From: Parvibacter caecicola
Lineage (GTDB): Bacteria > Actinomycetota > Coriobacteriia > Coriobacteriales > Eggerthellaceae
Direction: 5' to 3'
Assembly: GCF_003725335.1 (NCBI RefSeq)
Contig: NZ_QIBY01000007.1
Span: 50,719-114,718 of the forward strand
Length of the DNA stretch: 64,000 nucleotides
Positions 1 through 64,000 of the stretch are shown here, in pieces. The translations under genes were made by a program, and so were the position numbers. The first letter of the stretch is position 1. Every line of letters starts with the position of its first letter. The notes below the pieces were generated by a model. It made no database searches. It saw only the letters and a list, made by a program, of their open reading frames with translations, and had not been told where the DNA came from.

Positions 1-398
1 AAAAGCGCACTCATGGCACCCGGCGCCGCAGCGGCTGCCTCGGCCATGGCAGCGGAACGCACGTCCAAAATGCGGAAGGCGTCTTCCAGCGACACCATCT
101 CCGCCAGCGCCAACGCGCTGATTTGTCCCAGCGAGAAACCCAGCAGGGCCGCCGGCCGCACGCCGCGGGCCATAAGCGCCCGCCCGATGCCGATGGACAA
201 CGTGGCGATGGTCGCCTGGGCGTTCCTGGTGTCGTTCAGGGCTTCGGCCCCTTCCGGGCCCTCGGCCAAAGCGATGGCGGCCACATCGCGCCCCAGCACG
301 TCGGAGGCGCACTGGAAGGTTTCGGCCACTTCGGGCACATCCAAAAGCGACGCCCCCATGCCCGGCTTCTGGGACCCCTGCCCCGAAGCCATGAACAC
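1..398 (-). CDS. fabD: Malonyl CoA-ACP transacylase FabD, N-terminal part; gene continues beyond window start
   Basis: Reverse-strand translation gives VFMASGQGSQKPGMG...GFSLGQISAL, matching the FabD FPGQGSQ and GHSLGE-type motifs. It lies directly downstream of fabK on the same strand. Start codon is uncertain (GTG at 398 or ATG at 392). Confidence 0.75.
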   Translation of the reverse strand, partial: MFMASGQGSQKPGMGASLLDVPEVAETFQCASDVLGRDVAAIALAEGPEGAEALNDTRNAQATIATLSIGIGRALMARGVRPAALLGFSLGQISALALAEMVSLEDAFRILDVRSAAMAEAAAAAPGAMSAL

Positions 399-489
399 CA
401 GGCATCCCGGTTCTAAAACTAAGGGGGCCAGGGAATCGCTTCCCTGGCCGCAAGCCCCAAGCGGGGCGCTTTCCCTATTGGCCACAGGT

Positions 490-1485
490 CTATTCCTCCC
501 CTGTTCCGCTCACGTTCAGCAGCCGTTCGCGACGGGCGTTCAAGGCGGCCAGGGCATCCAGCCCCATGCCCCCCAGCGCTTCGGCTTCGGCCACCAGCTG
601 GGCAATCACCTCGGCGGCGGTTTCCCGCTCGCTTACCAGGGCCGCCACCTGGCCGGCCATCACCGTGCCGTTGGCCACATCGCCGCTCACCGCGCGCCGC
701 AGCGCCCCCAGGTGCATGGCCTCGATCTCGGCGCCGTTGCTGGCCAGATCTGTCTCCAGAACGCGAACCTTGCGGGCGAAGGGGTTTTTCAGGCAGCGCA
801 CCGGATGCCCGCTGCCGCGGCCGATCACCATGGTGTCGGAATCCTTCGCCTTCAGCACGAACTGCTTGTACTCGTCGGCCACCGTGCACTCGTCCACCGT
901 GAGGAAGCGAGTGCCCATCTGCACGCCCTCGGCCCCCAGGGCAAAGGCGGCGCAGATGCCGCGGCCATCGGCAATGCCACCCGCCGCGATAACCGGAATG
1001 GACACCGCCGCGCACACCGAGGGCACCAGCGCCATGGTGGTCAGCTCGCCCACATGGCCGCCCGATTCGGTGCCTTCCGCCACCACGGCGTCCACCCCCA
1101 GCCGCTCCATGCGCTTGGCCTGGGCGGTGGTGGCTACCACGGGGATAACCTTGATGCCGGCTTCCTTCCACAGAGGCAAGAAGTCCACGGGACTGCCGGC
1201 ACCAGTGGTTACCACCTCTACCCCCATCTCGCACACCAGGCGGGCCAGGTCGGCCGCTTGGGGGTCCATCAGCATGATGTTCACGCCAATGGGCTTGCTG
1301 GTAAGGCTGCGGGCCTTTTGCACCTGCTCGGTCATCCACTCCAGAGAGGCGCCGCCGCCGGCGATGATGCCCAGGCCGCCCCCTTCGCTCACCGCAGCGG
1401 CAAGCGAAGCGTCGGCGATGCGGGCCATGCCCCCTTGGATGATGGGAGCCTCGATGCCCAGCAGCTCAGTTACGCGGGTTTTCAT
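490..1485 (-). CDS. fabK: Enoyl-ACP reductase II FabK (FMN-dependent, nitronate monooxygenase fold)
   Basis: 331-aa ORF reading MKTRVTELLGIEAPIIQGGMA...GSGHPVRCLKNPF, a typical FabK/NMO sequence, flanked by acpP and fabD. Confidence 0.9.
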   Translation of the reverse strand: MKTRVTELLGIEAPIIQGGMARIADASLAAAVSEGGGLGIIAGGGASLEWMTEQVQKARSLTSKPIGVNIMLMDPQAADLARLVCEMGVEVVTTGAGSPVDFLPLWKEAGIKVIPVVATTAQAKRMERLGVDAVVAEGTESGGHVGELTTMALVPSVCAAVSIPVIAAGGIADGRGICAAFALGAEGVQMGTRFLTVDECTVADEYKQFVLKAKDSDTMVIGRGSGHPVRCLKNPFARKVRVLETDLASNGAEIEAMHLGALRRAVSGDVANGTVMAGQVAALVSERETAAEVIAQLVAEAEALGGMGLDALAALNARRERLLNVSGTGEE

Positions 1486-1496
1486 AAAGGCAGGCC

Positions 1497-1718
1497 TTAT
1501 TTCAGGGAATCGATGTGGGCCACGATGTCACCGATGGTGGTGAGGCCTTCCGGCTCGCCGAACTCGATTTCGCAGCGCTCCTCGATGTCGCACACCAGCT
1601 CCACCATGTCCAGGGAGTCGATGCCCAGGCCCTCCATGGTGGCCTCGGCGGTAATGGCCTCGGGATCGAGGTCGAGGTTTTCTACCAGAACTTCGCGCAC
1701 TGTGTCGATGGTTGCCAT
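1497..1718 (-). CDS. acpP: Acyl carrier protein
   Basis: 73 aa with the GIDSLDMVEL phosphopantetheine-attachment motif. Confidence 0.9.
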   Translation of the reverse strand: MATIDTVREVLVENLDLDPEAITAEATMEGLGIDSLDMVELVCDIEERCEIEFGEPEGLTTIGDIVAHIDSLK

Positions 1719-1748
1719 GAACGGCTCCTTTCACCGTGTTTTTGATTT

Positions 1749-1767
1749 GTTGAACAATCAACATGTT
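1749..1767. promoter_or_regulatory. Imperfect palindrome GTTGAACAATCAAC/AACATGTT in the divergent acpP/fabH intergenic region; candidate operator for a fatty-acid synthesis regulator
   Basis: Inverted repeat seen directly in the 200-bp divergent intergenic region. It resembles TTTGA..TCAAA-type FabT boxes. This is inference only. Confidence 0.3.
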
Positions 1768-1917
1768 AATATAACCCAACGGAACGCGACGCAGAAAGCC
1801 CCAACGGCAAACGGCGCCACTTTTCCGAGAGCCTTTCATATGATTCGCAAACTACCATCGATGCGCACCCATTGCCCGGCAAGCGGCAGCTTTGCGCACG
1901 GGAAAAGGAAGCTGTCC

Positions 1918-2976
1918 ATGGGATGCACCATAACCGGCTGGGGCAAGGCCCTTCCCCAGCTCACGGTAACCAACGACGACCTGGCGAAGCTGGTGGAAAC
2001 CAACGACGAATGGATTGTGGAGCGCACCGGCATCCGCCGCCGCCACGTGGCCACCACCGAAACCACCACCAGCCTGGCCTCCCAAGCCGGCGCTGCGGCG
2101 CTGGAGAAAGCCGGGCTTCAGCCAGCCGACGTGGACCTGCTCATCTGCATGACCATCACCCCCGATGCCATCATCCCCTCCCAGGCCTGCCTGGTGAAGG
2201 CGGAAATGGGGCTGGAAAACGCTGTTGCCTTCGACCTGAACGCCGCCTGCTCCGGGTGCATTTTTGGCACCGATGTGGCATCGGCCATGATGGAGGCCAG
2301 CATGGCCGGCAGCGGCAGCAGCCGCAACCCCATCAGAAATGCCCTGGTGATTGGGGTGGATTGCCTGAGCCGCATCGTGGACTGGACCGACCGCGCCACC
2401 TGCGTGCTGTTCGGCGACGGGGCCGGCGCCGCCGTGCTTTCCTGGCGGCCGCAGCAGCCGGGCATCCTGGCCAGTTACCTGCGCAACATCGATGACAGCC
2501 AGCTGTATTTGGCCTGCGACACCGTGTACGACAGCTCCACCTTCCCCTTCGGGCAAGGGGGCGCACCGGCCCCGGTGGTGGTGATCGCCGGGCTTGAGGC
2601 GCCCGAAAACAGCGGCGACGCCTTCAACCCCTTCATCTCCATGCAAGGGCAAAAGGTGTTCAAGTTCGCCGCCACCGCCATGGCCGAAGCGGTGGACGAG
2701 GTGTGCCAGCGGGCCGGCGTTTCATTGGACGATGTGGCCTGCATCGTGCCCCATCAGGCCAACGAACGCATCATCCGCTTCGCTGCCAAAAAGATGGGGG
2801 TGGATATGGACCGCTTCCAGGTTTCCATCGAGGAGGTGGGCAACACCAGCGCCTCCAGCGTGCTGATGGCGCTGGCAGACGCGCTGGACAACGGGAAGGC
2901 ACAGCCAGGCGACAAGGTGATCCTGGTGGGCTTCGGCGCCGGCCTTACCTATGGTTCGCTGCTGTTCCAGGTTTAA
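1918..2976 (+). CDS. fabH: 3-oxoacyl-ACP synthase III FabH
   Basis: The C-terminal 350 aa of the long + ORF read MGCTITGWGKALP...AACSGC...HQANERI...GFGAGLTYGS, which is the FabH catalytic Cys/His/Asn context. Upstream of 1918 the ORF is a high-GC open-frame artefact. Confidence 0.88.
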   Translation: MGCTITGWGKALPQLTVTNDDLAKLVETNDEWIVERTGIRRRHVATTETTTSLASQAGAAALEKAGLQPADVDLLICMTITPDAIIPSQACLVKAEMGLENAVAFDLNAACSGCIFGTDVASAMMEASMAGSGSSRNPIRNALVIGVDCLSRIVDWTDRATCVLFGDGAGAAVLSWRPQQPGILASYLRNIDDSQLYLACDTVYDSSTFPFGQGGAPAPVVVIAGLEAPENSGDAFNPFISMQGQKVFKFAATAMAEAVDEVCQRAGVSLDDVACIVPHQANERIIRFAAKKMGVDMDRFQVSIEEVGNTSASSVLMALADALDNGKAQPGDKVILVGFGAGLTYGSLLFQV

Positions 2977-3698
2977 GGGCGACCGTCTTCCACCCGCAGC
3001 ATGCGGTAGCCAATGCCCACATGGGTTTGAATGAAATGAGGGCCCTCCGGGGAGGGCTCTATTTTTTTGCGCAGCGTGGCCATGAACACCCGCAGGCTGG
3101 GCAAATCCGATGCCACTGCGTTGCCCCACACCTCTTTCAGGATGTAGTTGCGAGTGAGCACCTTGCCGGTGTTGCGGGCCAAAAGCACCAGCAGCTTGTA
3201 CTCGATGGGGGTGAGGTGCAACTCTTCGCCATCCAGAGTGGCCACGCCGGCCTCGAAGTCGATGGCCAGCGGGCCGTTGCGGTACTGGGCCGGCTGGGCG
3301 CTGGCGGCCGGAGCCTCGCCGGCCTGCCGCCGCAACGCCACCCGCACCCGCGCTAACAGCTCTTCCACCGAGAAGGGTTTGGTGAGGTAGTCGTCGGCGC
3401 CGGCATCTAGAGCGGTCACCTTATCGGCATCTTCCTGGCGGGCGGAAAGCACGATCACCGGAATGCGCGACCAGCCCCGCAGCGCCCCTATCACCTCGAC
3501 GCCATCGCGGTCGGGCAGCCCCAGGTCAAGGATGACCAGATTCACGTCGGCGGCGCTGGTGAGCTCTAGCAACGCGGCGGTGGCGCTGGCCACCTCCCGG
3601 TGGCGATAGCCGTGCACGTCCAACGCCGTGGCAACCAAATTGCGCACTGCGGCGTCATCCTCCACCACCAAAATCACACCGTCACTTATCTGCGCCAT
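2973..3698 (-). CDS. kdpE: OmpR-family response regulator KdpE
   Basis: Receiver domain (ILVVEDD...LDLGLPD) plus winged-helix C-terminus. It overlaps the kdpD 3' end as in kdpDE operons. Start assigned at the MAQISDGVILVVEDD methionine. Confidence 0.88.
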   Translation of the reverse strand: MAQISDGVILVVEDDAAVRNLVATALDVHGYRHREVASATAALLELTSAADVNLVILDLGLPDRDGVEVIGALRGWSRIPVIVLSARQEDADKVTALDAGADDYLTKPFSVEELLARVRVALRRQAGEAPAASAQPAQYRNGPLAIDFEAGVATLDGEELHLTPIEYKLLVLLARNTGKVLTRNYILKEVWGNAVASDLPSLRVFMATLRKKIEPSPEGPHFIQTHVGIGYRMLRVEDGRP

Positions 3699-6579
3699 CG
3701 CGCGCCTCTCCTTCTTCCTTCTCTGCATCGAGCGGGCCATGACAGGGCATGGCCCCGTCGGTCACGCTGACCACCGACAGATAGAACGTGAACACGCAGC
3801 CGTGGGGCTGGGCGTCTGTCAAATGCATGTCGCCGCCATGGGCCCGCAGGATAGACCGGCACAGCGCCAGCCCCAGTCCCATGCCGCGGCGGGCATCGCC
3901 CCCCTCCCCGGCCGGGCGTGTCACACCGGGAAGGGGGGCCTTATCAGATAGCCGCGCCCCCATCACCGCCGAGGCGCCGTGGTAGAACAGGTCGAACACC
4001 CGCGTCTTTTCGCCATCGGCAATGCCCGGGCCGTTGTCGGCCACGCAAAAGCGCACCCGCGCGCCTTCCGCCTGCGCCGACACCGTAATGGTGGAACCGG
4101 CCGGCGTGTAGGCGATGGCGTTGTTCACCAGATTCACCAGCACTTGCACGATAAGGCGGCCATCCATCTGGGCCATCAGCAGCTCATCATCCATCAGCAC
4201 TTCCAGCTGGTGATCGGCAATGCGGCGACTTGCGTGACGCAGCGCTTCGGCCACCACATCGGCCACCAGCTCTGGCTGCAGCTGCACCTGCACATCGCCG
4301 TCGTCCAGCCGCGTTACCGACAGCAGGTTCTCCACCAGGCCAATCAGCCACGCCGCATCTTCGGCTATGTCGGTCTCCAGGCGGCGCCGCTGCTGGGGGC
4401 TCAAAGCCCCTTCATCGGCCAGCAGCATGTCGGCATCGCCGGAAATACTGGTAAGCGGGGTGCGCAGGTCGTGGGAGATGGAGCGCAGCAAATTGGTGCG
4501 CAGCGCTTCTTTTTCCGCCTTCATGGTGAGGTCGCGGTGGCGGCGGGCCAGTGCTACCGACTCGGCTGCCTGGCCGCATTCGTCCAGCAAGGCCGCCAGC
4601 AGGTTGTGCTCGAAGGGGCCCAGGTCGTCATTGCCTTCCAGCACCAGCCCCGCCACGCCCCACACGGCATCCTTGCCGCGGATGGGCACGTAGCGGCAAC
4701 GGGCCTCCCGCAGCGTGTCGGTGCCGGCGCCGGCCGCCTCGCCGTTGGCGGCCACCCATGCGGCCACCGCCGCCTCGGCCGGCGTGGTGAGGGCCGCTGT
4801 GTCCACAACGCGCCCCTCCCCCTTCGGGCCGTCGTACACCCGCGGCGGGCGCAGGCCGCCGGGGCTTGTGGCATCCGCTTCGTACATCACCACCGGGTAA
4901 TCCAAAATCTTCACCACCTGCACCGCCGCCGCTTCCAGGCACCCCTGCAAACTGGTGGCGCTTTGCAGCATGCGGGTGCTCTCCAGCAGCACCTCAGTGC
5001 GGTAGGAACGGCGGGTGGCTTGGGCCGCCTGCCGCTTCAAACGAATGGCCAAAGACGACGACGCCAACGTTCCTATCAGCAGAAACGTGAAAATGATCGG
5101 CGCCGACATTCCATAAGCATGGAAGGTGAACCGCGGCGCGGTGAAAAAGAAGCTGTAGGCCACCACGCTGCCCAGGGCCACCAGCACCGCATACAAAAAG
5201 CCGTCGGCCCGGGTGGCCAGCAGCAGCGCCACCAGCAGATACACCATCAGAATCACCGACGTGGCAGGGCTCACCATCCAGGCAATCTGGCTCACGGCCG
5301 TTGCCAGCACCACCGCCGCGGCGGCGCGAGCAGCATCGGCGGCCGTGGGGCGAAAGCCGGTCACCACCCCCGTGCTGGCCAAAGCCGTCGGGGCATCCAA
5401 CGCCGGCACCGCGGTAACTGTGGCCTCGGGGGCGGCGCGGCGCAGACGGTACACGAGGTCTTTGCGGGGCAGCCACCCGGCCCGCTGCCGCGTGGCCGGC
5501 GCCACGATATGGCGAATGCCAGCCGAAGCCGCGTAGAGCGCCGCCGGCTGCACCGGGTCGTCCCCGGTCAGGGTAACAACGCGGGCCCCCAGCTGCTCGG
5601 CCAGCGCCAGCGCTTCCCGCATCTGGGCATTTTCCGCATCGGTTTGGCCATTGTCTTCGGAAGGCTCCACCGCCAGGGCCACCAGGGTACCGCCAGACGC
5701 TTCGGCAAGAGATGCCGCGGCGCGCACCACCCGCGCCTGCGGCCCTTCGCCGGCAATCAGCACCAGCACGTCATCGGCGCCGGCGGAGCGGGGCTCGCTG
5801 GCCTGACGGCGGTCGCGCCCCAGCCGGTCGGCGGCGCGGCGCAGGGCAATTTCGCGGAGCGCCCCCAAATTGGAACGGGAGAAGAAGTGCTCCAGCGCCC
5901 ACGCGGCCCGCTCGGGAGCGTACACCTTGCCGGCCCGCAGCCGCTCAATCAGCTCGGCCGGCTCCAAATCCACCAGCTCCACCGAATCAGCGGCGTCGAA
6001 CAGCCGGTCGGGCACCCTCTCGCTCACCGCCACCGAAGTGACGGCGGCCACCTTGTCGTTCACGCCTTCCAGGTGCTGCACGTTCACCGTGGTGTACACG
6101 TCGATGCCGGCCCGCAGCAGCTCTTCCACATCCTGATAACGCTTGCGGTGACGGCACCCCGGCGCGTTGCTGTGGGCCAGCTCATCCACCAGCACCACCT
6201 GCGGATGGCGCTGCAGCGCCGCATCCAGGTCGAACTCCTTAAGACCGATACCGCGATGGCACACCCGTTTGGGGGGCAGCACCTCCAGTCCCTTCAGCAA
6301 AGCCAGGGTATCCACGCGGGTATGGGGCTCCACGTAGCCCACTACTACGTCAACGCCCGCCTCCTGGGCCCTGTGGGCCTCTTCCAGCATGGCGTAGGTT
6401 TTTCCCACACCGGCCGCATAGCCAAAGAACACCTTCAGCCGCCCCATGGGGCGCGCATCGGCCTGGGCGCCTTCTTCTTCCTCTTGAACCCGGCGCAGAA
6501 GGGCGTCCGGATCGGGCCGCTCGTCGCTGTTGTCGCGCGTTATGCTCACCAGTCCTCCCCTTCGCCTGGCTTCCTCCAT
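3682..6579 (-). CDS. kdpD: Sensor histidine kinase KdpD
   Basis: 965 aa. N-terminal KdpD domain (RPDPDALL, GKLKVFFGYAAGVGKTYAML), Usp-like region, TM segment, GAF region, HisKA (SHDLRTPLT) and HATPase (DNGPGI). Confidence 0.92.
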   Translation of the reverse strand: MEEARRRGGLVSITRDNSDERPDPDALLRRVQEEEEGAQADARPMGRLKVFFGYAAGVGKTYAMLEEAHRAQEAGVDVVVGYVEPHTRVDTLALLKGLEVLPPKRVCHRGIGLKEFDLDAALQRHPQVVLVDELAHSNAPGCRHRKRYQDVEELLRAGIDVYTTVNVQHLEGVNDKVAAVTSVAVSERVPDRLFDAADSVELVDLEPAELIERLRAGKVYAPERAAWALEHFFSRSNLGALREIALRRAADRLGRDRRQASEPRSAGADDVLVLIAGEGPQARVVRAAASLAEASGGTLVALAVEPSEDNGQTDAENAQMREALALAEQLGARVVTLTGDDPVQPAALYAASAGIRHIVAPATRQRAGWLPRKDLVYRLRRAAPEATVTAVPALDAPTALASTGVVTGFRPTAADAARAAAAVVLATAVSQIAWMVSPATSVILMVYLLVALLLATRADGFLYAVLVALGSVVAYSFFFTAPRFTFHAYGMSAPIIFTFLLIGTLASSSLAIRLKRQAAQATRRSYRTEVLLESTRMLQSATSLQGCLEAAAVQVVKILDYPVVMYEADATSPGGLRPPRVYDGPKGEGRVVDTAALTTPAEAAVAAWVAANGEAAGAGTDTLREARCRYVPIRGKDAVWGVAGLVLEGNDDLGPFEHNLLAALLDECGQAAESVALARRHRDLTMKAEKEALRTNLLRSISHDLRTPLTSISGDADMLLADEGALSPQQRRRLETDIAEDAAWLIGLVENLLSVTRLDDGDVQVQLQPELVADVVAEALRHASRRIADHQLEVLMDDELLMAQMDGRLIVQVLVNLVNNAIAYTPAGSTITVSAQAEGARVRFCVADNGPGIADGEKTRVFDLFYHGASAVMGARLSDKAPLPGVTRPAGEGGDARRGMGLGLALCRSILRAHGGDMHLTDAQPHGCVFTFYLSVVSVTDGAMPCHGPLDAEKEEGEARDGADK

Positions 6580-6626
6580 TTGGCCTCAATCCTAGCATTA
6601 CCGGGTTGTGCCTCGGTGCCGGCTCA

Positions 6627-7253
6627 TCAACGGTTGGGCACCGCGTCCAGCACGCCGTCCAGCATCAGATTCACCTCAAGAACGTTCACCCGCGCCTGGC
6701 CGATGGCCCCTAAAAGCGGCTCCTCGGTGCACTGGCGAATGATGGCCCGCACCTCTTCTTCGCTGCGACCCGTAGCCTGGGCGATGCGTCCCACCTGGTA
6801 GTCGGCCGCCGCCGGCGAGATGTGGGGGTCGAAGCCAGAGCCAGACACGGTCACCAGTTCGCTGGGCACCGGCTCGTTGGCCTGGTCGGGGTGGGCAGCG
6901 CGGATGGCTTCCACCCGCTGCTGCACCCGCTGGGCAAACTCATCGCTAGCAGGGCTGAGGTTCTCGGGCGCGTACCACAAAAGCGGCTGGCCGTCCTCGC
7001 CTTGAAACGCTGTGGCGTTGGCCACCGTGGGGCGCCCCCACAGGTGCTTCATGTCGCTGAAGGGCTGCCCCACCAGCTGGCTTCCGTACTTCACGCCATC
7101 CACTTCTATGACCGATCCGTTTGCCTGCCAGGGGAAGGCCAGCTGACCCACCGCCCCCACCGCAAAGGGGTAGGCCACCCCCAACACCACCGTGGCCAGC
7201 ACAAACACCACCACCGCCCGGGCAAGCCCCTCACCGATCATTCGAGCATTCAT
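6627..7253 (-). CDS. kdpC: K+-transporting ATPase subunit C
   Basis: KdpC-like sequence with N-terminal TM. Start chosen at MNARMIGEGL, preceded by GGAAAGGAA, rather than the longer upstream ORF. Confidence 0.82.
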   Translation of the reverse strand: MNARMIGEGLARAVVVFVLATVVLGVAYPFAVGAVGQLAFPWQANGSVIEVDGVKYGSQLVGQPFSDMKHLWGRPTVANATAFQGEDGQPLLWYAPENLSPASDEFAQRVQQRVEAIRAAHPDQANEPVPSELVTVSGSGFDPHISPAAADYQVGRIAQATGRSEEEVRAIIRQCTEEPLLGAIGQARVNVLEVNLMLDGVLDAVPNR

Positions 7254-7322
7254 CGCTGTTCCTTTCCGCACAGGGCGCGCCCTAAGTTCGCGCCCCGAAA
7301 CAATCTTCACAATCCGCCGCGC

Positions 7323-9407
7323 CTAAGCCACGCCTATCGCCACCAGCGCCATATCCAGCGCTTTGATGGCCACGAACGGCACTGCCACGCCCCCCAGCCC
7401 GTACAGGGCCAGGTTGCGCCCCAGCAGAGCGTTGGGGCTGCCTTCGCGGTACTTCACTCCGCGCAACGCCAGCGGTATCAGCGCCACAATGATCAAGGCG
7501 TTGTAGATGATGGCCGCCAACATGGCGCTGGCGGGCGACGCCAAGTGCATGATGTTCAGCGCCTCCAGCCCCGGGTACAGCGGCACCAACAGCGCCGGGA
7601 TGACGGCGAAGTACTTGGCCAGGTCGTTGGCGATGGAGAAGGTGGTGAGGCTGCCGCGGGTCATCAGCATCTGCTTGCCAATGCGCACGATTTCAATCAG
7701 CTTGGTGGGCGACGAGTCCAAATCCACCATGTTGCCGGCCTCCTTGGCCGCCTGGGTACCGCTGTTCATGGCCACCGCCACGTCCGCCTGGGCCAGCGCC
7801 GGCGCGTCGTTGGTGCCGTCGCCGGTCATGGCCACCAAGTGCCCCTCTGCCTGATAGCGGCGGATGGCCTCCAGTTTCGCCTCCGGCGTGGCCTCGGCAA
7901 TGAAGTCGTCCAGCCCCGCCTCGGCGGCGATGGCGGCGGCGGTAAGGGGGTTGTCGCCGGTCACCATCACGGTTTTGATGCCCATGGCGTGCAGGTCGGC
8001 GAAGTTCTCGCGAATGCCCGATTTGATGATGTCCTTCAGCTGGATAACTCCCAGCACCCGTCCGTCGCGGGCCACCACCAAAGGAGTGCCGCCTTCGCTG
8101 GCCACTTGGTTGGCCACCTGGGCGCACTGGTTGCTGAAAGTGCCGCCGCGGGCCTCCACATAGGCGCGCACCGCGTCGGCCGCCCCCTTGCGCAGCTCGT
8201 GACCGTCGAAATCCACGCCGCTCATGCGGGTGGCGGCGCTGAAGGGCACCACGGTGAAGCCGGCGCCGGTGAGGGTACGCTCGCGAATGCCGAAGCGCTC
8301 CTTCGCCAGCACCACCACGCTGCGTCCCTCGGGGGTCTCGTCCGCCAGGCTGGCCAGCTGGGCGGCATCGGCCAGCGCGCGCTCGTCAGCACCGTCCACC
8401 GGAATGAAGGCAGCTGCCTGGCGGTTACCCAGGGTGATGGTGCCGGTTTTGTCCAGCAGCAACACGTCCACATCGCCTGCCGCCTCCACGGCCCGTCCGC
8501 TCTTCGCCAGCACGTTGGCCTGGTTCAGGCGGCTCATGCCGGCGATGCCAATGGCAGAGAGCAGGGCACCGATGGTGGTGGGGGCCAGGCACACGAACAG
8601 CGCCACCAGGGAAGTGAGCCCCAGCGGGTTTTGGGCCCCCTGGCTTTGGGCCGAGAAGGCGCCGAAGCCGTACAGAGTCCAGGCCACCGCCAGAAACACC
8701 AGCGTCAGCGCGATGAGCAGCAGCTCCAGCGCCCGCTCGTTGGGGGTTTTCTTGCGGGCGGCGCTTTCCACCATGGCGATCATCTGGTCAAGGAAGCTGT
8801 GGCCCGCCTCGGCGGTCACCCGGGCCACCAGCCAATCGGATAGCACCGTGGTGCCGCCGGTAAGGGCCGAGCGGTCGCCGCCGGATTCGCGCACCACCGG
8901 GGCAGATTCGCCAGTGATGGCACTTTCGTCAACCGATGCGGCCCCCAGCAGTATCTCACCGTCGGCCGGCACTTGGCCGCCAGCGCTCACCAGGTACAGC
9001 TGGCCGCGCTTCAGTTGCGAAGAGCTGACAGCCCGCGCCGCGCCGGCCAAAAGCGCCGCAGCCTCTTCCGGCTCGGCCTCGGCCGCTTGGGCCAGCGTCG
9101 CCTCGTCCACCACCTGCGCCTCCACATCGCGCTTGGCGCTGCGCAGGGCGTCCGCCTGGGCCTTGCCCCGGCCCTCCGCCAGCGCTTCGGCAAAATTGCC
9201 GAACAGCACCGTGGCCCACAGCACTCCGCAGATAGCGGCGATGTAGCCGCTGGGGGCGTCGGAGATGCCGAACCACGACAGCACCAGCAGCACGGTGGTG
9301 AGCGCCGCCGACACATACACCATGAACATCACCGGGTTGGCCGCCTGCGCCCGCGGCGCTAGTTTGGCGAAGGAATCGCGAATTGCGCGTTTGAACAGGG
9401 AATCCAT
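7323..9407 (-). CDS. kdpB: K+-transporting P-type ATPase subunit B
   Basis: 694 aa with DKTGTIT phosphorylation motif and TGDN/GDGTND motifs. Confidence 0.95.
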
Positions 9408-9419
9408 TGTGCGCCTCCT

Positions 9420-11195
9420 TTAGGCAACCGCCACGGCCACCGGCCCCAAGGCCAGCGCCGGCACCAGCGTCAACGCGCCCACCAGCAAAATAATCACCAT
9501 CAAAAGCATCGTGAACAGCACGCCGGACGCGGAAAGGGCCCCTACTCCCGCTGCCACCGGCCGCAGCGCCGCCATGCGGCCCGCCAGCATCACTGCGCAG
9601 GCCAGCGGGATTAGCCGTCCCAGCAGCATCTCCACTCCCAGCACGCCGTTGGCCCACGGGGCGTCGGCCACGAAGCCGCTCAGGGCCGAACCGTTGTTGG
9701 CGCCGGCCGAAACCGCAGCGTACAGCAGGTTCGAAAAGCCGAGCGCCCCCGTTCCCCCGGCCGCCCCCTGGGCCGCCGGCACCAGCACCAGCACTGCGGC
9801 GCCCGCCAACATCACCAGCGCCGGGGCCATCACCATCACCACCGCCAGGCGCATCTCGGCCGGGCCGATTTTCTTCCCCAGGTACTCGGGAGCGCGGCCG
9901 ATCATCAGGCTGGCAATGAACACCGTCAGCACCACAAAGCCCAGCAGACTGGCCAGCCCCGTGCCGGCGCCGCCGCCCACCACTTCGCCAAGGCCCATCA
10001 GCACCAGCGGCACCACTTGCCCCAGCGGAGTGAACCCGGCCAGCGATCCGTTGGAAGAGCCATTGGCGGCCGCCGTGGTGAACGCCGCCCACAGGGCCGT
10101 TTCCCCTGCGCCGATGCGGGTTTCCTTCCCTTCCATATTGCCGGCCGACTGCTCGAAGCCGCCGGTGTACACGGCACCGTTTGCCAGCAGCTGCTGGGTG
10201 GCGGAGTACTCGGCTGCGGTAACAGCCACGATGGCCACCGCCAGAAGCGCCAGCACCGCCGCCATAAGGGCCCGGCTTTGGCGCCGGTCGCCCACCATGC
10301 GGCCGAAGCAGAAGATGAGCGTGAGCGGCAGCAGCATGATGGCCGCACACTGCAGCAGATTCGTGAGCGGGGTGGGATTTTCCAGCGCCGATGCCGAGTT
10401 GGCGCCGTTGAAGCCGCCGCCGTTGGTGCCCAGCTGTTTGATGGCCACCTGCGATGCCTGCGGCCCCAGCGGCACCACCGCTTCCGTTACCTGCTGCACC
10501 GCATCGGGGCTGTCAGCGTCCACGATGTTGCCCTGTTCGTCCAGCCCCACCGGCTCTAGCAGCTGCACCGTTTCATAGGGCTCAAGGGTTTGGGGAGTGC
10601 CCTGGGCCACGCCAATCACAGCCCCCACTAGGGCCAAGGGCAGCAGCACGTACAGCACCGCCCGCACCACGTCCATAAAGAAGTTGCCCAGGCCGGCCCC
10701 CTGCCCCTGCGCTATGCCGCGCATCAGGGCAAACGCCACCGCAATGCCGATGGCCGGCGACAAGAAATTCTGCACCGCCAGCCCCACCGCCTGCGAGAAA
10801 TAGCTGAGATGCGTCTCCCCCGCCACCGGCTGCCAGTCGGTGTTGGTGGCGAAGCTCACCGCCAGGTTGAACGCCGTATCGGGGGCCAAGCCGGAAAACC
10901 CTTCCGGGTTCGCCGGAAGCACCCCTTGGGCCAGCAGGATGGCGAACAGCCCTGCCGCCCCCACCAACGTGAGAGCCACCGCTCCCACCAGGTAGCGCTT
11001 CCAGCCCATGGACTCCTGCGGCTTGATGCGCAAAAGCCGGCCGCAACCCCGCTCCAGCGGCCCCAGCACGCGGCGCGCCACACAGGGGGCGCCCTCCATC
11101 GCCGCCACCACGTAGGCGGAAAACGGCAGCGCCACCGCCACCAGCAGCGCCACCAGCACCGCCGCCTCGAACAGCGAAATCACCAACGGGCTCAT
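9420..11195 (-). CDS. kdpA: K+-transporting ATPase subunit A
   Basis: 591-aa polytopic membrane protein, KdpA-like, directly upstream of kdpB. Confidence 0.93.
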   Translation of the reverse strand: MSPLVISLFEAAVLVALLVAVALPFSAYVVAAMEGAPCVARRVLGPLERGCGRLLRIKPQESMGWKRYLVGAVALTLVGAAGLFAILLAQGVLPANPEGFSGLAPDTAFNLAVSFATNTDWQPVAGETHLSYFSQAVGLAVQNFLSPAIGIAVAFALMRGIAQGQGAGLGNFFMDVVRAVLYVLLPLALVGAVIGVAQGTPQTLEPYETVQLLEPVGLDEQGNIVDADSPDAVQQVTEAVVPLGPQASQVAIKQLGTNGGGFNGANSASALENPTPLTNLLQCAAIMLLPLTLIFCFGRMVGDRRQSRALMAAVLALLAVAIVAVTAAEYSATQQLLANGAVYTGGFEQSAGNMEGKETRIGAGETALWAAFTTAAANGSSNGSLAGFTPLGQVVPLVLMGLGEVVGGGAGTGLASLLGFVVLTVFIASLMIGRAPEYLGKKIGPAEMRLAVVMVMAPALVMLAGAAVLVLVPAAQGAAGGTGALGFSNLLYAAVSAGANNGSALSGFVADAPWANGVLGVEMLLGRLIPLACAVMLAGRMAALRPVAAGVGALSASGVLFTMLLMVIILLVGALTLVPALALGPVAVAVA

Positions 11196-11284
11196 CGCCG
11201 ATCACCGTCTTTCAAGAGCAGCACCGCCAGGTAGCCCATCGCAATCACGCCCAGCGCGCCCACGATTGCCGTTGCCACAGCCAT
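11192..11284 (-). CDS. kdpF: K+-transporting ATPase subunit F (30 aa, single TM)
   Basis: Unlisted small ORF MAVATAIVGALGVIAMGYLAVLLLKDGDRR. Its stop overlaps the kdpA ATG (ATGA), and a strong SD (GGAGAAAGGAAGG) sits 5' of its ATG. Confidence 0.72.
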   Translation of the reverse strand: MAVATAIVGALGVIAMGYLAVLLLKDGDRR

Positions 11285-11402
11285 GGCCCTTCCTTTCTCC
11301 GGGGCCCCGCAGGGCCTTTGAACCGATGGAAGCAAGGCTATGGCAAGTGGGTTTAATGCGCCGTTAAGGTTGGCGGCGCCACGTTAAGACGGCATAAAGA
11401 AA

Positions 11403-11429
11403 CCGCCCCGGCACAGGGCGCCGGGGCGG
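11403..11429 (-). terminator. Rho-independent terminator for the upstream minus-strand gene
   Basis: Perfect 10-bp inverted repeat CCGCCCCGGC/GCCGGGGCGG, followed on the minus strand by a TTTCTTTAT run. Confidence 0.55.
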
Positions 11430-11456
11430 CAGGAGAAAGGCAGCGACAGGGCATAC

Positions 11457-12596
11457 TTAGGTTGCCACCAGGCAAAACACGATGAATGCCACTATCAGCA
11501 GCACCAGGGCGGCCAGTATGGTCCACACGGCGGGACGGGCGAAGTTCACCGTCCAGCCAATGCCGAACCGCTCCGGCAAAAACAGGCTGGCGTCTTCGCG
11601 GTTGAAATAAAAAATACCCAGCTTCCAATGGGAGTCGTCGTCGCGCAGAAGCCCGTCGCCACCATCTACCCGGGTCAGCAGCCGAGCGCCGTTCTGGCCG
11701 TACACTAAATTCACCGCCGTTGATGCCACAATTATCACGAAGACGATCGGCAACACCGCCAGCGCTGCATCGAAGATGGACAGCACTCCCACCATGGCCA
11801 GCTGCAGCAGGATGCCCACCGCCCCCACCAGCACCAGCCCCATCGCCACCAGCAAGATGGATTGGGCGCGGGCGAACATGCCGTAGGCCCAAGCGCTCGC
11901 GGCCGGCATCGAGGGGTCGGTGGCCTTTTTGGAGCGCAGGATCATCCACTGGTTGAACGTGAATATCACGGCCATGAACAGGCAGAACAGCACCGGAAAC
12001 AGCACCAGGACGAAGGATTTTTCGGCGTAGTGGACAATTTGCCCGTCCATCCCGATGTTCATGGGGATCTTCTCAGGCATCGTGGGGTAGCCAACTATGC
12101 CCAGCGCCAGAACGAAGAGGATGAAGGGGATGTACGCCAGCGCCCATTTCAGCGACAACGGTTTGGGGAAGTCCTCGGGGCCGGCGAAGCCCACGCGGCG
12201 CACTGCCTCCGCCTGCCAGCCCTGGGCTTTTTTGTAGGCCTGCACCTGCTGGCGGAAACGCAGCATCGGCAGATAGCCGCCCAAGCTGATGGCCAGCAGC
12301 CCCACGGTGAGAAGCACAATGAACACCGGCGCCGCGCCCCACGCCAGCACAGCCGCCAGCGCAACCGAAAGTAGGGCCGTTGCCGCCAGCACCCAAACAA
12401 GAAACCGCCTTTTCAAGCCCTTGAGGTAGGGGTCTTGCTGGGCGGTGTCGGGCACGGTTACGGCAAAGCACTCCCGCTTGGGCATCAGGTACGGGGTAAG
12501 CGCCATCATGATGCCCACCACCGGCACCAGCGCCCACAGCATCCACGTCAGGGCCTGGATGACGGCCACCCCTTGGTCGCTTCCGAAAAATGGCAT
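11457..12596 (-). CDS. Polytopic membrane protein, SdpI/DUF1648-like
   Basis: 379 aa with multiple TM segments. Strong SD (GAGGAGG). Co-oriented with the upstream GntR regulator. Confidence 0.55.
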   Translation of the reverse strand: MPFFGSDQGVAVIQALTWMLWALVPVVGIMMALTPYLMPKRECFAVTVPDTAQQDPYLKGLKRRFLVWVLAATALLSVALAAVLAWGAAPVFIVLLTVGLLAISLGGYLPMLRFRQQVQAYKKAQGWQAEAVRRVGFAGPEDFPKPLSLKWALAYIPFILFVLALGIVGYPTMPEKIPMNIGMDGQIVHYAEKSFVLVLFPVLFCLFMAVIFTFNQWMILRSKKATDPSMPAASAWAYGMFARAQSILLVAMGLVLVGAVGILLQLAMVGVLSIFDAALAVLPIVFVIIVASTAVNLVYGQNGARLLTRVDGGDGLLRDDDSHWKLGIFYFNREDASLFLPERFGIGWTVNFARPAVWTILAALVLLIVAFIVFCLVAT

Positions 12597-12639
12597 AGCT
12601 ATCCATGCCTCCTCTCATAAGGGAACAGTGAGAAAGGGT

Positions 12640-13146
12640 TTAAGCCAGCGCCCCTTCGGCACCGGTCGGCGCCTTTGCCGCAGCGCGAGCAGGGGCTCTA
12701 CGCTTCTCAGCAACAGCCTCTTTGCGCTTTTCGGCAGCGGAGGCCTCCTCGGGCATCATGCCATAAGCGCGAGCCGCCTGGGCCGCCGCCGCTTCCAGAA
12801 ACTCGCCCCGCGTGCCGCCGCGGGCCCGGTGGGCAAGCGCCATCTTGAATAGGGCGTCTTCCATCTTGGACTGCTCGACCTGAGCAATATCGGCACGGTC
12901 GGCATCCAGTGGGCTTGCCACCACCGCCCCCGCACGGCCTTTCATATATATGTAGCCCTCGTCCCGCAGCACCGCATAGGCCTTGTTCACGGTATGCAGG
13001 TTGATGCCCAAATCGGCCGCCAAAGCGCGCACCGAAGGCAAGCTCATACCCGGCTCCAACTGCCCTTGGGCAATACCGCTCACCACCTGATCGCGAATCT
13101 GCCGGTACAGGGGAACGGGCAGCGTATCATCCACGCTCATCAACAT
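12640..13146 (-). CDS. GntR-family (YtrA-like) transcriptional regulator
   Basis: Winged HTH reading LPSVRALAADLGINLHTVNKAY, followed by a short C-terminal region. Confidence 0.8.
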   Translation of the reverse strand: MLMSVDDTLPVPLYRQIRDQVVSGIAQGQLEPGMSLPSVRALAADLGINLHTVNKAYAVLRDEGYIYMKGRAGAVVASPLDADRADIAQVEQSKMEDALFKMALAHRARGGTRGEFLEAAAAQAARAYGMMPEEASAAEKRKEAVAEKRRAPARAAAKAPTGAEGALA

Positions 13147-13335
13147 AACGGCCTCCTCAACTTCGCTTCGCCCATAGCCCATTCTGTAATAGCGTCAGTA
13201 TAATAAAATTGTTCTACTGTGTCTATAACAGAGATCAGTTTTTCGCAATACGAAAATCGCCCGGACGAGTATCCTCGCCCGGGCGATGCCAAATATTCGG
13301 AAACCCTCAGCAGCAAGTCCTACCGCCCTCCGGGG

Positions 13336-13803
13336 CTACTGCTGCGCGTGCGCATCCTCCCAGCGTTGCAGGTGGGGCAGCAGGGTGCCCATGAGGGAAA
13401 CCGCCTCTTCCCGCGTTACCCCCAAAGCGTCCGCCTCCAGCTGGGCCGTGGCCTCGATGAACTCATCCATATCCACGTTCTTTGCCGTGAACTCACCATC
13501 CTGGTAGCACCACTTGCAATAGTGCTCGCTCACAGTGCCGTCCGCCTCGGTGCCGTGCAGCTCCGGCTGCGAAATGGGCATCGAGCAGCACTGGCAATAA
13601 TAATCCTTGGGCATCTCGAAGAAGCGCTCCAGCGGCACCCCGTAGGTGACGCAAATCAGCTTCACCATATCGATGCCGGGCGAAGTCTCCCCCGTCTCCC
13701 AGCGGCTCACCGCCTGGCGCGTCACATACAAATCGCGGGCAACCTGCTGCTGGGTGAGCCCCTTTTCGGTGCGGATGGAAGTGATCACGTCGCTCATGGC
13801 CAT
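13336..13803 (-). CDS. XRE-family HTH regulator with C-terminal cysteine-rich (zinc-ribbon-like) domain
   Basis: HTH reading LTQQQVARDLYVTRQAVSRWETGE, then CQCC...CKWC. Start at MAMSDV has an AAAGGAG SD. Confidence 0.6.
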   Translation of the reverse strand: MAMSDVITSIRTEKGLTQQQVARDLYVTRQAVSRWETGETSPGIDMVKLICVTYGVPLERFFEMPKDYYCQCCSMPISQPELHGTEADGTVSEHYCKWCYQDGEFTAKNVDMDEFIEATAQLEADALGVTREEAVSLMGTLLPHLQRWEDAHAQQ

Positions 13804-14018
13804 GGATGGCTCCTTTCTTCGCCGGCGCGGTACGCGCATCTGCGGCGGATTGATTGCGGTTGGTACCGTCGATTATGGCCCTGCGCCAAGCCCCCATCAA
13901 GCAACACCCTGTTGCGCACCACAGCGGGCCGCCCCTCAGTGGGCCCACTATACCACTGCGCCGCCGCAGCACGGCGAAGGGAACAACAGCACTGCCGCTA
14001 GGGAATAATTACGAAAAT

Positions 14019-14621
14019 ATGCCGCACAAAACCCGCGCGCCTTCGTTTACCCCCTTTGAAGGCGCCTTGCAAGAACGAGAAGAACGGAAACCCGTGGCAG
14101 GAAGTTGGCAGTCAGAAAGCAGCGACGACGCTGCCGTGGTGGAACAATGCTACGGCGATGTGCTGGCCTATTGCCGTCGCCATGGCCCGCGGGGCAGCGC
14201 GGAAGACTTGGCTCAGGAGGTGTTCTTGCGCTTCGCCCGCCAAAGCACTTACCGCGACCGCGGCACCGCGAAGGCGTACCTGCTGGCCATAGCCCGCAAC
14301 CTGTGCATCGACGCCGGCCGCAGCGCGGGCCGAGCGCCCTTGCCCGTCGATCCGTCCGGCGAAGAGGTGGCCGCCATCGCCGACCCCCGCAACCCCATCG
14401 GCGATTGGGAGCTTTCCCAGGCCCTCGCCGCCCTGGACGCCCAATCGCGGGAAGTGCTGGAACTCCGCTACGACCAGGGGCTTTCCGCAGCTGAGATGGC
14501 ACAGGTGCTGGAAGTGAGCCGCTTTTCCGCCCACCGAAGGCTCAAACGGGCGCTTGAGCAATTGAGGCAACAGCTGCTGCCGGCAGACAGCAGCGCCACC
14601 GAAGAAAGGAGCCCTCGATGA
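14019..14621 (+). CDS. ECF-type RNA polymerase sigma factor
   Basis: Sigma-70 region 2 (DLAQEVFLRFAR) and region 4 (LSAAEMAQVLEVSRFSAHRRLKRA). Start at MPHKTR is uncertain. Confidence 0.72.
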   Translation: MPHKTRAPSFTPFEGALQEREERKPVAGSWQSESSDDAAVVEQCYGDVLAYCRRHGPRGSAEDLAQEVFLRFARQSTYRDRGTAKAYLLAIARNLCIDAGRSAGRAPLPVDPSGEEVAAIADPRNPIGDWELSQALAALDAQSREVLELRYDQGLSAAEMAQVLEVSRFSAHRRLKRALEQLRQQLLPADSSATEERSPR

Positions 14622-15448
14622 CCAGCTTTCCGCGTCCCCGCGCGGCCGAGCAGCTAGAAGCGCGGCTGCGTGCACACTACGCCGCCCAAAGGACCGATGG
14701 CCGCCCCCGCGGCAGCGCCATCGGCGACGAGCAGCGGCTGCGGCAATTGGCGGCCCTCATGGCCCAAGAGCGGCAAGGGGCCGCAGCAACGCCCCGCCCC
14801 ATGGGGTTCGTCGCCTTTGTGGCCTCCCAGGTGCGCTTCGTGCCCCGCTGGACCTGGATTGTGCAGGCGGCCCTCATGGCCCTGGCACTGCTGCTGGCCA
14901 CCGGGGCGCAATCGGCTCAAGCGGTTGCCATGGGCACCAGCCTCATCGGTGGCGCCGCCGCACTGGCGGGGCTGCCCTCCCTCTTGGCCAGCAAGTCTTT
15001 CAACACCGCCGAGCTGGAGTGCGCTTGCTATTTCGACTGCGCCGGGGCCACGGCCGCACGGCTCATCGTCATTGGCTGCTCCGATGCCCTTGTGCTGGGG
15101 TGCGCGGCCCTGTGCATCCCTCTTCTGGGGGCCCTGTCCCTTTTGGAAGTGCTGCTGCACCTATGCCCGCCCTTCTTCGCCGGCGCCGCCGGATGCCTGC
15201 TCATCGCCCGCCGCGCCCGGCCTGCCAACACCCTGCCCTGGGCCCTCTGCTGGACCGCCATCGTGCTGGCCTGCGCCTACGGGTTTGCCGCCGTTGCCCC
15301 CGTCGCTTACGAAGGCACCTCGATTGCGGTTTGGGGATGCGCCGCACTGGCCGCCGCCCTGTGGCTGGCGCGCGAGGCCTACCTGCTGCTGGACTGCGCT
15401 GCCCGCGGCCTCGACGCCCTGAAAGCCACTGCCTCCCCCGTCTGGTAA
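14618..15448 (+). CDS. Membrane anti-sigma factor (putative)
   Basis: Overlaps the sigma-factor stop (ATGA). Cytoplasmic N-terminus followed by several TM helices. Confidence 0.55.
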   Translation: MTSFPRPRAAEQLEARLRAHYAAQRTDGRPRGSAIGDEQRLRQLAALMAQERQGAAATPRPMGFVAFVASQVRFVPRWTWIVQAALMALALLLATGAQSAQAVAMGTSLIGGAAALAGLPSLLASKSFNTAELECACYFDCAGATAARLIVIGCSDALVLGCAALCIPLLGALSLLEVLLHLCPPFFAGAAGCLLIARRARPANTLPWALCWTAIVLACAYGFAAVAPVAYEGTSIAVWGCAALAAALWLAREAYLLLDCAARGLDALKATASPVW

Positions 15449-15478
15449 GCCCCTCTAACACGAAGGAGATCCACCACC

Positions 15479-16348
15479 ATGGAACTGACCCTCGACCGCC
15501 TGTCCAAACAATTTGGCGAAAAAATAGCCGTAGACCGGGTGTCAGCCACCCTCACCCCCGGCGTGTACGGCCTGCTGGGCGCAAATGGCGCCGGCAAAAC
15601 CACCCTCATGCGCATGCTGTGCGACGTGCTGCGCCCTACCTCCGGCCAGATTGCCCTCAACGGCCGCAGCGTGCGGGCACTGGGGGCCGAATACCGTTCT
15701 CACCTGGGATACCTGCCGCAAGACTTCGGCTATTACCCCGAATTCACCGCTCTTGACTTCATGGGGTACATGGCGGCGCTCAAAGGCATTCCCGCCTCCG
15801 TCTCCCGCCGCCGCAGCCTGGAGCTGCTGGACGCCGTGGGGCTGCGCGACATGGCAAAGCGGCGCATCAAAACCTTTTCCGGAGGCATGAAGCAGCGGCT
15901 GGGCATCGCCCAGGCCATGCTCAATCAGCCGGGAATCTTGGTGCTGGACGAGCCTACCGCCGGCCTCGACCCTAAAGAGCGGGTGCGGTTCCGCAACCTT
16001 ATCGCCAGCTTCGCCCAGGACAAAATCGTCGTCCTGTCCACCCACATCGTGTCCGATGTGGAATCCATCGCCGACGAGGTGATTGTGATGCGGGCCGGCT
16101 CGTTCATCATGCGGGGCCACCCTGAAACCATCGTCTCCGCCTTGGAGGGAAAAGTGTGGGAATGCGTCGCCGACGCCCGCGAAGCAGCGGCGCTGGAGTC
16201 GCGGTTCATCGTGGCCAACGCCCATTACACCCCCGACGGCCGCAACGCCCTGCGCGTCATCGCCGACCGTTGCCCCACGCCTTCGGCCACCCCCCTGCGC
16301 CCCACCCTGGAAGACGTGTACCTCCACGTGTTTCGCGACGAGCTGTAA
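15479..16348 (+). CDS. ABC transporter ATP-binding protein
   Basis: Walker A GANGAGKTT, signature LSGGMKQR and Walker B ILVLDEPT. Confidence 0.92.
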   Translation: MELTLDRLSKQFGEKIAVDRVSATLTPGVYGLLGANGAGKTTLMRMLCDVLRPTSGQIALNGRSVRALGAEYRSHLGYLPQDFGYYPEFTALDFMGYMAALKGIPASVSRRRSLELLDAVGLRDMAKRRIKTFSGGMKQRLGIAQAMLNQPGILVLDEPTAGLDPKERVRFRNLIASFAQDKIVVLSTHIVSDVESIADEVIVMRAGSFIMRGHPETIVSALEGKVWECVADAREAAALESRFIVANAHYTPDGRNALRVIADRCPTPSATPLRPTLEDVYLHVFRDEL

Positions 16349-16375
16349 CCCGCCCCGCTGCAGAAAGGATGTTCC

Positions 16376-17656
16376 ATGAGAAGCCTCATATGCTTCGAGC
16401 TGAAGAAGATTATCACCCGCAAGTCCACCTGGGTTTCCGCCGTCGCCCTTTACGCCCTGCTGTGCGTGCTGATGGCGGCCAACATACTGCAAGCGGTGGC
16501 TTACGACAACGAAACCGGCCAACGCTACAGCGGCCTGACCGCCATCAACTACGAGAAAAGCATCGTTAAGCCCCACGCCGGGCTGCTCACGCCGCAGCTC
16601 ATTAGCGAGGAAATAACGGGCTACCAGCAGGAGGCCTTCGCCACCGTTTCGCCGCAAGAGGTGGTAGACCTGTCCAGCGCCGCCGCCTACGACCTGATGG
16701 AGGAGCTGCTGCCTGCCGCCGAATGCGCCCGGCTGCAAAGCCCCTACTACGGGTACCTGCTGTCTCCCTGGGCCCAAAACGGGTCCGGAGCATTCCAAAC
16801 GGCCGCCCGCATGCAGCTGGACGGCACCGACCCCTCCACCTTTTACGAGGCGCTGCAGGCCAAAACCCTCCGGCAGCTGGACGCCGGCCTCGACCCCTCC
16901 TCTGCCGCGCCGCTGACCAACGCCGAATACGATTTCTGGAAGCAAAAGGTGGAGGCCCTGCCCACCCCCTTCGAGTACGGTTACGCCGGCGGCTGGCAAG
17001 ATTTGCTGAACTGCCTGAGCTTCCTGGTGTTCGGCATGCTTGCCATCTGCATTGGCCTCACCCCCGTTTTCTGCGGGGAGTACGCCGCCCGCACCGATGC
17101 CGTTCTGCTGGCCACCCGCTACGGGCGTACGCGGTTGATTGCGGCGAAGGTGGCGGCCTCACTGCTGTTCGCCACCGCCTATTACCTGCTGTATGCGGCC
17201 ACTATAGCGGGGATCATCTTGGCCTGCTACGGCACCGACGGGGCCCATTTGCCCATCCAGGTGCTGGTGAGCACCTCCCCTTACAACATCACCGTTTCTC
17301 AGGCGGTTTGGCTGGGCATGGGCGTGAGCTACGTTATGACGCTGGGGTTCACCGGGCTCACGCTGCTGCTCTCTTCCCGGCTGCGCTCGCAAGTGGCGGT
17401 GTTCGCCATCGATGCCTGCCTGCTGCTGATCACCGGCTTCGTGGGCACCAGTGCGAAGGGGCTGCTGCTGAAGCTGTTCTCCCTGTTCCCCATCAACGGG
17501 CTGAGCGTGGGAGTGTTAGCTAAGAACTTCCTCTCCTACTCCGCGGGGCCACTGGTGCTTGAGCCCGCCACGGCCATCGCCCTCACCTGGTTTGTGGCGG
17601 CGGCGGCCAGCATCGCTGCGGCGGCCCTCATCTTCCGTCGCCACCAGGTGGCATAA
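16376..17656 (+). CDS. ABC-2-type transporter permease
   Basis: 426 aa with N-terminal TM, a large extracytoplasmic loop and C-terminal TM bundle. Immediately downstream of the ATPase. Confidence 0.7.
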   Translation: MRSLICFELKKIITRKSTWVSAVALYALLCVLMAANILQAVAYDNETGQRYSGLTAINYEKSIVKPHAGLLTPQLISEEITGYQQEAFATVSPQEVVDLSSAAAYDLMEELLPAAECARLQSPYYGYLLSPWAQNGSGAFQTAARMQLDGTDPSTFYEALQAKTLRQLDAGLDPSSAAPLTNAEYDFWKQKVEALPTPFEYGYAGGWQDLLNCLSFLVFGMLAICIGLTPVFCGEYAARTDAVLLATRYGRTRLIAAKVAASLLFATAYYLLYAATIAGIILACYGTDGAHLPIQVLVSTSPYNITVSQAVWLGMGVSYVMTLGFTGLTLLLSSRLRSQVAVFAIDACLLLITGFVGTSAKGLLLKLFSLFPINGLSVGVLAKNFLSYSAGPLVLEPATAIALTWFVAAAASIAAAALIFRRHQVA

Positions 17657-17681
17657 GGGCCGGGGCGTGGCCGGGCGAGGA

Positions 17682-18278
17682 TTACAGGAAATCTACCACG
17701 CCGCAGTGGGTGTGGTAGATGGCTCCCGCCAGTTGCAGGGCGCCCGCTTCTTCCAGCTGGCGCAGCGCCGGCTGGGCCCGCAGCTCATCCAAAGCCGCCT
17801 GCACGTTGAGGAGGCTGGCTTCGTAGGGGTCGGCGGCGCCGGCCACCACTTCGGCGATGAGGTTGGTCACCGCGGCCACCGGCCCCGCTTCGCCGTCCAG
17901 CGCCGCCTTGATGGCGCCGCAGTGGGTGTGCCCCAGCACCAGCAGCAACCGGGTGTGCAGGTGCTCGCAGGCGTAAATGGCGCTGGCGGCCTCGATGGGG
18001 CCCACCACGTTTCCCGCCACGCGGATGACGAATAGCTCCCCCAGGCCGGCCATGAAAATGTGCTCCGGCACCACGCGGGAGTCGGCGCAGGTGATTACCG
18101 TGGCGAAGGGCTGCTGGCCGTTCTCGAACAAATCTTGGATGCGCTCGGGCGACAGGTCGCGCTTGTGGTCCAGCGCCTCCACGTAAATGCGGTTGCCCTC
18201 CTTGAGGCGCGCCATGGCCGCCTCGGGCCCCACGTGGGAATCGCCGTCGAAATCGTCTGCCGTGTAGTTCACCGTCAT
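17682..18278 (-). CDS. Beta-class carbonic anhydrase
   Basis: CADSRV and GHTHCGA zinc-ligand motifs. Confidence 0.9.
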   Translation of the reverse strand: MTVNYTADDFDGDSHVGPEAAMARLKEGNRIYVEALDHKRDLSPERIQDLFENGQQPFATVITCADSRVVPEHIFMAGLGELFVIRVAGNVVGPIEAASAIYACEHLHTRLLLVLGHTHCGAIKAALDGEAGPVAAVTNLIAEVVAGAADPYEASLLNVQAALDELRAQPALRQLEEAGALQLAGAIYHTHCGVVDFL

Positions 18279-18329
18279 GAAACGTGCCTTCCTTTGGATT
18301 GGATCGCGAAACGCGTGAGGCGTGCTGCT

Positions 18330-19418
18330 TTAAAAATACCGCGCGAACAGGCCGTAAGGCGAGAACAGCAGCCGCTCGGGGCTTTCCACCTGTGCGCCGC
18401 CCAAATACATTTTGCCCTCAGTGTACACCGACGTCAGAAACACCCGCCAGTCGAAACCGGACGAGATGAAACCGGCGAGCACGCACACGAGCCCGGCCAG
18501 CAACAACACGAGGCACGCCCTGAAGAAGAGGCTGCCACCCGAGCGGCCCGCTGCAGCCACCGGCGGAACCCCGCCATCGGGTACCGCAGCGGTCGGCTGC
18601 CCGCCTGCGGACGATGCGGAGCCGAAAGTGCCGGGCACGCCTTCATCTGCGCACCCGTCGGCCGCGCAATCCGCGCTCTTCTTTCGCGCACGTCTTTTCC
18701 CGAAGCCATGCAGCGAAACCTCCACGTTCTCCTTCTGCCACTTCCACAGCGCCCGGGTGAGGGCCAACGCGTCCCGCAGCACCCACATGCCGCCGCCGAA
18801 AAGGAAAAGGGCGTAGCCGAGGTTGACCAGGCTATAGGGCCCGCTGCCAATTTGCAGCCCCCATATGGCGAACACGATGGCCACTGGCGCAGACAGCACG
18901 AAGGCGCCGCCCACAATCCAAACGCAGCCCACCAGCACCCAGACCACCAGCAAAAGCGCGAAAGCCACGATGAGCAGCGCCAGGGCGACGGCCGCAACGG
19001 CCACCAAGACCGACAGCCAAAGAGGGCTGGAAACCACAACGGCCACCCATTCGAGCGGCGAGAGCCGTCGGCTTTTCAGGCGCCCGAAGAAGCCGCGGGG
19101 ATTGTGCTTCGCGCCGTCTTCACCGGTCAGGTTGCCGTACGCCTCGGCCACCTCTTCGAAGACGACCTCGTTGAAGGCATGCGACGTTCCGCCGCCCTCC
19201 CCTTCCCGGGCCTTCAGCTCGGAAATCTTTTCGGAAAGAATCGCCTTGGCCGCTTCAGCGGGCGTGGGGGCCAAAGCCACCGCCTCTTCCTCCGTTGCGC
19301 CCTCGTCCATCCGGTCGGCAATGGCTTCCAGATAAAATCCAACCGCCTCTTCGCGTTCTGCCTCCGGCAGGCACTCCACCAGCGCCGACAGCTGCTCTTT
19401 GTATTCCCGTGAATTCAT
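18330..19418 (-). CDS. DUF1700-like membrane protein (PadR partner)
   Basis: N-terminus reads MNSREYKEQLSALVECLPEAEREEAVGFYLE, typical of DUF1700. Central TM helices. Immediately downstream of the PadR gene. Confidence 0.6.
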   Translation of the reverse strand: MNSREYKEQLSALVECLPEAEREEAVGFYLEAIADRMDEGATEEEAVALAPTPAEAAKAILSEKISELKAREGEGGGTSHAFNEVVFEEVAEAYGNLTGEDGAKHNPRGFFGRLKSRRLSPLEWVAVVVSSPLWLSVLVAVAAVALALLIVAFALLLVVWVLVGCVWIVGGAFVLSAPVAIVFAIWGLQIGSGPYSLVNLGYALFLFGGGMWVLRDALALTRALWKWQKENVEVSLHGFGKRRARKKSADCAADGCADEGVPGTFGSASSAGGQPTAAVPDGGVPPVAAAGRSGGSLFFRACLVLLLAGLVCVLAGFISSGFDWRVFLTSVYTEGKMYLGGAQVESPERLLFSPYGLFARYF

Positions 19419-19459
19419 ACTTGCTCCGAATCCTGCGCTTTCCCAATACCCCACGGGCT

Positions 19460-19765
19460 TCACGCGCCCCGGGTTGCCCTTTCCACGAAATCAAACACCT
19501 CGTCGATTTCCTTTTTGTCGTTGGCGAACTCCGCCAAAAAAGCGCGTCCGGCCTCGGTGAGCGAATAGTATTTCCGCAGCCGCCCGTTGTGCTCGGCCTT
19601 GCGCACCTTGATTAGCTTTCTGCTCTCAAGCCGCTTCAGCAGCGGGTACAGAGTGGACTCGCTGATGCCGATTGACGCGGGCACGTCTTTGATGATTTGG
19701 TAGCCGTAAGACTCCCCTTGCGCCATGGCGGCCAGCACGCAGGCGTCCAGAAAGCCTCGCTTCAT
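19460..19765 (-). CDS. PadR-family transcriptional regulator
   Basis: YGYQIIKDV...STLYPLLKRLE winged helix. Confidence 0.85.
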   Translation of the reverse strand: MKRGFLDACVLAAMAQGESYGYQIIKDVPASIGISESTLYPLLKRLESRKLIKVRKAEHNGRLRKYYSLTEAGRAFLAEFANDKKEIDEVFDFVERATRGA

Positions 19766-19946
19766 TTGCGTATCCATCATACCTCCTGGCGCGGCATACT
19801 ATATGTTACATAGTATGTTGTCAAGGGAGATTTGCATCGCTAACACCAAGTGCAACTCGAACCCCTCCTCTTGCAACTAGGGCCAGCTGCCCTTGAGGCG
19901 CAGCGGATCCTTCTCCATACTGTTCGCCGACAAGGAAGGAGAAGCC

Positions 19947-20384
19947 GTGAAACTTGACGTGAAGGAAGACCCGGCGCTGGACGACGTTGAGGTGCGCATC
20001 CGCTGCCCCCGCATCGACCGTCGAGTGCGGCGAATCATCGAGGCGGCGGAGATTGAGGACCTGCGGCTGGTGGCCCAGGAGGGCGGCTTTCTGCGGGTGG
20101 TGGCGGCGGACGCGGTGCTGTACGCCGAAACCGTGGATGCCAAGACGTTTCTCTACACCGCCGACAAGGTGCTGGAAACCGGCTTGAGCCTGAGCGAGCT
20201 GGAAGAGCATTTGCAGGACACCGAATTCGTGCGGGCCACACGGCAGATGCTGGTGAATCTGGCTCACGTGCAGGGGCTGCGGCCCTACCTGAACGCGCGG
20301 CTGGAGCTAGCGCTGAGCAATGGCGAGCGGGTGGTGGCATCGCGGCAGTTCTCGCCGGACATCAAGAAGCGCATCGGCCTGTAG
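19947..20384 (+). CDS. LytTR-family DNA-binding protein
   Basis: LytTR domain (FVRATRQMLVNLAHV). GTG start after GGAAGGAGAAG. Confidence 0.72.
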   Translation: MKLDVKEDPALDDVEVRIRCPRIDRRVRRIIEAAEIEDLRLVAQEGGFLRVVAADAVLYAETVDAKTFLYTADKVLETGLSLSELEEHLQDTEFVRATRQMLVNLAHVQGLRPYLNARLELALSNGERVVASRQFSPDIKKRIGL

Positions 20385-20412
20385 CGGCGATGCCAGAAGA
20401 AAGGATGCAATC

Positions 20413-20844
20413 ATGAGTCAATTCGCAAAGCAGATCGTTGTTTCCACCTGCGTAATGTTCACCCTGTTCATGGCGGTGAGCAGCGTGGCGGTAATTATCG
20501 CCACCGGGCCCCAGTACGGCCTGGTGATGACCCTCACCCTGCTGCTGGCCTCGGGGCTGTTCGCGGTGCTGCGGGGACTGTGGTTCACCGACCGGGTTAT
20601 TCGGAAACTGACCTACCCGCTGCGCATTTTGGGATTCGGCATCACCGGGTTCGTATCGCTGGCGGCATGCGCCCTGCTGGGCGGATGGTTTCCGATGGAC
20701 AACCCCTGGGCCTGGGGCAGCTTTGCCGCCATCTTCCTGATCACCCTGGGGGCGTTTTGCCTGGGATATCAGATTTATTTCCGCAAAACCGTGGGCAATT
20801 TTGACGCCGCCCTGCGCCAGTATCACCAGAAGATGGGCCGCTAG
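20413..20844 (+). CDS. DUF3021-like small membrane protein (LytTR partner)
   Basis: Four predicted TM helices. SD GAAAGGA. Adjacent to the LytTR gene. Confidence 0.55.
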
Positions 20845-21395
20845 GGCCGCGGCAGTTCGCTCCAGTGCTCCTTAGTCAGACGGGAGAAGCTCGCGGCGCG
20901 CACGTCCCCCATCAGCTCGCAGGGCACGTTCTCTTCCCTGTGATGGAAGATGAAACCGCACTTCTCCATTACGCGTTTGGACTGGGCATTTGCGTTGTCG
21001 CACACGCACCAGAGCGCCTGCAGGCCCAGGTCGGCGAAGGCGCGGCGGATGAGGGCGCGCGAGGCCTCAGGGATGTAGCCGCGCCCCCAATGGGGCTTGC
21101 CCACCCAGTAACCCAACTCCGCCTCGCCGGCAGCAAGCGGCCGCGTGCCGGCGGCGCCGAACAGCAGCCCCACGCTGCCGATGGGCTCCCCCGACTCCTT
21201 CAGCACCACCGCGTAGGTTTCGGGGGCCGAAAGCACGTCGCGGATAATCTCCCGGCTGTTCTCCACGCTGGTGTGGGGCGGCCAGCCGGCAATGGGCCCG
21301 ATGGCTGGGTCCTGCGCATAGCGGAAAAGCGCCTCGGCATCGGCCTCTTCCCAAGGCCGCAGCAACAACCGCTCCGTCTCCAATCGCGTCATCAC
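20841..21395 (-). CDS. GNAT-family N-acetyltransferase (RimJ/RimL-like)
   Basis: N-terminus reads [20 protein letters not shown], typical of the family, and the acetyl-CoA fold region is present. Confidence 0.85.
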
Positions 21396-21612
21396 AGCTC
21401 CTTAAGATACGCGAGCTCATCCATCGTGAAGGTGTCGTAGCCTTCGTAGCGATAGCTGGCATTTTGCTTGCGCTCGATTGTAATCGAAATGCTGCGTGAA
21501 TCATGGGCGCGCGAGGTGAGCGCCCCGAGGTTCTGACAGCCGCAACTTGATTTCTGGAACGACCGTAACGAGGCCCTTGCCCAACAATTACGAGCCGAAA
21601 AGAGTCTACGGA

Positions 21613-22728
21613 TTATTGGAGAGTAACGGCCGCGGGGATGTCCTCGGCAGCCTCGGCGCCCTCCGGGCCTTGCGCGGCCCGTCCGCCTTCGCCCGTCGCG
21701 GCACTAATGGCGGGAATGAAGTCGTAGGGCATCTGACGGGCCACCAGGTAAAACACCGCAAGCGCAGGCGCCGCAAACAGCGGATACCGCAACACGAGCA
21801 ACAGCGCGGCCGCCCGCAGCGCATAGAAGGCGGCGCGCGCAGGGCCGGTGCGCTTGCACGTTTCGCACGACATGCGGTAAAACATGCCCGCCGGGGTGCT
21901 GCCGTCCCGCAGCCAAGGGACAACCACTTCCACCACCACGAAAGCGGCCCCATAGCAAGTCACCCATACGATATTGTTAACCTGCACCAGCAGATTGTCG
22001 TCGAAAGCATCGCCCATCAGCATTCTCAGTCCGATCACCACCATAAGGCGCGGCACCACCGCGCACACATCGATGATCATGGCATCCGTCCATAAAGCAA
22101 CCGCGCGGCGAACGAGGCCCGGGCGGTGCGTCACAGGCGGCATCACCGCTTCCTCGCGCCGGGTCAGCCTCACGGCCAGATGCCCCAGCCCCCAGCCCAC
22201 CACGCCGCCGAGAGTATTCCAGAGAATGTCGTCCACATCGAAGGTGCGAAATGCGAAGGGATACGCCCCGAACAACCCCGTGAGCTGCGCCGTTTCGATG
22301 AGGCAGGTTGCGAAGAGCGAGAGCGCCAGGGCAAGCGGGAACTTCAGCTTCAAAAGGGTGCGCGCGATGAAGCCGAGCGGGACGAAGAGCACAACGTTGA
22401 ACAGAACTTGGAGCGCAGCCTTCAAGCCGCCCTCCATGATGTCGCCGATGGAGTTCAGCGGCACCCACTGCGGGGGCATGCCGTATGTGATGCCGGGCCC
22501 CGAATCGCCCGTAGGCAGCGGGTACAAAGTGAAGCACACGAGGCCGGCGGCGTAAAGGATGCTCGCGTACACGGCGAACACCGTTGCGAGGGACAGCCAC
22601 CCATCGCGCCGGTAGAGCCCCATCAGCACGGGAACGCTGAGCAGCAGCGACAGCAACGGCCATAGCAAAACGGCCACATCGAAACTTCCGCTGAAACTAG
22701 CTATATACCCATTGATGACTGCACCCAT
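21613..22728 (-). CDS. VanZ-like domain protein fused to a C-terminal RDD-like membrane domain
   Basis: VanZ-type sequence (NVVLFVPLGFIARTLLK) followed by a second TM domain. Start is uncertain; the ORF extends upstream to 22974. Confidence 0.6.
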   Translation of the reverse strand: MGAVINGYIASFSGSFDVAVLLWPLLSLLLSVPVLMGLYRRDGWLSLATVFAVYASILYAAGLVCFTLYPLPTGDSGPGITYGMPPQWVPLNSIGDIMEGGLKAALQVLFNVVLFVPLGFIARTLLKLKFPLALALSLFATCLIETAQLTGLFGAYPFAFRTFDVDDILWNTLGGVVGWGLGHLAVRLTRREEAVMPPVTHRPGLVRRAVALWTDAMIIDVCAVVPRLMVVIGLRMLMGDAFDDNLLVQVNNIVWVTCYGAAFVVVEVVVPWLRDGSTPAGMFYRMSCETCKRTGPARAAFYALRAAALLLVLRYPLFAAPALAVFYLVARQMPYDFIPAISAATGEGGRAAQGPEGAEAAEDIPAAVTLQ

Positions 22729-23012
22729 AATCGAAAAGAGTACCACAAAGGCGCCGGCCCGCAAGACGCGCAGCGCTACCCTGCGGGCAAGGCCGATGCC
22801 TATAACCGTGCTTCGGCATCGCGGGCGACCTCGCGGGGAGAACGCCCGAAGCTTTTGACCTGCGGCGCGATGATTGGAGCCGGAGCTTCCGGCAGAAGCG
22901 CCAACGCTGAAACCGCACGGCACTGCCGACAACGGACTACCCGACAACCCCAACGCGAAACCGCAACGTGCCAAGATATCCTTGCGGAGAAGGCCGCAGA
23001 TCCGGAAAGGGG

Positions 23013-23558
23013 CTACAGGTCCACCGAGAAGACCTCGGTTTGGTTGACGAGGTCGAGAGCGAGCTGCAGGGCGGAAATCTCGTCCGCGACAGCGCGGTAG
23101 TCCGCTTCGGCTTGAGCGGGATCGTAGTTCGCATAGCGGTATTCGATTTGCCCGGAGCCGCCGAGGTAGCGGTCGCTCAGCCGCTCTTTCGGCTGGCGAG
23201 AGGCAAGCTCGTTCAGGCGATCTTTGCGGCCGGAGAGCTGGGCGAGCAGGATAAGGGCCTCATCGATGGTGATGCCCTGGTCGGGCAGCGTGGTGTGCAT
23301 GTTGAAGCGATGCAGGGCGTGGCGGATTGTCCGCGCCTCGGCATCGAGCTGCGCCACGCGTTCGCGCACGGCGCCATAGTCGTAGGCGGGCGGCTCGGCC
23401 GTCTCCCCTTCCGCGAGCACAAAGGTGCTTACCTCCTGCTCGCTTCGCAGCAGCCAATCCTTCTCATCCTGCAACCGCCGCAGGTACTTATTAGCACTAG
23501 CCGATGTGAATTCCACAGGCCCATCCTTCTCGCACCGCCAACACAACGCGCCCACCAT
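23013..23558 (-). CDS. Hypothetical protein, predicted coiled-coil
   Basis: 181-aa ORF with host-like GC content and protein-like composition. No recognised domain. Confidence 0.4.
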   Translation of the reverse strand: MVGALCWRCEKDGPVEFTSASANKYLRRLQDEKDWLLRSEQEVSTFVLAEGETAEPPAYDYGAVRERVAQLDAEARTIRHALHRFNMHTTLPDQGITIDEALILLAQLSGRKDRLNELASRQPKERLSDRYLGGSGQIEYRYANYDPAQAEADYRAVADEISALQLALDLVNQTEVFSVDL

Positions 23559-23654
23559 ACCAGCCCACGCGACTGGCGCGCATTAGGCAAGAGGGTTCGA
23601 TTGGAGATTGATACTTTTGGGCTTTTCGGAACCATCTACGAATCAACGGAGGTT

Positions 23655-24878
23655 TTACGAAAGGGGCAACAAGTATACGTTCTCTCCATCCGTAGCGAGC
23701 TGGTGCGAGTGATTGTGCAGGTCGTTCACCGCCTCCAAACTTTGTTTGAACGGAAGGATATCGGGGGCTTTCGCGCGCTGTAGCTTCTCCATGAGGGCAC
23801 GCGTTTGATCCTCGTTGAAATTGCCGACCCCCTTGCCCGCTTCCTCAAGGGCCCCATCAACGGGAGTCAGGTCGCCCAGGGGCGTCTGCTTGATAAGGGC
23901 TCCTAGTCCAGCGAATGCCGCAGACACGCCCCCAAGCACCACCGCATCGGCCGAGGCCTTCGAGCTCTCCTCGGTGGCGTTGTAACACTCGGTGTACAGC
24001 TTGCGATACTCGTTTCCATGGTCACTAATTTTTGTCGCTACTGCATTCAGATTTGCCTCGTCGAAGTTCTCGCTCAGCATAGGCTCCAGGAAAGCTGCGA
24101 ACGAATACGTATAGGTTGCCAGCTGATACTCTTTCAGTCGATCAAGCACCTCATCGAGTCGACCGCCTACGGCCAGGCGCAATTCTACAGGGCCTTTCTC
24201 GTTCACTTTGGCTCTTATCTGCGCGCGGAGATGGATGATGGCCTGCTCGGATTCCTGCTTGATATCAACAACTTTCATATGGGCATTCTGGCGCCAGATA
24301 TCGTTGTTCCAGTTATAGCGATACGCCTCAAGCACGTCTTCGAGCGTCTTCACGTTACCCCGCAGCTCAGCCTTATCTTTCTGGCGCATGTACTCGAACA
24401 TCTCGTTGACGGTATCCTGGATGGCATCAAGCTTCTGGTTGATCTGTGCAAGCGCAGCCGCCATGAAGAGCATCGTCGGGTCATAGGGCATCGTGGCAAC
24501 GGATTGGATAGAACCCGAATCGATTGTCTGAAAACGAGCCTGCTGCAACCCCAAGTCTGGTTCGTTGTAAGAACCAATTAGCCTACCGACACTTTTATTG
24601 AGACGCGATATGTCGAGAAGATTTCCGGCCTTATCTGTGGCCTGCAACAAAGTAGGCATATTGATCGTCGTCGTAACAGATCGAAACATTGCCGGAAGCG
24701 AACCGAGCCCAACACCCAAAGCCGCCATCTGGCCCAACGGGAGCTTGAAAGCATCAGCAACATCAACCTCAATATCCGTCGCAGCTAGATGGATGTCGGC
24801 AATCGACAGCCGCCTTCGAATCTGATCGGCATCCGCAATGGCTCCCTCCAGATTAGTATCACAATCGGTCATTTTCAC
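23655..24878 (-). CDS. Hypothetical protein
   Basis: 407-aa ORF, lower GC than the core, divergent from the SNF2 operon. No recognised motif. Confidence 0.45.
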   Translation of the reverse strand: MKMTDCDTNLEGAIADADQIRRRLSIADIHLAATDIEVDVADAFKLPLGQMAALGVGLGSLPAMFRSVTTTINMPTLLQATDKAGNLLDISRLNKSVGRLIGSYNEPDLGLQQARFQTIDSGSIQSVATMPYDPTMLFMAAALAQINQKLDAIQDTVNEMFEYMRQKDKAELRGNVKTLEDVLEAYRYNWNNDIWRQNAHMKVVDIKQESEQAIIHLRAQIRAKVNEKGPVELRLAVGGRLDEVLDRLKEYQLATYTYSFAAFLEPMLSENFDEANLNAVATKISDHGNEYRKLYTECYNATEESSKASADAVVLGGVSAAFAGLGALIKQTPLGDLTPVDGALEEAGKGVGNFNEDQTRALMEKLQRAKAPDILPFKQSLEAVNDLHNHSHQLATDGENVYLLPLS

Positions 24879-25157
24879 CTCTCGCGCCTCGGAGTTACCA
24901 CGTCTTCAGCGGCATCATACCCATTTGCTCTTTGGCCGTCATCCTTGACAACTCAAGTCCAAAATGGCGCAATTCGGAAGCAGGGTCCCAACAGATTGCA
25001 GAAACTGCTTTTCCGTGACAAGCGAACCATCACTGCCAGCCGCCCGAGGAGACATTCTTGTTGTGCGCTTAGAAAGCGCGAAGGACGAACCGATGCTTCT
25101 TTAGGTAAAATTGCAACAAACTTAGAGAATGTCATACTCTCTATCTAGCGAGGGCAG

Positions 25158-28100
25158 ATGGAACCGAAGTTTTTCGACAACAAGCTCAGCATAGTCAAAG
25201 ACGACCTCGTCCAGACGATCGAGGGCGGAGACTCGCTCGCAGTAGCGGCCGCCACCTTCTCGATGTACGCCTACCAGGAGCTCAAAGAGCAGCTCGACGG
25301 GCTGGACGATTTCAGGTTCATATTCACCTCGCAGGCGTTCACCCAGAGCAAGGCACCGAAGGAGAAGCGGGAGTTCTACATCCCGAGACTCAACCGCGAG
25401 CAGAGCCTTTTCGGCACCGACCTTGAGATACGCCTCAGAAACGAGCTCACGCAGAAGGCGATCGCCCAGGAGTGCGCCAACTGGATCCGCGCGAAGGCCA
25501 CCTTCAAGTCATTCGACGGCGAGGAGGGCATGGGAATCACAGCACTGACCGTGAGCAAGGACGACGACACCGTCGCGTACATGCCCTTCAACGCGTTCAC
25601 CACCTCCGAGCTCGGAACCGAGCGCAGCCATTCGAGCTACGGCGTCATAACCCGCCAGGAGCCTGCGACGTCCAGGATGCTGCTTGAGACGCTCGACAAG
25701 GCATGGGACGACCCTGCGCTTGTGGATGTGACGGAGGCCGTCATCGACAGCATCCAAACGATGTACCAGGAGAACGCGCCTGAGCTCATCTACTACATGG
25801 CGCTCTACCGCATCTTCAACGAGTTCCTAGGCGACATATCCGAGGACGTGCTCCCTGACGATCGCGTTGGATTCCGCGAGAGCCTCATCTGGAACAAGCT
25901 CTACGACTTCCAAGGCGACGCCGCTCTCGCGATCATCAACAAGCTGGAGACCTATCAGGGCTGCATCCTGGCCGACAGCGTCGGCCTCGGCAAGACGTTC
26001 ACGGCGCTCGCCGTGATCAAGTACTACGAGAGCCGGAACAGAAACGTGCTTGTGCTCTGCCCGAAGAAGCTCAAGGACAACTGGCTCACCTACAGAAGCA
26101 ACCTCGTGAACAACCCAATAGCCGGGGATCAGCTCCGCTACGACGTGCTCTATCACACGGATCTCTCGCGCACGAGAGGGACATCCGAGACCGGACTTCC
26201 CATCGGTCAGATCAACTGGGGCAACTACGACCTCGTCGTCATAGACGAGTCGCACAACTTCCGAAACGGAGGGGATTCCGCCTCCAAGAGCGAGGACAAG
26301 GAGAATCGCTATCAGAAGCTCATGGAGCGCGTCATCAAGCAAGGCGTGAAGACTAAGGTGCTCATGCTCTCGGCCACCCCCGTGAACAACCGCTTCCGCG
26401 ACCTACGCAACCAGCTCGCGCTCGCCTATGCGGGCGACGAGAGCACGTGGGAGGGAAAGCTCCGCATCAACGGTAGCATCGAGGACGTCTTCGCGAACGC
26501 TCAGCGCGCCTTCACCCAATGGACGAAGCTGCCGCCGGACCTGCGTACCACAGACGCTCTCACCCACATGCTCGACTTCGACTTCTTCGAGGTGCTGGAC
26601 CAGGTGACCGTGGCGCGCAGCCGAAAGCATATCCAGCGCTACTACGACATGGCGGCCATCGGCCCCTTCCCCAGGCGCAACAAGCCGATATCCAAGCGTC
26701 CGAGCCTCTCAACCGAGAGCGGCACCATCAACTACCGCGAGATCTACGACCAGCTGGAGAGCCTGCTGCTATCCGTCTACGTGCCCTCGCAGTACCTGCA
26801 TCCGAGCAAGGTATCCAAGTATGCCGACGGTGAGACGAACCTGACAATGGCAGGGCGCGAGATCGGCGTGCGAAAGCTCATGACCGCGAACCTCCTGAAG
26901 CGCCTGGAGAGCAGCGTCCACTCGTTCAAGCTCACGTTGGAGCGCGTCCGCAAGAACATGCAGGACACGCTGTCCCGCATCGACGACTACAAGCTCCAGA
27001 AGGCCGAGGGCTTCAAGGTCTCGGACATGGAGGGCTTCGATGCCTTCGACTTCGACATCGACGATGATGAGGAGATGTCCTTCGAGGTGGGCAACGCCAC
27101 CAAGTTCGACCTCGCCGACATGGACTGGCTCTCCTGGGAGCGCGACATCGTGTCGGACGTCGAGAACATCGACATCCTGCTGTCCATGATCGAGGACATC
27201 GGGCCAGAGCGCGATGCCAAGCTCGTCGAGCTAAAGGAGCAGATAAGGCAGAAGGCGGAGAACCCCATCAACCCAGGGAACAAGAAGATCATCATCTTCA
27301 CCGCCTTCGCCGACACCGCAGAGTACCTCTTCGAGCACGTGTCCAAGTTCGCCAAGGACGGGCTCGGCATCGAGACCGCCATGGTAACGGGAAGCGGCAG
27401 CGGCAGGAGCACGGTCGAGAAGCTTCCCTCAGACATGACGACGCTACTCGCGTGCTTCAGCCCGGTGTCGAAGGAGCGCGAGGCAACCGCGCCGGATTAC
27501 GAGGGTGCCGATATAGACATCCTCATAGCCACGGACTGCATCTCCGAGGGCCAGAACCTGCAAGATTGCGACTACCTCATAAATTACGACATCCACTGGA
27601 ACCCGGTGCGCATCGTCCAGCGATTCGGGCGCATCGACCGCATCGGCTCCACCAATGACGTGATTCAGCTCGTGAACTACTGGCCGGATGTGGAGCTCGA
27701 CGAGTACATACAGCTGAAGGAGCGCGTAGAGGAGCGCATGCGCATAACCGTGCTCACTTCCACAGGCGACGACGACTACATCAACGAGGAGGAGAAGGGC
27801 GACCTTGAGTACCGCGAGCGCCAGCTCCGCCAGATGCAAGAGGAGGTCGTGGACCTTGAGGACGTGACGGGCGGCGTGTCCATCACGGACCTCGGCCTCA
27901 ACGACTTCCGAATGGACCTCGTCGGCTACTACAAGGACAACCCCGACATCGACCGCCTCCCGAGCGGACTGCACGGCGTCGTCAAGGGCGTTGAGCCAGG
28001 CATAATCTTCGTGCTTCGCAACGTGAACCAGGATGTGAACATCCTGGGGCGTAACCAGCTCCATCCGTTCTATCTCGTCAACATCGGAGCTGATGGTTCG

Positions 28101-28397
28101 GTCATCGAGGGGCACCTCTCCCCGAAGGACGTGCTCGACACCATGCGGCTGCTCTGTCGAGGCAAGGACGTACCTGATGACGCGCTCTGCAGGGCGTTCA
28201 ACAAGAAGACGAAAAACGGCAAGGACATGAGATGGGCATCCAGGCTGCTTGTTGACGCGATAGCCTCCATCGTTGAATCGAAGGCCCAAGGCGATGTTGA
28301 CAGTTTCTTCTCCTCGGGTGTCTCCACCTTCTTGGAGAATGACATCAACGGATTGGACGACTTCGAGCTCATCTGCTTTTTGGTGGTGAACGAATGA
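25158..28397 (+). CDS. SNF2-family helicase
   Basis: 1079 aa. Walker A ADSVGLGKT, DESH box VVIDESHNFRN, and a C-terminal helicase domain (QRFGRIDRIGS). Confidence 0.85.
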   Translation: MEPKFFDNKLSIVKDDLVQTIEGGDSLAVAAATFSMYAYQELKEQLDGLDDFRFIFTSQAFTQSKAPKEKREFYIPRLNREQSLFGTDLEIRLRNELTQKAIAQECANWIRAKATFKSFDGEEGMGITALTVSKDDDTVAYMPFNAFTTSELGTERSHSSYGVITRQEPATSRMLLETLDKAWDDPALVDVTEAVIDSIQTMYQENAPELIYYMALYRIFNEFLGDISEDVLPDDRVGFRESLIWNKLYDFQGDAALAIINKLETYQGCILADSVGLGKTFTALAVIKYYESRNRNVLVLCPKKLKDNWLTYRSNLVNNPIAGDQLRYDVLYHTDLSRTRGTSETGLPIGQINWGNYDLVVIDESHNFRNGGDSASKSEDKENRYQKLMERVIKQGVKTKVLMLSATPVNNRFRDLRNQLALAYAGDESTWEGKLRINGSIEDVFANAQRAFTQWTKLPPDLRTTDALTHMLDFDFFEVLDQVTVARSRKHIQRYYDMAAIGPFPRRNKPISKRPSLSTESGTINYREIYDQLESLLLSVYVPSQYLHPSKVSKYADGETNLTMAGREIGVRKLMTANLLKRLESSVHSFKLTLERVRKNMQDTLSRIDDYKLQKAEGFKVSDMEGFDAFDFDIDDDEEMSFEVGNATKFDLADMDWLSWERDIVSDVENIDILLSMIEDIGPERDAKLVELKEQIRQKAENPINPGNKKIIIFTAFADTAEYLFEHVSKFAKDGLGIETAMVTGSGSGRSTVEKLPSDMTTLLACFSPVSKEREATAPDYEGADIDILIATDCISEGQNLQDCDYLINYDIHWNPVRIVQRFGRIDRIGSTNDVIQLVNYWPDVELDEYIQLKERVEERMRITVLTSTGDDDYINEEEKGDLEYRERQLRQMQEEVVDLEDVTGGVSITDLGLNDFRMDLVGYYKDNPDIDRLPSGLHGVVKGVEPGIIFVLRNVNQDVNILGRNQLHPFYLVNIGADGSVIEGHLSPKDVLDTMRLLCRGKDVPDDALCRAFNKKTKNGKDMRWASRLLVDAIASIVESKAQGDVDSFFSSGVSTFLENDINGLDDFELICFLVVNE

Positions 28398-29023
28398 TCC
28401 AACTCCCTTCCACCACGCGTGTCGACAGGAGGCTCCCGAAGGAGGATTTCTATCGTAGGCTGAAGCTTACCGGCAAGCAGCGCGACGCCTTCGTCAACCA
28501 GATCGAGAGCATAACCATCGCAAACTCCGTGAAGCCCTCGACCATGCGAGTGTCCGACGGTGCGGAGACTCACGAGATCTTCGTAATCGACCTTGCGCTC
28601 AAGGAGTCGTGCGTCCCAGCCTTGGTCATCGAGACGATCGCAAAGGCGAACCCCCACAAGATCCTTTTCAGGAGCGAGTTCGGAAACGAGGAAGTTTTGT
28701 CGGTCTACCGACAAGGCAAGGAATGGCACACCGACTGGGTTCCGACCGAACTCGAAAGTATCTCGATTCGAGAAGACAACCTCGATGCAATCTGGGACGG
28801 GATATGTGCCGAGGTCATCTTCGGAAACCCCGCCATAAAGGACGTCGACGGAGAGCTGAAGAAGCGCCAGAAGCTCAAGAGCCTGGACGAGGAGATAGCG
28901 AAGCTGGAGCGCGCCCATGGCAAAGAGAGGCAGCTGGGAAAGCGAAACGAGCTGTTCAGAAAATTGCAGGAAGCACGAAGCGAGCGAGAAGCCGTGCTGA
29001 AAGGATGGACATGGAAAAGATAG
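28394..29023 (+). CDS. DUF4391-like protein
   Basis: 209 aa. N-terminus reads RVDRRLPKEDFYRRLKL, with a basic coiled-coil C-terminus. Its start overlaps the SNF2 stop (ATGA). Confidence 0.55.
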   Translation: MIQLPSTTRVDRRLPKEDFYRRLKLTGKQRDAFVNQIESITIANSVKPSTMRVSDGAETHEIFVIDLALKESCVPALVIETIAKANPHKILFRSEFGNEEVLSVYRQGKEWHTDWVPTELESISIREDNLDAIWDGICAEVIFGNPAIKDVDGELKKRQKLKSLDEEIAKLERAHGKERQLGKRNELFRKLQEARSEREAVLKGWTWKR

Positions 29024-31002
29024 ACACCAGGACACCGGATCTTACCGAAGAGAACATCAAGAAGCTCATCGAACTCTTCCCGCAAGTCGCCACAGAGGTT
29101 GAAGGAGATGAGGGGCAGATCGAGAGAGCGGTCGACTTCGACGCACTGCGTGATCTACTGGGGGACGTCGCCGAGGGTCAGCGCGAGCGCTACCAGTTCA
29201 CCTGGCCGGGCAAGCGTGAGGCGAAAGCAGAGGCACGCCGTCCGATTGACAAGACGATGATTCCCTGTCCTGAGAAAAGCGTCGATTGGGATACGACCGA
29301 GAACCTCTACATCGAGGGCGATAATCTCGATGCGTTAAAGCTTCTCAAAGAGACCTATGCAGGCAAGATCAAGTTCATATACATCGATCCACCTTACAAC
29401 ACGGGGAATGACTTTATCTATGATGACGATTTCACGATTTCAAAAGAGAATTATGAAGGCGGCGAAGTTTCTGTGGAAGGACGCCTTGTGGCGAACCCAG
29501 ACAGCAATGGCCGTTTTCACTCCGATTGGTGCTCAATGATATACCCGAGACTACTGATTTCTAGGGACCTTTTGACCTCAGACGGCCTTATCATTGTCAG
29601 CATTGACGACAATGAAATGCACAACTTGAGAAAGATGTGTTCAGAGATCTATGGTGACGACAATTTTATTGCCGAATTGGTATGGGAGAAAAAGAAAAAA
29701 GGGTCATTTCTTGCAAAATCAATTACAACTATCAAAGAATACCTGCTGGTATATGCGAAAAACCGATCTTCTTCGGTAAGCCTAATTAGCGACATTAATA
29801 CTGATACCGAAACCTATCCATGCGTAAATGCTCCAAATCCCAGGGAAATAAGGCGGATTCCAGCTGGAATCGAGAGCAAGTACAAGGAAAAGAACTTTTT
29901 CTTGTCCGAAGGATCCGAAATATCAGACACGACGATGAGTTTGGTTCTCCATTCAGATTTAGTAATCAACGATGGGGTCCTAGCTGAGGATTTGGTTATC
30001 GAAGGAAATTGGAGATACTCTCAAGAAATGATGACCCAGTTCGCGTTGAATAAGGAACTGTATTTGACCAGGGACCTGTATCTCCGCCGTATTGTAAACG
30101 ACGCTCGGTTAAAACCGCTGAAAGACATTCTCCCCAGAGTTGGCGAACAAGAAGCAGGAGCCCGAGGTGGCAGTATCGACCTAGATAAGTTGTCTAATTC
30201 AGGCTGGGGTTCTAACGAAGATGCAGACGAAGAGCTCCGACTACTCTTTGGCGTCCAGAGGCTTCTGGACTATCCAAAACCCGTTCGCTTGATTTTGAAG
30301 CTCCTCGCTTCAATTAGGGATCAAGATTGCACAGTCTTGGACTTCTTCTCCGGCTCAGCAACGACAGCAGAGGCCGTTATGCGTCTTAACTATTTAGATG
30401 GTGGCAATAGGAAGTTCATATTGGTGCAACTTCCCGAAGAAACAAAGACAGATTCTGTTGCAAACAAAGCAGGCTACACCACGATCGTGGAAATCGGCGA
30501 AGAGCGTATTCGTCGGGCAGGAGCGAAGATTGTTGAGGAGAGTGACGAAAAACACTCGCAGTTGGAGCTGGGCTCCGAACCTAAACCAGTCCCCGACATC
30601 GGTTTTCGTGTTCTCCGAATCGACTCGTCGAACTTCAAGGACACACATCTAACTCCAGGACAAGCCGACCAGGCATCCCTCCTTGACGCTATCGATAACG
30701 TGAAAAACGGTCGCACAGCTGAAGATATTCTGTTCCAGGTGCTACCTGCTTTCCGCATCCCGTATTCGGCGCATATCGAGAAACTCGACATCAATGGCAA
30801 AAAGGTCTTCGACGTCAATCATGGTCAGTTGCTCGCATGCTTCGATGCCGATGTGACCAACGACATCATTGAGGAGATTGCGCGGCGCAAACCTTCCTAT
30901 GCTGTGATGCGCGACCTGTCCTTTAAGGACGATTCGGCTGCAGCTAATTTCGAGGAGCTCTTCAAAACCTTCAGTCCCGACACCATCCGCCGGGTGATCT
31001 AG
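29005..31002 (+). CDS. mod: Site-specific DNA N6-adenine methyltransferase, Type III Mod-like
   Basis: FIYIDPPYNTGNDFIYDDDF (DPPY motif IV) and the AdoMet region are present. Overlaps the 3' end of the DUF4391 gene. Confidence 0.85.
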   Translation: MDMEKIDTRTPDLTEENIKKLIELFPQVATEVEGDEGQIERAVDFDALRDLLGDVAEGQRERYQFTWPGKREAKAEARRPIDKTMIPCPEKSVDWDTTENLYIEGDNLDALKLLKETYAGKIKFIYIDPPYNTGNDFIYDDDFTISKENYEGGEVSVEGRLVANPDSNGRFHSDWCSMIYPRLLISRDLLTSDGLIIVSIDDNEMHNLRKMCSEIYGDDNFIAELVWEKKKKGSFLAKSITTIKEYLLVYAKNRSSSVSLISDINTDTETYPCVNAPNPREIRRIPAGIESKYKEKNFFLSEGSEISDTTMSLVLHSDLVINDGVLAEDLVIEGNWRYSQEMMTQFALNKELYLTRDLYLRRIVNDARLKPLKDILPRVGEQEAGARGGSIDLDKLSNSGWGSNEDADEELRLLFGVQRLLDYPKPVRLILKLLASIRDQDCTVLDFFSGSATTAEAVMRLNYLDGGNRKFILVQLPEETKTDSVANKAGYTTIVEIGEERIRRAGAKIVEESDEKHSQLELGSEPKPVPDIGFRVLRIDSSNFKDTHLTPGQADQASLLDAIDNVKNGRTAEDILFQVLPAFRIPYSAHIEKLDINGKKVFDVNHGQLLACFDADVTNDIIEEIARRKPSYAVMRDLSFKDDSAAANFEELFKTFSPDTIRRVI

Positions 31003-34000
31003 ATGCAGTTCAAGTTCAAGATACAGCCATACCAAACGGCTGCAGCAGACGCGGTGACCGCTGTGTTCGAGGGTCAGCGAAGAGTTGAGCTGCTGTCGTA
31101 TATGCGCGACATCGGCAAAGTCAGACTTAAGGAATCGCTCCGGCAGAAGAGCGCCGGTCAATTTAGCCTTGGTGCGGAATTGTCGGAGTCCATGGGCTAC
31201 GGCAACGCGCCGCTCTCCATCAATGCGCAGGAGCTTCTGCGCAATATCAACCGTGTGCAATCACGAAACCAGCTGGAAGAGTCGTTGGAGCTGTCCTGCG
31301 ACATCGGAGCCTGCCAGCTGGATGTGGAGATGGAAACTGGTACCGGTAAGACCTATGTCTACACCAAGACCATGTTCGAGCTCAACCGCCTCTACGGATG
31401 GACGAAGTTCATCATCGTGGTACCTTCCATCGCCATCCGCGAGGGCGTAAACAAGAGCCTCCAGAGCACCGAGCAGCACTTCTTCGAGCAATACGAGCGC
31501 TCGATCCGCTACTTCATCTACGACTCCGACAGGTTGAACGAGTTGGATGCATACTCGCAGAGCGCTGACATCAACGTAATGATCATCAACATGCAGGCAT
31601 TCAACTCCTCCATGAAGGAGGGAGCCAACAATAAGGCGGCCCGCATCATCTTCGACGAGCGAGACGACTTCGGGAGCCGCCGCCCCATCGACGTCATAGC
31701 AGCCAACAACCCCATCGTCATCGTCGACGAGCCCCAGAAGATGGGCAAGAAGAACTCTGCCACCTGGAAGGGCATCGAGCGGTTCAATCCGCTGTTCGTG
31801 CTGAACTACTCGGCGACCCACCGTGAGAAGCACAACATGGTGTACGCGCTGGACGCCCTGGACGCATTTAACGAGAAGCTGGTCAAGCGCATTGAAGTGA
31901 AGGGCTTCGAGCTCAAGAACATGCGCGGCACCGACGGCTACCTCTATCTCAAGGACATCATCGTCTCCAAGAACAAGGCCCCTGTGGCCGTGGTCGAGTT
32001 CAAGGCAATGTCGGCCGGAGGCAAGGTGGTCAAGAAGACCATGCGCTTCAACGAAGGCGACAGCATCTACGACGCCACCGGGGACATCCGCCTTGAGGCC
32101 TACCGCGACTACGTGATCGCGTCGGGCAACGACGGCATCGTGCCCGATCAGGACGGTCGCATCGGCTACGTACGGTTCCTCAACGGCGAGGTGCTCCAAC
32201 GAGGCGTGGTTTACGGCGACTCGGCCGAGGACGACATGCGCCGCGTGCAGATCCGAGAGACCATCGCCTCCCACCTACAGAAGGAGGAGGCTCTCTTCTA
32301 CCGAGGCATCAAGTGCCTATCGCTCTTCTTCATAGACGAGGTGGCAAAGTACAGGGACATCTCCGGCAACGGGGAGACCGTGGGCTACGGCAAGGTTTTC
32401 GAGGAGGAGTACGAGCGCGCCGTCGAGGAGCGCCTCTCCAACCCGACCCTAGACGACGAGCGCGAGCGAGCCTACCTCGACTACCTGAGGCGCGATACGG
32501 CGCATGCCGTACACTCCGGCTACTTCAGCATCGACAAGAAGGGCAATGCGATCGAGAGCTCCGAGAAGAAGGCCGAGCAGACAGACGGTTTGGGCGCGAA
32601 TGACGAGAACGCCCAGCGCGCCTACGATCTGATCCTGAAGGACAAGGAGCGACTGCTCTCCTTTGAGGAGCCTGTGCGGTTCATCTTCAGTCACTCTGCC
32701 CTTCGCGAAGGATGGGACAACCCGAACATCTTCCAGATCTGCACGCTCAAGAGCTCCGGTTCCGAGACCGGCAAGCGCCAGGAGGTGGGACGAGGACTGC
32801 GCCTCTGCGTGGACCAGAAGGGCGAGCGTCAGGACGCAATGTATCTGGGCACCCGCGACGTGCACAATGTGAACGTGCTCACCGTAGTGGCTTCCGAGAG
32901 CTACTCGTCGTTCGTGGACGCCCTGCAGAAGGACATCAAGGCGGAGCTTCGCGACCGCCCGACCGTCGTAGAGATGGACTTCTTCGCAGGACGCCAGGTC
33001 ACACTTCCCAACACTGGCGAGACCGTGACGTTCAGTGAGCGCGAGTCCAAGGAGCTCTACAAGTGCCTCATCAAGGGCGACTTCCTCGACGACAACGACC
33101 GCCCGTCGTGTAAGTTCCGCGAGGGAGGCTTCTTCGAGTATGCCATCGTGAATCTGCCCGAGGACATGCGCGAGGAGCCGAAGCTCCAAGCCGCCGAGCT
33201 GCTCGTAAGGAGCGCCTACGATCCGAGCGCGCTCTCCGCCATGATCACCGACGGCAATGTACCCAAGATCACGAGAAACGCGCTCAACGACAACTACTAC
33301 AGGCGCGAGTTCCAGGAGCTCTGGAAGAGGATAAACAAGAAACACGCCTACACGGTGTCGTTCGACGACGAGGAACTAATCCGAAAGGCTGTGACTGCAA
33401 TCGATGCGAACCTTCAGGTGAGCGAGCTGTCCTACACGATCACTACGGGAACTCAAAAAGAAACTGCGAAGCGCGAGGACATAGAGGACAGGACTCACTT
33501 CAAGACCAAGAGCGCGGAAAGCAGGGCACTTGAGCTTGACGAACGCATTGACGTCACCTATGACCTAGTCGGTGAGGTGGCTCAAGCGGCCAAGGTCACG
33601 CGACGCACAGCAGCGACTATCCTCTCGCGCATTAGCCCCTTAAAGTACTCTCTCTACAAGCGGAACCCTGAGGAGTTCATCAAGAAGGCCAGCTCCATCA
33701 TCGTGGACGAGAAGGCGACAACGGTCATCGACCATGTCTCTTACCACCAAATCGACGAGGAGTTCGACACCAACATCTTCACCGAGCGCATGCCTGAAAA
33801 CATTTCCAAGGCACTCAAGGCCCAGAAGAACATCCAGGATTACGTGTTCTTCGACAGCCAGAAGGAAAAGGAGTTCGCTGAAGCGATGGATGTAGCCACC
33901 GAAGTCTGTGTCTATGCCAAGATGCCGCGTACATTCACGATACCGACACCTGTTGGCGAGTACGCACCCGACTGGGCGATTGCCTTCAACGAGGGTGCTG

Positions 34001-34185
34001 TCCGGCACATCTACTTCATTGCGGAGACCAAGGGCACCATGGATTCGATGGAATTGAGCACGGTGGAGCAGACGAAGATCGCGTGCGCTAAGAAGGTTTT
34101 CAACGAGCTATCGACCTCGCAAGTTCGATACCACGAAGTATCTACCTATGATGAGCTGCTCACAGTAATCCAAGGAGTGGAGTAG
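31003..34185 (+). CDS. res: Type III restriction Res-like subunit (DEAD/DEAH helicase plus C-terminal PD-(D/E)xK nuclease)
   Basis: Walker A METGTGKT, IVIVDEPQ, and C-terminal PDWAIAF...IYFIAETKG. Its ATG immediately follows the mod stop. Confidence 0.85.
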   Translation: MQFKFKIQPYQTAAADAVTAVFEGQRRVELLSYMRDIGKVRLKESLRQKSAGQFSLGAELSESMGYGNAPLSINAQELLRNINRVQSRNQLEESLELSCDIGACQLDVEMETGTGKTYVYTKTMFELNRLYGWTKFIIVVPSIAIREGVNKSLQSTEQHFFEQYERSIRYFIYDSDRLNELDAYSQSADINVMIINMQAFNSSMKEGANNKAARIIFDERDDFGSRRPIDVIAANNPIVIVDEPQKMGKKNSATWKGIERFNPLFVLNYSATHREKHNMVYALDALDAFNEKLVKRIEVKGFELKNMRGTDGYLYLKDIIVSKNKAPVAVVEFKAMSAGGKVVKKTMRFNEGDSIYDATGDIRLEAYRDYVIASGNDGIVPDQDGRIGYVRFLNGEVLQRGVVYGDSAEDDMRRVQIRETIASHLQKEEALFYRGIKCLSLFFIDEVAKYRDISGNGETVGYGKVFEEEYERAVEERLSNPTLDDERERAYLDYLRRDTAHAVHSGYFSIDKKGNAIESSEKKAEQTDGLGANDENAQRAYDLILKDKERLLSFEEPVRFIFSHSALREGWDNPNIFQICTLKSSGSETGKRQEVGRGLRLCVDQKGERQDAMYLGTRDVHNVNVLTVVASESYSSFVDALQKDIKAELRDRPTVVEMDFFAGRQVTLPNTGETVTFSERESKELYKCLIKGDFLDDNDRPSCKFREGGFFEYAIVNLPEDMREEPKLQAAELLVRSAYDPSALSAMITDGNVPKITRNALNDNYYRREFQELWKRINKKHAYTVSFDDEELIRKAVTAIDANLQVSELSYTITTGTQKETAKREDIEDRTHFKTKSAESRALELDERIDVTYDLVGEVAQAAKVTRRTAATILSRISPLKYSLYKRNPEEFIKKASSIIVDEKATTVIDHVSYHQIDEEFDTNIFTERMPENISKALKAQKNIQDYVFFDSQKEKEFAEAMDVATEVCVYAKMPRTFTIPTPVGEYAPDWAIAFNEGAVRHIYFIAETKGTMDSMELSTVEQTKIACAKKVFNELSTSQVRYHEVSTYDELLTVIQGVE

Positions 34186-34186
34186 C

Positions 34187-35419
34187 GTGGAGTGCTTCAA
34201 CGGAAACAGCTCGTACAGTATCTTCGAGAACCTAAAAGCACGCCTTAAGGAAGATATATCTGAGTTAAAAGCTGAAGAGTTGGATAGCACTGACAGGGAT
34301 GCCTGGGTGGACTATTGGGAAAACGAATACTATTGCCCTCCTGTTGAGCTTTATCCCGACAACGCTGAGCTTGGCCTGACCCAACAATCGGTTCAGCAAT
34401 ACAATAGCTGGCATCATGCTGCATGGGACGAGCCCGAATACTTTGAAGTTGAAGGCGCTAGGGCAACCTGCAAGGTCCCATATTCCGGGACCCCGTGGTT
34501 CTTTAAGATGCAGCCGTCAACCTTCACGCTTTCAGGCCATTATGCCGAGAAGGTCACCGATCCAGGATCAGATGGTTTTGGTTACATTACCTTTGCCCTA
34601 GAAACCCCACTCGGTAGCGCCACGCCCGAGGGAATACGAAAGTTCTTTTCGGATCAAATAGAAGACTTCTCCGAGCAAATTGAGTGCTGCAACAAGGACG
34701 CGGAAAGCTACAACAATTCTCTTAGGCAAATCATCGAAGCAGCTTTAGACAAAAGGATTGAGCAACTTGATAAGTTCGCTTCCCTTCGACGAGGACTGAA
34801 TCTTCCCTTAAATCGCGTAAAAGATGCTCCTTTGGCCATGCCTCTTCACTTACAAAAGAAGACCCTGAAAGTTTCAAGGCCTGAAAAGATCCCAAGCGCC
34901 GAGCAATCCTACTCTATTGATGACGCAACATACAAACACATAACAGATGTAATAGAAAGCTCCGGAGCCATGATGGAGAGAGCTCCCGAGGCTTACAACG
35001 GCATGGAAGAAGAGCATCTAAGGGATGTGCTATTGAGCGCCCTGAATACTCATTACCAAGACCAAGTGAACGGCGAGGCTTTTCGCAGACATGGAAAGAC
35101 GGACATTCAGATTCCCGTCAACAATCATGCTGCGTACATCGCGGAATGCAAGCTGTGGAAGGGGCCAAAGGCTTTCAAGGACGCGCTCGCACAACTGTTC
35201 TCATATACGACGTGGCGCGACACCAAGGTATCCGTAATCGTATTCAATAAGAAGAACAAAAACTACGAGAAAGTGCTCGACGCAATTGACGAAGTTTTGG
35301 AGGGAGAATCGATTACTTGCGATCGACACAAGCACTCTCAGTGGCTTTGCAAAATACAGAACGAAGAAGATGAAAGGATTATGCACGTAACGGTCCAGGT
35401 TTTCGATTTGTCCTTATAG
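34187..35419 (+). CDS. Hypothetical protein with C-terminal PD-(D/E)xK-like motif
   Basis: GTG start 1 nt after the res stop. TDIQIP...IAECKLWKG fits D...ExK. No other recognised domain. Confidence 0.5.
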   Translation: MECFNGNSSYSIFENLKARLKEDISELKAEELDSTDRDAWVDYWENEYYCPPVELYPDNAELGLTQQSVQQYNSWHHAAWDEPEYFEVEGARATCKVPYSGTPWFFKMQPSTFTLSGHYAEKVTDPGSDGFGYITFALETPLGSATPEGIRKFFSDQIEDFSEQIECCNKDAESYNNSLRQIIEAALDKRIEQLDKFASLRRGLNLPLNRVKDAPLAMPLHLQKKTLKVSRPEKIPSAEQSYSIDDATYKHITDVIESSGAMMERAPEAYNGMEEEHLRDVLLSALNTHYQDQVNGEAFRRHGKTDIQIPVNNHAAYIAECKLWKGPKAFKDALAQLFSYTTWRDTKVSVIVFNKKNKNYEKVLDAIDEVLEGESITCDRHKHSQWLCKIQNEEDERIMHVTVQVFDLSL

Positions 35420-35572
35420 GCAGCGACCGAACAGTGGCATTAGCGGAGGCGCAACGCTACGTCGATGAACGCGCAGATCAAGCGCTTGTTGGATCTATCA
35501 CGAGCGCGAACTTGAGGATGCTGTCCAGACTCTTGCACGCAACGCTATCTCAACTCGAATCGACGCCCGCAA

Positions 35573-37120
35573 CTAAACTGAGGCCAGCATGTCTTTTCGG
35601 ATAAAACTTATGCCCGCCCGCTTCATTGATCTCCATTGGCCCGATAGGCTTCCTTGTTTCAAAGCTTCATAGCAGAATAGCCAGTAACGATCCATGTCTG
35701 TATTTTTCAGCCTCAGAGCGACTTTATTAAGTGGCTTCACCTGCGTTGCATCTCTTTTCCAGTGATTTTGTTTCATGAAATAAATCCATGTCATGGTCAG
35801 AAGCAGACAATCTTTGCTTTTAATTACGTACTTCTGCGCCTCACAATAATCGCTTTCGAATCCATCGAGTACAAAGCCGAACCTAACGGCAAAATAAATC
35901 GCATAGCACAAGCTTTCGTAGTCGTTTAGCCTGATTGCTTCTTGATATATCGTATCCGAAAATTTTTTGATGTCGCCTATGTCTACTCCATATGGGATAA
36001 AAATATATTCTTCCATTAATTGCAGAAGATATGGGTAGAGGACCGCCATATGCATGAATCGCTTTGCTGCCAGCCTTTTCCCATTATTGGAAAGATCTAA
36101 TCCTTTCAACTTCTTAATGGCGTAATTAATTATTGCGAAGTCATCCAATTCCATTGCCAGCTTTAACGCTGTATCAATGAACGTGTTGACTTGCGGGTAT
36201 TCAACCATACCTGACTCACCCACTTTGGGCAAATCGCTCAATTGGTGCTTCCAGTCTTTCTCTGCGCCAATAGGAAGCTCGATGATCCGTGTCTTCTTGT
36301 GATTCAGAAGCAAATCGAATTCGCGAAGCGCCTCTTCGAGGTTTTTGAGGAACCGCTGCCCTTCATCAAAACTAGATACGTAACAACTATAATCATCTAC
36401 ATTCCTAACATAGCGATAACCATTATCGTAGAGCTCCTTGTCTATGGTCGTCAAAATTATCTCTGAAATTAGGTTTGACGCATGGGGCCCAATGAGAAGC
36501 CCATGTGTTTCACCATTACGCATATCTGAACATGCCTTATCAATCCTGTTGTACCAAATATCATCGTGAATTGTTCTTTTCGCTACTTCTTTTCCGACCA
36601 AGGCCCATGGTATCGAATGTGTATAAATACTGGGGAAACACGTGGAGATATCAGCTTTAACAAGGAAACGGCTCACCCCGTTATCGTGCATCAACAAATC
36701 TGATTCCGGATCTCCATCTACTCGCCAGTTCTTGTAAGTCATCTCGAAAATCCGTTTTTCATTGCGCTTTTTACGGATATGGATTCGACTAACACAATAA
36801 CTTTGTCCATCTGTCTGTGCGCGAAAATGAGCGCGTATCTCATCCCAGTCATTTGCAAGTTCACGACATACTCTTTGGTACTTGAAAGGATTAGGGATGC
36901 CCATAAGGCGCGGCACACCGATATTACGCATTGCCCGAAAAGTTATATATTCATTCCAGGTTGCTTCAAATGAATTAGATGCCGTTTTGCAGTAATCGAA
37001 GAAAGGAACAGCAGTAAACACCGGAGGAAGCTTTTCAGGAAAAAACCCATACGCAAGAAAACCCTCATACAGTTCGTCAGAGGATATTTCATCCAAAAAA
37101 TCTATATAACACCTATCCAC
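35573..37120 (-). CDS. Reverse transcriptase, defence/Abi-type, with about 200-aa C-terminal extension
   Basis: RT motifs 2 (KADISTCFPSIYTHSIPWAL), 4 (GLLIGPHASNLISEIIL), 5 (YVRNVDDYSCYV) and 6 (LLLNHKKTRII). AT-rich gene. Confidence 0.8.
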   Translation of the reverse strand: MDRCYIDFLDEISSDELYEGFLAYGFFPEKLPPVFTAVPFFDYCKTASNSFEATWNEYITFRAMRNIGVPRLMGIPNPFKYQRVCRELANDWDEIRAHFRAQTDGQSYCVSRIHIRKKRNEKRIFEMTYKNWRVDGDPESDLLMHDNGVSRFLVKADISTCFPSIYTHSIPWALVGKEVAKRTIHDDIWYNRIDKACSDMRNGETHGLLIGPHASNLISEIILTTIDKELYDNGYRYVRNVDDYSCYVSSFDEGQRFLKNLEEALREFDLLLNHKKTRIIELPIGAEKDWKHQLSDLPKVGESGMVEYPQVNTFIDTALKLAMELDDFAIINYAIKKLKGLDLSNNGKRLAAKRFMHMAVLYPYLLQLMEEYIFIPYGVDIGDIKKFSDTIYQEAIRLNDYESLCYAIYFAVRFGFVLDGFESDYCEAQKYVIKSKDCLLLTMTWIYFMKQNHWKRDATQVKPLNKVALRLKNTDMDRYWLFCYEALKQGSLSGQWRSMKRAGISFIRKDMLASV

Positions 37121-37150
37121 TGATAAGCTAACTCCTTATTTACGGTAAAT

Positions 37151-37171
37151 CTACTCCCACTCAACCGCATC
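37151..37171 (-). other. Remnant copy of the guaA 3' end (encodes ...AVEWE-stop); candidate att core of an integrative element
   Basis: The reverse complement of CTACTCCCACTCAACCGCATC reads DAVEWE*. It is homologous to the guaA terminus at 56604 and to the copy at 44801. Confidence 0.5.
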
Positions 37172-37254
37172 AAGCAGCCCTTTTTGTATTATGGGCACTA
37201 TCATTTCCATCTCGTGCTTCATCGTCCAACTCTTGTGCTCTGGTTTCAGTATCG

Positions 37255-37512
37255 TTTTGAACTCACTTCAAAGAAGTCGAGAAGGACTTAAATCCTGGAA
37301 TAAAACCAAGGAGCAGATCCTGGTTCTCTGAACTGGGATTTTATTATATCCGGGAATGTTTTGAGTTCAGGATTCCGGGTACATCGTCTCGAACCCTCGA
37401 AAATTTACGCGACAGGAATAGTTCAGGAATAAACACAACCCTTGGGAGTAAATCGCTGACCAGCAGAAATGTGAAACCCTGAGTTCAAAGTGAGTTCAAA
37501 TTGAGTTCAGGG
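37255..37512. repeat. Cluster of TGAGTTCAAA-type direct and inverted repeats (three tandem copies at 37480-37512, others at 37361 and 37258); candidate integrase arm-type sites
   Basis: Repeats seen directly in the sequence, adjacent to the 37151 att-like copy. Confidence 0.45.
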
Positions 37513-37573
37513 AACGTGAGGGCAATTACGGGCAAGCCAGCCGCTACTAGTCCTGTTGGCCTGAATGAGATAA

Positions 37574-38142
37574 TTGAAGCCTGATGTCCCGAGTGGCTTC
37601 TCGCATCAGAAGCAAACGTCGGAGACGCCGAATACAGCTCCCGGAGGATCAAAAGGCATGAACCATAGCAACGACCGCTACATCACGAACACATTGAGGC
37701 GTCGGGGGCGCGTTTGCAATGTTCTCCTCGGGTTGGCTTTGGTGATTCTGCTATCGTCCATTTTCACGTCCCCGCCGAGGTGCCGCTGCAGTGGGGAGCT
37801 GACGGTGATGTTGATGCTTATGGGTCTCCATGGCTGACGCTCATCGTGTGGGCCGTCCTTGCCGCCGTCGTCGCTTTGCGCAGGCTCGTCGTTGCAAATG
37901 TTGACGTGCGGTACTGGAACAAGCCGCCTAAAATACAACCATCTGAATTGGACGATTGGTATGCCCACAGCATGAGTGTCACGTACAACGTGTGCTTGAT
38001 GATTTCCGTTGTGGCTCTGGGAGTGGCATTGATCTATATGCTTCGCATCTATTGGCTAATGTTTCCCTTCATCGTCATAGCCGCTCTAGCTGTGATCGCG
38101 TACAGCGTATATGCAAACTCTAATCGGAGCAAAGACTCCTAG
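37574..38142 (+). pseudogene. DUF1648/SdpI-like membrane protein gene with a frameshift near 37740-37770
   Basis: The N-terminal TM helix (NVLLGLALVILLSS) is in frame 2. The DUF1648 core (IVHFHVPAEVPLQWGADGDVDAYGSPW) plus the C-terminal TMs are in frame 1 (ORF 37714..38142). Confidence 0.5.
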
Positions 38143-38151
38143 CCATCAGCA

Positions 38152-38183
38152 AGACCTACGTGGACAAATTGTCCACGTAGGTA
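38152..38183. repeat. Perfect 14-bp inverted repeat ACCTACGTGGACAA / TTGTCCACGTAGGT (hairpin or operator)
   Basis: Seen directly, between the DUF1648 pseudogene and the toxin-antitoxin promoter. Confidence 0.5.
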
Positions 38184-38212
38184 TGACCTGGTGTTTCTTC
38201 TGCAAAACTAAA

Positions 38213-38253
38213 TTGATATTGACTAAGTGTATATCATAGTATACAATCTGTGT
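38213..38253 (+). promoter_or_regulatory. Sigma-70-like promoter (TTGACT-17-TACAAT) overlapping the TGTATA..TATACA palindrome upstream of the toxin gene
   Basis: -35 TTGACT at 38219-24 and -10 TACAAT at 38242-47. The ATG at 38254 lacks an SD, so the mRNA may be leaderless. Confidence 0.5.
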
Positions 38254-38553
38254 ATGTTGGAGATTCTGCAGACAGATGAATTCATCAAATGGATGAAGCG
38301 GCTTCGAAATGCCGATGCTAGAGCGCGCATCAACGTGCGAATCCGCAGGATCTCGCTCACGGGGAACTTCGGCGATACGAAGCCCGTCGGTGACGGAGTC
38401 TACGAGCTGCGCATCGACTACGGACCCGGGTACCGCGTGTACTACTCCCAACACAGAAGCGAGGTTGTCCTGCTGCTCATCGGCGGGGACAAGTCCTCGC
38501 AGCAGAAGGACATCGACAAGGCCAAAAGACTCAATGCGGAATACGAAGGATAG
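38254..38553 (+). CDS. Type II toxin, RelE/ParE superfamily (HigB-like addiction-module killer protein)
   Basis: MLEILQTDEFIKWMKRL...GVYELRIDYGPGYRVYY...LLLIGGDKSSQQKDI, typical of the addiction-module killer family. Confidence 0.72.
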   Translation: MLEILQTDEFIKWMKRLRNADARARINVRIRRISLTGNFGDTKPVGDGVYELRIDYGPGYRVYYSQHRSEVVLLLIGGDKSSQQKDIDKAKRLNAEYEG

Positions 38554-38562
38554 AGGACGATC

Positions 38563-38844
38563 ATGAAGACGGCTACGAAATGGGATGCCTCCGAATACTT
38601 GGAGACCGAAGAGGACATGGCGGCCTACTTGAACGCCGCGCTCGAGGATGGCGACACCTCCGTGGTTGCCGCCGCCCTCGGCGATATCGCACGAGCAAAG
38701 GGAATGACCCAACTCTCCAAGGAGACCGGTATCACCAGAGACGGGCTCTACAAGGCATTGTCTCCTACAGGGAACCCGTCGTTTGATACGGTGCAAAAAG
38801 TCGTTAAAGCGTTTGGGCTTAAGCTTGATGTTGCTACTGCGTGA
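38563..38844 (+). CDS. HigA-family antitoxin (HTH addiction-module antidote protein)
   Basis: 93 aa reading ...AAALGDIARAKGMTQLSKETGITRDGLYKAL. It lies 9 nt after the toxin stop. Confidence 0.72.
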   Translation: MKTATKWDASEYLETEEDMAAYLNAALEDGDTSVVAAALGDIARAKGMTQLSKETGITRDGLYKALSPTGNPSFDTVQKVVKAFGLKLDVATA

Positions 38845-38938
38845 ATGTAACAACAACGCGCAACACTAGCTCTTGGATTTATGTCTCAGACGGGATCCAC
38901 ATATGGAAACAGCTCTTGGAGAAAAGGATTAATTCTGG

Positions 38939-41900
38939 ATGGAAGTAGCCTCGACGCTTGTCTCACTTGCCAGCAAATTAGGCCTGTCAAGCTTATTGGA
39001 TAAAGTCAAAAAATGTAAAAAGAACAGGAAGCTACATCAGATTCGAGAAGATTATCTAACTAGGTCTACATTTGTATCATTCCAACAAGCGCCTCTTTCA
39101 GATTTATTTCAAAATAATGCTTTGTGCGAAGAGCTAATTGCCCATTGTCGCAAAGGCGACTTAGCAAAATCCGCAGTAGTTAATACTTTTCTTTACTCTT
39201 CAAAAGAGGCCCCCTCCGAAGGGCGCTTCTTTGATGCGGAAAAGCTTGTAGGTAATTTTTTTGATGAAGTGGCTGCCGTAATATTCCAGCCAATTGACAA
39301 AAAAGACGAACCCCTTTCTGCAGCGATACAAGAAGGCATCGCCGAAACCAGAGAACTTCAGTCTGACGTTCAGCAGAGCTATAAACAAATGGAAGCGAAG
39401 GTTGATGCTCTAACGGCATCTTTGACAGAGCAACTTGGCTTCTCTTCGCTGACGTTACTCATAAATGCAGTAGAAGACGGGTCGGTTTTGTTTGCCGATT
39501 TCGAATCTGCAGTTGAGACCGATAAAAGTAATAGTGTTTCAGGCAAATATCTTTCTGTATACCTCTCTCTATGTAAAGGTGAAAACCCATGCTTTGATAT
39601 ATCGGACTTCAAGGTCATTGGAACTCCTCTTGCTTCCTCACTGGCTTCGTTGGCAATTTCGACAGGGCAATTGAACACCGCCGTCTGCGTTCTTGGCCTC
39701 TATGACGAAGGAGCCAATTGCGCTAAGGCTGTTGGGGAGATTATTAATAATCCAAATATCGATGAAGAAACGAATCGATATGAGATTGCCGCAGATTCCC
39801 CTTTCTCGCCTTTTGCATGCGTTTTGAATGCCGAGCTCGCATTCATGAACAAAGCCTACGTAATTGCAGACGATCAATTCGCATTGTGCGAAGGGCGACT
39901 TAATCCAGTAGCAAAATGTCATAGTGACATTTCACGCATATGCAAAGCAATGCAGTATTCATTGACTTCTATTTCTCCTGATGACGTAAGGAACTTTGCC
40001 GGGGATTTCCCACTGTGGGGTAGCACATCGCTAAAACATGAATATGGAGAAATCCTTGAAGTTGCTCTTGATCTGATTGGCGAAACAAGTGCAGCGGAAA
40101 TCATTTCGTCTCTTCCTGAGGAAGCGCTGCAACACTTGCCAAACGCACAGCTTCAAGCAGAGATAAGCACGTGCGACGATATCGATAGATTGAGACACTT
40201 ATGCGAAAAGTCGTTGATAAAGCAGCTTTTCCCTGCATTCTTTACATGCGCAGAAGAACTTATATCCAAAGATCCCTCTTGCACGTTGTGGTTAAAACAA
40301 CTGGTAGAGAAGGAGGCTGAGAATGTTTTGGTCAGCAACTTTCTTTTCTTCCTCTTCTATGTCGATAAATTGAATCCATGCGTCTCTTATGAAGAGTACA
40401 AGTACCATGAAAGCTGTTACAGAAATGACCCTCGATTTCATCTGCATGCATACAGGCTGTTTAAGAGCAGCAACCCCGAAGAGGCCTGCAGCCATATCGA
40501 AATGGCACTAAGTCTAATGGCCGCAGGGCAGACATTACCGTGCCCAGACTATTCGAGAGAATGGGTTTGCTATCTTCATGAAAACGAACGTGACTTTCAG
40601 GTGATCGACCTAGTCAGACGATTCGCACCCGTAATTCCCGCAAGGGCTTTCAAGTCAATCGCATTTGCTATAGAAGAACCGTTAGATAAATCGGTTCTCG
40701 CAAGAGAGCTCTTCGAGTTGCTGGAGCAATCGGAGAACGATGATCCGGAGCTGACATGCTTGCTTGCGCAGTATCATGGATTTGTTGCAAATGATCAGCT
40801 TAAAGCGCTCAAGTTCGCAAAGCTATCCTTCAAAAAGCGCCCCTCTCTCGACGCAGCACGGTCCCTGGTTTATGCATCACTTGGCTTATCGTTAGGCATC
40901 CCCGAAGAAGTTGAGCAGTATGCTCTCAATCAAAAGAGCACAGAGCTCGACATGCTCATCGCCGAGCATTACCGGAGAGAGAAAAAGGACTCAAAAGCAG
41001 ATTATCTTTTAAAGCGAGCTATTTTTGATAATAGACCAGACTCCCACCGCGCAATTGCCGCATACGGCTGCAGCCATTTGAGCGATGCCGAGAAAGAGAA
41101 ACCAACTAAGATTGACCACAATACCTGCGCATGCTTGGAAAACAAGGAATCGGGACAGCTGGTCGTAGCTTTTCACTCGGAATCTGATTTGATTCCGAGT
41201 GAAGGAGTTAATGCTCTCGGGATGCAGAACTACACAACAGCATCTCCCCAATATCTTGCAATGCGAGATCATGCCGTTGGAGATCGCGTGCAACTTGGCT
41301 CAGAGTACTGGGAAGTTGTAGACGTAAACAACGTAGATGACGTCATCGGAAAAAAGACCATGGAGATAATCGCAGAAGACCCCTCAACGGTGGTCTTCTC
41401 TTCCCCTGATGGAGACATCGAAGATGTGATTCGGCAAATCTCTGAATACATGGAAGAGCACAAACAGCAGAGCAACGTTTATTCTGACGGCATTCGAGTT
41501 AACGATGGCACAGTTGTTTTTCTGGGGATCGAGACAGGGTGTGCGCTCTACCCCATCAAGCCATTTGAGTTTATCCTAAATGTGCTCAAAGGGGATGATG
41601 TCCCATTTCGGAGAATAGAAATAGGCTTTTCTTCTCCCATGACAGGGGAAGAGACGTTTCTTCTCTCTTATAATGCCATCGTTCTTCTGGCTGCTCTTGA
41701 AGAGCTAGGCGTCGACTGTGACCCAATCATGAGTCGTTGCAGCATTACCACATCAACGAAAAAACGTCTGCAGCTAGACATTCAAGATTATTCTGATTCG
41801 TTATACGGCGCTGGGAAAATGGTTTCAGTCGATGGACGCGCCACTCTATTGCAGTATGACGCTGCAGCCAAGCAAGAACTGAGCGCAATTTGCGCAAATA

Positions 41901-42280
41901 CATTAGGCTTTCTTAACAAATTGAGACAAGTTGAACTTGCTCAGATCGATAAGCTTCCTTCAAGTTTCCCGTTTCTTGACCAGAATACGCTAGGCGACAT
42001 GGAAACGGCAAGACAAGGTGGGATGTTTTATGTGACAGAAGACTGTTTTCAGGCGCTTTTCTCTGATATTTCCGAATCCGCCCCTCAGAGATGCAGTCTG
42101 TACAGTCTTCTTATTGCACTCGGAATGAGGGAAGCCGCCCTGTTTGCACTTCCGAAAGCAATGCACCAGTGGGGAGCCGATCCGTATGTTGATGTCAATG
42201 TTGCTAACGTGGTAATTCAGATTCTTGAGTCGTTTACGCAAGGCGCCGGAAGCCCCATACCAAATGAACAAGATACGTAA
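38939..42280 (+). CDS. Large hypothetical protein (1113 aa), AT-rich, predicted alpha-helical
   Basis: Long uninterrupted ORF at about 42% GC in a high-GC genome. No Walker A motif and no recognisable catalytic motif. Confidence 0.5.
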   Translation: MEVASTLVSLASKLGLSSLLDKVKKCKKNRKLHQIREDYLTRSTFVSFQQAPLSDLFQNNALCEELIAHCRKGDLAKSAVVNTFLYSSKEAPSEGRFFDAEKLVGNFFDEVAAVIFQPIDKKDEPLSAAIQEGIAETRELQSDVQQSYKQMEAKVDALTASLTEQLGFSSLTLLINAVEDGSVLFADFESAVETDKSNSVSGKYLSVYLSLCKGENPCFDISDFKVIGTPLASSLASLAISTGQLNTAVCVLGLYDEGANCAKAVGEIINNPNIDEETNRYEIAADSPFSPFACVLNAELAFMNKAYVIADDQFALCEGRLNPVAKCHSDISRICKAMQYSLTSISPDDVRNFAGDFPLWGSTSLKHEYGEILEVALDLIGETSAAEIISSLPEEALQHLPNAQLQAEISTCDDIDRLRHLCEKSLIKQLFPAFFTCAEELISKDPSCTLWLKQLVEKEAENVLVSNFLFFLFYVDKLNPCVSYEEYKYHESCYRNDPRFHLHAYRLFKSSNPEEACSHIEMALSLMAAGQTLPCPDYSREWVCYLHENERDFQVIDLVRRFAPVIPARAFKSIAFAIEEPLDKSVLARELFELLEQSENDDPELTCLLAQYHGFVANDQLKALKFAKLSFKKRPSLDAARSLVYASLGLSLGIPEEVEQYALNQKSTELDMLIAEHYRREKKDSKADYLLKRAIFDNRPDSHRAIAAYGCSHLSDAEKEKPTKIDHNTCACLENKESGQLVVAFHSESDLIPSEGVNALGMQNYTTASPQYLAMRDHAVGDRVQLGSEYWEVVDVNNVDDVIGKKTMEIIAEDPSTVVFSSPDGDIEDVIRQISEYMEEHKQQSNVYSDGIRVNDGTVVFLGIETGCALYPIKPFEFILNVLKGDDVPFRRIEIGFSSPMTGEETFLLSYNAIVLLAALEELGVDCDPIMSRCSITTSTKKRLQLDIQDYSDSLYGAGKMVSVDGRATLLQYDAAAKQELSAICANTLGFLNKLRQVELAQIDKLPSSFPFLDQNTLGDMETARQGGMFYVTEDCFQALFSDISESAPQRCSLYSLLIALGMREAALFALPKAMHQWGADPYVDVNVANVVIQILESFTQGAGSPIPNEQDT

Positions 42281-42360
42281 CGGTGTCATAAGTCATTCCT
42301 TATAGCTTCTCTATAAGTCATCCTTCTCTTCGCACAGTCCGACGCGTGAAAGGAGAAGCC

Positions 42361-42450
42361 ATGACAGCATACAAAGACGAGAAGCGCGGGACCTGGTTCG
42401 CGAACTTCAGGTACAAGGACTGGAGGGGTGAACCTCAGCGAAAGGGGTAA
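42361..42450 (+). pseudogene. Tyrosine integrase N-terminal remnant (29 codons) truncated at the IS256-family insertion
   Basis: MTAYKDEKRGTWFANFRYKDWRGEPQRKG aligns with the N-terminus of the intact integrase at 48249 (SKDRERGTFYVQCRYKDWTGEPKKK). The stop lies inside the IS inverted repeat. Good SD. Confidence 0.6.
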
Positions 42451-43780
42451 CGTACAATCTCTTGCGCACTTTGACAGCAGCATAGTCTAGATACCAAAAG
42501 ACACGGCTCTGGCCTTCGGTATGATTTGAGTGTCGAATTCAATCATGCTAGGAGGCTGAGCCATGTCCGATCCCATCGTATCATTCGACGAGGCCGCCAT
42601 GCGCGGCGAGCTCAAAGAACTCGTCCGCCAGACGGTCGAGGACACCCTGAACGCGCTTCTCGAGGAGGAAGCCGACGACCTCATAGGCGCAGACCGCTAC
42701 GAGAGGACGGCCGACCGCGAGGCGTACCGCGCCGGCCACTACGAGCGGGGGCTCACCACCACATCGGGGCAGGTCATACTGAAGATGCCCAAGCTCAAGG
42801 GCATGAGGTTCGCAACGGCGATCATCGAGCGCTACAGGCGCCGGGAGACCTCCGTGGAGGAGGCCATGATCGAGATGTACCTGGCCGGGGTGTCCACCAG
42901 GCGCATCGAGGACGTCTCCGAGATACTCTGGGGCTCGTCGGTGTCCGCCGCCACCGTGTCCAATCTCAACGAGAGGGCGTTCGAGGCCGTCGAGGAGTGG
43001 AGGAGCAGGCCGCTGACCCGCCCCTACCCCTACGTCTTCGTCGACGGCATCTACCTCAAGCGCTCCTGGGGCGGCTCGTTCGAGAACGTGGCCGTGATGG
43101 TGGCCATAGGCGTCAACGACGACGGCTACCGCGAGGTGATAGGCGCCGCCGAGGGCTTCACCGAGTCCGCCGAGTGCTGGCGGGAGTTCCTCTCGTGGCT
43201 GAAGGGCCGCGGCCTCTCCGGCGTGCGCATGTTCACCGGCGACAAGGCCGCCGCCATGACCGGGGTCATCGCCGAGGTGTTCCCAGAGGCTGCCTATCAG
43301 CGCTGCACGGTGCACTTCTACCGCAACGTCCTGGCCAAGGTGCCGAAATCAAAGAGGAGCCAGGTGGCGGCCATGCTCAAGGCCATCCACTCCCAGGAGT
43401 CGCTGGAGGCCAGCATGGAGAAAGCCAGCGACGTCGCCGCCAAATTGGACGGCATGAGGCTGGCGGCGGCAGCCAAGTGCGTTCGCGACGGCATCGCGGA
43501 GACGCTGACCTACACGCGCTTTCCAATGCGGCACTGGCGTCGTATCCGCACCAACAACGCCATAGAGAGGCTGAACCGCGAGATCCGCCGCCGCACGCGA
43601 GTGGTGGGCACGTTCCCCGACGGTAAGAGCGCCCTCATGCTGGTGATGGCCAGGCTCAAGTACGTGGCCGACAGCGAGTGGGGATCGAGGAGGTACCCGG
43701 ACGTGTCGCTGCTGGGCGAGTGATCATGCCGACGGCTGACCGCCGGCTGCTGGAATTTGCGCAAGAATCTGGACAGTACC
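42446..43780 (+). mobile_element. IS256-family insertion sequence, about 1.33 kb
   Basis: Imperfect terminal inverted repeats GGTAACGTACAATCTCTTGCGCAC..CAGCAGC (left) and GCTGCTGG..TGCGCAAGAATCTGGACAGTACC (right) flank a mutator-type transposase. GC content is higher than in neighbouring DNA. No target-site duplication was found. Confidence 0.75.
42563..43723 (+). CDS. IS256-family (mutator-type) transposase
   Basis: 386 aa with family signatures YERGLTTTSGQVILKMPKLKG and FPEAAYQRCTVHFYRNVLAKVPK. Confidence 0.9.
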   Translation: MSDPIVSFDEAAMRGELKELVRQTVEDTLNALLEEEADDLIGADRYERTADREAYRAGHYERGLTTTSGQVILKMPKLKGMRFATAIIERYRRRETSVEEAMIEMYLAGVSTRRIEDVSEILWGSSVSAATVSNLNERAFEAVEEWRSRPLTRPYPYVFVDGIYLKRSWGGSFENVAVMVAIGVNDDGYREVIGAAEGFTESAECWREFLSWLKGRGLSGVRMFTGDKAAAMTGVIAEVFPEAAYQRCTVHFYRNVLAKVPKSKRSQVAAMLKAIHSQESLEASMEKASDVAAKLDGMRLAAAAKCVRDGIAETLTYTRFPMRHWRRIRTNNAIERLNREIRRRTRVVGTFPDGKSALMLVMARLKYVADSEWGSRRYPDVSLLGE

Positions 43781-43887
43781 AGAATCTAGATCGATAAGGG
43801 CTCAAGTTGACAATTCTCCAATAAAGTTTCTGAATGTCTACATGGTACCGCAGGCTGGAATCCGTACGGAGTAATTTCAAAATGCTC

Positions 43888-44673
43888 CTACAAACGCTGA
43901 CATCTTGCAGGCTGCTTAATAGCTTTTTCAATTTGAGGAGTGATGCAGTTCACAGCTTCTAAGAGCTGCGAGCGAAAGTCATCCAGGCTCTTTTGACCAT
44001 ATATGGCCAGAATGGCGCATTCGACTTCATCACCGAATTCATTCCCTATGGAAGCTACTTCGTTGAACAATTCGTCGATTTCGACGACAAGCTCTCGATC
44101 CAGTTCGTCAACCTGTTGACTAGATGCATAGAATGTGGATTGGCAGTCCAGCTCGATAATTTGCGTTCTGCATTTCAGCATTTCACACATGCAATTTAGA
44201 CGATAAATTCTAGGGTCCAAATTCATAGCCATACTGCGTAATTTATTTAGTGAACCAACCTTTTTCTTGCTAAGAAAAAGGTTATCGTCGATTTCAGTGC
44301 AGATAAGATTCGCGTAGTGCATACCCGGGCCATTAATACAGCTCAAACATGGCGCAAAGAGCTTTGGAGGTATTTTGTATTGACGTGCAAATTCAAACGA
44401 TATAATCAACTGCTTCAAGCATCCCGAGAAGGCTATGCAAAGCTCAAAGAGCATGACTTTTTGTTTTCGTAACCCAATTTTTAGCTCACACAATGATGTT
44501 GCAACGGCCAAGAAAGCACCTGAAATAAAACCCGTTAACAGTCCTAGAATACAGCTATAGTACCGGTCATCAAGAGATAAGAGCGGCAACAATAGCATGG
44601 CAACAATTCCCAGTCCTCCAATTGCCATGCAGATGAATAATGTATATCTACGCGTTTTCAAGTTGGTCCTCAA
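43888..44673 (-). CDS. Hypothetical membrane protein
   Basis: 261 aa with N-terminal TM helices. AT-rich. Confidence 0.4.
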   Translation of the reverse strand: MRTNLKTRRYTLFICMAIGGLGIVAMLLLPLLSLDDRYYSCILGLLTGFISGAFLAVATSLCELKIGLRKQKVMLFELCIAFSGCLKQLIISFEFARQYKIPPKLFAPCLSCINGPGMHYANLICTEIDDNLFLSKKKVGSLNKLRSMAMNLDPRIYRLNCMCEMLKCRTQIIELDCQSTFYASSQQVDELDRELVVEIDELFNEVASIGNEFGDEVECAILAIYGQKSLDDFRSQLLEAVNCITPQIEKAIKQPARCQRL

Positions 44674-44800
44674 TATGATTGATTGCTGGATAAAACATTT
44701 ATCCAGCTAGAGCTCTAATTTAATTCTGCGACTCTTTCGAAGGCAGTTAGAATCGTCTAAATAGGGACTCGAATGTGCGCCCGTATGAACACGCATTAAC

Positions 44801-44823
44801 CTATTCCCACTCGATGGCGTATC
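44801..44823 (-). other. Remnant copy of the guaA 3' end (encodes ...YAIEWE-stop); candidate att core marking the left end of the guaA-proximal element
   Basis: The reverse complement of CTATTCCCACTCGATGGCGTATC reads YAIEWE*. It matches the guaA terminus at 56604-56624 at 15 of 18 positions. Confidence 0.55.
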
Positions 44824-44948
44824 TTTGTCTTTCGTTTCAATAGATGCGTTAGCAGATCATCTCGTTTACCGTATATATCTAAATTACATCAAACGTGGTA
44901 CTCATAGAGCACTCAGGGGCACTTCTTGCTCTGCAAAGAAGCGTTTTT

Positions 44949-45266
44949 TCAACTTTCCCGTTTAGAAAGACCCAACGAATTCATCCTTGATTGGACTCTG
45001 CTCAATTCAGTATTTAACTGTGTAACGTATGCCGCACATACCTCTCCATAAAGATCATGCACGCGTTCTTCTGGAATATCAGCAACGACCTGAATATCTT
45101 CATTGACCATCTGCGCTAGAAGTGCATCGAAGACGCTCTTTACTTGCTCCTCGTTGGTCTCGTCATCTAAATTCAAATCTTGATCTGCTCCCCCAATATT
45201 GAAGCGAAGAATATTATTTCCATTTTCTCTTTGAGTAAGCACCGCTTTAACAACTTGCACTGTCAT
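44949..45266 (-). CDS. Small hypothetical protein downstream of the Ppl-like gene
   Basis: ORF overlapping the 3' end of the Ppl-like gene. No motif. Start uncertain. Confidence 0.25.
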   Translation of the reverse strand: MTVQVVKAVLTQRENGNNILRFNIGGADQDLNLDDETNEEQVKSVFDALLAQMVNEDIQVVADIPEERVHDLYGEVCAAYVTQLNTELSRVQSRMNSLGLSKRES

Positions 45267-47370
45267 AAATATAGCCTCTCTCATCAAAAGCTTCACGGCC
45301 GCCTTCAAGTGTTCGTAAACTGGTTTCGGTCCAATTCAAGCTATTGGATTGATCAGTAATATCGGTCAGTTTATCAACGAACGGATTTCCGATATATGTT
45401 CTGTATTCATCACCTGAAACATGCTCTCTGTAAATTGATCTATAAGGTAAACATCTCACTGCAATGTTTGCGTTATGCGTTGCGACAACAACTGTTTTGT
45501 TCAATCGCCCCAATTCAATGAGCTTTGGCCTGATCGAATCTTCAATAAACGTATTTCCCATGCCGAGCTCAGGCTCGTCTATCAAATAGAAACTTGCCTC
45601 TCGATCCAAAGCCCTACGAAGCAACAAGATACCCTTCTCCCCATTGGAGGGCTCGTATTTTTTGCCATCCTTAGTAGTTAGGAATCGATCAACTCCTACA
45701 AAACAGTCGAGATTTATGTACCCCGACCCTTCAAGAAGGTCTGTTAGTTTCTTTAAGCTATTACGATAATCAATCTTCAGAGCATTCTTATTCGCTGCTT
45801 TAAATGCCGCTACATGATTCTTAACTTGAGTATATGTTCCGGAATAATGGTCTTTCGTGCTATTTCCTGAAAACATGCTCCACTCAGTCGTAATGAACAA
45901 ATCGCCCTTTCCGTCAAGCGGTCCGAGATATTCTGGATCCGACTTTGTGGGGGCTTCAAGCGCAGAGCAGATACAGCGTAATGCATGGGCTAATTCAAGT
46001 CTGGCACATGCATATGCTTCAAACCCAACAGTTGTCGGGATAGGCTTCGAACCTTTGCTTCCTGCAACTAGCGTCTTTAAAGTATTAATCGTGAACTCAG
46101 AGACTTTAAGGGTTTCGACTCTTACGAATTCTTTCGTCTGTTTTTCAATTATCTTGGCTTCTAGGATGCCAAGTATTGCTTGCAGAGTCTGCTCTTCATC
46201 TTGCGTTAGGTATTTTCCAAGATCGATCTTTGCTATCGCCTTTTTTATTGCATCAGCATTATTCGCATCGTTCCCAAGCGAAGTTAACTCGGTTTCATCG
46301 GGGACTCCAAAGCTGGTCATTTTAACGATACACATCTTGATTTTCGCATCATCATTTCCATTGGTTCTTATCCAATCAAGATAGTCTTTAATGGGTGTTA
46401 CCGCTGGCTCATTCCAGTTCAAGATTGTTGAAAAGTCATTTTCGCAAGAATCGACTCCTAAGACCGCAGCAGACCTAGTAACTGTTGTCTTCTCAAGTAG
46501 TTTTGCCAAATCTTCATCTCGCTTGGATCCGGCATAGTGAACGCATCGTTTGCCCTGGAGCTTAAGTTCGCTTGCAATAGAGTCCAATATCCTACTCTTG
46601 CCAGTACCTTTTTCGCCAAAGACAATATTGACGTCATTGTAGATTTCAAGATTGAAACTTTCGTTATCAACTGGATGTATCGTGAAGGGCGAGAGGGTTT
46701 TTGCGTCCAGTAAATGCTGAACCACGGTAGTATCACGTTTGGCAAGCATTTTTAACTGTTCAAAACTGCTTACAGGGAGTCGAAGCTCCGCGAAATTACA
46801 TTCTTCGTAATGAGCCCAGTCTCTGACATCGCTTCCAATGATCATATTGTCGCCATGGAAAGCGCAGATGCCTACAGTCCTCAGATCTTTAGGCTCCAAA
46901 AACAGCCTTTCCCTGGGCACTAATTCTTCGAATAGCTTTTTATCTTCCTCGCCAATGGCCTTTGCTTTATCCGCATAATGGGGGATGAATAAAGTATTGA
47001 GCGCAATAAAAGCTGCCACTATCTCTTCGAGATCCGCAGAGAAATCATCAGGTTTTTGACCATTAATTAGTTTTGAAAGTGCTTCGTTAAAGCTATCAAC
47101 TTCAGCAGGATCTGCAACTACAATCACATGAAATGCTTTGCTCGCATTCTTCGATATTCCATCTAGTTCCACTCCTGGCCAGACTATGCATATATCTTGG
47201 TTTGAAAAATCTTGGTATTGTTCGAAATCGAAATCGTTATGGTTGGTGATTGCAATTAAATCGACACCAGCCAGTTCTGCTTTTTTACATAACAATTCCT
47301 TATCTACATTGCGTGACACCGGATCTCCGCTTTTGGTTTTATTCGTATGGCAGTGAAGGTCAATTCTCAT
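45247..47370 (-). CDS. PHP-domain plus ABC-type ATPase protein (Ppl-like single-gene anti-phage protein)
   Basis: N-terminal PHP fold (MRIDLHCHTNKTKSGD...LIAITNHND). Walker A GEKGTGKS and Walker B FYLIDEPELGMG (AAA_21/OLD-like). Confidence 0.7.
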   Translation of the reverse strand: MRIDLHCHTNKTKSGDPVSRNVDKELLCKKAELAGVDLIAITNHNDFDFEQYQDFSNQDICIVWPGVELDGISKNASKAFHVIVVADPAEVDSFNEALSKLINGQKPDDFSADLEEIVAAFIALNTLFIPHYADKAKAIGEEDKKLFEELVPRERLFLEPKDLRTVGICAFHGDNMIIGSDVRDWAHYEECNFAELRLPVSSFEQLKMLAKRDTTVVQHLLDAKTLSPFTIHPVDNESFNLEIYNDVNIVFGEKGTGKSRILDSIASELKLQGKRCVHYAGSKRDEDLAKLLEKTTVTRSAAVLGVDSCENDFSTILNWNEPAVTPIKDYLDWIRTNGNDDAKIKMCIVKMTSFGVPDETELTSLGNDANNADAIKKAIAKIDLGKYLTQDEEQTLQAILGILEAKIIEKQTKEFVRVETLKVSEFTINTLKTLVAGSKGSKPIPTTVGFEAYACARLELAHALRCICSALEAPTKSDPEYLGPLDGKGDLFITTEWSMFSGNSTKDHYSGTYTQVKNHVAAFKAANKNALKIDYRNSLKKLTDLLEGSGYINLDCFVGVDRFLTTKDGKKYEPSNGEKGILLLRRALDREASFYLIDEPELGMGNTFIEDSIRPKLIELGRLNKTVVVATHNANIAVRCLPYRSIYREHVSGDEYRTYIGNPFVDKLTDITDQSNSLNWTETSLRTLEGGREAFDERGYIYDSASC

Positions 47371-47376
47371 TAATTC

Positions 47377-47865
47377 CTACTTCCCCGAATATGGGCTCTT
47401 GCCGTCATCGGTCTTAACCCATGTTCCGTTATCCCAGGTGCGCTTCCACTCTGCGTACTCTTCTTTAGTGATCTCGTGATTGTCGAGCTTCTGACGCATC
47501 TCTTCCCAATCACGAACGAACTCTGCGAAGAAGTCCATTGCAGAGCCGTAGCCCTTAACAATGGCGGGCACGCCGTCAATTTCACGCACGGTATAGCCGA
47601 ACGCGTCCTCATTCTCCAGGATCGCGTAAGCGAATTCGCGCCTGTTCCTGAACGTGGGCGCACTCAGATACTCAGGCCTCACCCCTAGCGCCCTTGCGAT
47701 CCGGTCCAGAATCTCCGGCTTGGGATTACGGTCGCCGAGCTCGTATGCACGGTAAGCCGACTCGGTTATCTTCGCCTTATCAGCCACCTCTTTCTGGGTG
47801 AGGTGAAGCTCATCGCGCAAAGACTTCAGCTTCTTCGCAAGGCTGGGAACTTCCTTTTTCTTCAT
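47377..47865 (-). CDS. XRE-family HTH transcriptional regulator
   Basis: LTQKEVADKAKITESAYRAYELGDRNP HTH_3 motif. Its stop lies 6 nt before the start of the Ppl-like gene. Confidence 0.8.
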   Translation of the reverse strand: MKKKEVPSLAKKLKSLRDELHLTQKEVADKAKITESAYRAYELGDRNPKPEILDRIARALGVRPEYLSAPTFRNRREFAYAILENEDAFGYTVREIDGVPAIVKGYGSAMDFFAEFVRDWEEMRQKLDNHEITKEEYAEWKRTWDNGTWVKTDDGKSPYSGK

Positions 47866-47892
47866 AGACAGAGACCCTTCTCATGACGTAAG

Positions 47893-48043
47893 GCCTGACA
47901 AATTGTCAGGAGTACAGGGTACCACCTCACGCAAATGTGAGCAAATTTCTCCATTTCCGTTGACATCACAAATATGTGAGGTTATAGTCAACCTAAGACA
48001 TCACAAAAACGTGATGTTACGCCAACAAACGAAAGGAGACCCT
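47893..48043. promoter_or_regulatory. Divergent control region with repeated GACATCACAAA boxes and palindromes CTCACGCAAATGTGAG, CACAAATATGTG and ATCACAAAAACGTGAT
   Basis: Repeats seen directly between the divergent XRE and excisionase-like genes. Confidence 0.45.
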
Positions 48044-48259
48044 ATGGGAACAAGGCTAATGAGTGCAACGGAGGTCGCGGAGCAGCTGGGCACCTCCAAG
48101 GCGTACGCCTACAAGGTGATTCGCAAGCTTAATGCGGAACTGGCGAAGAAAGGGTGCCTAATCGTCCAGGGAAAAGTGAGCCGAATGTATTTTGAGGAGC
48201 GCTACTTTGCTGGCGAACCAATGCCAGCACCCGAGCAAGGAGCCAGCAATGTCCGTTAG
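48044..48259 (+). CDS. xis: Excisionase-family / MerR-like small DNA-binding protein
   Basis: 71 aa reading MSATEVAEQLGTSKAYAYKVIRKLNAEL. Immediately upstream of, and overlapping, the integrase. Confidence 0.6.
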   Translation: MGTRLMSATEVAEQLGTSKAYAYKVIRKLNAELAKKGCLIVQGKVSRMYFEERYFAGEPMPAPEQGASNVR

Positions 48260-49364
48260 CAAAGATCGTGAACGCGGAACGTTCTACGTCCAGTGCCGCT
48301 ATAAAGACTGGACGGGCGAACCCAAGAAGAAGACCAAGCGCGGCTTCAAGACGGAGAAGGAGGCGCGCAAGTGGGAGTACGAGTTCCTGAAGCGCATGGA
48401 GGGCGCACCGACAATGCTCTTCTCCGAGTTCTATCAGGTGTACGCCGCGGACGTGAAGCCCCGTCTGCGCAGGAACACCTGGGAGAGCAAGGCGCACATG
48501 ATCGAGACGAAGATCCTGCCCTATCTCGGCAACAAGCGCGTGAACGAGATCTCGTCGCTCGACATCCTCAACTGGGAGAACGAGCTGCTCGCAATGCGCA
48601 CGTGCAACGGGCTGGAATACTCGCAGACCTATCTCCATTCGATCTGCAATCAACTCTCGGCCATGCTCAATCACGCCGTTCGCTACTACGGCCTCACGGT
48701 GAACCCGATGGCCAAGGTCGGCAAGATAGGCAGCAAGCAGGCTGACGAGATGAGCTTCTGGACGAAAGACGAGTACCTAAGGTTCAGCAGGGCGATGATG
48801 GACAAACCGCAATCCTTCATAGCCTTCGAGATTCTCTACTGGTGCGGACTGCGCCTCGGCGAGTTGCTCGCGCTCACGCCAGAGGATTTCGACTTCGAGG
48901 CTAAGAGGCTGTCGATCACCAAGAGCTACCAGCGCATGCACGGCGAGGACGTCATCACGGCACCGAAGACGCCCAAGTCCGCCCGCTCGATCGTCATGCC
49001 AGAGTTCCTCGTTGGTGAAGTTATCGACTTCATGAGGTGCATCCCCGACCTTCGAAACGACGACCGCCTGATTCCCGTCACCAAGTCCTTCTTGCACCAT
49101 GAGATGGATCGCGGCGCGAAGGCAGCCGGAGTCAAGCGCATTCGGATTCACGATCTGCGACACAGTCATGTGTCGCTTCTGATCGAACTCGGCTATTCCG
49201 CTCTCGCGATTGCCGACAGGCTGGGTCACGAGAGCACCGAGGTGACCATGCGTTACGCGCACCTCTTCCCAAATAAGCAAGAGGACATGGCTTGCGACCT
49301 TGACGTCCAAAGAGGCAGTGCGGAATCCCCATTCGATATGGCAAGACCCATGAAACAGGCCTAG
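48249..49364 (+). CDS. int: Tyrosine-type site-specific integrase
   Basis: N-terminal arm-binding-type domain, and C-terminal catalytic R...HDLRHSHVSLL...RYAHL with the tyrosine. SD AGGAG. Confidence 0.9.
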   Translation: MSVSKDRERGTFYVQCRYKDWTGEPKKKTKRGFKTEKEARKWEYEFLKRMEGAPTMLFSEFYQVYAADVKPRLRRNTWESKAHMIETKILPYLGNKRVNEISSLDILNWENELLAMRTCNGLEYSQTYLHSICNQLSAMLNHAVRYYGLTVNPMAKVGKIGSKQADEMSFWTKDEYLRFSRAMMDKPQSFIAFEILYWCGLRLGELLALTPEDFDFEAKRLSITKSYQRMHGEDVITAPKTPKSARSIVMPEFLVGEVIDFMRCIPDLRNDDRLIPVTKSFLHHEMDRGAKAAGVKRIRIHDLRHSHVSLLIELGYSALAIADRLGHESTEVTMRYAHLFPNKQEDMACDLDVQRGSAESPFDMARPMKQA

Positions 49365-49378
49365 GAAAGGAGATCCAG

Positions 49379-49759
49379 ATGTCAGAGAAGAACCTGGATG
49401 CGCACGGCAGGCAGCGAAGCAAGACAATCTCGTTTCGCATGTCGCCCGAAGAGGCGAACCTGCTCGATAACCTCGTTGCCATTAGTGGGCAGAAGAAACA
49501 GGACTACATTATCCGGAAGCTGCTCGACAGAAGAATCGTCGTCGTGCCATCAAGCCGCATGCAGAAGGGCATGGAGGAGGCAATGATGCTCGTCTATCGC
49601 GAGCTGACAAGGCTGACGAATTGCGCCGACGCCACGCCGGAGCTAATAGCGCTCACGGACAGCGTTGCCACGATCTTCGCTGGGTTTAGCGAGAAGTCCA
49701 CCAATATCCAGCTGGCAAGCGACGAAAGCGCCATCAAGAATCTGAAGAGGGAACCGTAA
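49379..49759 (+). CDS. MobC-like / ribbon-helix-helix mobilisation accessory protein (putative)
   Basis: The segment KTISFRMSPEEANLLDNL resembles relaxosome accessory proteins. Confidence 0.45.
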   Translation: MSEKNLDAHGRQRSKTISFRMSPEEANLLDNLVAISGQKKQDYIIRKLLDRRIVVVPSSRMQKGMEEAMMLVYRELTRLTNCADATPELIALTDSVATIFAGFSEKSTNIQLASDESAIKNLKREP

Positions 49760-50769
49760 TGCGACAGCTGACAGCAAGAACAGCCCAAGAGTTACTGGAA
49801 GACCCCATCGAGGAAGCGGACTGGGTCATCGAGGACTTGCTGCCTGTGGGAGCGCATATACTGGCTGGCGCACCCAAGATTGGAAAGTCCTGGATGGTGC
49901 TCGCTATGGGGCTTGCCGTGAGCATGGGCCAACCGTTCTGGGACTATACGGTATGCCAAGGAGCGGTTCTCTACCTCTGCCTTGAAGATACGTATTCCCG
50001 AGTTAAAAAGAGGTTATGGAAGCTAACAGACGAGGCTAACGACAGGTTCTACCTTGCCAACTCGGCAGCCACGATCAAGGACGGCCTGGCGGCGCAGATC
50101 GAGTATTTCGTCATTACCCATCCAGACCTGAAACTCGTGTTCATCGACACGTTCCAGAAGGTTCGAAGCCCAACCGGCGACAGCATCTATGCTGCCGACT
50201 ACAGCGACTTCTCGGCACTGAAGGCGATTGCCGACAAGCACGGTCTGGCGATGATGGTGGTGCACCATACTCGCAAGATGGCAGACGAGGACGTCATGAA
50301 CACTGTATCGGGTTCGAGCGGAATCACGGGCAGTGCGGACAGCATCTGGGTACTGAGGCGAGCGTCGCGTGGCGTTGGGGACGCGACGCTCACGGTTACC
50401 GGACGAGATGTGGAGTTTCGAGAGCTGAAACTTGCGCTCAGGGATTGTCGTTGGAACCTTATCGAGCGCACGAGCGAGGAGGAGTTTGAGGAACGGGACG
50501 TGCCCGACTGCGTACTGAAGGTGGTCGAGTTCATGGCGTTAAGCACAAATGGGTCATGGCAGGGCTCCGTCGGAGACCTGATCAAGGCAGCAGGGGCCGA
50601 GGGAGTGACCACCGCGACGTTTGGCAAGTTCCTCGCACAGCACAGTGTCTTCATGAGGTCGCGCGGGATTGTCTACAGCAAGAAGCACACCAGCGCCGGG
50701 CAGCAGATCACTCTAGAGAAGACCGCCTGTGAAAGAAGTGAAGGCGATGAAGGCTGCGCTCGGGTATAG
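49759..50769 (+). CDS. AAA-family ATPase (RepA/DnaB-like, primase-associated type found on integrative elements)
   Basis: Walker A GAPKIGKSW and Walker B LVFIDTF. Confidence 0.65.
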   Translation: MRQLTARTAQELLEDPIEEADWVIEDLLPVGAHILAGAPKIGKSWMVLAMGLAVSMGQPFWDYTVCQGAVLYLCLEDTYSRVKKRLWKLTDEANDRFYLANSAATIKDGLAAQIEYFVITHPDLKLVFIDTFQKVRSPTGDSIYAADYSDFSALKAIADKHGLAMMVVHHTRKMADEDVMNTVSGSSGITGSADSIWVLRRASRGVGDATLTVTGRDVEFRELKLALRDCRWNLIERTSEEEFEERDVPDCVLKVVEFMALSTNGSWQGSVGDLIKAAGAEGVTTATFGKFLAQHSVFMRSRGIVYSKKHTSAGQQITLEKTACERSEGDEGCARV

Positions 50770-50888
50770 GGTTCAGCTTTCACAGCCTTCACGGCTTTCA
50801 TCCTCGGAGGCGTTGAGAAGCGTTTTAAGGCTTCACTTGGCATCAATCCGAGGAACAAGCCGCTCTAAGGCCTTAGGAGTCTTTATTC

Positions 50889-51038
50889 GCAAGTAGCCCA
50901 TAGCGTATTACCTTTGCGGGCCGCTATGGCGAATTCTAGCAAGTAGCCTATTGGCGTATTACGTTTTCACGCGCCATAGGCAACTTTAGCAAGTAGCCCA
51001 TGGCGTCCGACAACGCCAAAGCGACTTGCCGAATTCGG
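50889..51038. repeat. Three 50-bp tandem direct repeats, each starting GCAAGTAGCC[CT]AT and each containing an internal imperfect palindrome; candidate res/accessory site for the downstream resolvase, or iterons
   Basis: Units begin at 50889, 50939 and 50989, seen directly. They lie immediately upstream of the serine recombinase gene. Confidence 0.55.
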
Positions 51039-51131
51039 GAAACTGGCCGGCGACGGCTTACGCCGTCCGCTTCCCAGTTTGCGGGGGATCCCCCGCGCCC
51101 CTTAATCAATCTCAAAAGAAAGGAGCCATTC

Positions 51132-51746
51132 ATGGACTATGGATATGCACGAGTCTCCGCGAAAGATCAAAGTCTCGCAAGACAGCTTGATGCGCTACGA
51201 GAGCTCGGCTTGGACGACAGTGCGATCTTCACCGATAAGGCGAGCGGGAAGGATTTCAACCGTCCCTCCTATCGCCAGTTAATGCGAAGACTCAAGCCGG
51301 GTGATGTGATCTTCGTTAAATCGATAGACCGGCTGGGACGCAACTACCAAGAGATAATCGCAGAATGGCGAAACATCACGCAGAAGAAAGGCGCGCATAT
51401 CGTCGTGCTCGATATGCCGCTACTCGATACACGAAACGACAAAGGCGAGATCACGAGCGTCTTCATCACTGATGTGGTGCTTCAACTCCTCTCCTATGTC
51501 GCGCAAGTTGAACGCGAGAATATCAAGCAAAGACAGGCTGAGGGAATAGCGTCTGCAAAGGCGCGTGGAGTTAGGTTCGGACGACCTAAGATCGAACGGC
51601 CGGGCATTTATCTCAAGACGAAGCGCGCCTATGAAAATGGAGCCATCACCCGAAAAGAGGCGGCTGACCGTCTGAAGATAAGCATAACTACTTTCGATAA
51701 CTGGATGAAAGAGGACAGGAAAGCATTGCTGAGCGAGACCGCCTGA
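51132..51746 (+). CDS. Serine recombinase (resolvase/invertase family)
   Basis: YARVSAKDQSLARQ catalytic-serine motif. Resolvase fold and C-terminal HTH. SD AAAGGAGCC. Confidence 0.9.
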   Translation: MDYGYARVSAKDQSLARQLDALRELGLDDSAIFTDKASGKDFNRPSYRQLMRRLKPGDVIFVKSIDRLGRNYQEIIAEWRNITQKKGAHIVVLDMPLLDTRNDKGEITSVFITDVVLQLLSYVAQVERENIKQRQAEGIASAKARGVRFGRPKIERPGIYLKTKRAYENGAITRKEAADRLKISITTFDNWMKEDRKALLSETA

Positions 51747-51917
51747 TGGTTTTTTTGGACTTTTTCACACCTCAAAAACGTAGACGTTATTTGAAGCTCA
51801 AATAATAGTCTTTTCAAGCAACGGGTCACATCTGTTTCAGCAGTATAGAAATGATTTTACTTCAAGCTCTCCCTGAACCAAATAACGTCTACTTATTTTG
51901 GTTCTTGGGAGTAAAAC

Positions 51918-53039
51918 TTGAATCTTATAGATGTGATCAAATACGAAGGTGATAACAAAACCTTTGTTTGGAAATATCCCGAAGAGGATTTTAATACTGG
52001 TTCTCAACTCATAGTCCATGAAGCGCAAGAGGCTATTTTCTTCTTAAATGGAGAAGCGCTCGATTCGTTTAAACCTGGCAGATACGAGCTAGAGACCCAG
52101 AACATCCCGTTATTAAGTAAAGTTATAAACATTCCATCAGGAGGCGAAAGCCCATTTCATGCTGAGGTCTACTTCATAAACCTCGTAGAACAAATGGGTA
52201 TAAGCTGGGGAACAAACTCAAAAATCCAGTTTATGGAACCAGAGTTCAATTTTCCTCTTTCAATTGGCGCATCAGGAGAGATGGCAATTGCTGTCAGAGA
52301 GCCTAAGAAACTCCTCCTAAAAATTGTGGGTACTGAAGCAATTCTTTCACAAGAAGAGTTAATCAAATACCTTAAGTCCTTTCTTCAGACGAGGATAAAA
52401 GCTGCCATAGCTCAGGCGATACCCGAAAACTCGCTCTCTATTTTCCAAATGGATGCACAGCTAGTTCTTTTATCAGACGAAGTAAAAAAGCACCTTCAGC
52501 CCGACTTCAAAGAATACGGCCTGGAGCTTACTCAAATGATGATTACGACAATCGTTAAGCCCGAGGGCGACCCCATTTATGAGCAATTTAAGGAGCTGTT
52601 TTTTCGGCAGTATGCGGATGTAAAAAACGCTCAGATCAACCAGCAAGTTGGCGTGATTAACCAGGAGACGGCAGCTAAACAGACAGTTATTGAGGCCAAG
52701 GGGGTCGCAGAAAAGCGCCAAATTGAAGGATATACCTATCAACAAGAACGTGGATTCGACGTGGCGGAGCAAATGGCTCAAAACGAAGCGGTTGGTGAAT
52801 TCGCGAATATGGGAATAGGCCTTGGGCTGATGTCAGGAGTGGGCGGCACTATGGGATCTGTAGTTGGGGGCGCGGTTTCTGAGGCAATCGGAGAGAACCA
52901 ACTGTTTGGAGGTTCTATCTATCCCGGCGTCGCCTCGCCTGATACCGAAGGATCCTTGCCTCAATTTTGCCCGAATTGCGGCAAACAATTCTCATCAAAT
53001 GACAATTTTTGTCCTCAATGCGGGAATAAGAGGGGCTAA
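51918..53039 (+). CDS. SPFH/band-7 domain protein with C-terminal double zinc ribbon
   Basis: TTG start after GGGAG. SPFH-like N-terminal half, and a CPNCGKQF...CPQCGNK zinc-ribbon C-terminus. Confidence 0.7.
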   Translation: MNLIDVIKYEGDNKTFVWKYPEEDFNTGSQLIVHEAQEAIFFLNGEALDSFKPGRYELETQNIPLLSKVINIPSGGESPFHAEVYFINLVEQMGISWGTNSKIQFMEPEFNFPLSIGASGEMAIAVREPKKLLLKIVGTEAILSQEELIKYLKSFLQTRIKAAIAQAIPENSLSIFQMDAQLVLLSDEVKKHLQPDFKEYGLELTQMMITTIVKPEGDPIYEQFKELFFRQYADVKNAQINQQVGVINQETAAKQTVIEAKGVAEKRQIEGYTYQQERGFDVAEQMAQNEAVGEFANMGIGLGLMSGVGGTMGSVVGGAVSEAIGENQLFGGSIYPGVASPDTEGSLPQFCPNCGKQFSSNDNFCPQCGNKRG

Positions 53040-53044
53040 AAAGT

Positions 53045-53710
53045 ATGGAAAACAAAGCAACCCGCACTACAATAATTGCTCTAATAGTTGGATTCGCAGT
53101 TTATTTCTTAATATGTATGCTGCTTTTTGAGGCATCGTTTTCGTTTTGGGCTGAGCTCGGCTTCGCCTTAGTCGCATTTGCAGCCTGCGCCTTTGTAATA
53201 CTCAAACAAAAACAAACACCGAGATTCTTCCTCAAACTGCCCATTTATACAGTTGCCGCCGCATATCTGATAGGCCAATTGATTGTAAGCACGCTATTTA
53301 TGATTTACCCAACCCTCTGCAATCCTTGGGGATATGCAATAAGCATTCTCCTATTTGGCGGTTTTCTTTGCGTTGCCTTGACAAGCCAAGCATCGACTGA
53401 ACATATCGCTTCTATTGATTCCCAAATCAATGAAGATACTTCCTTTATTAAAAATCTGGTAATGCATCTCGAAGCTCTGAAAGAAACGCTTCCTAATAAT
53501 CAGGATTGCGTTAACGAGCTTATTGCAATAGCTCAGTTCTCTAACCTGCGGTCATGCAAGAAGGCTCAGCCGGTGGAACAAATTATTCAAGCCCATATCA
53601 ATGAGCTCTTAGCTGATGCAAAAGCAGGAAAAACTGAAGCTCTTGATAGTCGCTGTGATGAATTGAAGAAACTTCTTCAACAACGCGACCAGTTATGTAT
53701 ACGAAAGTAG
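53045..53710 (+). CDS. Hypothetical membrane protein (4 TM) with cytoplasmic coiled-coil tail
   Basis: Begins 5 nt after the SPFH gene stop. Confidence 0.5.
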   Translation: MENKATRTTIIALIVGFAVYFLICMLLFEASFSFWAELGFALVAFAACAFVILKQKQTPRFFLKLPIYTVAAAYLIGQLIVSTLFMIYPTLCNPWGYAISILLFGGFLCVALTSQASTEHIASIDSQINEDTSFIKNLVMHLEALKETLPNNQDCVNELIAIAQFSNLRSCKKAQPVEQIIQAHINELLADAKAGKTEALDSRCDELKKLLQQRDQLCIRK

Positions 53711-53717
53711 GGCGATT

Positions 53718-53957
53718 ATGAATCATGCCAAATGGCTAGAGCAGGCAAGGCAATACTTAGATACCAATGTCAAAGTTGGTCAAACATTTGAATGCAAATC
53801 ACTATTTCCTGAGCACAAATGGAATCAGCTAACACGAGGCGAAAGAATCAGTTTCGGACAATACTTTGCTAATGAGGTCAAAGAGGGACGCATTCCTGGC
53901 GTAATACGTATCGATCGCGCAAAGAATAATCACAGTATTTATAAAAAGGACAACTAA
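53718..53957 (+). CDS. Small hypothetical protein, DUF1413-like
   Basis: 79 aa. Resemblance to DUF1413 (FECKSLFPEHKWNQLTRGERISFGQYF) is tentative and recalled from memory. Confidence 0.35.
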   Translation: MNHAKWLEQARQYLDTNVKVGQTFECKSLFPEHKWNQLTRGERISFGQYFANEVKEGRIPGVIRIDRAKNNHSIYKKDN

Positions 53958-55267
53958 TGAAAGCTATACAGTGTGAATTATGTGGTGCAACAGACATTGT
54001 CAAAGACGGAGACTTTTTTGTTTGCCAAAGCTGCGGGATGAAATATACACCTGAAAACGCAAAGAAGATGATGGTAGAGGGAGTTGTTCAGGTCGAAGGA
54101 ACAGTCAAGGTTGATAATACTCAGCAAATCGAAAACTTCTTATCCTTAGCAAGAAAGGCGCATGATTCAGATAATGAAAAAGAAGCTGAAGACTACGCAA
54201 ACAAAGTTTTAGAGATAGAGCCGACAAACTATGAAGCTCTCTATCTAAAGGGGATTGCAGCTGGTTGGCAAACTACTGGTGGCAACAATAGAATTCCAGA
54301 AGCAATTGACTACTTCTCTCAAGCGATTGCCAATTGTTCCGAAGATGCAAATGCAGATGAGCTGAAAAAGCAGATCGCAGAAGATATTAGCAAGCTTTCA
54401 TTGGCGATGATTAATCTACGCTGCAAGAATTATATTCAATTCCCATCTTCAGAAAACGCTTCCTCAATAGTCACAGAAGCAGCTAACTCCATTATTCTAA
54501 CGATGAAGCTCATTCTATCATGTGGAGTAGAACCAAATAAATTCAAGGCTGATGCAGCCTTGGTAATGAACGCCGCTGCCGTACAAGCCTGGAAGACAAT
54601 ATGGTCAGACTACACCGACGACAAACCGTTGTTGCCTCTTGGAAATGGCATCATGTTTCAAGACTACAAAACTGCCTCATCCAGCGATCGCTCACTATAT
54701 GCCATCCCCTCTAAATATGACTGGAACAGATTTACCGACCGTGGAGATGGGTGCATTTCAGTAATTGAAGCAGCGATCAATATTGACGACAATGATGATG
54801 AAGAGGATATAACTAGGTATGAAAACCTCATATTTATTGCCGAAAAGGTACGAGATTCCTGTTCAATCGGGTATATCTCGGGGAGTCAATACGTTAGTGC
54901 AAAATGGGCAAAAGAATACGCATTTACCGATTCTGCAATCGCTGCGCGAAATAAGAAAATAGCCGAATGGCAAAGCGCTAAGGCTGACTCGGAACAACGA
55001 ATACGCCAGAACAGAATCAATAAATACTGGGATGCGCATCAAGAGGAACGAGCTAGTCTTGAAGCTTCGATAAAACAGCTTAAGGAAGATCTGATTAAGC
55101 TAAAAAGTGATGAGCAGTATTCGGCGACCAAGGCAAAGATTTCTTCTCTTTCAGGCGAAATAGAAATAAAAGAGAAGCAACTTAGTGCGTTGGGAATCTT
55201 GGATCGCAAAGCAAAGAAAGAACTAAAAAGCGAGATTGAGTCTTTGAGAAGCGAAAAGATAACTTAG
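53957..55267 (+). CDS. Zinc-ribbon plus TPR-like repeat protein with C-terminal coiled coil
   Basis: N-terminal CELCG...CQSCG zinc ribbon, then a TPR-like region (EALYLKGIAAGW). TAATG 1-nt overlap with the upstream gene. Confidence 0.5.
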   Translation: MKAIQCELCGATDIVKDGDFFVCQSCGMKYTPENAKKMMVEGVVQVEGTVKVDNTQQIENFLSLARKAHDSDNEKEAEDYANKVLEIEPTNYEALYLKGIAAGWQTTGGNNRIPEAIDYFSQAIANCSEDANADELKKQIAEDISKLSLAMINLRCKNYIQFPSSENASSIVTEAANSIILTMKLILSCGVEPNKFKADAALVMNAAAVQAWKTIWSDYTDDKPLLPLGNGIMFQDYKTASSSDRSLYAIPSKYDWNRFTDRGDGCISVIEAAINIDDNDDEEDITRYENLIFIAEKVRDSCSIGYISGSQYVSAKWAKEYAFTDSAIAARNKKIAEWQSAKADSEQRIRQNRINKYWDAHQEERASLEASIKQLKEDLIKLKSDEQYSATKAKISSLSGEIEIKEKQLSALGILDRKAKKELKSEIESLRSEKIT

Positions 55268-55403
55268 TAAAAAAGAACAAATCGAAAGAAGACGGTATTA
55301 ATGACAAAGAAAAAGAGCTGGCGAGATGCAAGTCAAGACTGGAAAATCCGATAGCGTGACATCCCTCATTGTTGCCAATGCCCCAGCCTCCTCTGCGACA
55401 ATG

Positions 55404-56132
55404 CTAGATCGCAACGCTGCAAGGCGCGGGATTGTTAGCAACAAAGTCGCTAACAGAGCACTGATCGAGCTGCCCCTCGTACACGTAATTACACGCTGCG
55501 GGTTCTAACTGAGAAAAGAGCACAACCGCATCTTGGCATGCTTGCAAAGTCGAGCGGCTCATCCCCTCAGACGCAAACAGATGCTCATGGTGTGCCGCGC
55601 GATTACGCACGTTGTTGATCCCTGCAATCTTGCGATTTACTATGTCTCTTGATGCGCCTTTCGGCCAAACAGAATGTATGGACGGGATCCAAAGGTCACG
55701 TTCATGGCTCCTGTCAGTCATATGCGCCCAGAACCCCAAGGTTAGATTCGAGATGACTTTATCAGGAGGAGGGTTGTGCCCTAGATTTCCCGCCAAATGG
55801 TCGATTGCATTGCGATTGAGTCGATTGGCATCTTTGACCTTTCCCCGCTTGTTGGTTCGAAGAATCGGACGCCTTACCGGTGAAGCATCATCGAACAGCC
55901 AGTGCTTGTTCCCACTCCAAGTAGCTGAAATGGCCCTATCGTAAGCATTTCGAAGAGCGACCTCAAAGAATGAGACATCCCTAAGTACGGCTTGCGCTAA
56001 CCCGATGTTCCAGAGATACAGATCGAGTGCGAGGTTATCATCGTTCTTGGCGATTTCTAGATACCTCTTGTATCGGGGCGCAGAAAGCCAAGCTTCTATA
56101 TCGGATCTATTGATACTTGGGGAATCCGCCAT
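55404..56132 (-). CDS. Abi_2-family (AbiD/AbiF-like, HEPN-type) abortive-infection protein
   Basis: Conserved INNVRNRAAHHEHLF (Rx4-6H HEPN motif), typical of Abi_2 family proteins. Confidence 0.72.
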   Translation of the reverse strand: MADSPSINRSDIEAWLSAPRYKRYLEIAKNDDNLALDLYLWNIGLAQAVLRDVSFFEVALRNAYDRAISATWSGNKHWLFDDASPVRRPILRTNKRGKVKDANRLNRNAIDHLAGNLGHNPPPDKVISNLTLGFWAHMTDRSHERDLWIPSIHSVWPKGASRDIVNRKIAGINNVRNRAAHHEHLFASEGMSRSTLQACQDAVVLFSQLEPAACNYVYEGQLDQCSVSDFVANNPAPCSVAI

Positions 56133-56298
56133 GCTCGCCTTCCGTATGTAATAATTGAGCCCCGGCGACTTGAATCAGCGGTCGTCCCGGGGCTATCTGA
56201 AACGTATTCTACTACACCGTTTGCTATTCATGCCGCAAAACGAAGTATTCGCCACCAAATTTGCATCTGCAAAACGGCCTTTTCTTTAGCTCGGTTAT

Positions 56299-56365
56299 TT
56301 GAGTACAAGATGAGTACAAATGCGATAAATCGATTCCACTGCTGATAGTTGCGTGAGTACAAAGT
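56299..56365. repeat. Three TGAGTACAA(A/G) direct repeats near the guaA-proximal element end; candidate integrase arm-type sites
   Basis: Copies at 56300, 56311 and 56355, seen directly. The motif is related to the TGAGTTCAAA repeats at 37480-37512. Confidence 0.45.
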
Positions 56366-56603
56366 TGATAGGCTTCGCGTAATGCAAGCTTAAGCTCACA
56401 TTATCGTGATGATTTGATCTCGCTCTTAATGCCTATGAACCAATTAAGCATTGGTTGACCATGAGAAATGCTCTCTCAGTAGCCACTAAGAGAGCATGTT
56501 AGGAAACGATGGTTCAGATGGCTTGGAGGCAACTGCGAATCGCTTTAGCACACCAAATCGCGCCAAAATGCACACAAACCAAGCCTCACGATAATGTGTG
56601 CGA

Positions 56604-58196
56604 TTATTCCCACTCAATAGTCGCGGGCGGCTTGGAGGTGATGTCGTAGACCACTCGGTTCACGCCGGGGACTTCGGCCACTATGCGGCCGCTTACGCGG
56701 GCCAGCACGTCATAGGGCAGGCGGGCCCAGTCGGCGGTCATGGCGTCGCTGCTCTCCACGGCACGCAGGATCACCGGGCGCGCATAGGTGCGCTCGTCGC
56801 CCATCACGCCCACGCTCTTGATGTCCGGCAGCACCGCGAAGTACTGCCACACGCTATGCTCGCTGTTGCGCTCCCCCGTCTCGGCGAACAGCCGCTCGTT
56901 GTAGGCGTCCAGCTCCTCGCGCACAATCGCGTCGGCGTTCTTCAGAATCTCCAGCTTCTCCGGCGTCACATCCCCAATGATGCGGATGGCCAGCCCCGGC
57001 CCCGGGAACGGCTGGCGATGCACGATGTAGTCCGGCAACCCCAGCGCCGTGCCCAGCGCCCGCACCTCGTCCTTAAAGAAATGATCCAGCGGCTCAATCA
57101 AATCGAAATGCACGCCCTCCGGGAACGGAATAAGGTTGTGGTGGCTCTTGATGGTGCTGGCCTTCCCGCCGGTCTTGCGCGCGCCGCTCTCGATGATGTC
57201 CGGGTAAATGGTGCCCTGGGCCAGATACTTCACGCCGTCCAGCTCCTCGGCCACGGCGAAAAACTCCTTCCAGAACTGCGTGCCGATGATCCGCCGCTTC
57301 TCCTCTGGCTCGGTCACCCCCGCCAGCAGCCGCATATAGCGCTCCTCAGCATGCACGTGAATGAAGTCCACATCGAACTGCTTGGTGAAAACCTCTTCCA
57401 CCTCTTCCGGCTCGCCCTTGCGCAGCAGCCCGTGATTCACGAACACGCACACCAGCTGCTTGCCGATGGCCCGCGCGCACAGCGCCGCCACCACACTGGA
57501 GTCAACGCCGCCGGACAGCCCCAAAATCACGCGGCTCTCCCCCACCTTCGCGCGGATGGCCGCCACCGAATCGTCGATGATGGAATCCATCGTCCAATCG
57601 GACACCAACCCGCAAATGCCGAACAGGAAATTCCTCAGCATGGTCTGGCCGAACTCGGTATGGCGCACCTCCGGATGGAACTGCGTGGCGAACAGTTTGC
57701 GCTCGGGGCACTCCATCGACGCCACCGGGCACACCTCGGTGCGCGACGTGATGGCGAAGCCCTCCGGCACCCGCGTCACCGCGTCGCGATGGCTCATCCA
57801 CACCGTCTGCTCGCCCGGCGTGCCGTCGAACAGCGCCGACTCGGCCGCCCGCATAATCACCGCCGGTCCGTACTCGCCCTTCTCGGTATGGCCCACTTCG
57901 CCCCCCAGAGCTACCGCCATGGCCTGCTGCCCATAGCAAAAGCCCAGCACCGGAATGCCCAGTCGCAGCACCTCGGGGTCGATGGAAGGCGCGTCCTCGG
58001 CGTACACGCTCGCAGGCCCGCCGGACAAAATAATGGCCGCCGGCGCCAGTGCCCGCACCTCATCGGCCGTGATGTCGCAGGGCACAATCTCGGAGTACAC
58101 GTGCAAATCACGCACGCGGCGGGCAATCAACTGCCCGTATTGGGCGCCGAAATCGAAAACGAGGACCTTCTGATCGGGCATAGCGGTTTGGCTCAT
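56604..58196 (-). CDS. guaA: GMP synthase (glutamine-hydrolysing)
   Basis: GATase domain (LVFDFGAQYGQLIARRV...CYGQQ), ATP-PPase SGGVDSSV motif, and C-terminus ...PPATIEWE. Start at MSQTAM with a GGAGGG SD. The ORF extends 36 codons further upstream. Confidence 0.95.
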   Translation of the reverse strand: MSQTAMPDQKVLVFDFGAQYGQLIARRVRDLHVYSEIVPCDITADEVRALAPAAIILSGGPASVYAEDAPSIDPEVLRLGIPVLGFCYGQQAMAVALGGEVGHTEKGEYGPAVIMRAAESALFDGTPGEQTVWMSHRDAVTRVPEGFAITSRTEVCPVASMECPERKLFATQFHPEVRHTEFGQTMLRNFLFGICGLVSDWTMDSIIDDSVAAIRAKVGESRVILGLSGGVDSSVVAALCARAIGKQLVCVFVNHGLLRKGEPEEVEEVFTKQFDVDFIHVHAEERYMRLLAGVTEPEEKRRIIGTQFWKEFFAVAEELDGVKYLAQGTIYPDIIESGARKTGGKASTIKSHHNLIPFPEGVHFDLIEPLDHFFKDEVRALGTALGLPDYIVHRQPFPGPGLAIRIIGDVTPEKLEILKNADAIVREELDAYNERLFAETGERNSEHSVWQYFAVLPDIKSVGVMGDERTYARPVILRAVESSDAMTADWARLPYDVLARVSGRIVAEVPGVNRVVYDITSKPPATIEWE

Positions 58197-58312
58197 GGAT
58201 ACCCTCCGGAAATTGAAATCGGAAAACCTCGCCATAATACTACGATTCGCCCCAGCGCCCGCGCTTTCCTCGCACCGGCGGCAAGGCGAATACGTCAAAG
58301 GCAAAGTCGCGC

Positions 58313-59182
58313 TTAGGCCAAATACATCTCCTGCAACTGGCGCCGCGCGTCCGGCGTCACCCCCAGCTGCTCTTCCAAATACTCATCCAGGCCGCCGCAC
58401 TGCTCCCGCACCGCCGCCAGCGCCTCGTCCAGGTAGTCCTCATAGGCGTAGAACACCGCGTCCAAATCCATATCGGCCCGCACCGCCACATGATGGCGCC
58501 CGAACGCATCGGCGATCTTTTCCACCGCGGTCTGGGCAAACAGGTTCGTGGCCAGGTAGTCCTTGCGAATATTCTCCTCGCTCACCCCCAGCGCATGCTC
58601 CACCAGCACCGCCGCCAGGCCCGTGCGGTCCTTCCCCTCGGTACAGTGCCACAGGGTGGCGCCGTCTTCTGCCCTCAGCAGCGCGTCGAACAGCGCCCGG
58701 TAGGCGGCAATGCCCTCGGCCCCCAGCAGGCAACGGGGATACACCTGCCGCACCAGCGGATGCAACCCGCGCGCCACATGCTCCAGCGCCACCGCATCGG
58801 CCGCAATCCCCTGCCCCGGCATCAACCCCACCGAGGCCACGTTGAACACCGGCACATCGAAGAACACCACGCCCTTCATCTGAGATTTCGGGTCGGGCGC
58901 CGCCTTCTTCTCTTCAGGGCTGCGGAAATCGAACACCCGCTGCACCCCGCAGGTGCCCACCAGCCATTCCAGATCGGCCTCGGTGGCGTGGTGCAGGGCA
59001 TCGGTGCGCAGAAGCCGCCCCATCTTGATGGCCCGCCCGTCAGCGGCAGGCATACCACCCAAATCGCGGGCATTCGCCATTCCTGTCAGAGGGATGTGAC
59101 CGAAATTTGGAAACCCCGCAATGGGCGCCGGCCGCTCGATCAGCCCCGGCGTAATCATCTCATCCGCATCGTGCGCGCTCAT
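58313..59182 (-). CDS. Protein-tyrosine phosphatase (CX5R family)
   Basis: HCTEGKDRTG P-loop. Start chosen at MSAHDADEM. Confidence 0.78.
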   Translation of the reverse strand: MSAHDADEMITPGLIERPAPIAGFPNFGHIPLTGMANARDLGGMPAADGRAIKMGRLLRTDALHHATEADLEWLVGTCGVQRVFDFRSPEEKKAAPDPKSQMKGVVFFDVPVFNVASVGLMPGQGIAADAVALEHVARGLHPLVRQVYPRCLLGAEGIAAYRALFDALLRAEDGATLWHCTEGKDRTGLAAVLVEHALGVSEENIRKDYLATNLFAQTAVEKIADAFGRHHVAVRADMDLDAVFYAYEDYLDEALAAVREQCGGLDEYLEEQLGVTPDARRQLQEMYLA

Positions 59183-59388
59183 TTCGCTCTCCTTTCGCCG
59201 CAAAGCAAGTCCAAACCGCCCGCGGCCGCCTGCCCTATTCGCTCCCCCAACCCTAGCACCGCCGCCCCCAAACGCCGCAGCCGTCACCCAAGAGTTTCGA
59301 TTTCTCAAAAACCCCTTGACAGATACCGCTGCATTCCTTATCTTATGAACAGTTGCTCATATGTTGTTAAGTTCATAAAGGAGAACCG

Positions 59389-59793
59389 ATGGGCGCAACC
59401 GCCTCCATAGAAACCCAAGCCCAGCAAGTGGTGGAAACCGCCTGCGCCCAGATGATCGACTGCCCCTGCGGCTGCAATCGCGAGGCCACCACGGCCCTGT
59501 TCCAGGAAATGCCCGACGAAGAGCTGCTGTTCGACGTAGCCGACCTGTTCAAGGCCTTTTCCGATACCACCCGCATCAAAATCCTGTTTGCCCTCATGGG
59601 CGGCGATGCCAGCGTAAACGAGATCACCGCTGCCGTGGGCTGCACCCAAAGCGCCGTCAGCCACCAACTGCGCATCCTGAAGCAGGCGCGCCTGGTGAAG
59701 GCCACCCGCGACGGCAAGAACGTCATCTATTCCCTATCCGACAACCACGTGTTCACGATGCTGGCCCAAGGCATCACCCACGTGTGCGAGTAA
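59389..59793 (+). CDS. ArsR/SmtB-family metal-sensing repressor (CadC-like, Cys-rich N-terminus)
   Basis: HTH region reading FSDTTRIKILFALMGGDASVNEI...SQSAVSHQLRIL, and an N-terminal CPCGC motif. Confidence 0.8.
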   Translation: MGATASIETQAQQVVETACAQMIDCPCGCNREATTALFQEMPDEELLFDVADLFKAFSDTTRIKILFALMGGDASVNEITAAVGCTQSAVSHQLRILKQARLVKATRDGKNVIYSLSDNHVFTMLAQGITHVCE

Positions 59794-59823
59794 TCCCCTC
59801 CCCGTCTGCAGAAAGGACCCCTC

Positions 59824-60051
59824 ATGCGCAAGTCATTCAAACTGGAAAACCTCGGCTGTGCCAACTGCGCCGCGAAAATGGAGCACGACATCAGCCAACT
59901 GCCCGGCGTGAACAATGCCACTATCTCGTTCATGACCTCGAAGCTGATGCTGGACGCCGATGCCTCCACACCGGCCGAGCTTGAGCCCATCGTGGAAGCC
60001 GCCGATGCCATCTGCACCAGCTACGAGAAGGATTGCCACATCCTGCGCTAA
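59824..60051 (+). CDS. Heavy-metal-associated (HMA) domain metallochaperone
   Basis: 75 aa with GCANCAAKMEHDI, a CxxC metal-binding-loop variant. Confidence 0.78.
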   Translation: MRKSFKLENLGCANCAAKMEHDISQLPGVNNATISFMTSKLMLDADASTPAELEPIVEAADAICTSYEKDCHILR

Positions 60052-60527
60052 GCGGAAACGGCGCATCGGGCGTAACCCCGCCCCATCGGCCCACCCTCCA
60101 GGAACGATTAGGCAGAGATAGAATCTCTGCCCTACGAATCCGACCTGCGATGCATCCTGGCTGGGCCGACCCGGCAGGTCGGAGCGAGGTCCGGCCAAGC
60201 GGAGTAGAGGGGAAATCCACTCGCCCGCCAGGGCGAGTTAGTTCCCCTCGTGCGGAGCGTCGAGCGCAGGCCTGCCGGGTCGGCCCACCCTCCTTGAAAC
60301 CTGACATCATCCCCTTCCCTCGTCATGCAATGCAGCTGTGCGGGGGAAGGGCGGGGGTGGTCCAACAAAGCGAGTTCCGCACGACGGAAAAGCGCCGGTG
60401 GCGCTTTTCCCAAAGCAGGACTGTCTGAGCGACTTGGGCTGCCCCCGCCCTTCCCCCTGCTCCAGAAAACCTGACATTATCTCCGTCCCCTGTCATAAGC
60501 TTGTCCCCAACTAGAAAAGGCACTTCC

Positions 60528-62447
<1,920 letters not shown>

Positions 62448-62626
62448 ATCCGCGCAACAAAAGGGAAACCGAAAGAAAACAGGCCCCGCAGTTCACCCTC
62501 CGCCCCCGCCCACGTGGCTATGCTTGTGACTACTAGCCAGCTGATGCGAACGGCTTGCCACGAGCTCGCACGCCCCATGGACAGCTGGCTAAAGCCGCAT
62601 ACACAAACCAGCTAATGGAGGTTGTT

Positions 62627-63865
62627 ATGAAAGACGCCAGGACTGAACTGCGGGACAGCGTAATTGTGCTGGACCACTTTGACCCGAAAGCTTACGAGAA
62701 CGCCGAGCCGCCGCTGGTTTCCATCTATCTGCCCATCCATCGCACCCAGCGGGAAGACCGCCGCGACGAATGGGACATGATTGAGTTCAAAGACCTGAAA
62801 GAAGAGGCGGAGCGCACCCTGCGTAAGAAGTTCCCGAAGGAGGAAGACTGGGCCGGCATTGCCGAGCGCCTGAACTACCTGCTGGAAAAGGAAGACCTGC
62901 CCCTGTGGGTGAACGCCGGCAAGAGCCTGGGGCTGTTCATCACCAACGGCAACGTGTTTGCCTTCAATCTGGAGTTCGACGTGAAACCGGCTGTAGTGGT
63001 GAGCGACACCTTCTACGTGAAGCCGCTGCTGCGCAACTGGCAGTACGGCACCCAGTACTACATCCTGGAGCTGGGCAACGATCGCTTCAGCTGGGTGAAG
63101 GGCAACCGCAACGGCGTGAAGCGCCAGCACTTGCCCCAGGAAGTGCACGATTACTTCTCGCAGCTGTTCGCCAACTCCGACGACACGGTTGCCGACATGC
63201 GCAAGGACGAAGAAGGCGCACTGGACTACATCACGCTTGAGGGCCACCTGTCCCCCTACCACGATCGCAAGTCCCGCAAAGAGGTGTCGCAGGAAGAGTT
63301 TGAGAAGTTCGCCCGCTACGTGAACAAGGCCGTGGACGACTACCTGGTGGACAAAGACACCACCCCCATCATCCTGTGCTGCGCCCCCGAGCATGTGAGC
63401 TTCTTCCGCAAAATCTCTACACTGCGCCACCTGCTGCCGGTGGGCATCGAGAAAGATCCGGCCGGCCTGGACGGCAAAACGCTGTTGGAAGACGCGCTCA
63501 CCATCATGGACGCCCAGCGCGAGGCCAACGTGAAACAGGTGCTGGAGCAATACGCCCTGGACGCCTCGAAGGGCCGCGCCACCGATGACTACAACGCCAT
63601 TGCGCTGGCGCTGCTGGAGCGCAAGGTGGGCGTGCTGCTGGTGCAGGAGGGCAAGGATATTCCCGGCACCTACGACCCCAAGACTGGAGAGATGTTCTTC
63701 GATCCGGCCGGCGACCCCAAAGACGATTTGAATGAAGACCCCGCCAGCCCCGATCTGGTGGACGCATTCGCTCAAGCGGCCTTGGCCCAAGATGCCCACA
63801 TCTACGTGCTGCCGGCCGAAAAGATGCCGGTGGATCGCGGCGTGGCGGCCATCTACCGCTACTAA
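62627..63865 (+). CDS. Hypothetical protein, possibly eRF1/Pelota-like (baeRF-type)
   Basis: C-terminal VLLVQEG...HIYVLP...GVAAIYRY resembles eRF1 domain-3 endings. Strong GGAGG SD. Assignment is tentative. Confidence 0.4.
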   Translation: MKDARTELRDSVIVLDHFDPKAYENAEPPLVSIYLPIHRTQREDRRDEWDMIEFKDLKEEAERTLRKKFPKEEDWAGIAERLNYLLEKEDLPLWVNAGKSLGLFITNGNVFAFNLEFDVKPAVVVSDTFYVKPLLRNWQYGTQYYILELGNDRFSWVKGNRNGVKRQHLPQEVHDYFSQLFANSDDTVADMRKDEEGALDYITLEGHLSPYHDRKSRKEVSQEEFEKFARYVNKAVDDYLVDKDTTPIILCCAPEHVSFFRKISTLRHLLPVGIEKDPAGLDGKTLLEDALTIMDAQREANVKQVLEQYALDASKGRATDDYNAIALALLERKVGVLLVQEGKDIPGTYDPKTGEMFFDPAGDPKDDLNEDPASPDLVDAFAQAALAQDAHIYVLPAEKMPVDRGVAAIYRY

Positions 63866-63892
63866 TCTGCGCGCGACATAACGCTAACCGAA

Positions 63893-63922
63893 AAGCGGGA
63901 ACTTCGGTTCCCGCTTTTTTGC
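63893..63922 (+). terminator. Rho-independent terminator
   Basis: AGCGGGAAC-ttcg-GTTCCCGCT stem followed by TTTTTT. Confidence 0.7.
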
Positions 63923-63943
63923 GTGTCGGGGGGCTGACGGGGG

Positions 63944-64000
63944 GACGGGGGTAACGTCATATGGGGGCGCCGTGCGCCCCCATATGACGTTACCCCCGTC
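63944..64000. repeat. Perfect 27-bp inverted repeat (GACGGGGGTAACGTCATATGGGGGCGC / reverse complement) around a 3-nt centre, truncated by the window end
   Basis: Seen directly. Confidence 0.6.

Follow-up and report, generated by a model that had tools for sequence, protein, structure and literature searches.

To our knowledge, the single-gene Ppl system is the only characterised defence protein that combines a PHP nuclease with an ATPase. Ppl is described as being encoded by one gene (PMC12904381) and joins a PHP domain to an NTPase in an anti-phage protein of E. coli, the mechanism of which was reported by Xu et al. (Mol Cell 2026; summarised in PMC12904381 and PMC13434339). Ppl is presented as an NTP-inhibited 3'-5' ssDNA exonuclease that is activated by 3'-OH overhangs (PMC12904381), and as such it is the precedent for a PHP and NTPase protein acting as an NTP-gated antiviral exonuclease (PMC12904381; PMC13434339, ref. 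51). PDC-M49 is a PADLOC candidate (Payne et al., 2024; bioRxiv 10.1101/2024.01.29.577857) with the cassettes FAM_00021>>FAM_01695 and FAM_00021>>FAM_02682, and this two-gene candidate occurs embedded in restriction-modification (RM) and BREX systems. A literature search on PDC-M49, TrlF, and the combination of a PHP domain with an ABC ATPase in defence retrieved nothing relevant.

Gene layout of the locus

The locus studied here lies within a stretch of 64,000 nucleotides of Parvibacter caecicola DNA, referred to as the window. Its three ORFs, whose coordinates were checked, are all located on the minus strand:

47377..47865, minus strand: gene of an XRE-family HTH regulator (162 aa), the C-terminal half of which is uncharacterised
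45247..47370, minus strand: large subunit gene (707 aa), predicted PHP plus ABC/SMC-type ATPase
47370-46696, minus strand: PHP part of the large protein (approximately aa 1-225), predicted N-terminal metal-dependent phosphoesterase
46695-45247, minus strand: predicted ABC/SMC-type ATPase part of the large protein
44949..45266, minus strand: small partner gene (ATG start at 45266, MTVQV...; 105 aa)

The XRE stop codon and the ATG of the large gene are separated by the 6-nt gap GAATTA, and the small gene begins 20 nt before the large one ends. The original prediction had described this three-ORF arrangement correctly in coordinates and XRE gap; the overlap of the downstream ORF was likewise confirmed, but its length of 100 aa had to be corrected to 105 aa after alignment with homologues. 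The mechanically delimited small ORF (45308..44949) comprises 119 aa from a TTG, and this start was rejected because the alignment of homologues begins at the ATG at 45266. A terminator scan downstream of the small ORF yielded nothing convincing.

Architecture and affiliation of the large protein

The large protein contains the motifs DLHCHT, TNHND, GEKGTGKS, and LIDEPELGMG, the conservation of which was assessed across 33 aligned sequences, some as little as 36% identical to the window protein. Invariant in this alignment were the PHP residues H6, H8, H44, E68, D70, H81, H131, and D181, the Walker A residues G252 to K258 (GxKGTGKS, positions 252-259), the ATPase signature S575, G577, and E578 (S575-x-G-E), the Walker B residues D598 and E599, and the H-loop residue H632; the canonical last PHP histidine is substituted (GSDVxDW). 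Judged by this alignment, the motifs are genuine family features and chance is excluded. Since the Pfam PHP profile (PF02811) reached only 13.9 bits, below its threshold of 26.4, the PHP assignment rests on the motifs and the predicted fold, a PHP barrel whose His/Asp/Glu metal ligands are conserved. The remainder of the protein has the Walker A motif, the signature, a Walker B motif with the catalytic Glu, and the H-loop of ABC/SMC-type ATPases; a helical coiled-coil insertion (approximately aa 300-560) splits the ATPase head, and a conserved C-terminal domain (aa 640-707) follows it. The predicted fold had EndoQ as its top structural match, and the ATPase part matched UvrA, ABC nucleotide-binding domains, and the heads of RecN, Smc, and Rad50. 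The fusion of a PHP phosphoesterase at the N-terminus to an ABC/SMC-type ATPase, as had been proposed from the sequence with the proviso that the PHP and ATPase motifs be conserved in an alignment, is thus supported by the invariant motifs and the modelled folds.

Comparison with Ppl gave a different picture. The PADLOC Ppl profile (PDLC02208) did not match the window protein at E <= 10 when the latter was searched in three pieces (PHP, middle, and C-terminal), and Ppl was not among the top 25 PADLOC matches of the whole protein. Homologues matched this profile in the C-terminal ATPase lobe only, over approximately 90 residues (E = 8e-7 for homologue P0109, and 7e-3), and with its 707 aa the window protein falls about 190 residues short of the 894-position profile. 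The original prediction, which had read the gene as Ppl and suggested PADLOC as a check, therefore holds for the domain composition and fails for family membership. A PHP domain and a P-loop NTPase in one polypeptide, in the same order, and a setting in defence islands are common to both, and an NTP-gated nuclease logic is plausibly shared by analogy. As set apart by the PADLOC profile and by the description of Ppl as working alone, the present family with its apparently obligate small partner is not supported as a member of the Ppl family. We thus consider it highly improbable that the large protein is a Ppl orthologue acting by itself as an NTP-inhibited 3'-5' ssDNA exonuclease, with the small ORF and the XRE gene as incidental neighbours. 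The identical order of the two domain types, the weak match of P0109, and the known Ppl mechanism (PMC12904381) would favour such orthology, but the PHP part matched only PDC-M49A, and the overlap and co-divergence of the small gene (see below) are unexpected for an incidental neighbour.

PDC-M49A was the best defence-model match of the window protein (E = 1.4e-32, 111 bits, in two stretches), and residues 2-707 of P0109 aligned collinearly with positions 3-671 of its 674 (E = 1e-34). It was also the only defence model that matched the PHP domain and the only one that covered the protein from end to end. Because the scores are low for such a length (approximately 110-125 bits over roughly 670 positions), the match is a weak one and suggests that the large-protein family is a distant sister of the PDC-M49A candidate family. 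The two resemble each other in forming a two-gene cassette with a first protein of approximately 675-680 aa, in the A-then-B gene order on one strand, and in their location in or near RM and BREX systems, whereas none of the small partners tested here matched PDC-M49B or any other PDC-M49 model.

Likenesses were also found to OLD/Gabija GajA, PARIS AriA-AriB, and Septu PtuA-PtuB, which belong to the same broad class of ABC/SMC-like ATPases and likewise follow a logic in which the ATPase is coupled with a nuclease and one further subunit. Profile matches to AriA, PtuA, GajA, and Old were weak, that of OLD being confined to the ATPase lobe (E = 0.0096). In contrast to these systems, the nuclease of the present family would be a fused PHP domain and not TOPRIM or HNH (neither Pfam nor PADLOC indicated a TOPRIM domain in the large protein), and the second subunit has only about 100 aa and no recognisable enzymatic motif. 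EndoQ and RNase AM (YciV) differ in being stand-alone housekeeping PHP-fold nucleases without an ATPase, with only 15-24% sequence identity to the large protein. The profile of the TrlF family AAA-like ATPases (NCBIfam NF045780) matched residues 2-105 only, with 80.6 bits compared to a curated cutoff of 350. PDB sequence searches with the single protein and the family profile returned weak AriA and ABC-transporter matches only and no Ppl or PHP-ATPase entry, and neither the large nor the small protein had a match in PHROGs.

The small partner and the genomic setting of the pair

In 87 of 92 loci, a homologue of the small gene either overlaps the large gene at its 3' end or adjoins it directly; the remaining five are contig ends or truncated genes. 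With this degree of conservation, a chance overlap was rejected. The conserved overlaps range from 4 to 26 nt, and the Shine-Dalgarno-like sequence of the small gene, GAGAGAGG, sits within conserved C-terminal codons of the large gene. The large and small proteins co-diverge (r = 0.92 between the inter-protein distances of the two sets), with the small protein evolving faster, and look-ups seeded with the small protein led to an adjacent gene of 702-707 aa. Since the small gene is conserved together with its overlap and co-diverges with the large gene, the proposal that the two work as a multi-gene unit is strongly supported. The small partner is acidic (pI 4.4), and its family is unannotated in all four libraries searched: in PADLOC (v2), the partners from the window and from loci L002, L003, and L096 matched no model, and those of L005 and L095 gave weak Cas5/Cas8b matches only.

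The 92 loci span Clostridia, Bacilli, Coriobacteriia, and Saccharibacteria as well as plasmids of Staphylococcus and Photobacterium; Clostridium plasmids likewise carry the pair. The large-protein family is of considerable size: with clustering at 50% identity, a profile search retrieved 316 clusters below E = 1e-30 and 790 below E = 1e-10. Only three viral contigs carry the family, whose main hosts are gut and rumen anaerobes; this count is neutral with respect to function. Gene content beyond the pair differs between loci, and the flanks are rich in ResIII, HsdR, GmrSD, SNF2, BrxL, RloB, and NucC-like genes, with restriction, BREX, and other defence genes predominating. The window also holds a cluster of SNF2 helicase, DUF4391, and type III RM genes, a PDC-S54 homologue, and a DRT4 reverse transcriptase, but its pair stands alone and is not embedded in another system. 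With 42% G + C compared to approximately 65% in the host, the composition of the pair is foreign to the host; no tRNA gene was found at the island borders. Location of the large gene in a defence island is supported by these observations.

The same data bear on the possibility that the pair is a host or mobile-element factor for DNA repair or processing, that is, a non-immune processor of ends or lesions resembling SbcCD/Mre11-Rad50 or EndoQ. EndoQ is a lesion-specific endonuclease, and its rank as top structural match and the resemblance of the ATPase to UvrA, RecN, and the Rad50 heads are what such a factor would predict. A patchy distribution (approximately 110 of 185,579 species genomes in a pattern scan), foreign composition, variable and mostly defence-related flanks, and carriage on plasmids are not, and a repair function is considered very unlikely.

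A further explanation would be that the pair serves to stabilise plasmids and islands as a toxin-antitoxin or addiction module, with the nuclease-ATPase as toxin, the small protein as antitoxin, and any effect on phages secondary. The partner is indeed small, acidic, faster-evolving, and apparently translationally coupled, the pair occurs on mobilisable plasmids (the S. aureus copy lying between Fst-type toxin genes), and an upstream XRE regulator, here with HipB-, MqsA-, and PezA-like HTH matches, is a feature of many toxin-antitoxin operons. However, type II antitoxin genes mostly come first, whereas here the small gene follows the large one; the XRE gene is missing from nearly all loci, and restriction and defence genes, not those for plasmid maintenance, make up the overwhelming majority of the neighbours. 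An addiction module in this sense appears improbable, although gating of the toxin-antitoxin kind and abortive-infection defence are mutually compatible.

The XRE gene and the proposed function

The product of the XRE gene scored 61.2 bits with HTH_3 (PF01381; cutoff 23; E = 9.5e-17), thus above the gathering score, as an XRE/Cro-C1 HTH regulator. An XRE gene is located directly upstream of the pair on the same strand in only four of the 92 loci, namely in the window, in L001 and L002, where an 81% identical orthologue occupies the same position, and in one Collinsella locus. Because of this rarity and its G + C content (54.6% compared to 42% for the pair), the XRE gene is a lineage-specific regulatory accessory outside the core. 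Of the two- or three-gene unit originally envisaged, the two-gene version is thus retained and XRE as a core component was rejected. XRE and a divergently transcribed gene flank a region with the following features, listed together with the genes on its far side:

47894..48017: putative operator region, separating XRE from the divergent gene
47998-48017, 47964-47980, and 47926-47941: three TCAC-N6-GTGA palindromes, putative operators
47894-47910: one CCTGACAATTTGTCAGG palindrome, putative operator
47960-47988, plus strand: promoter-like TTGACA-17-TATAGT (11/12 matches), overlapping the second palindrome
48044..48259, plus strand: divergent gene (71 aa), excisionase-/HTH_17-like by eye
48192-49364: ORF after the divergent gene, tyrosine recombinase-like by eye

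All four palindromes are also present in L001, where the orthologous intergenic stretch shows 86% overall identity, and the divergent 71-aa product shares 87% identity over 60 aa with the product of a 77-aa gene divergent from XRE in L001. The XRE protein probably binds the TCAC-N6-GTGA palindromes, as far as the sequence indicates, and in the Parvibacter lineage it would repress both its own operon and the divergent promoter. The main target could, however, be the excisionase/integrase switch of an integrative element, with the pair as co-transcribed cargo and no dedicated three-gene unit. This is rather unlikely, but it would agree with the excisionase-like and recombinase-like ORFs directly opposite, with the best promoter-like site found, which faces the divergent genes and overlaps a palindrome, and with a G + C content unlike that of the pair in a family most members of which lack XRE. 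L001 and L002, on the other hand, keep the cassette of XRE and pair together with the palindromes in the absence of an integrase and have a methylase beyond the divergent gene instead, and the 6-nt spacing implies co-transcription of the XRE gene with the pair.

We consider it moderately probable that the core is a horizontally mobile two-gene module for defence against phages or other mobile DNA, in which a nuclease-ATPase is gated by a stoichiometric partner or senses through it, and which is repressed by XRE in the Parvibacter lineage. Its first gene would encode a PHP-fold metal-dependent nuclease and a Rad50/OLD-like ATPase in one chain, and the second, translationally coupled to it, would be made as a stoichiometric partner. 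The ATPase may dimerise and read a nucleic-acid feature or a nucleotide level, whereupon it would license the PHP domain for the degradation of nucleic acid from the invader and perhaps also from the host; the small partner would either restrain the complex or supply recognition of the trigger. Only tentatively, and with clearly more reserve, do we extend this to a genuine system against phages or plasmids whose mechanism differs from that of Ppl. In such a system, an Mre11-Rad50-like chain would be held inactive or targeted by an acidic subunit of about 100 aa (an RNase-H-like half-fold without known relatives) through which infection would be sensed, and islands and plasmids would spread the module among Bacillota, Actinomycetota, Saccharibacteria, and Pseudomonadota.

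If this is true, a two-component branch would be added to the PHP-nuclease/ATPase defence proteins. The small partner defines a new protein family. The conserved overlap and the co-divergence lead to the testable prediction that the two proteins form an obligate complex. Few defence systems have been tested in the gut and rumen anaerobes in which the family is concentrated.

Organization of the locus

The region 44949-47865 of the minus strand contains three tightly packed ORFs in the ORF list of the window. The layout originally predicted, with a 6-nt gap between an XRE regulator and the large gene and an overlapping ORF downstream, was confirmed by these ORFs and by reading the spacer.

47865..47377, minus strand: XRE-type regulator, 162 aa (HTH_3, E = 9.5e-17, 61 bits vs. 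a cutoff of 23)
47370..45247, minus strand: large ORF, 707 aa, following the XRE gene after a 6-nt spacer
ATG at 45266, minus strand: small ORF, 105 aa (MTVQV...), with a 20-nt overlap with the end of the large ORF; start placed by homologue alignment

The overlap of the small ORF was thus predicted correctly, but its length had been given as 100 aa instead of the 105 aa counted from the ATG. A TTG start at 45308 (119 aa), taken from the mechanical ORF list, was rejected because the homologues align from the ATG. A recorded protein identical to the 707-aa product comes from Parvibacter caecicola and is annotated as hypothetical. The G + C content is 42% for the pair of large and small genes, 55% for the XRE gene, and ~63-65% for the flanking chromosome; based on this departure, the region from ~24 to 56.5 kb is regarded as a foreign, mosaic island.

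Domains and affiliation of the large protein

Library profiles barely detected the large protein: the Pfam matches to PHP (E = 0.07) and ABC_tran (E = 0.001) were both sub-threshold, and the NCBIfam TrlF-family ATPase model reached 80 bits vs. a cutoff of 350 and extended over residues 2-105 alone. Despite this, its assignment as a PHP + ATPase protein appears unambiguous from a family alignment comprising 33 sequences, the most distant of which shares 36% identity with the window protein. Invariant in this alignment were the PHP ligands H6 and H8 (DLHCHT), H44 (TNHN), E68, H81, H131, and D181 (GSDVxDW), and the ATPase motifs Walker A (G252-K258), signature (S575-x-G-E), Walker B (D598-E599), and H-loop (H632). 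Given this invariance, the motifs noticed in the original prediction are real, and the non-conservation that was to speak against them was not found. An AlphaFold model calculated from the family alignment (mean pLDDT 84.6) has a PHP barrel at its N-terminus and, as the ATPase, an ABC head broken by long helices at approximately residues 360-470, with structural matches of the ATPase part to UvrA, ABC nucleotide-binding domains, RecN, JetC, and the cohesin and Smc heads. A nuclease role of the PHP domain is supported by analogy, since its PHP relatives, among them EndoQ and RNase AM (YciV), all act on nucleic acids.

The likeness to the anti-phage system Ppl held for domain composition, but not for family membership. 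The PADLOC Ppl profile (PDLC02208, 894 positions) was absent among the 25 best PADLOC matches of the whole large protein and did not match its PHP, middle, or C-terminal piece when the protein was split (E ≤ 10). In two homologues its match was confined to a stretch of ~90 residues in the C-terminal lobe of the ATPase (E = 8e-7 and 7e-3). Judged by these profile comparisons, the family falls outside Ppl. As described in secondary sources (PMC12904381 and PMC13434339), Ppl is a single-gene, NTP-inhibited 3′-5′ ssDNA exonuclease that senses 3′-OH ends; for the large protein it offers a helpful mechanistic analogy only.

PDC-M49A, the first protein of a two-gene defence candidate, was the sole PADLOC match of the PHP piece (E = 1e-20) and also matched the whole large protein (E = 1.4e-32), and homologues aligned collinearly with positions 3 to 671 of the 674 in its profile. 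PDC-M49 is one of 145 “phage defence candidates” proposed because they lie embedded in BREX, DISARM, and type I RM systems (“guilt-by-embedding”); by definition it comprises two genes, in the cassette FAM_00021>>FAM_01695 or FAM_00021>>FAM_02682 (10.1101/2024.01.29.577857). Because the PDC-M49A scores are low considering the model length of 670 positions, the window family is considered a distant sister of PDC-M49A.

The small partner and the XRE gene

In all of the first five divergent homologues (37-82% identity), the large gene overlaps with a downstream gene of 102-131 aa, and the four small proteins that were aligned are homologous. After inclusion of 80 further loci from species-representative genomes, HMM analysis of all 92 loci detected a small-protein homologue adjoining the large gene at its 3′ end in 87; in the remaining five the contig ends at the gene or the large gene is truncated. 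The overlaps cluster at 20, 26, 14, 17, and 4 nt, and a GGAGG/GAAAGGA-like ribosome-binding site lies within the conserved C-terminal ERxxIYES codons of the large gene. Look-ups starting from small-protein homologues likewise reach an adjoining gene of 702-707 aa. Recognisably homologous partners accompany the large gene on plasmids of Photobacterium damselae (large protein 30.4% identical) and Staphylococcus aureus (27.6%); on a Clostridium plasmid (37.5%) the partner was inferred from the record annotation only. Large-large and small-small distances are correlated (r = 0.92, 73 distinct pairs; none of 2000 Mantel permutations as high), with the partner evolving faster (mean distance 0.68 vs. 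0.59). The small ORF is a strict core component of the module, and we infer that its product is a non-enzymatic, stoichiometric subunit.

Of the two- or three-gene unit envisaged originally, the small ORF was therefore borne out generally and the XRE gene only locally. An XRE homologue directly upstream on the same strand was found only in the window, in the two closely related loci L001 and L002 (large protein 82% and XRE 81% identical, the same 6-nt spacing), and in one Collinsella locus (125-nt gap). Owing to this restriction to few loci, it is interpreted as a lineage-specific regulatory add-on, which judging from the gene arrangement is probably co-transcribed with the pair. Upstream of the XRE gene are three TCAC-N6-GTGA palindromes and one CCTGACAATTTGTCAGG palindrome, all four of which are kept in L001. 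A strong plus-strand promoter-like site overlaps one palindrome and faces a divergent 71-aa gene that is excisionase-like in appearance and conserved in L001; the next gene along is a tyrosine recombinase-like ORF in the window (by eye) and a methylase in L001. The regulator may also, or mainly, control this divergent promoter.

Genomic neighbourhood, distribution, and proposed function

Everything outside the pair differs between loci. Among 121 flanking genes scanned with Pfam and PADLOC, Pfam identified ResIII in 13, as well as HsdR, GmrSD, SNF2, BrxL, RloB, DUF6602/NucC-like nucleases, and Dcm methylases; PADLOC identified type I REase, PbeA, PDC-S11, HEC-06, mad2, and SspE. The defence genes of the window form the first two entries below, together with a PDC-S54 homologue (E = 1.7e-116) directly after the helicase/type III series and within the cluster span.

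25158-35419, plus strand: SNF2/HKD helicase (PADLOC C3a139, E = 2.5e-116), DUF4391, type III methyltransferase, and type III restriction enzyme cluster
35573-37120, minus strand: DRT4-type defence-associated reverse transcriptase (PADLOC Drt4, E = 1.3e-202)
38939-42280, plus strand: 1113-aa ORF between DRT4 and a putative transposase gene, G + C ~43-46%
42563-43723, plus strand: 386-aa ORF, IS256-family transposase-like by eye, between the 1113-aa ORF and the module; G + C ~61% inside the low-G + C island
43888-44673, minus strand: 261-aa ORF on the same strand as the small partner, 275 nt further downstream
48192-49364, plus strand: tyrosine recombinase-like ORF (by eye), then a 126-aa ORF
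49759-50769, plus strand: 336-aa P-loop protein (by eye)
51000-51746, plus strand: serine-recombinase-like ORF (by eye)
51918-53039, plus strand: SPFH/Band-7 protein (PF13421, E = 5e-44) ending in a zinc-ribbon-like CxxC...CxxC tail

In another locus (L009), the pair is immediately preceded by a similar DUF4391/methyltransferase/ResIII-family restriction enzyme series. The 1113-aa ORF had no match in Pfam, PADLOC, NCBIfam, or PHROGs and could be an uncharacterised defence gene. The 261-aa protein, for which hydrophobic helices are predicted at the N-terminus and whose C-terminus resembles a coiled coil, gave a single weak match to the BrxC C-terminus (E = 9e-4), and its gene is absent downstream of the pair in L001 and L002. 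No matches were obtained for the two ORFs after the SPFH/Band-7 gene (53045-53710 and 53957-55267). Considering the mobile-element-like ORFs at 48192-51746, the XRE-pair cassette may be carried at the margin of a small integrative element.

In a clade of eight Lachnospiraceae/Blautia loci, a 305-307-aa DUF6602 protein, a PD-(D/E)xK/NucC-like nuclease (PADLOC E = 1.5e-19), is always encoded ~33 nt upstream of the pair, and its gene adjoins an Eco47II RM system and Vsr. It may represent a third, clade-specific component of the module.

An exhaustive profile search assigned 316 clusters (50% identity) to the large-protein family at E < 1e-30, a number that rose to 790 with the threshold relaxed to E < 1e-10. 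In the top 150 matches, full-length members have ~690-745 aa. The distribution is patchy, spanning Clostridia, Bacilli, Negativicutes, Coriobacteriia, Saccharibacteria, and one Methanobacteriota MAG contig, and only 3 matches occurred in 2.9 million viral contigs. Five loci from genomes of the candidate phylum Saccharibacteria (L047, L053, L055, L058, and L060) carry the pair; in a sixth (L075) the contig ends within the large gene and only this gene is visible. The methanogen case (L085), in which the pair is found on a 2040-base contig, could reflect cross-domain transfer or a binning error.

The pair is most likely a two-component nuclease-ATPase module for immunity or abortive infection. 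The main rival explanation, a TA-like addiction module, is itself compatible with abortive infection. Read as an immune or abortive-infection module, the pair would be a variant within the known ABC-ATPase/nuclease defence systems, partly anticipated by the candidate PDC-M49.
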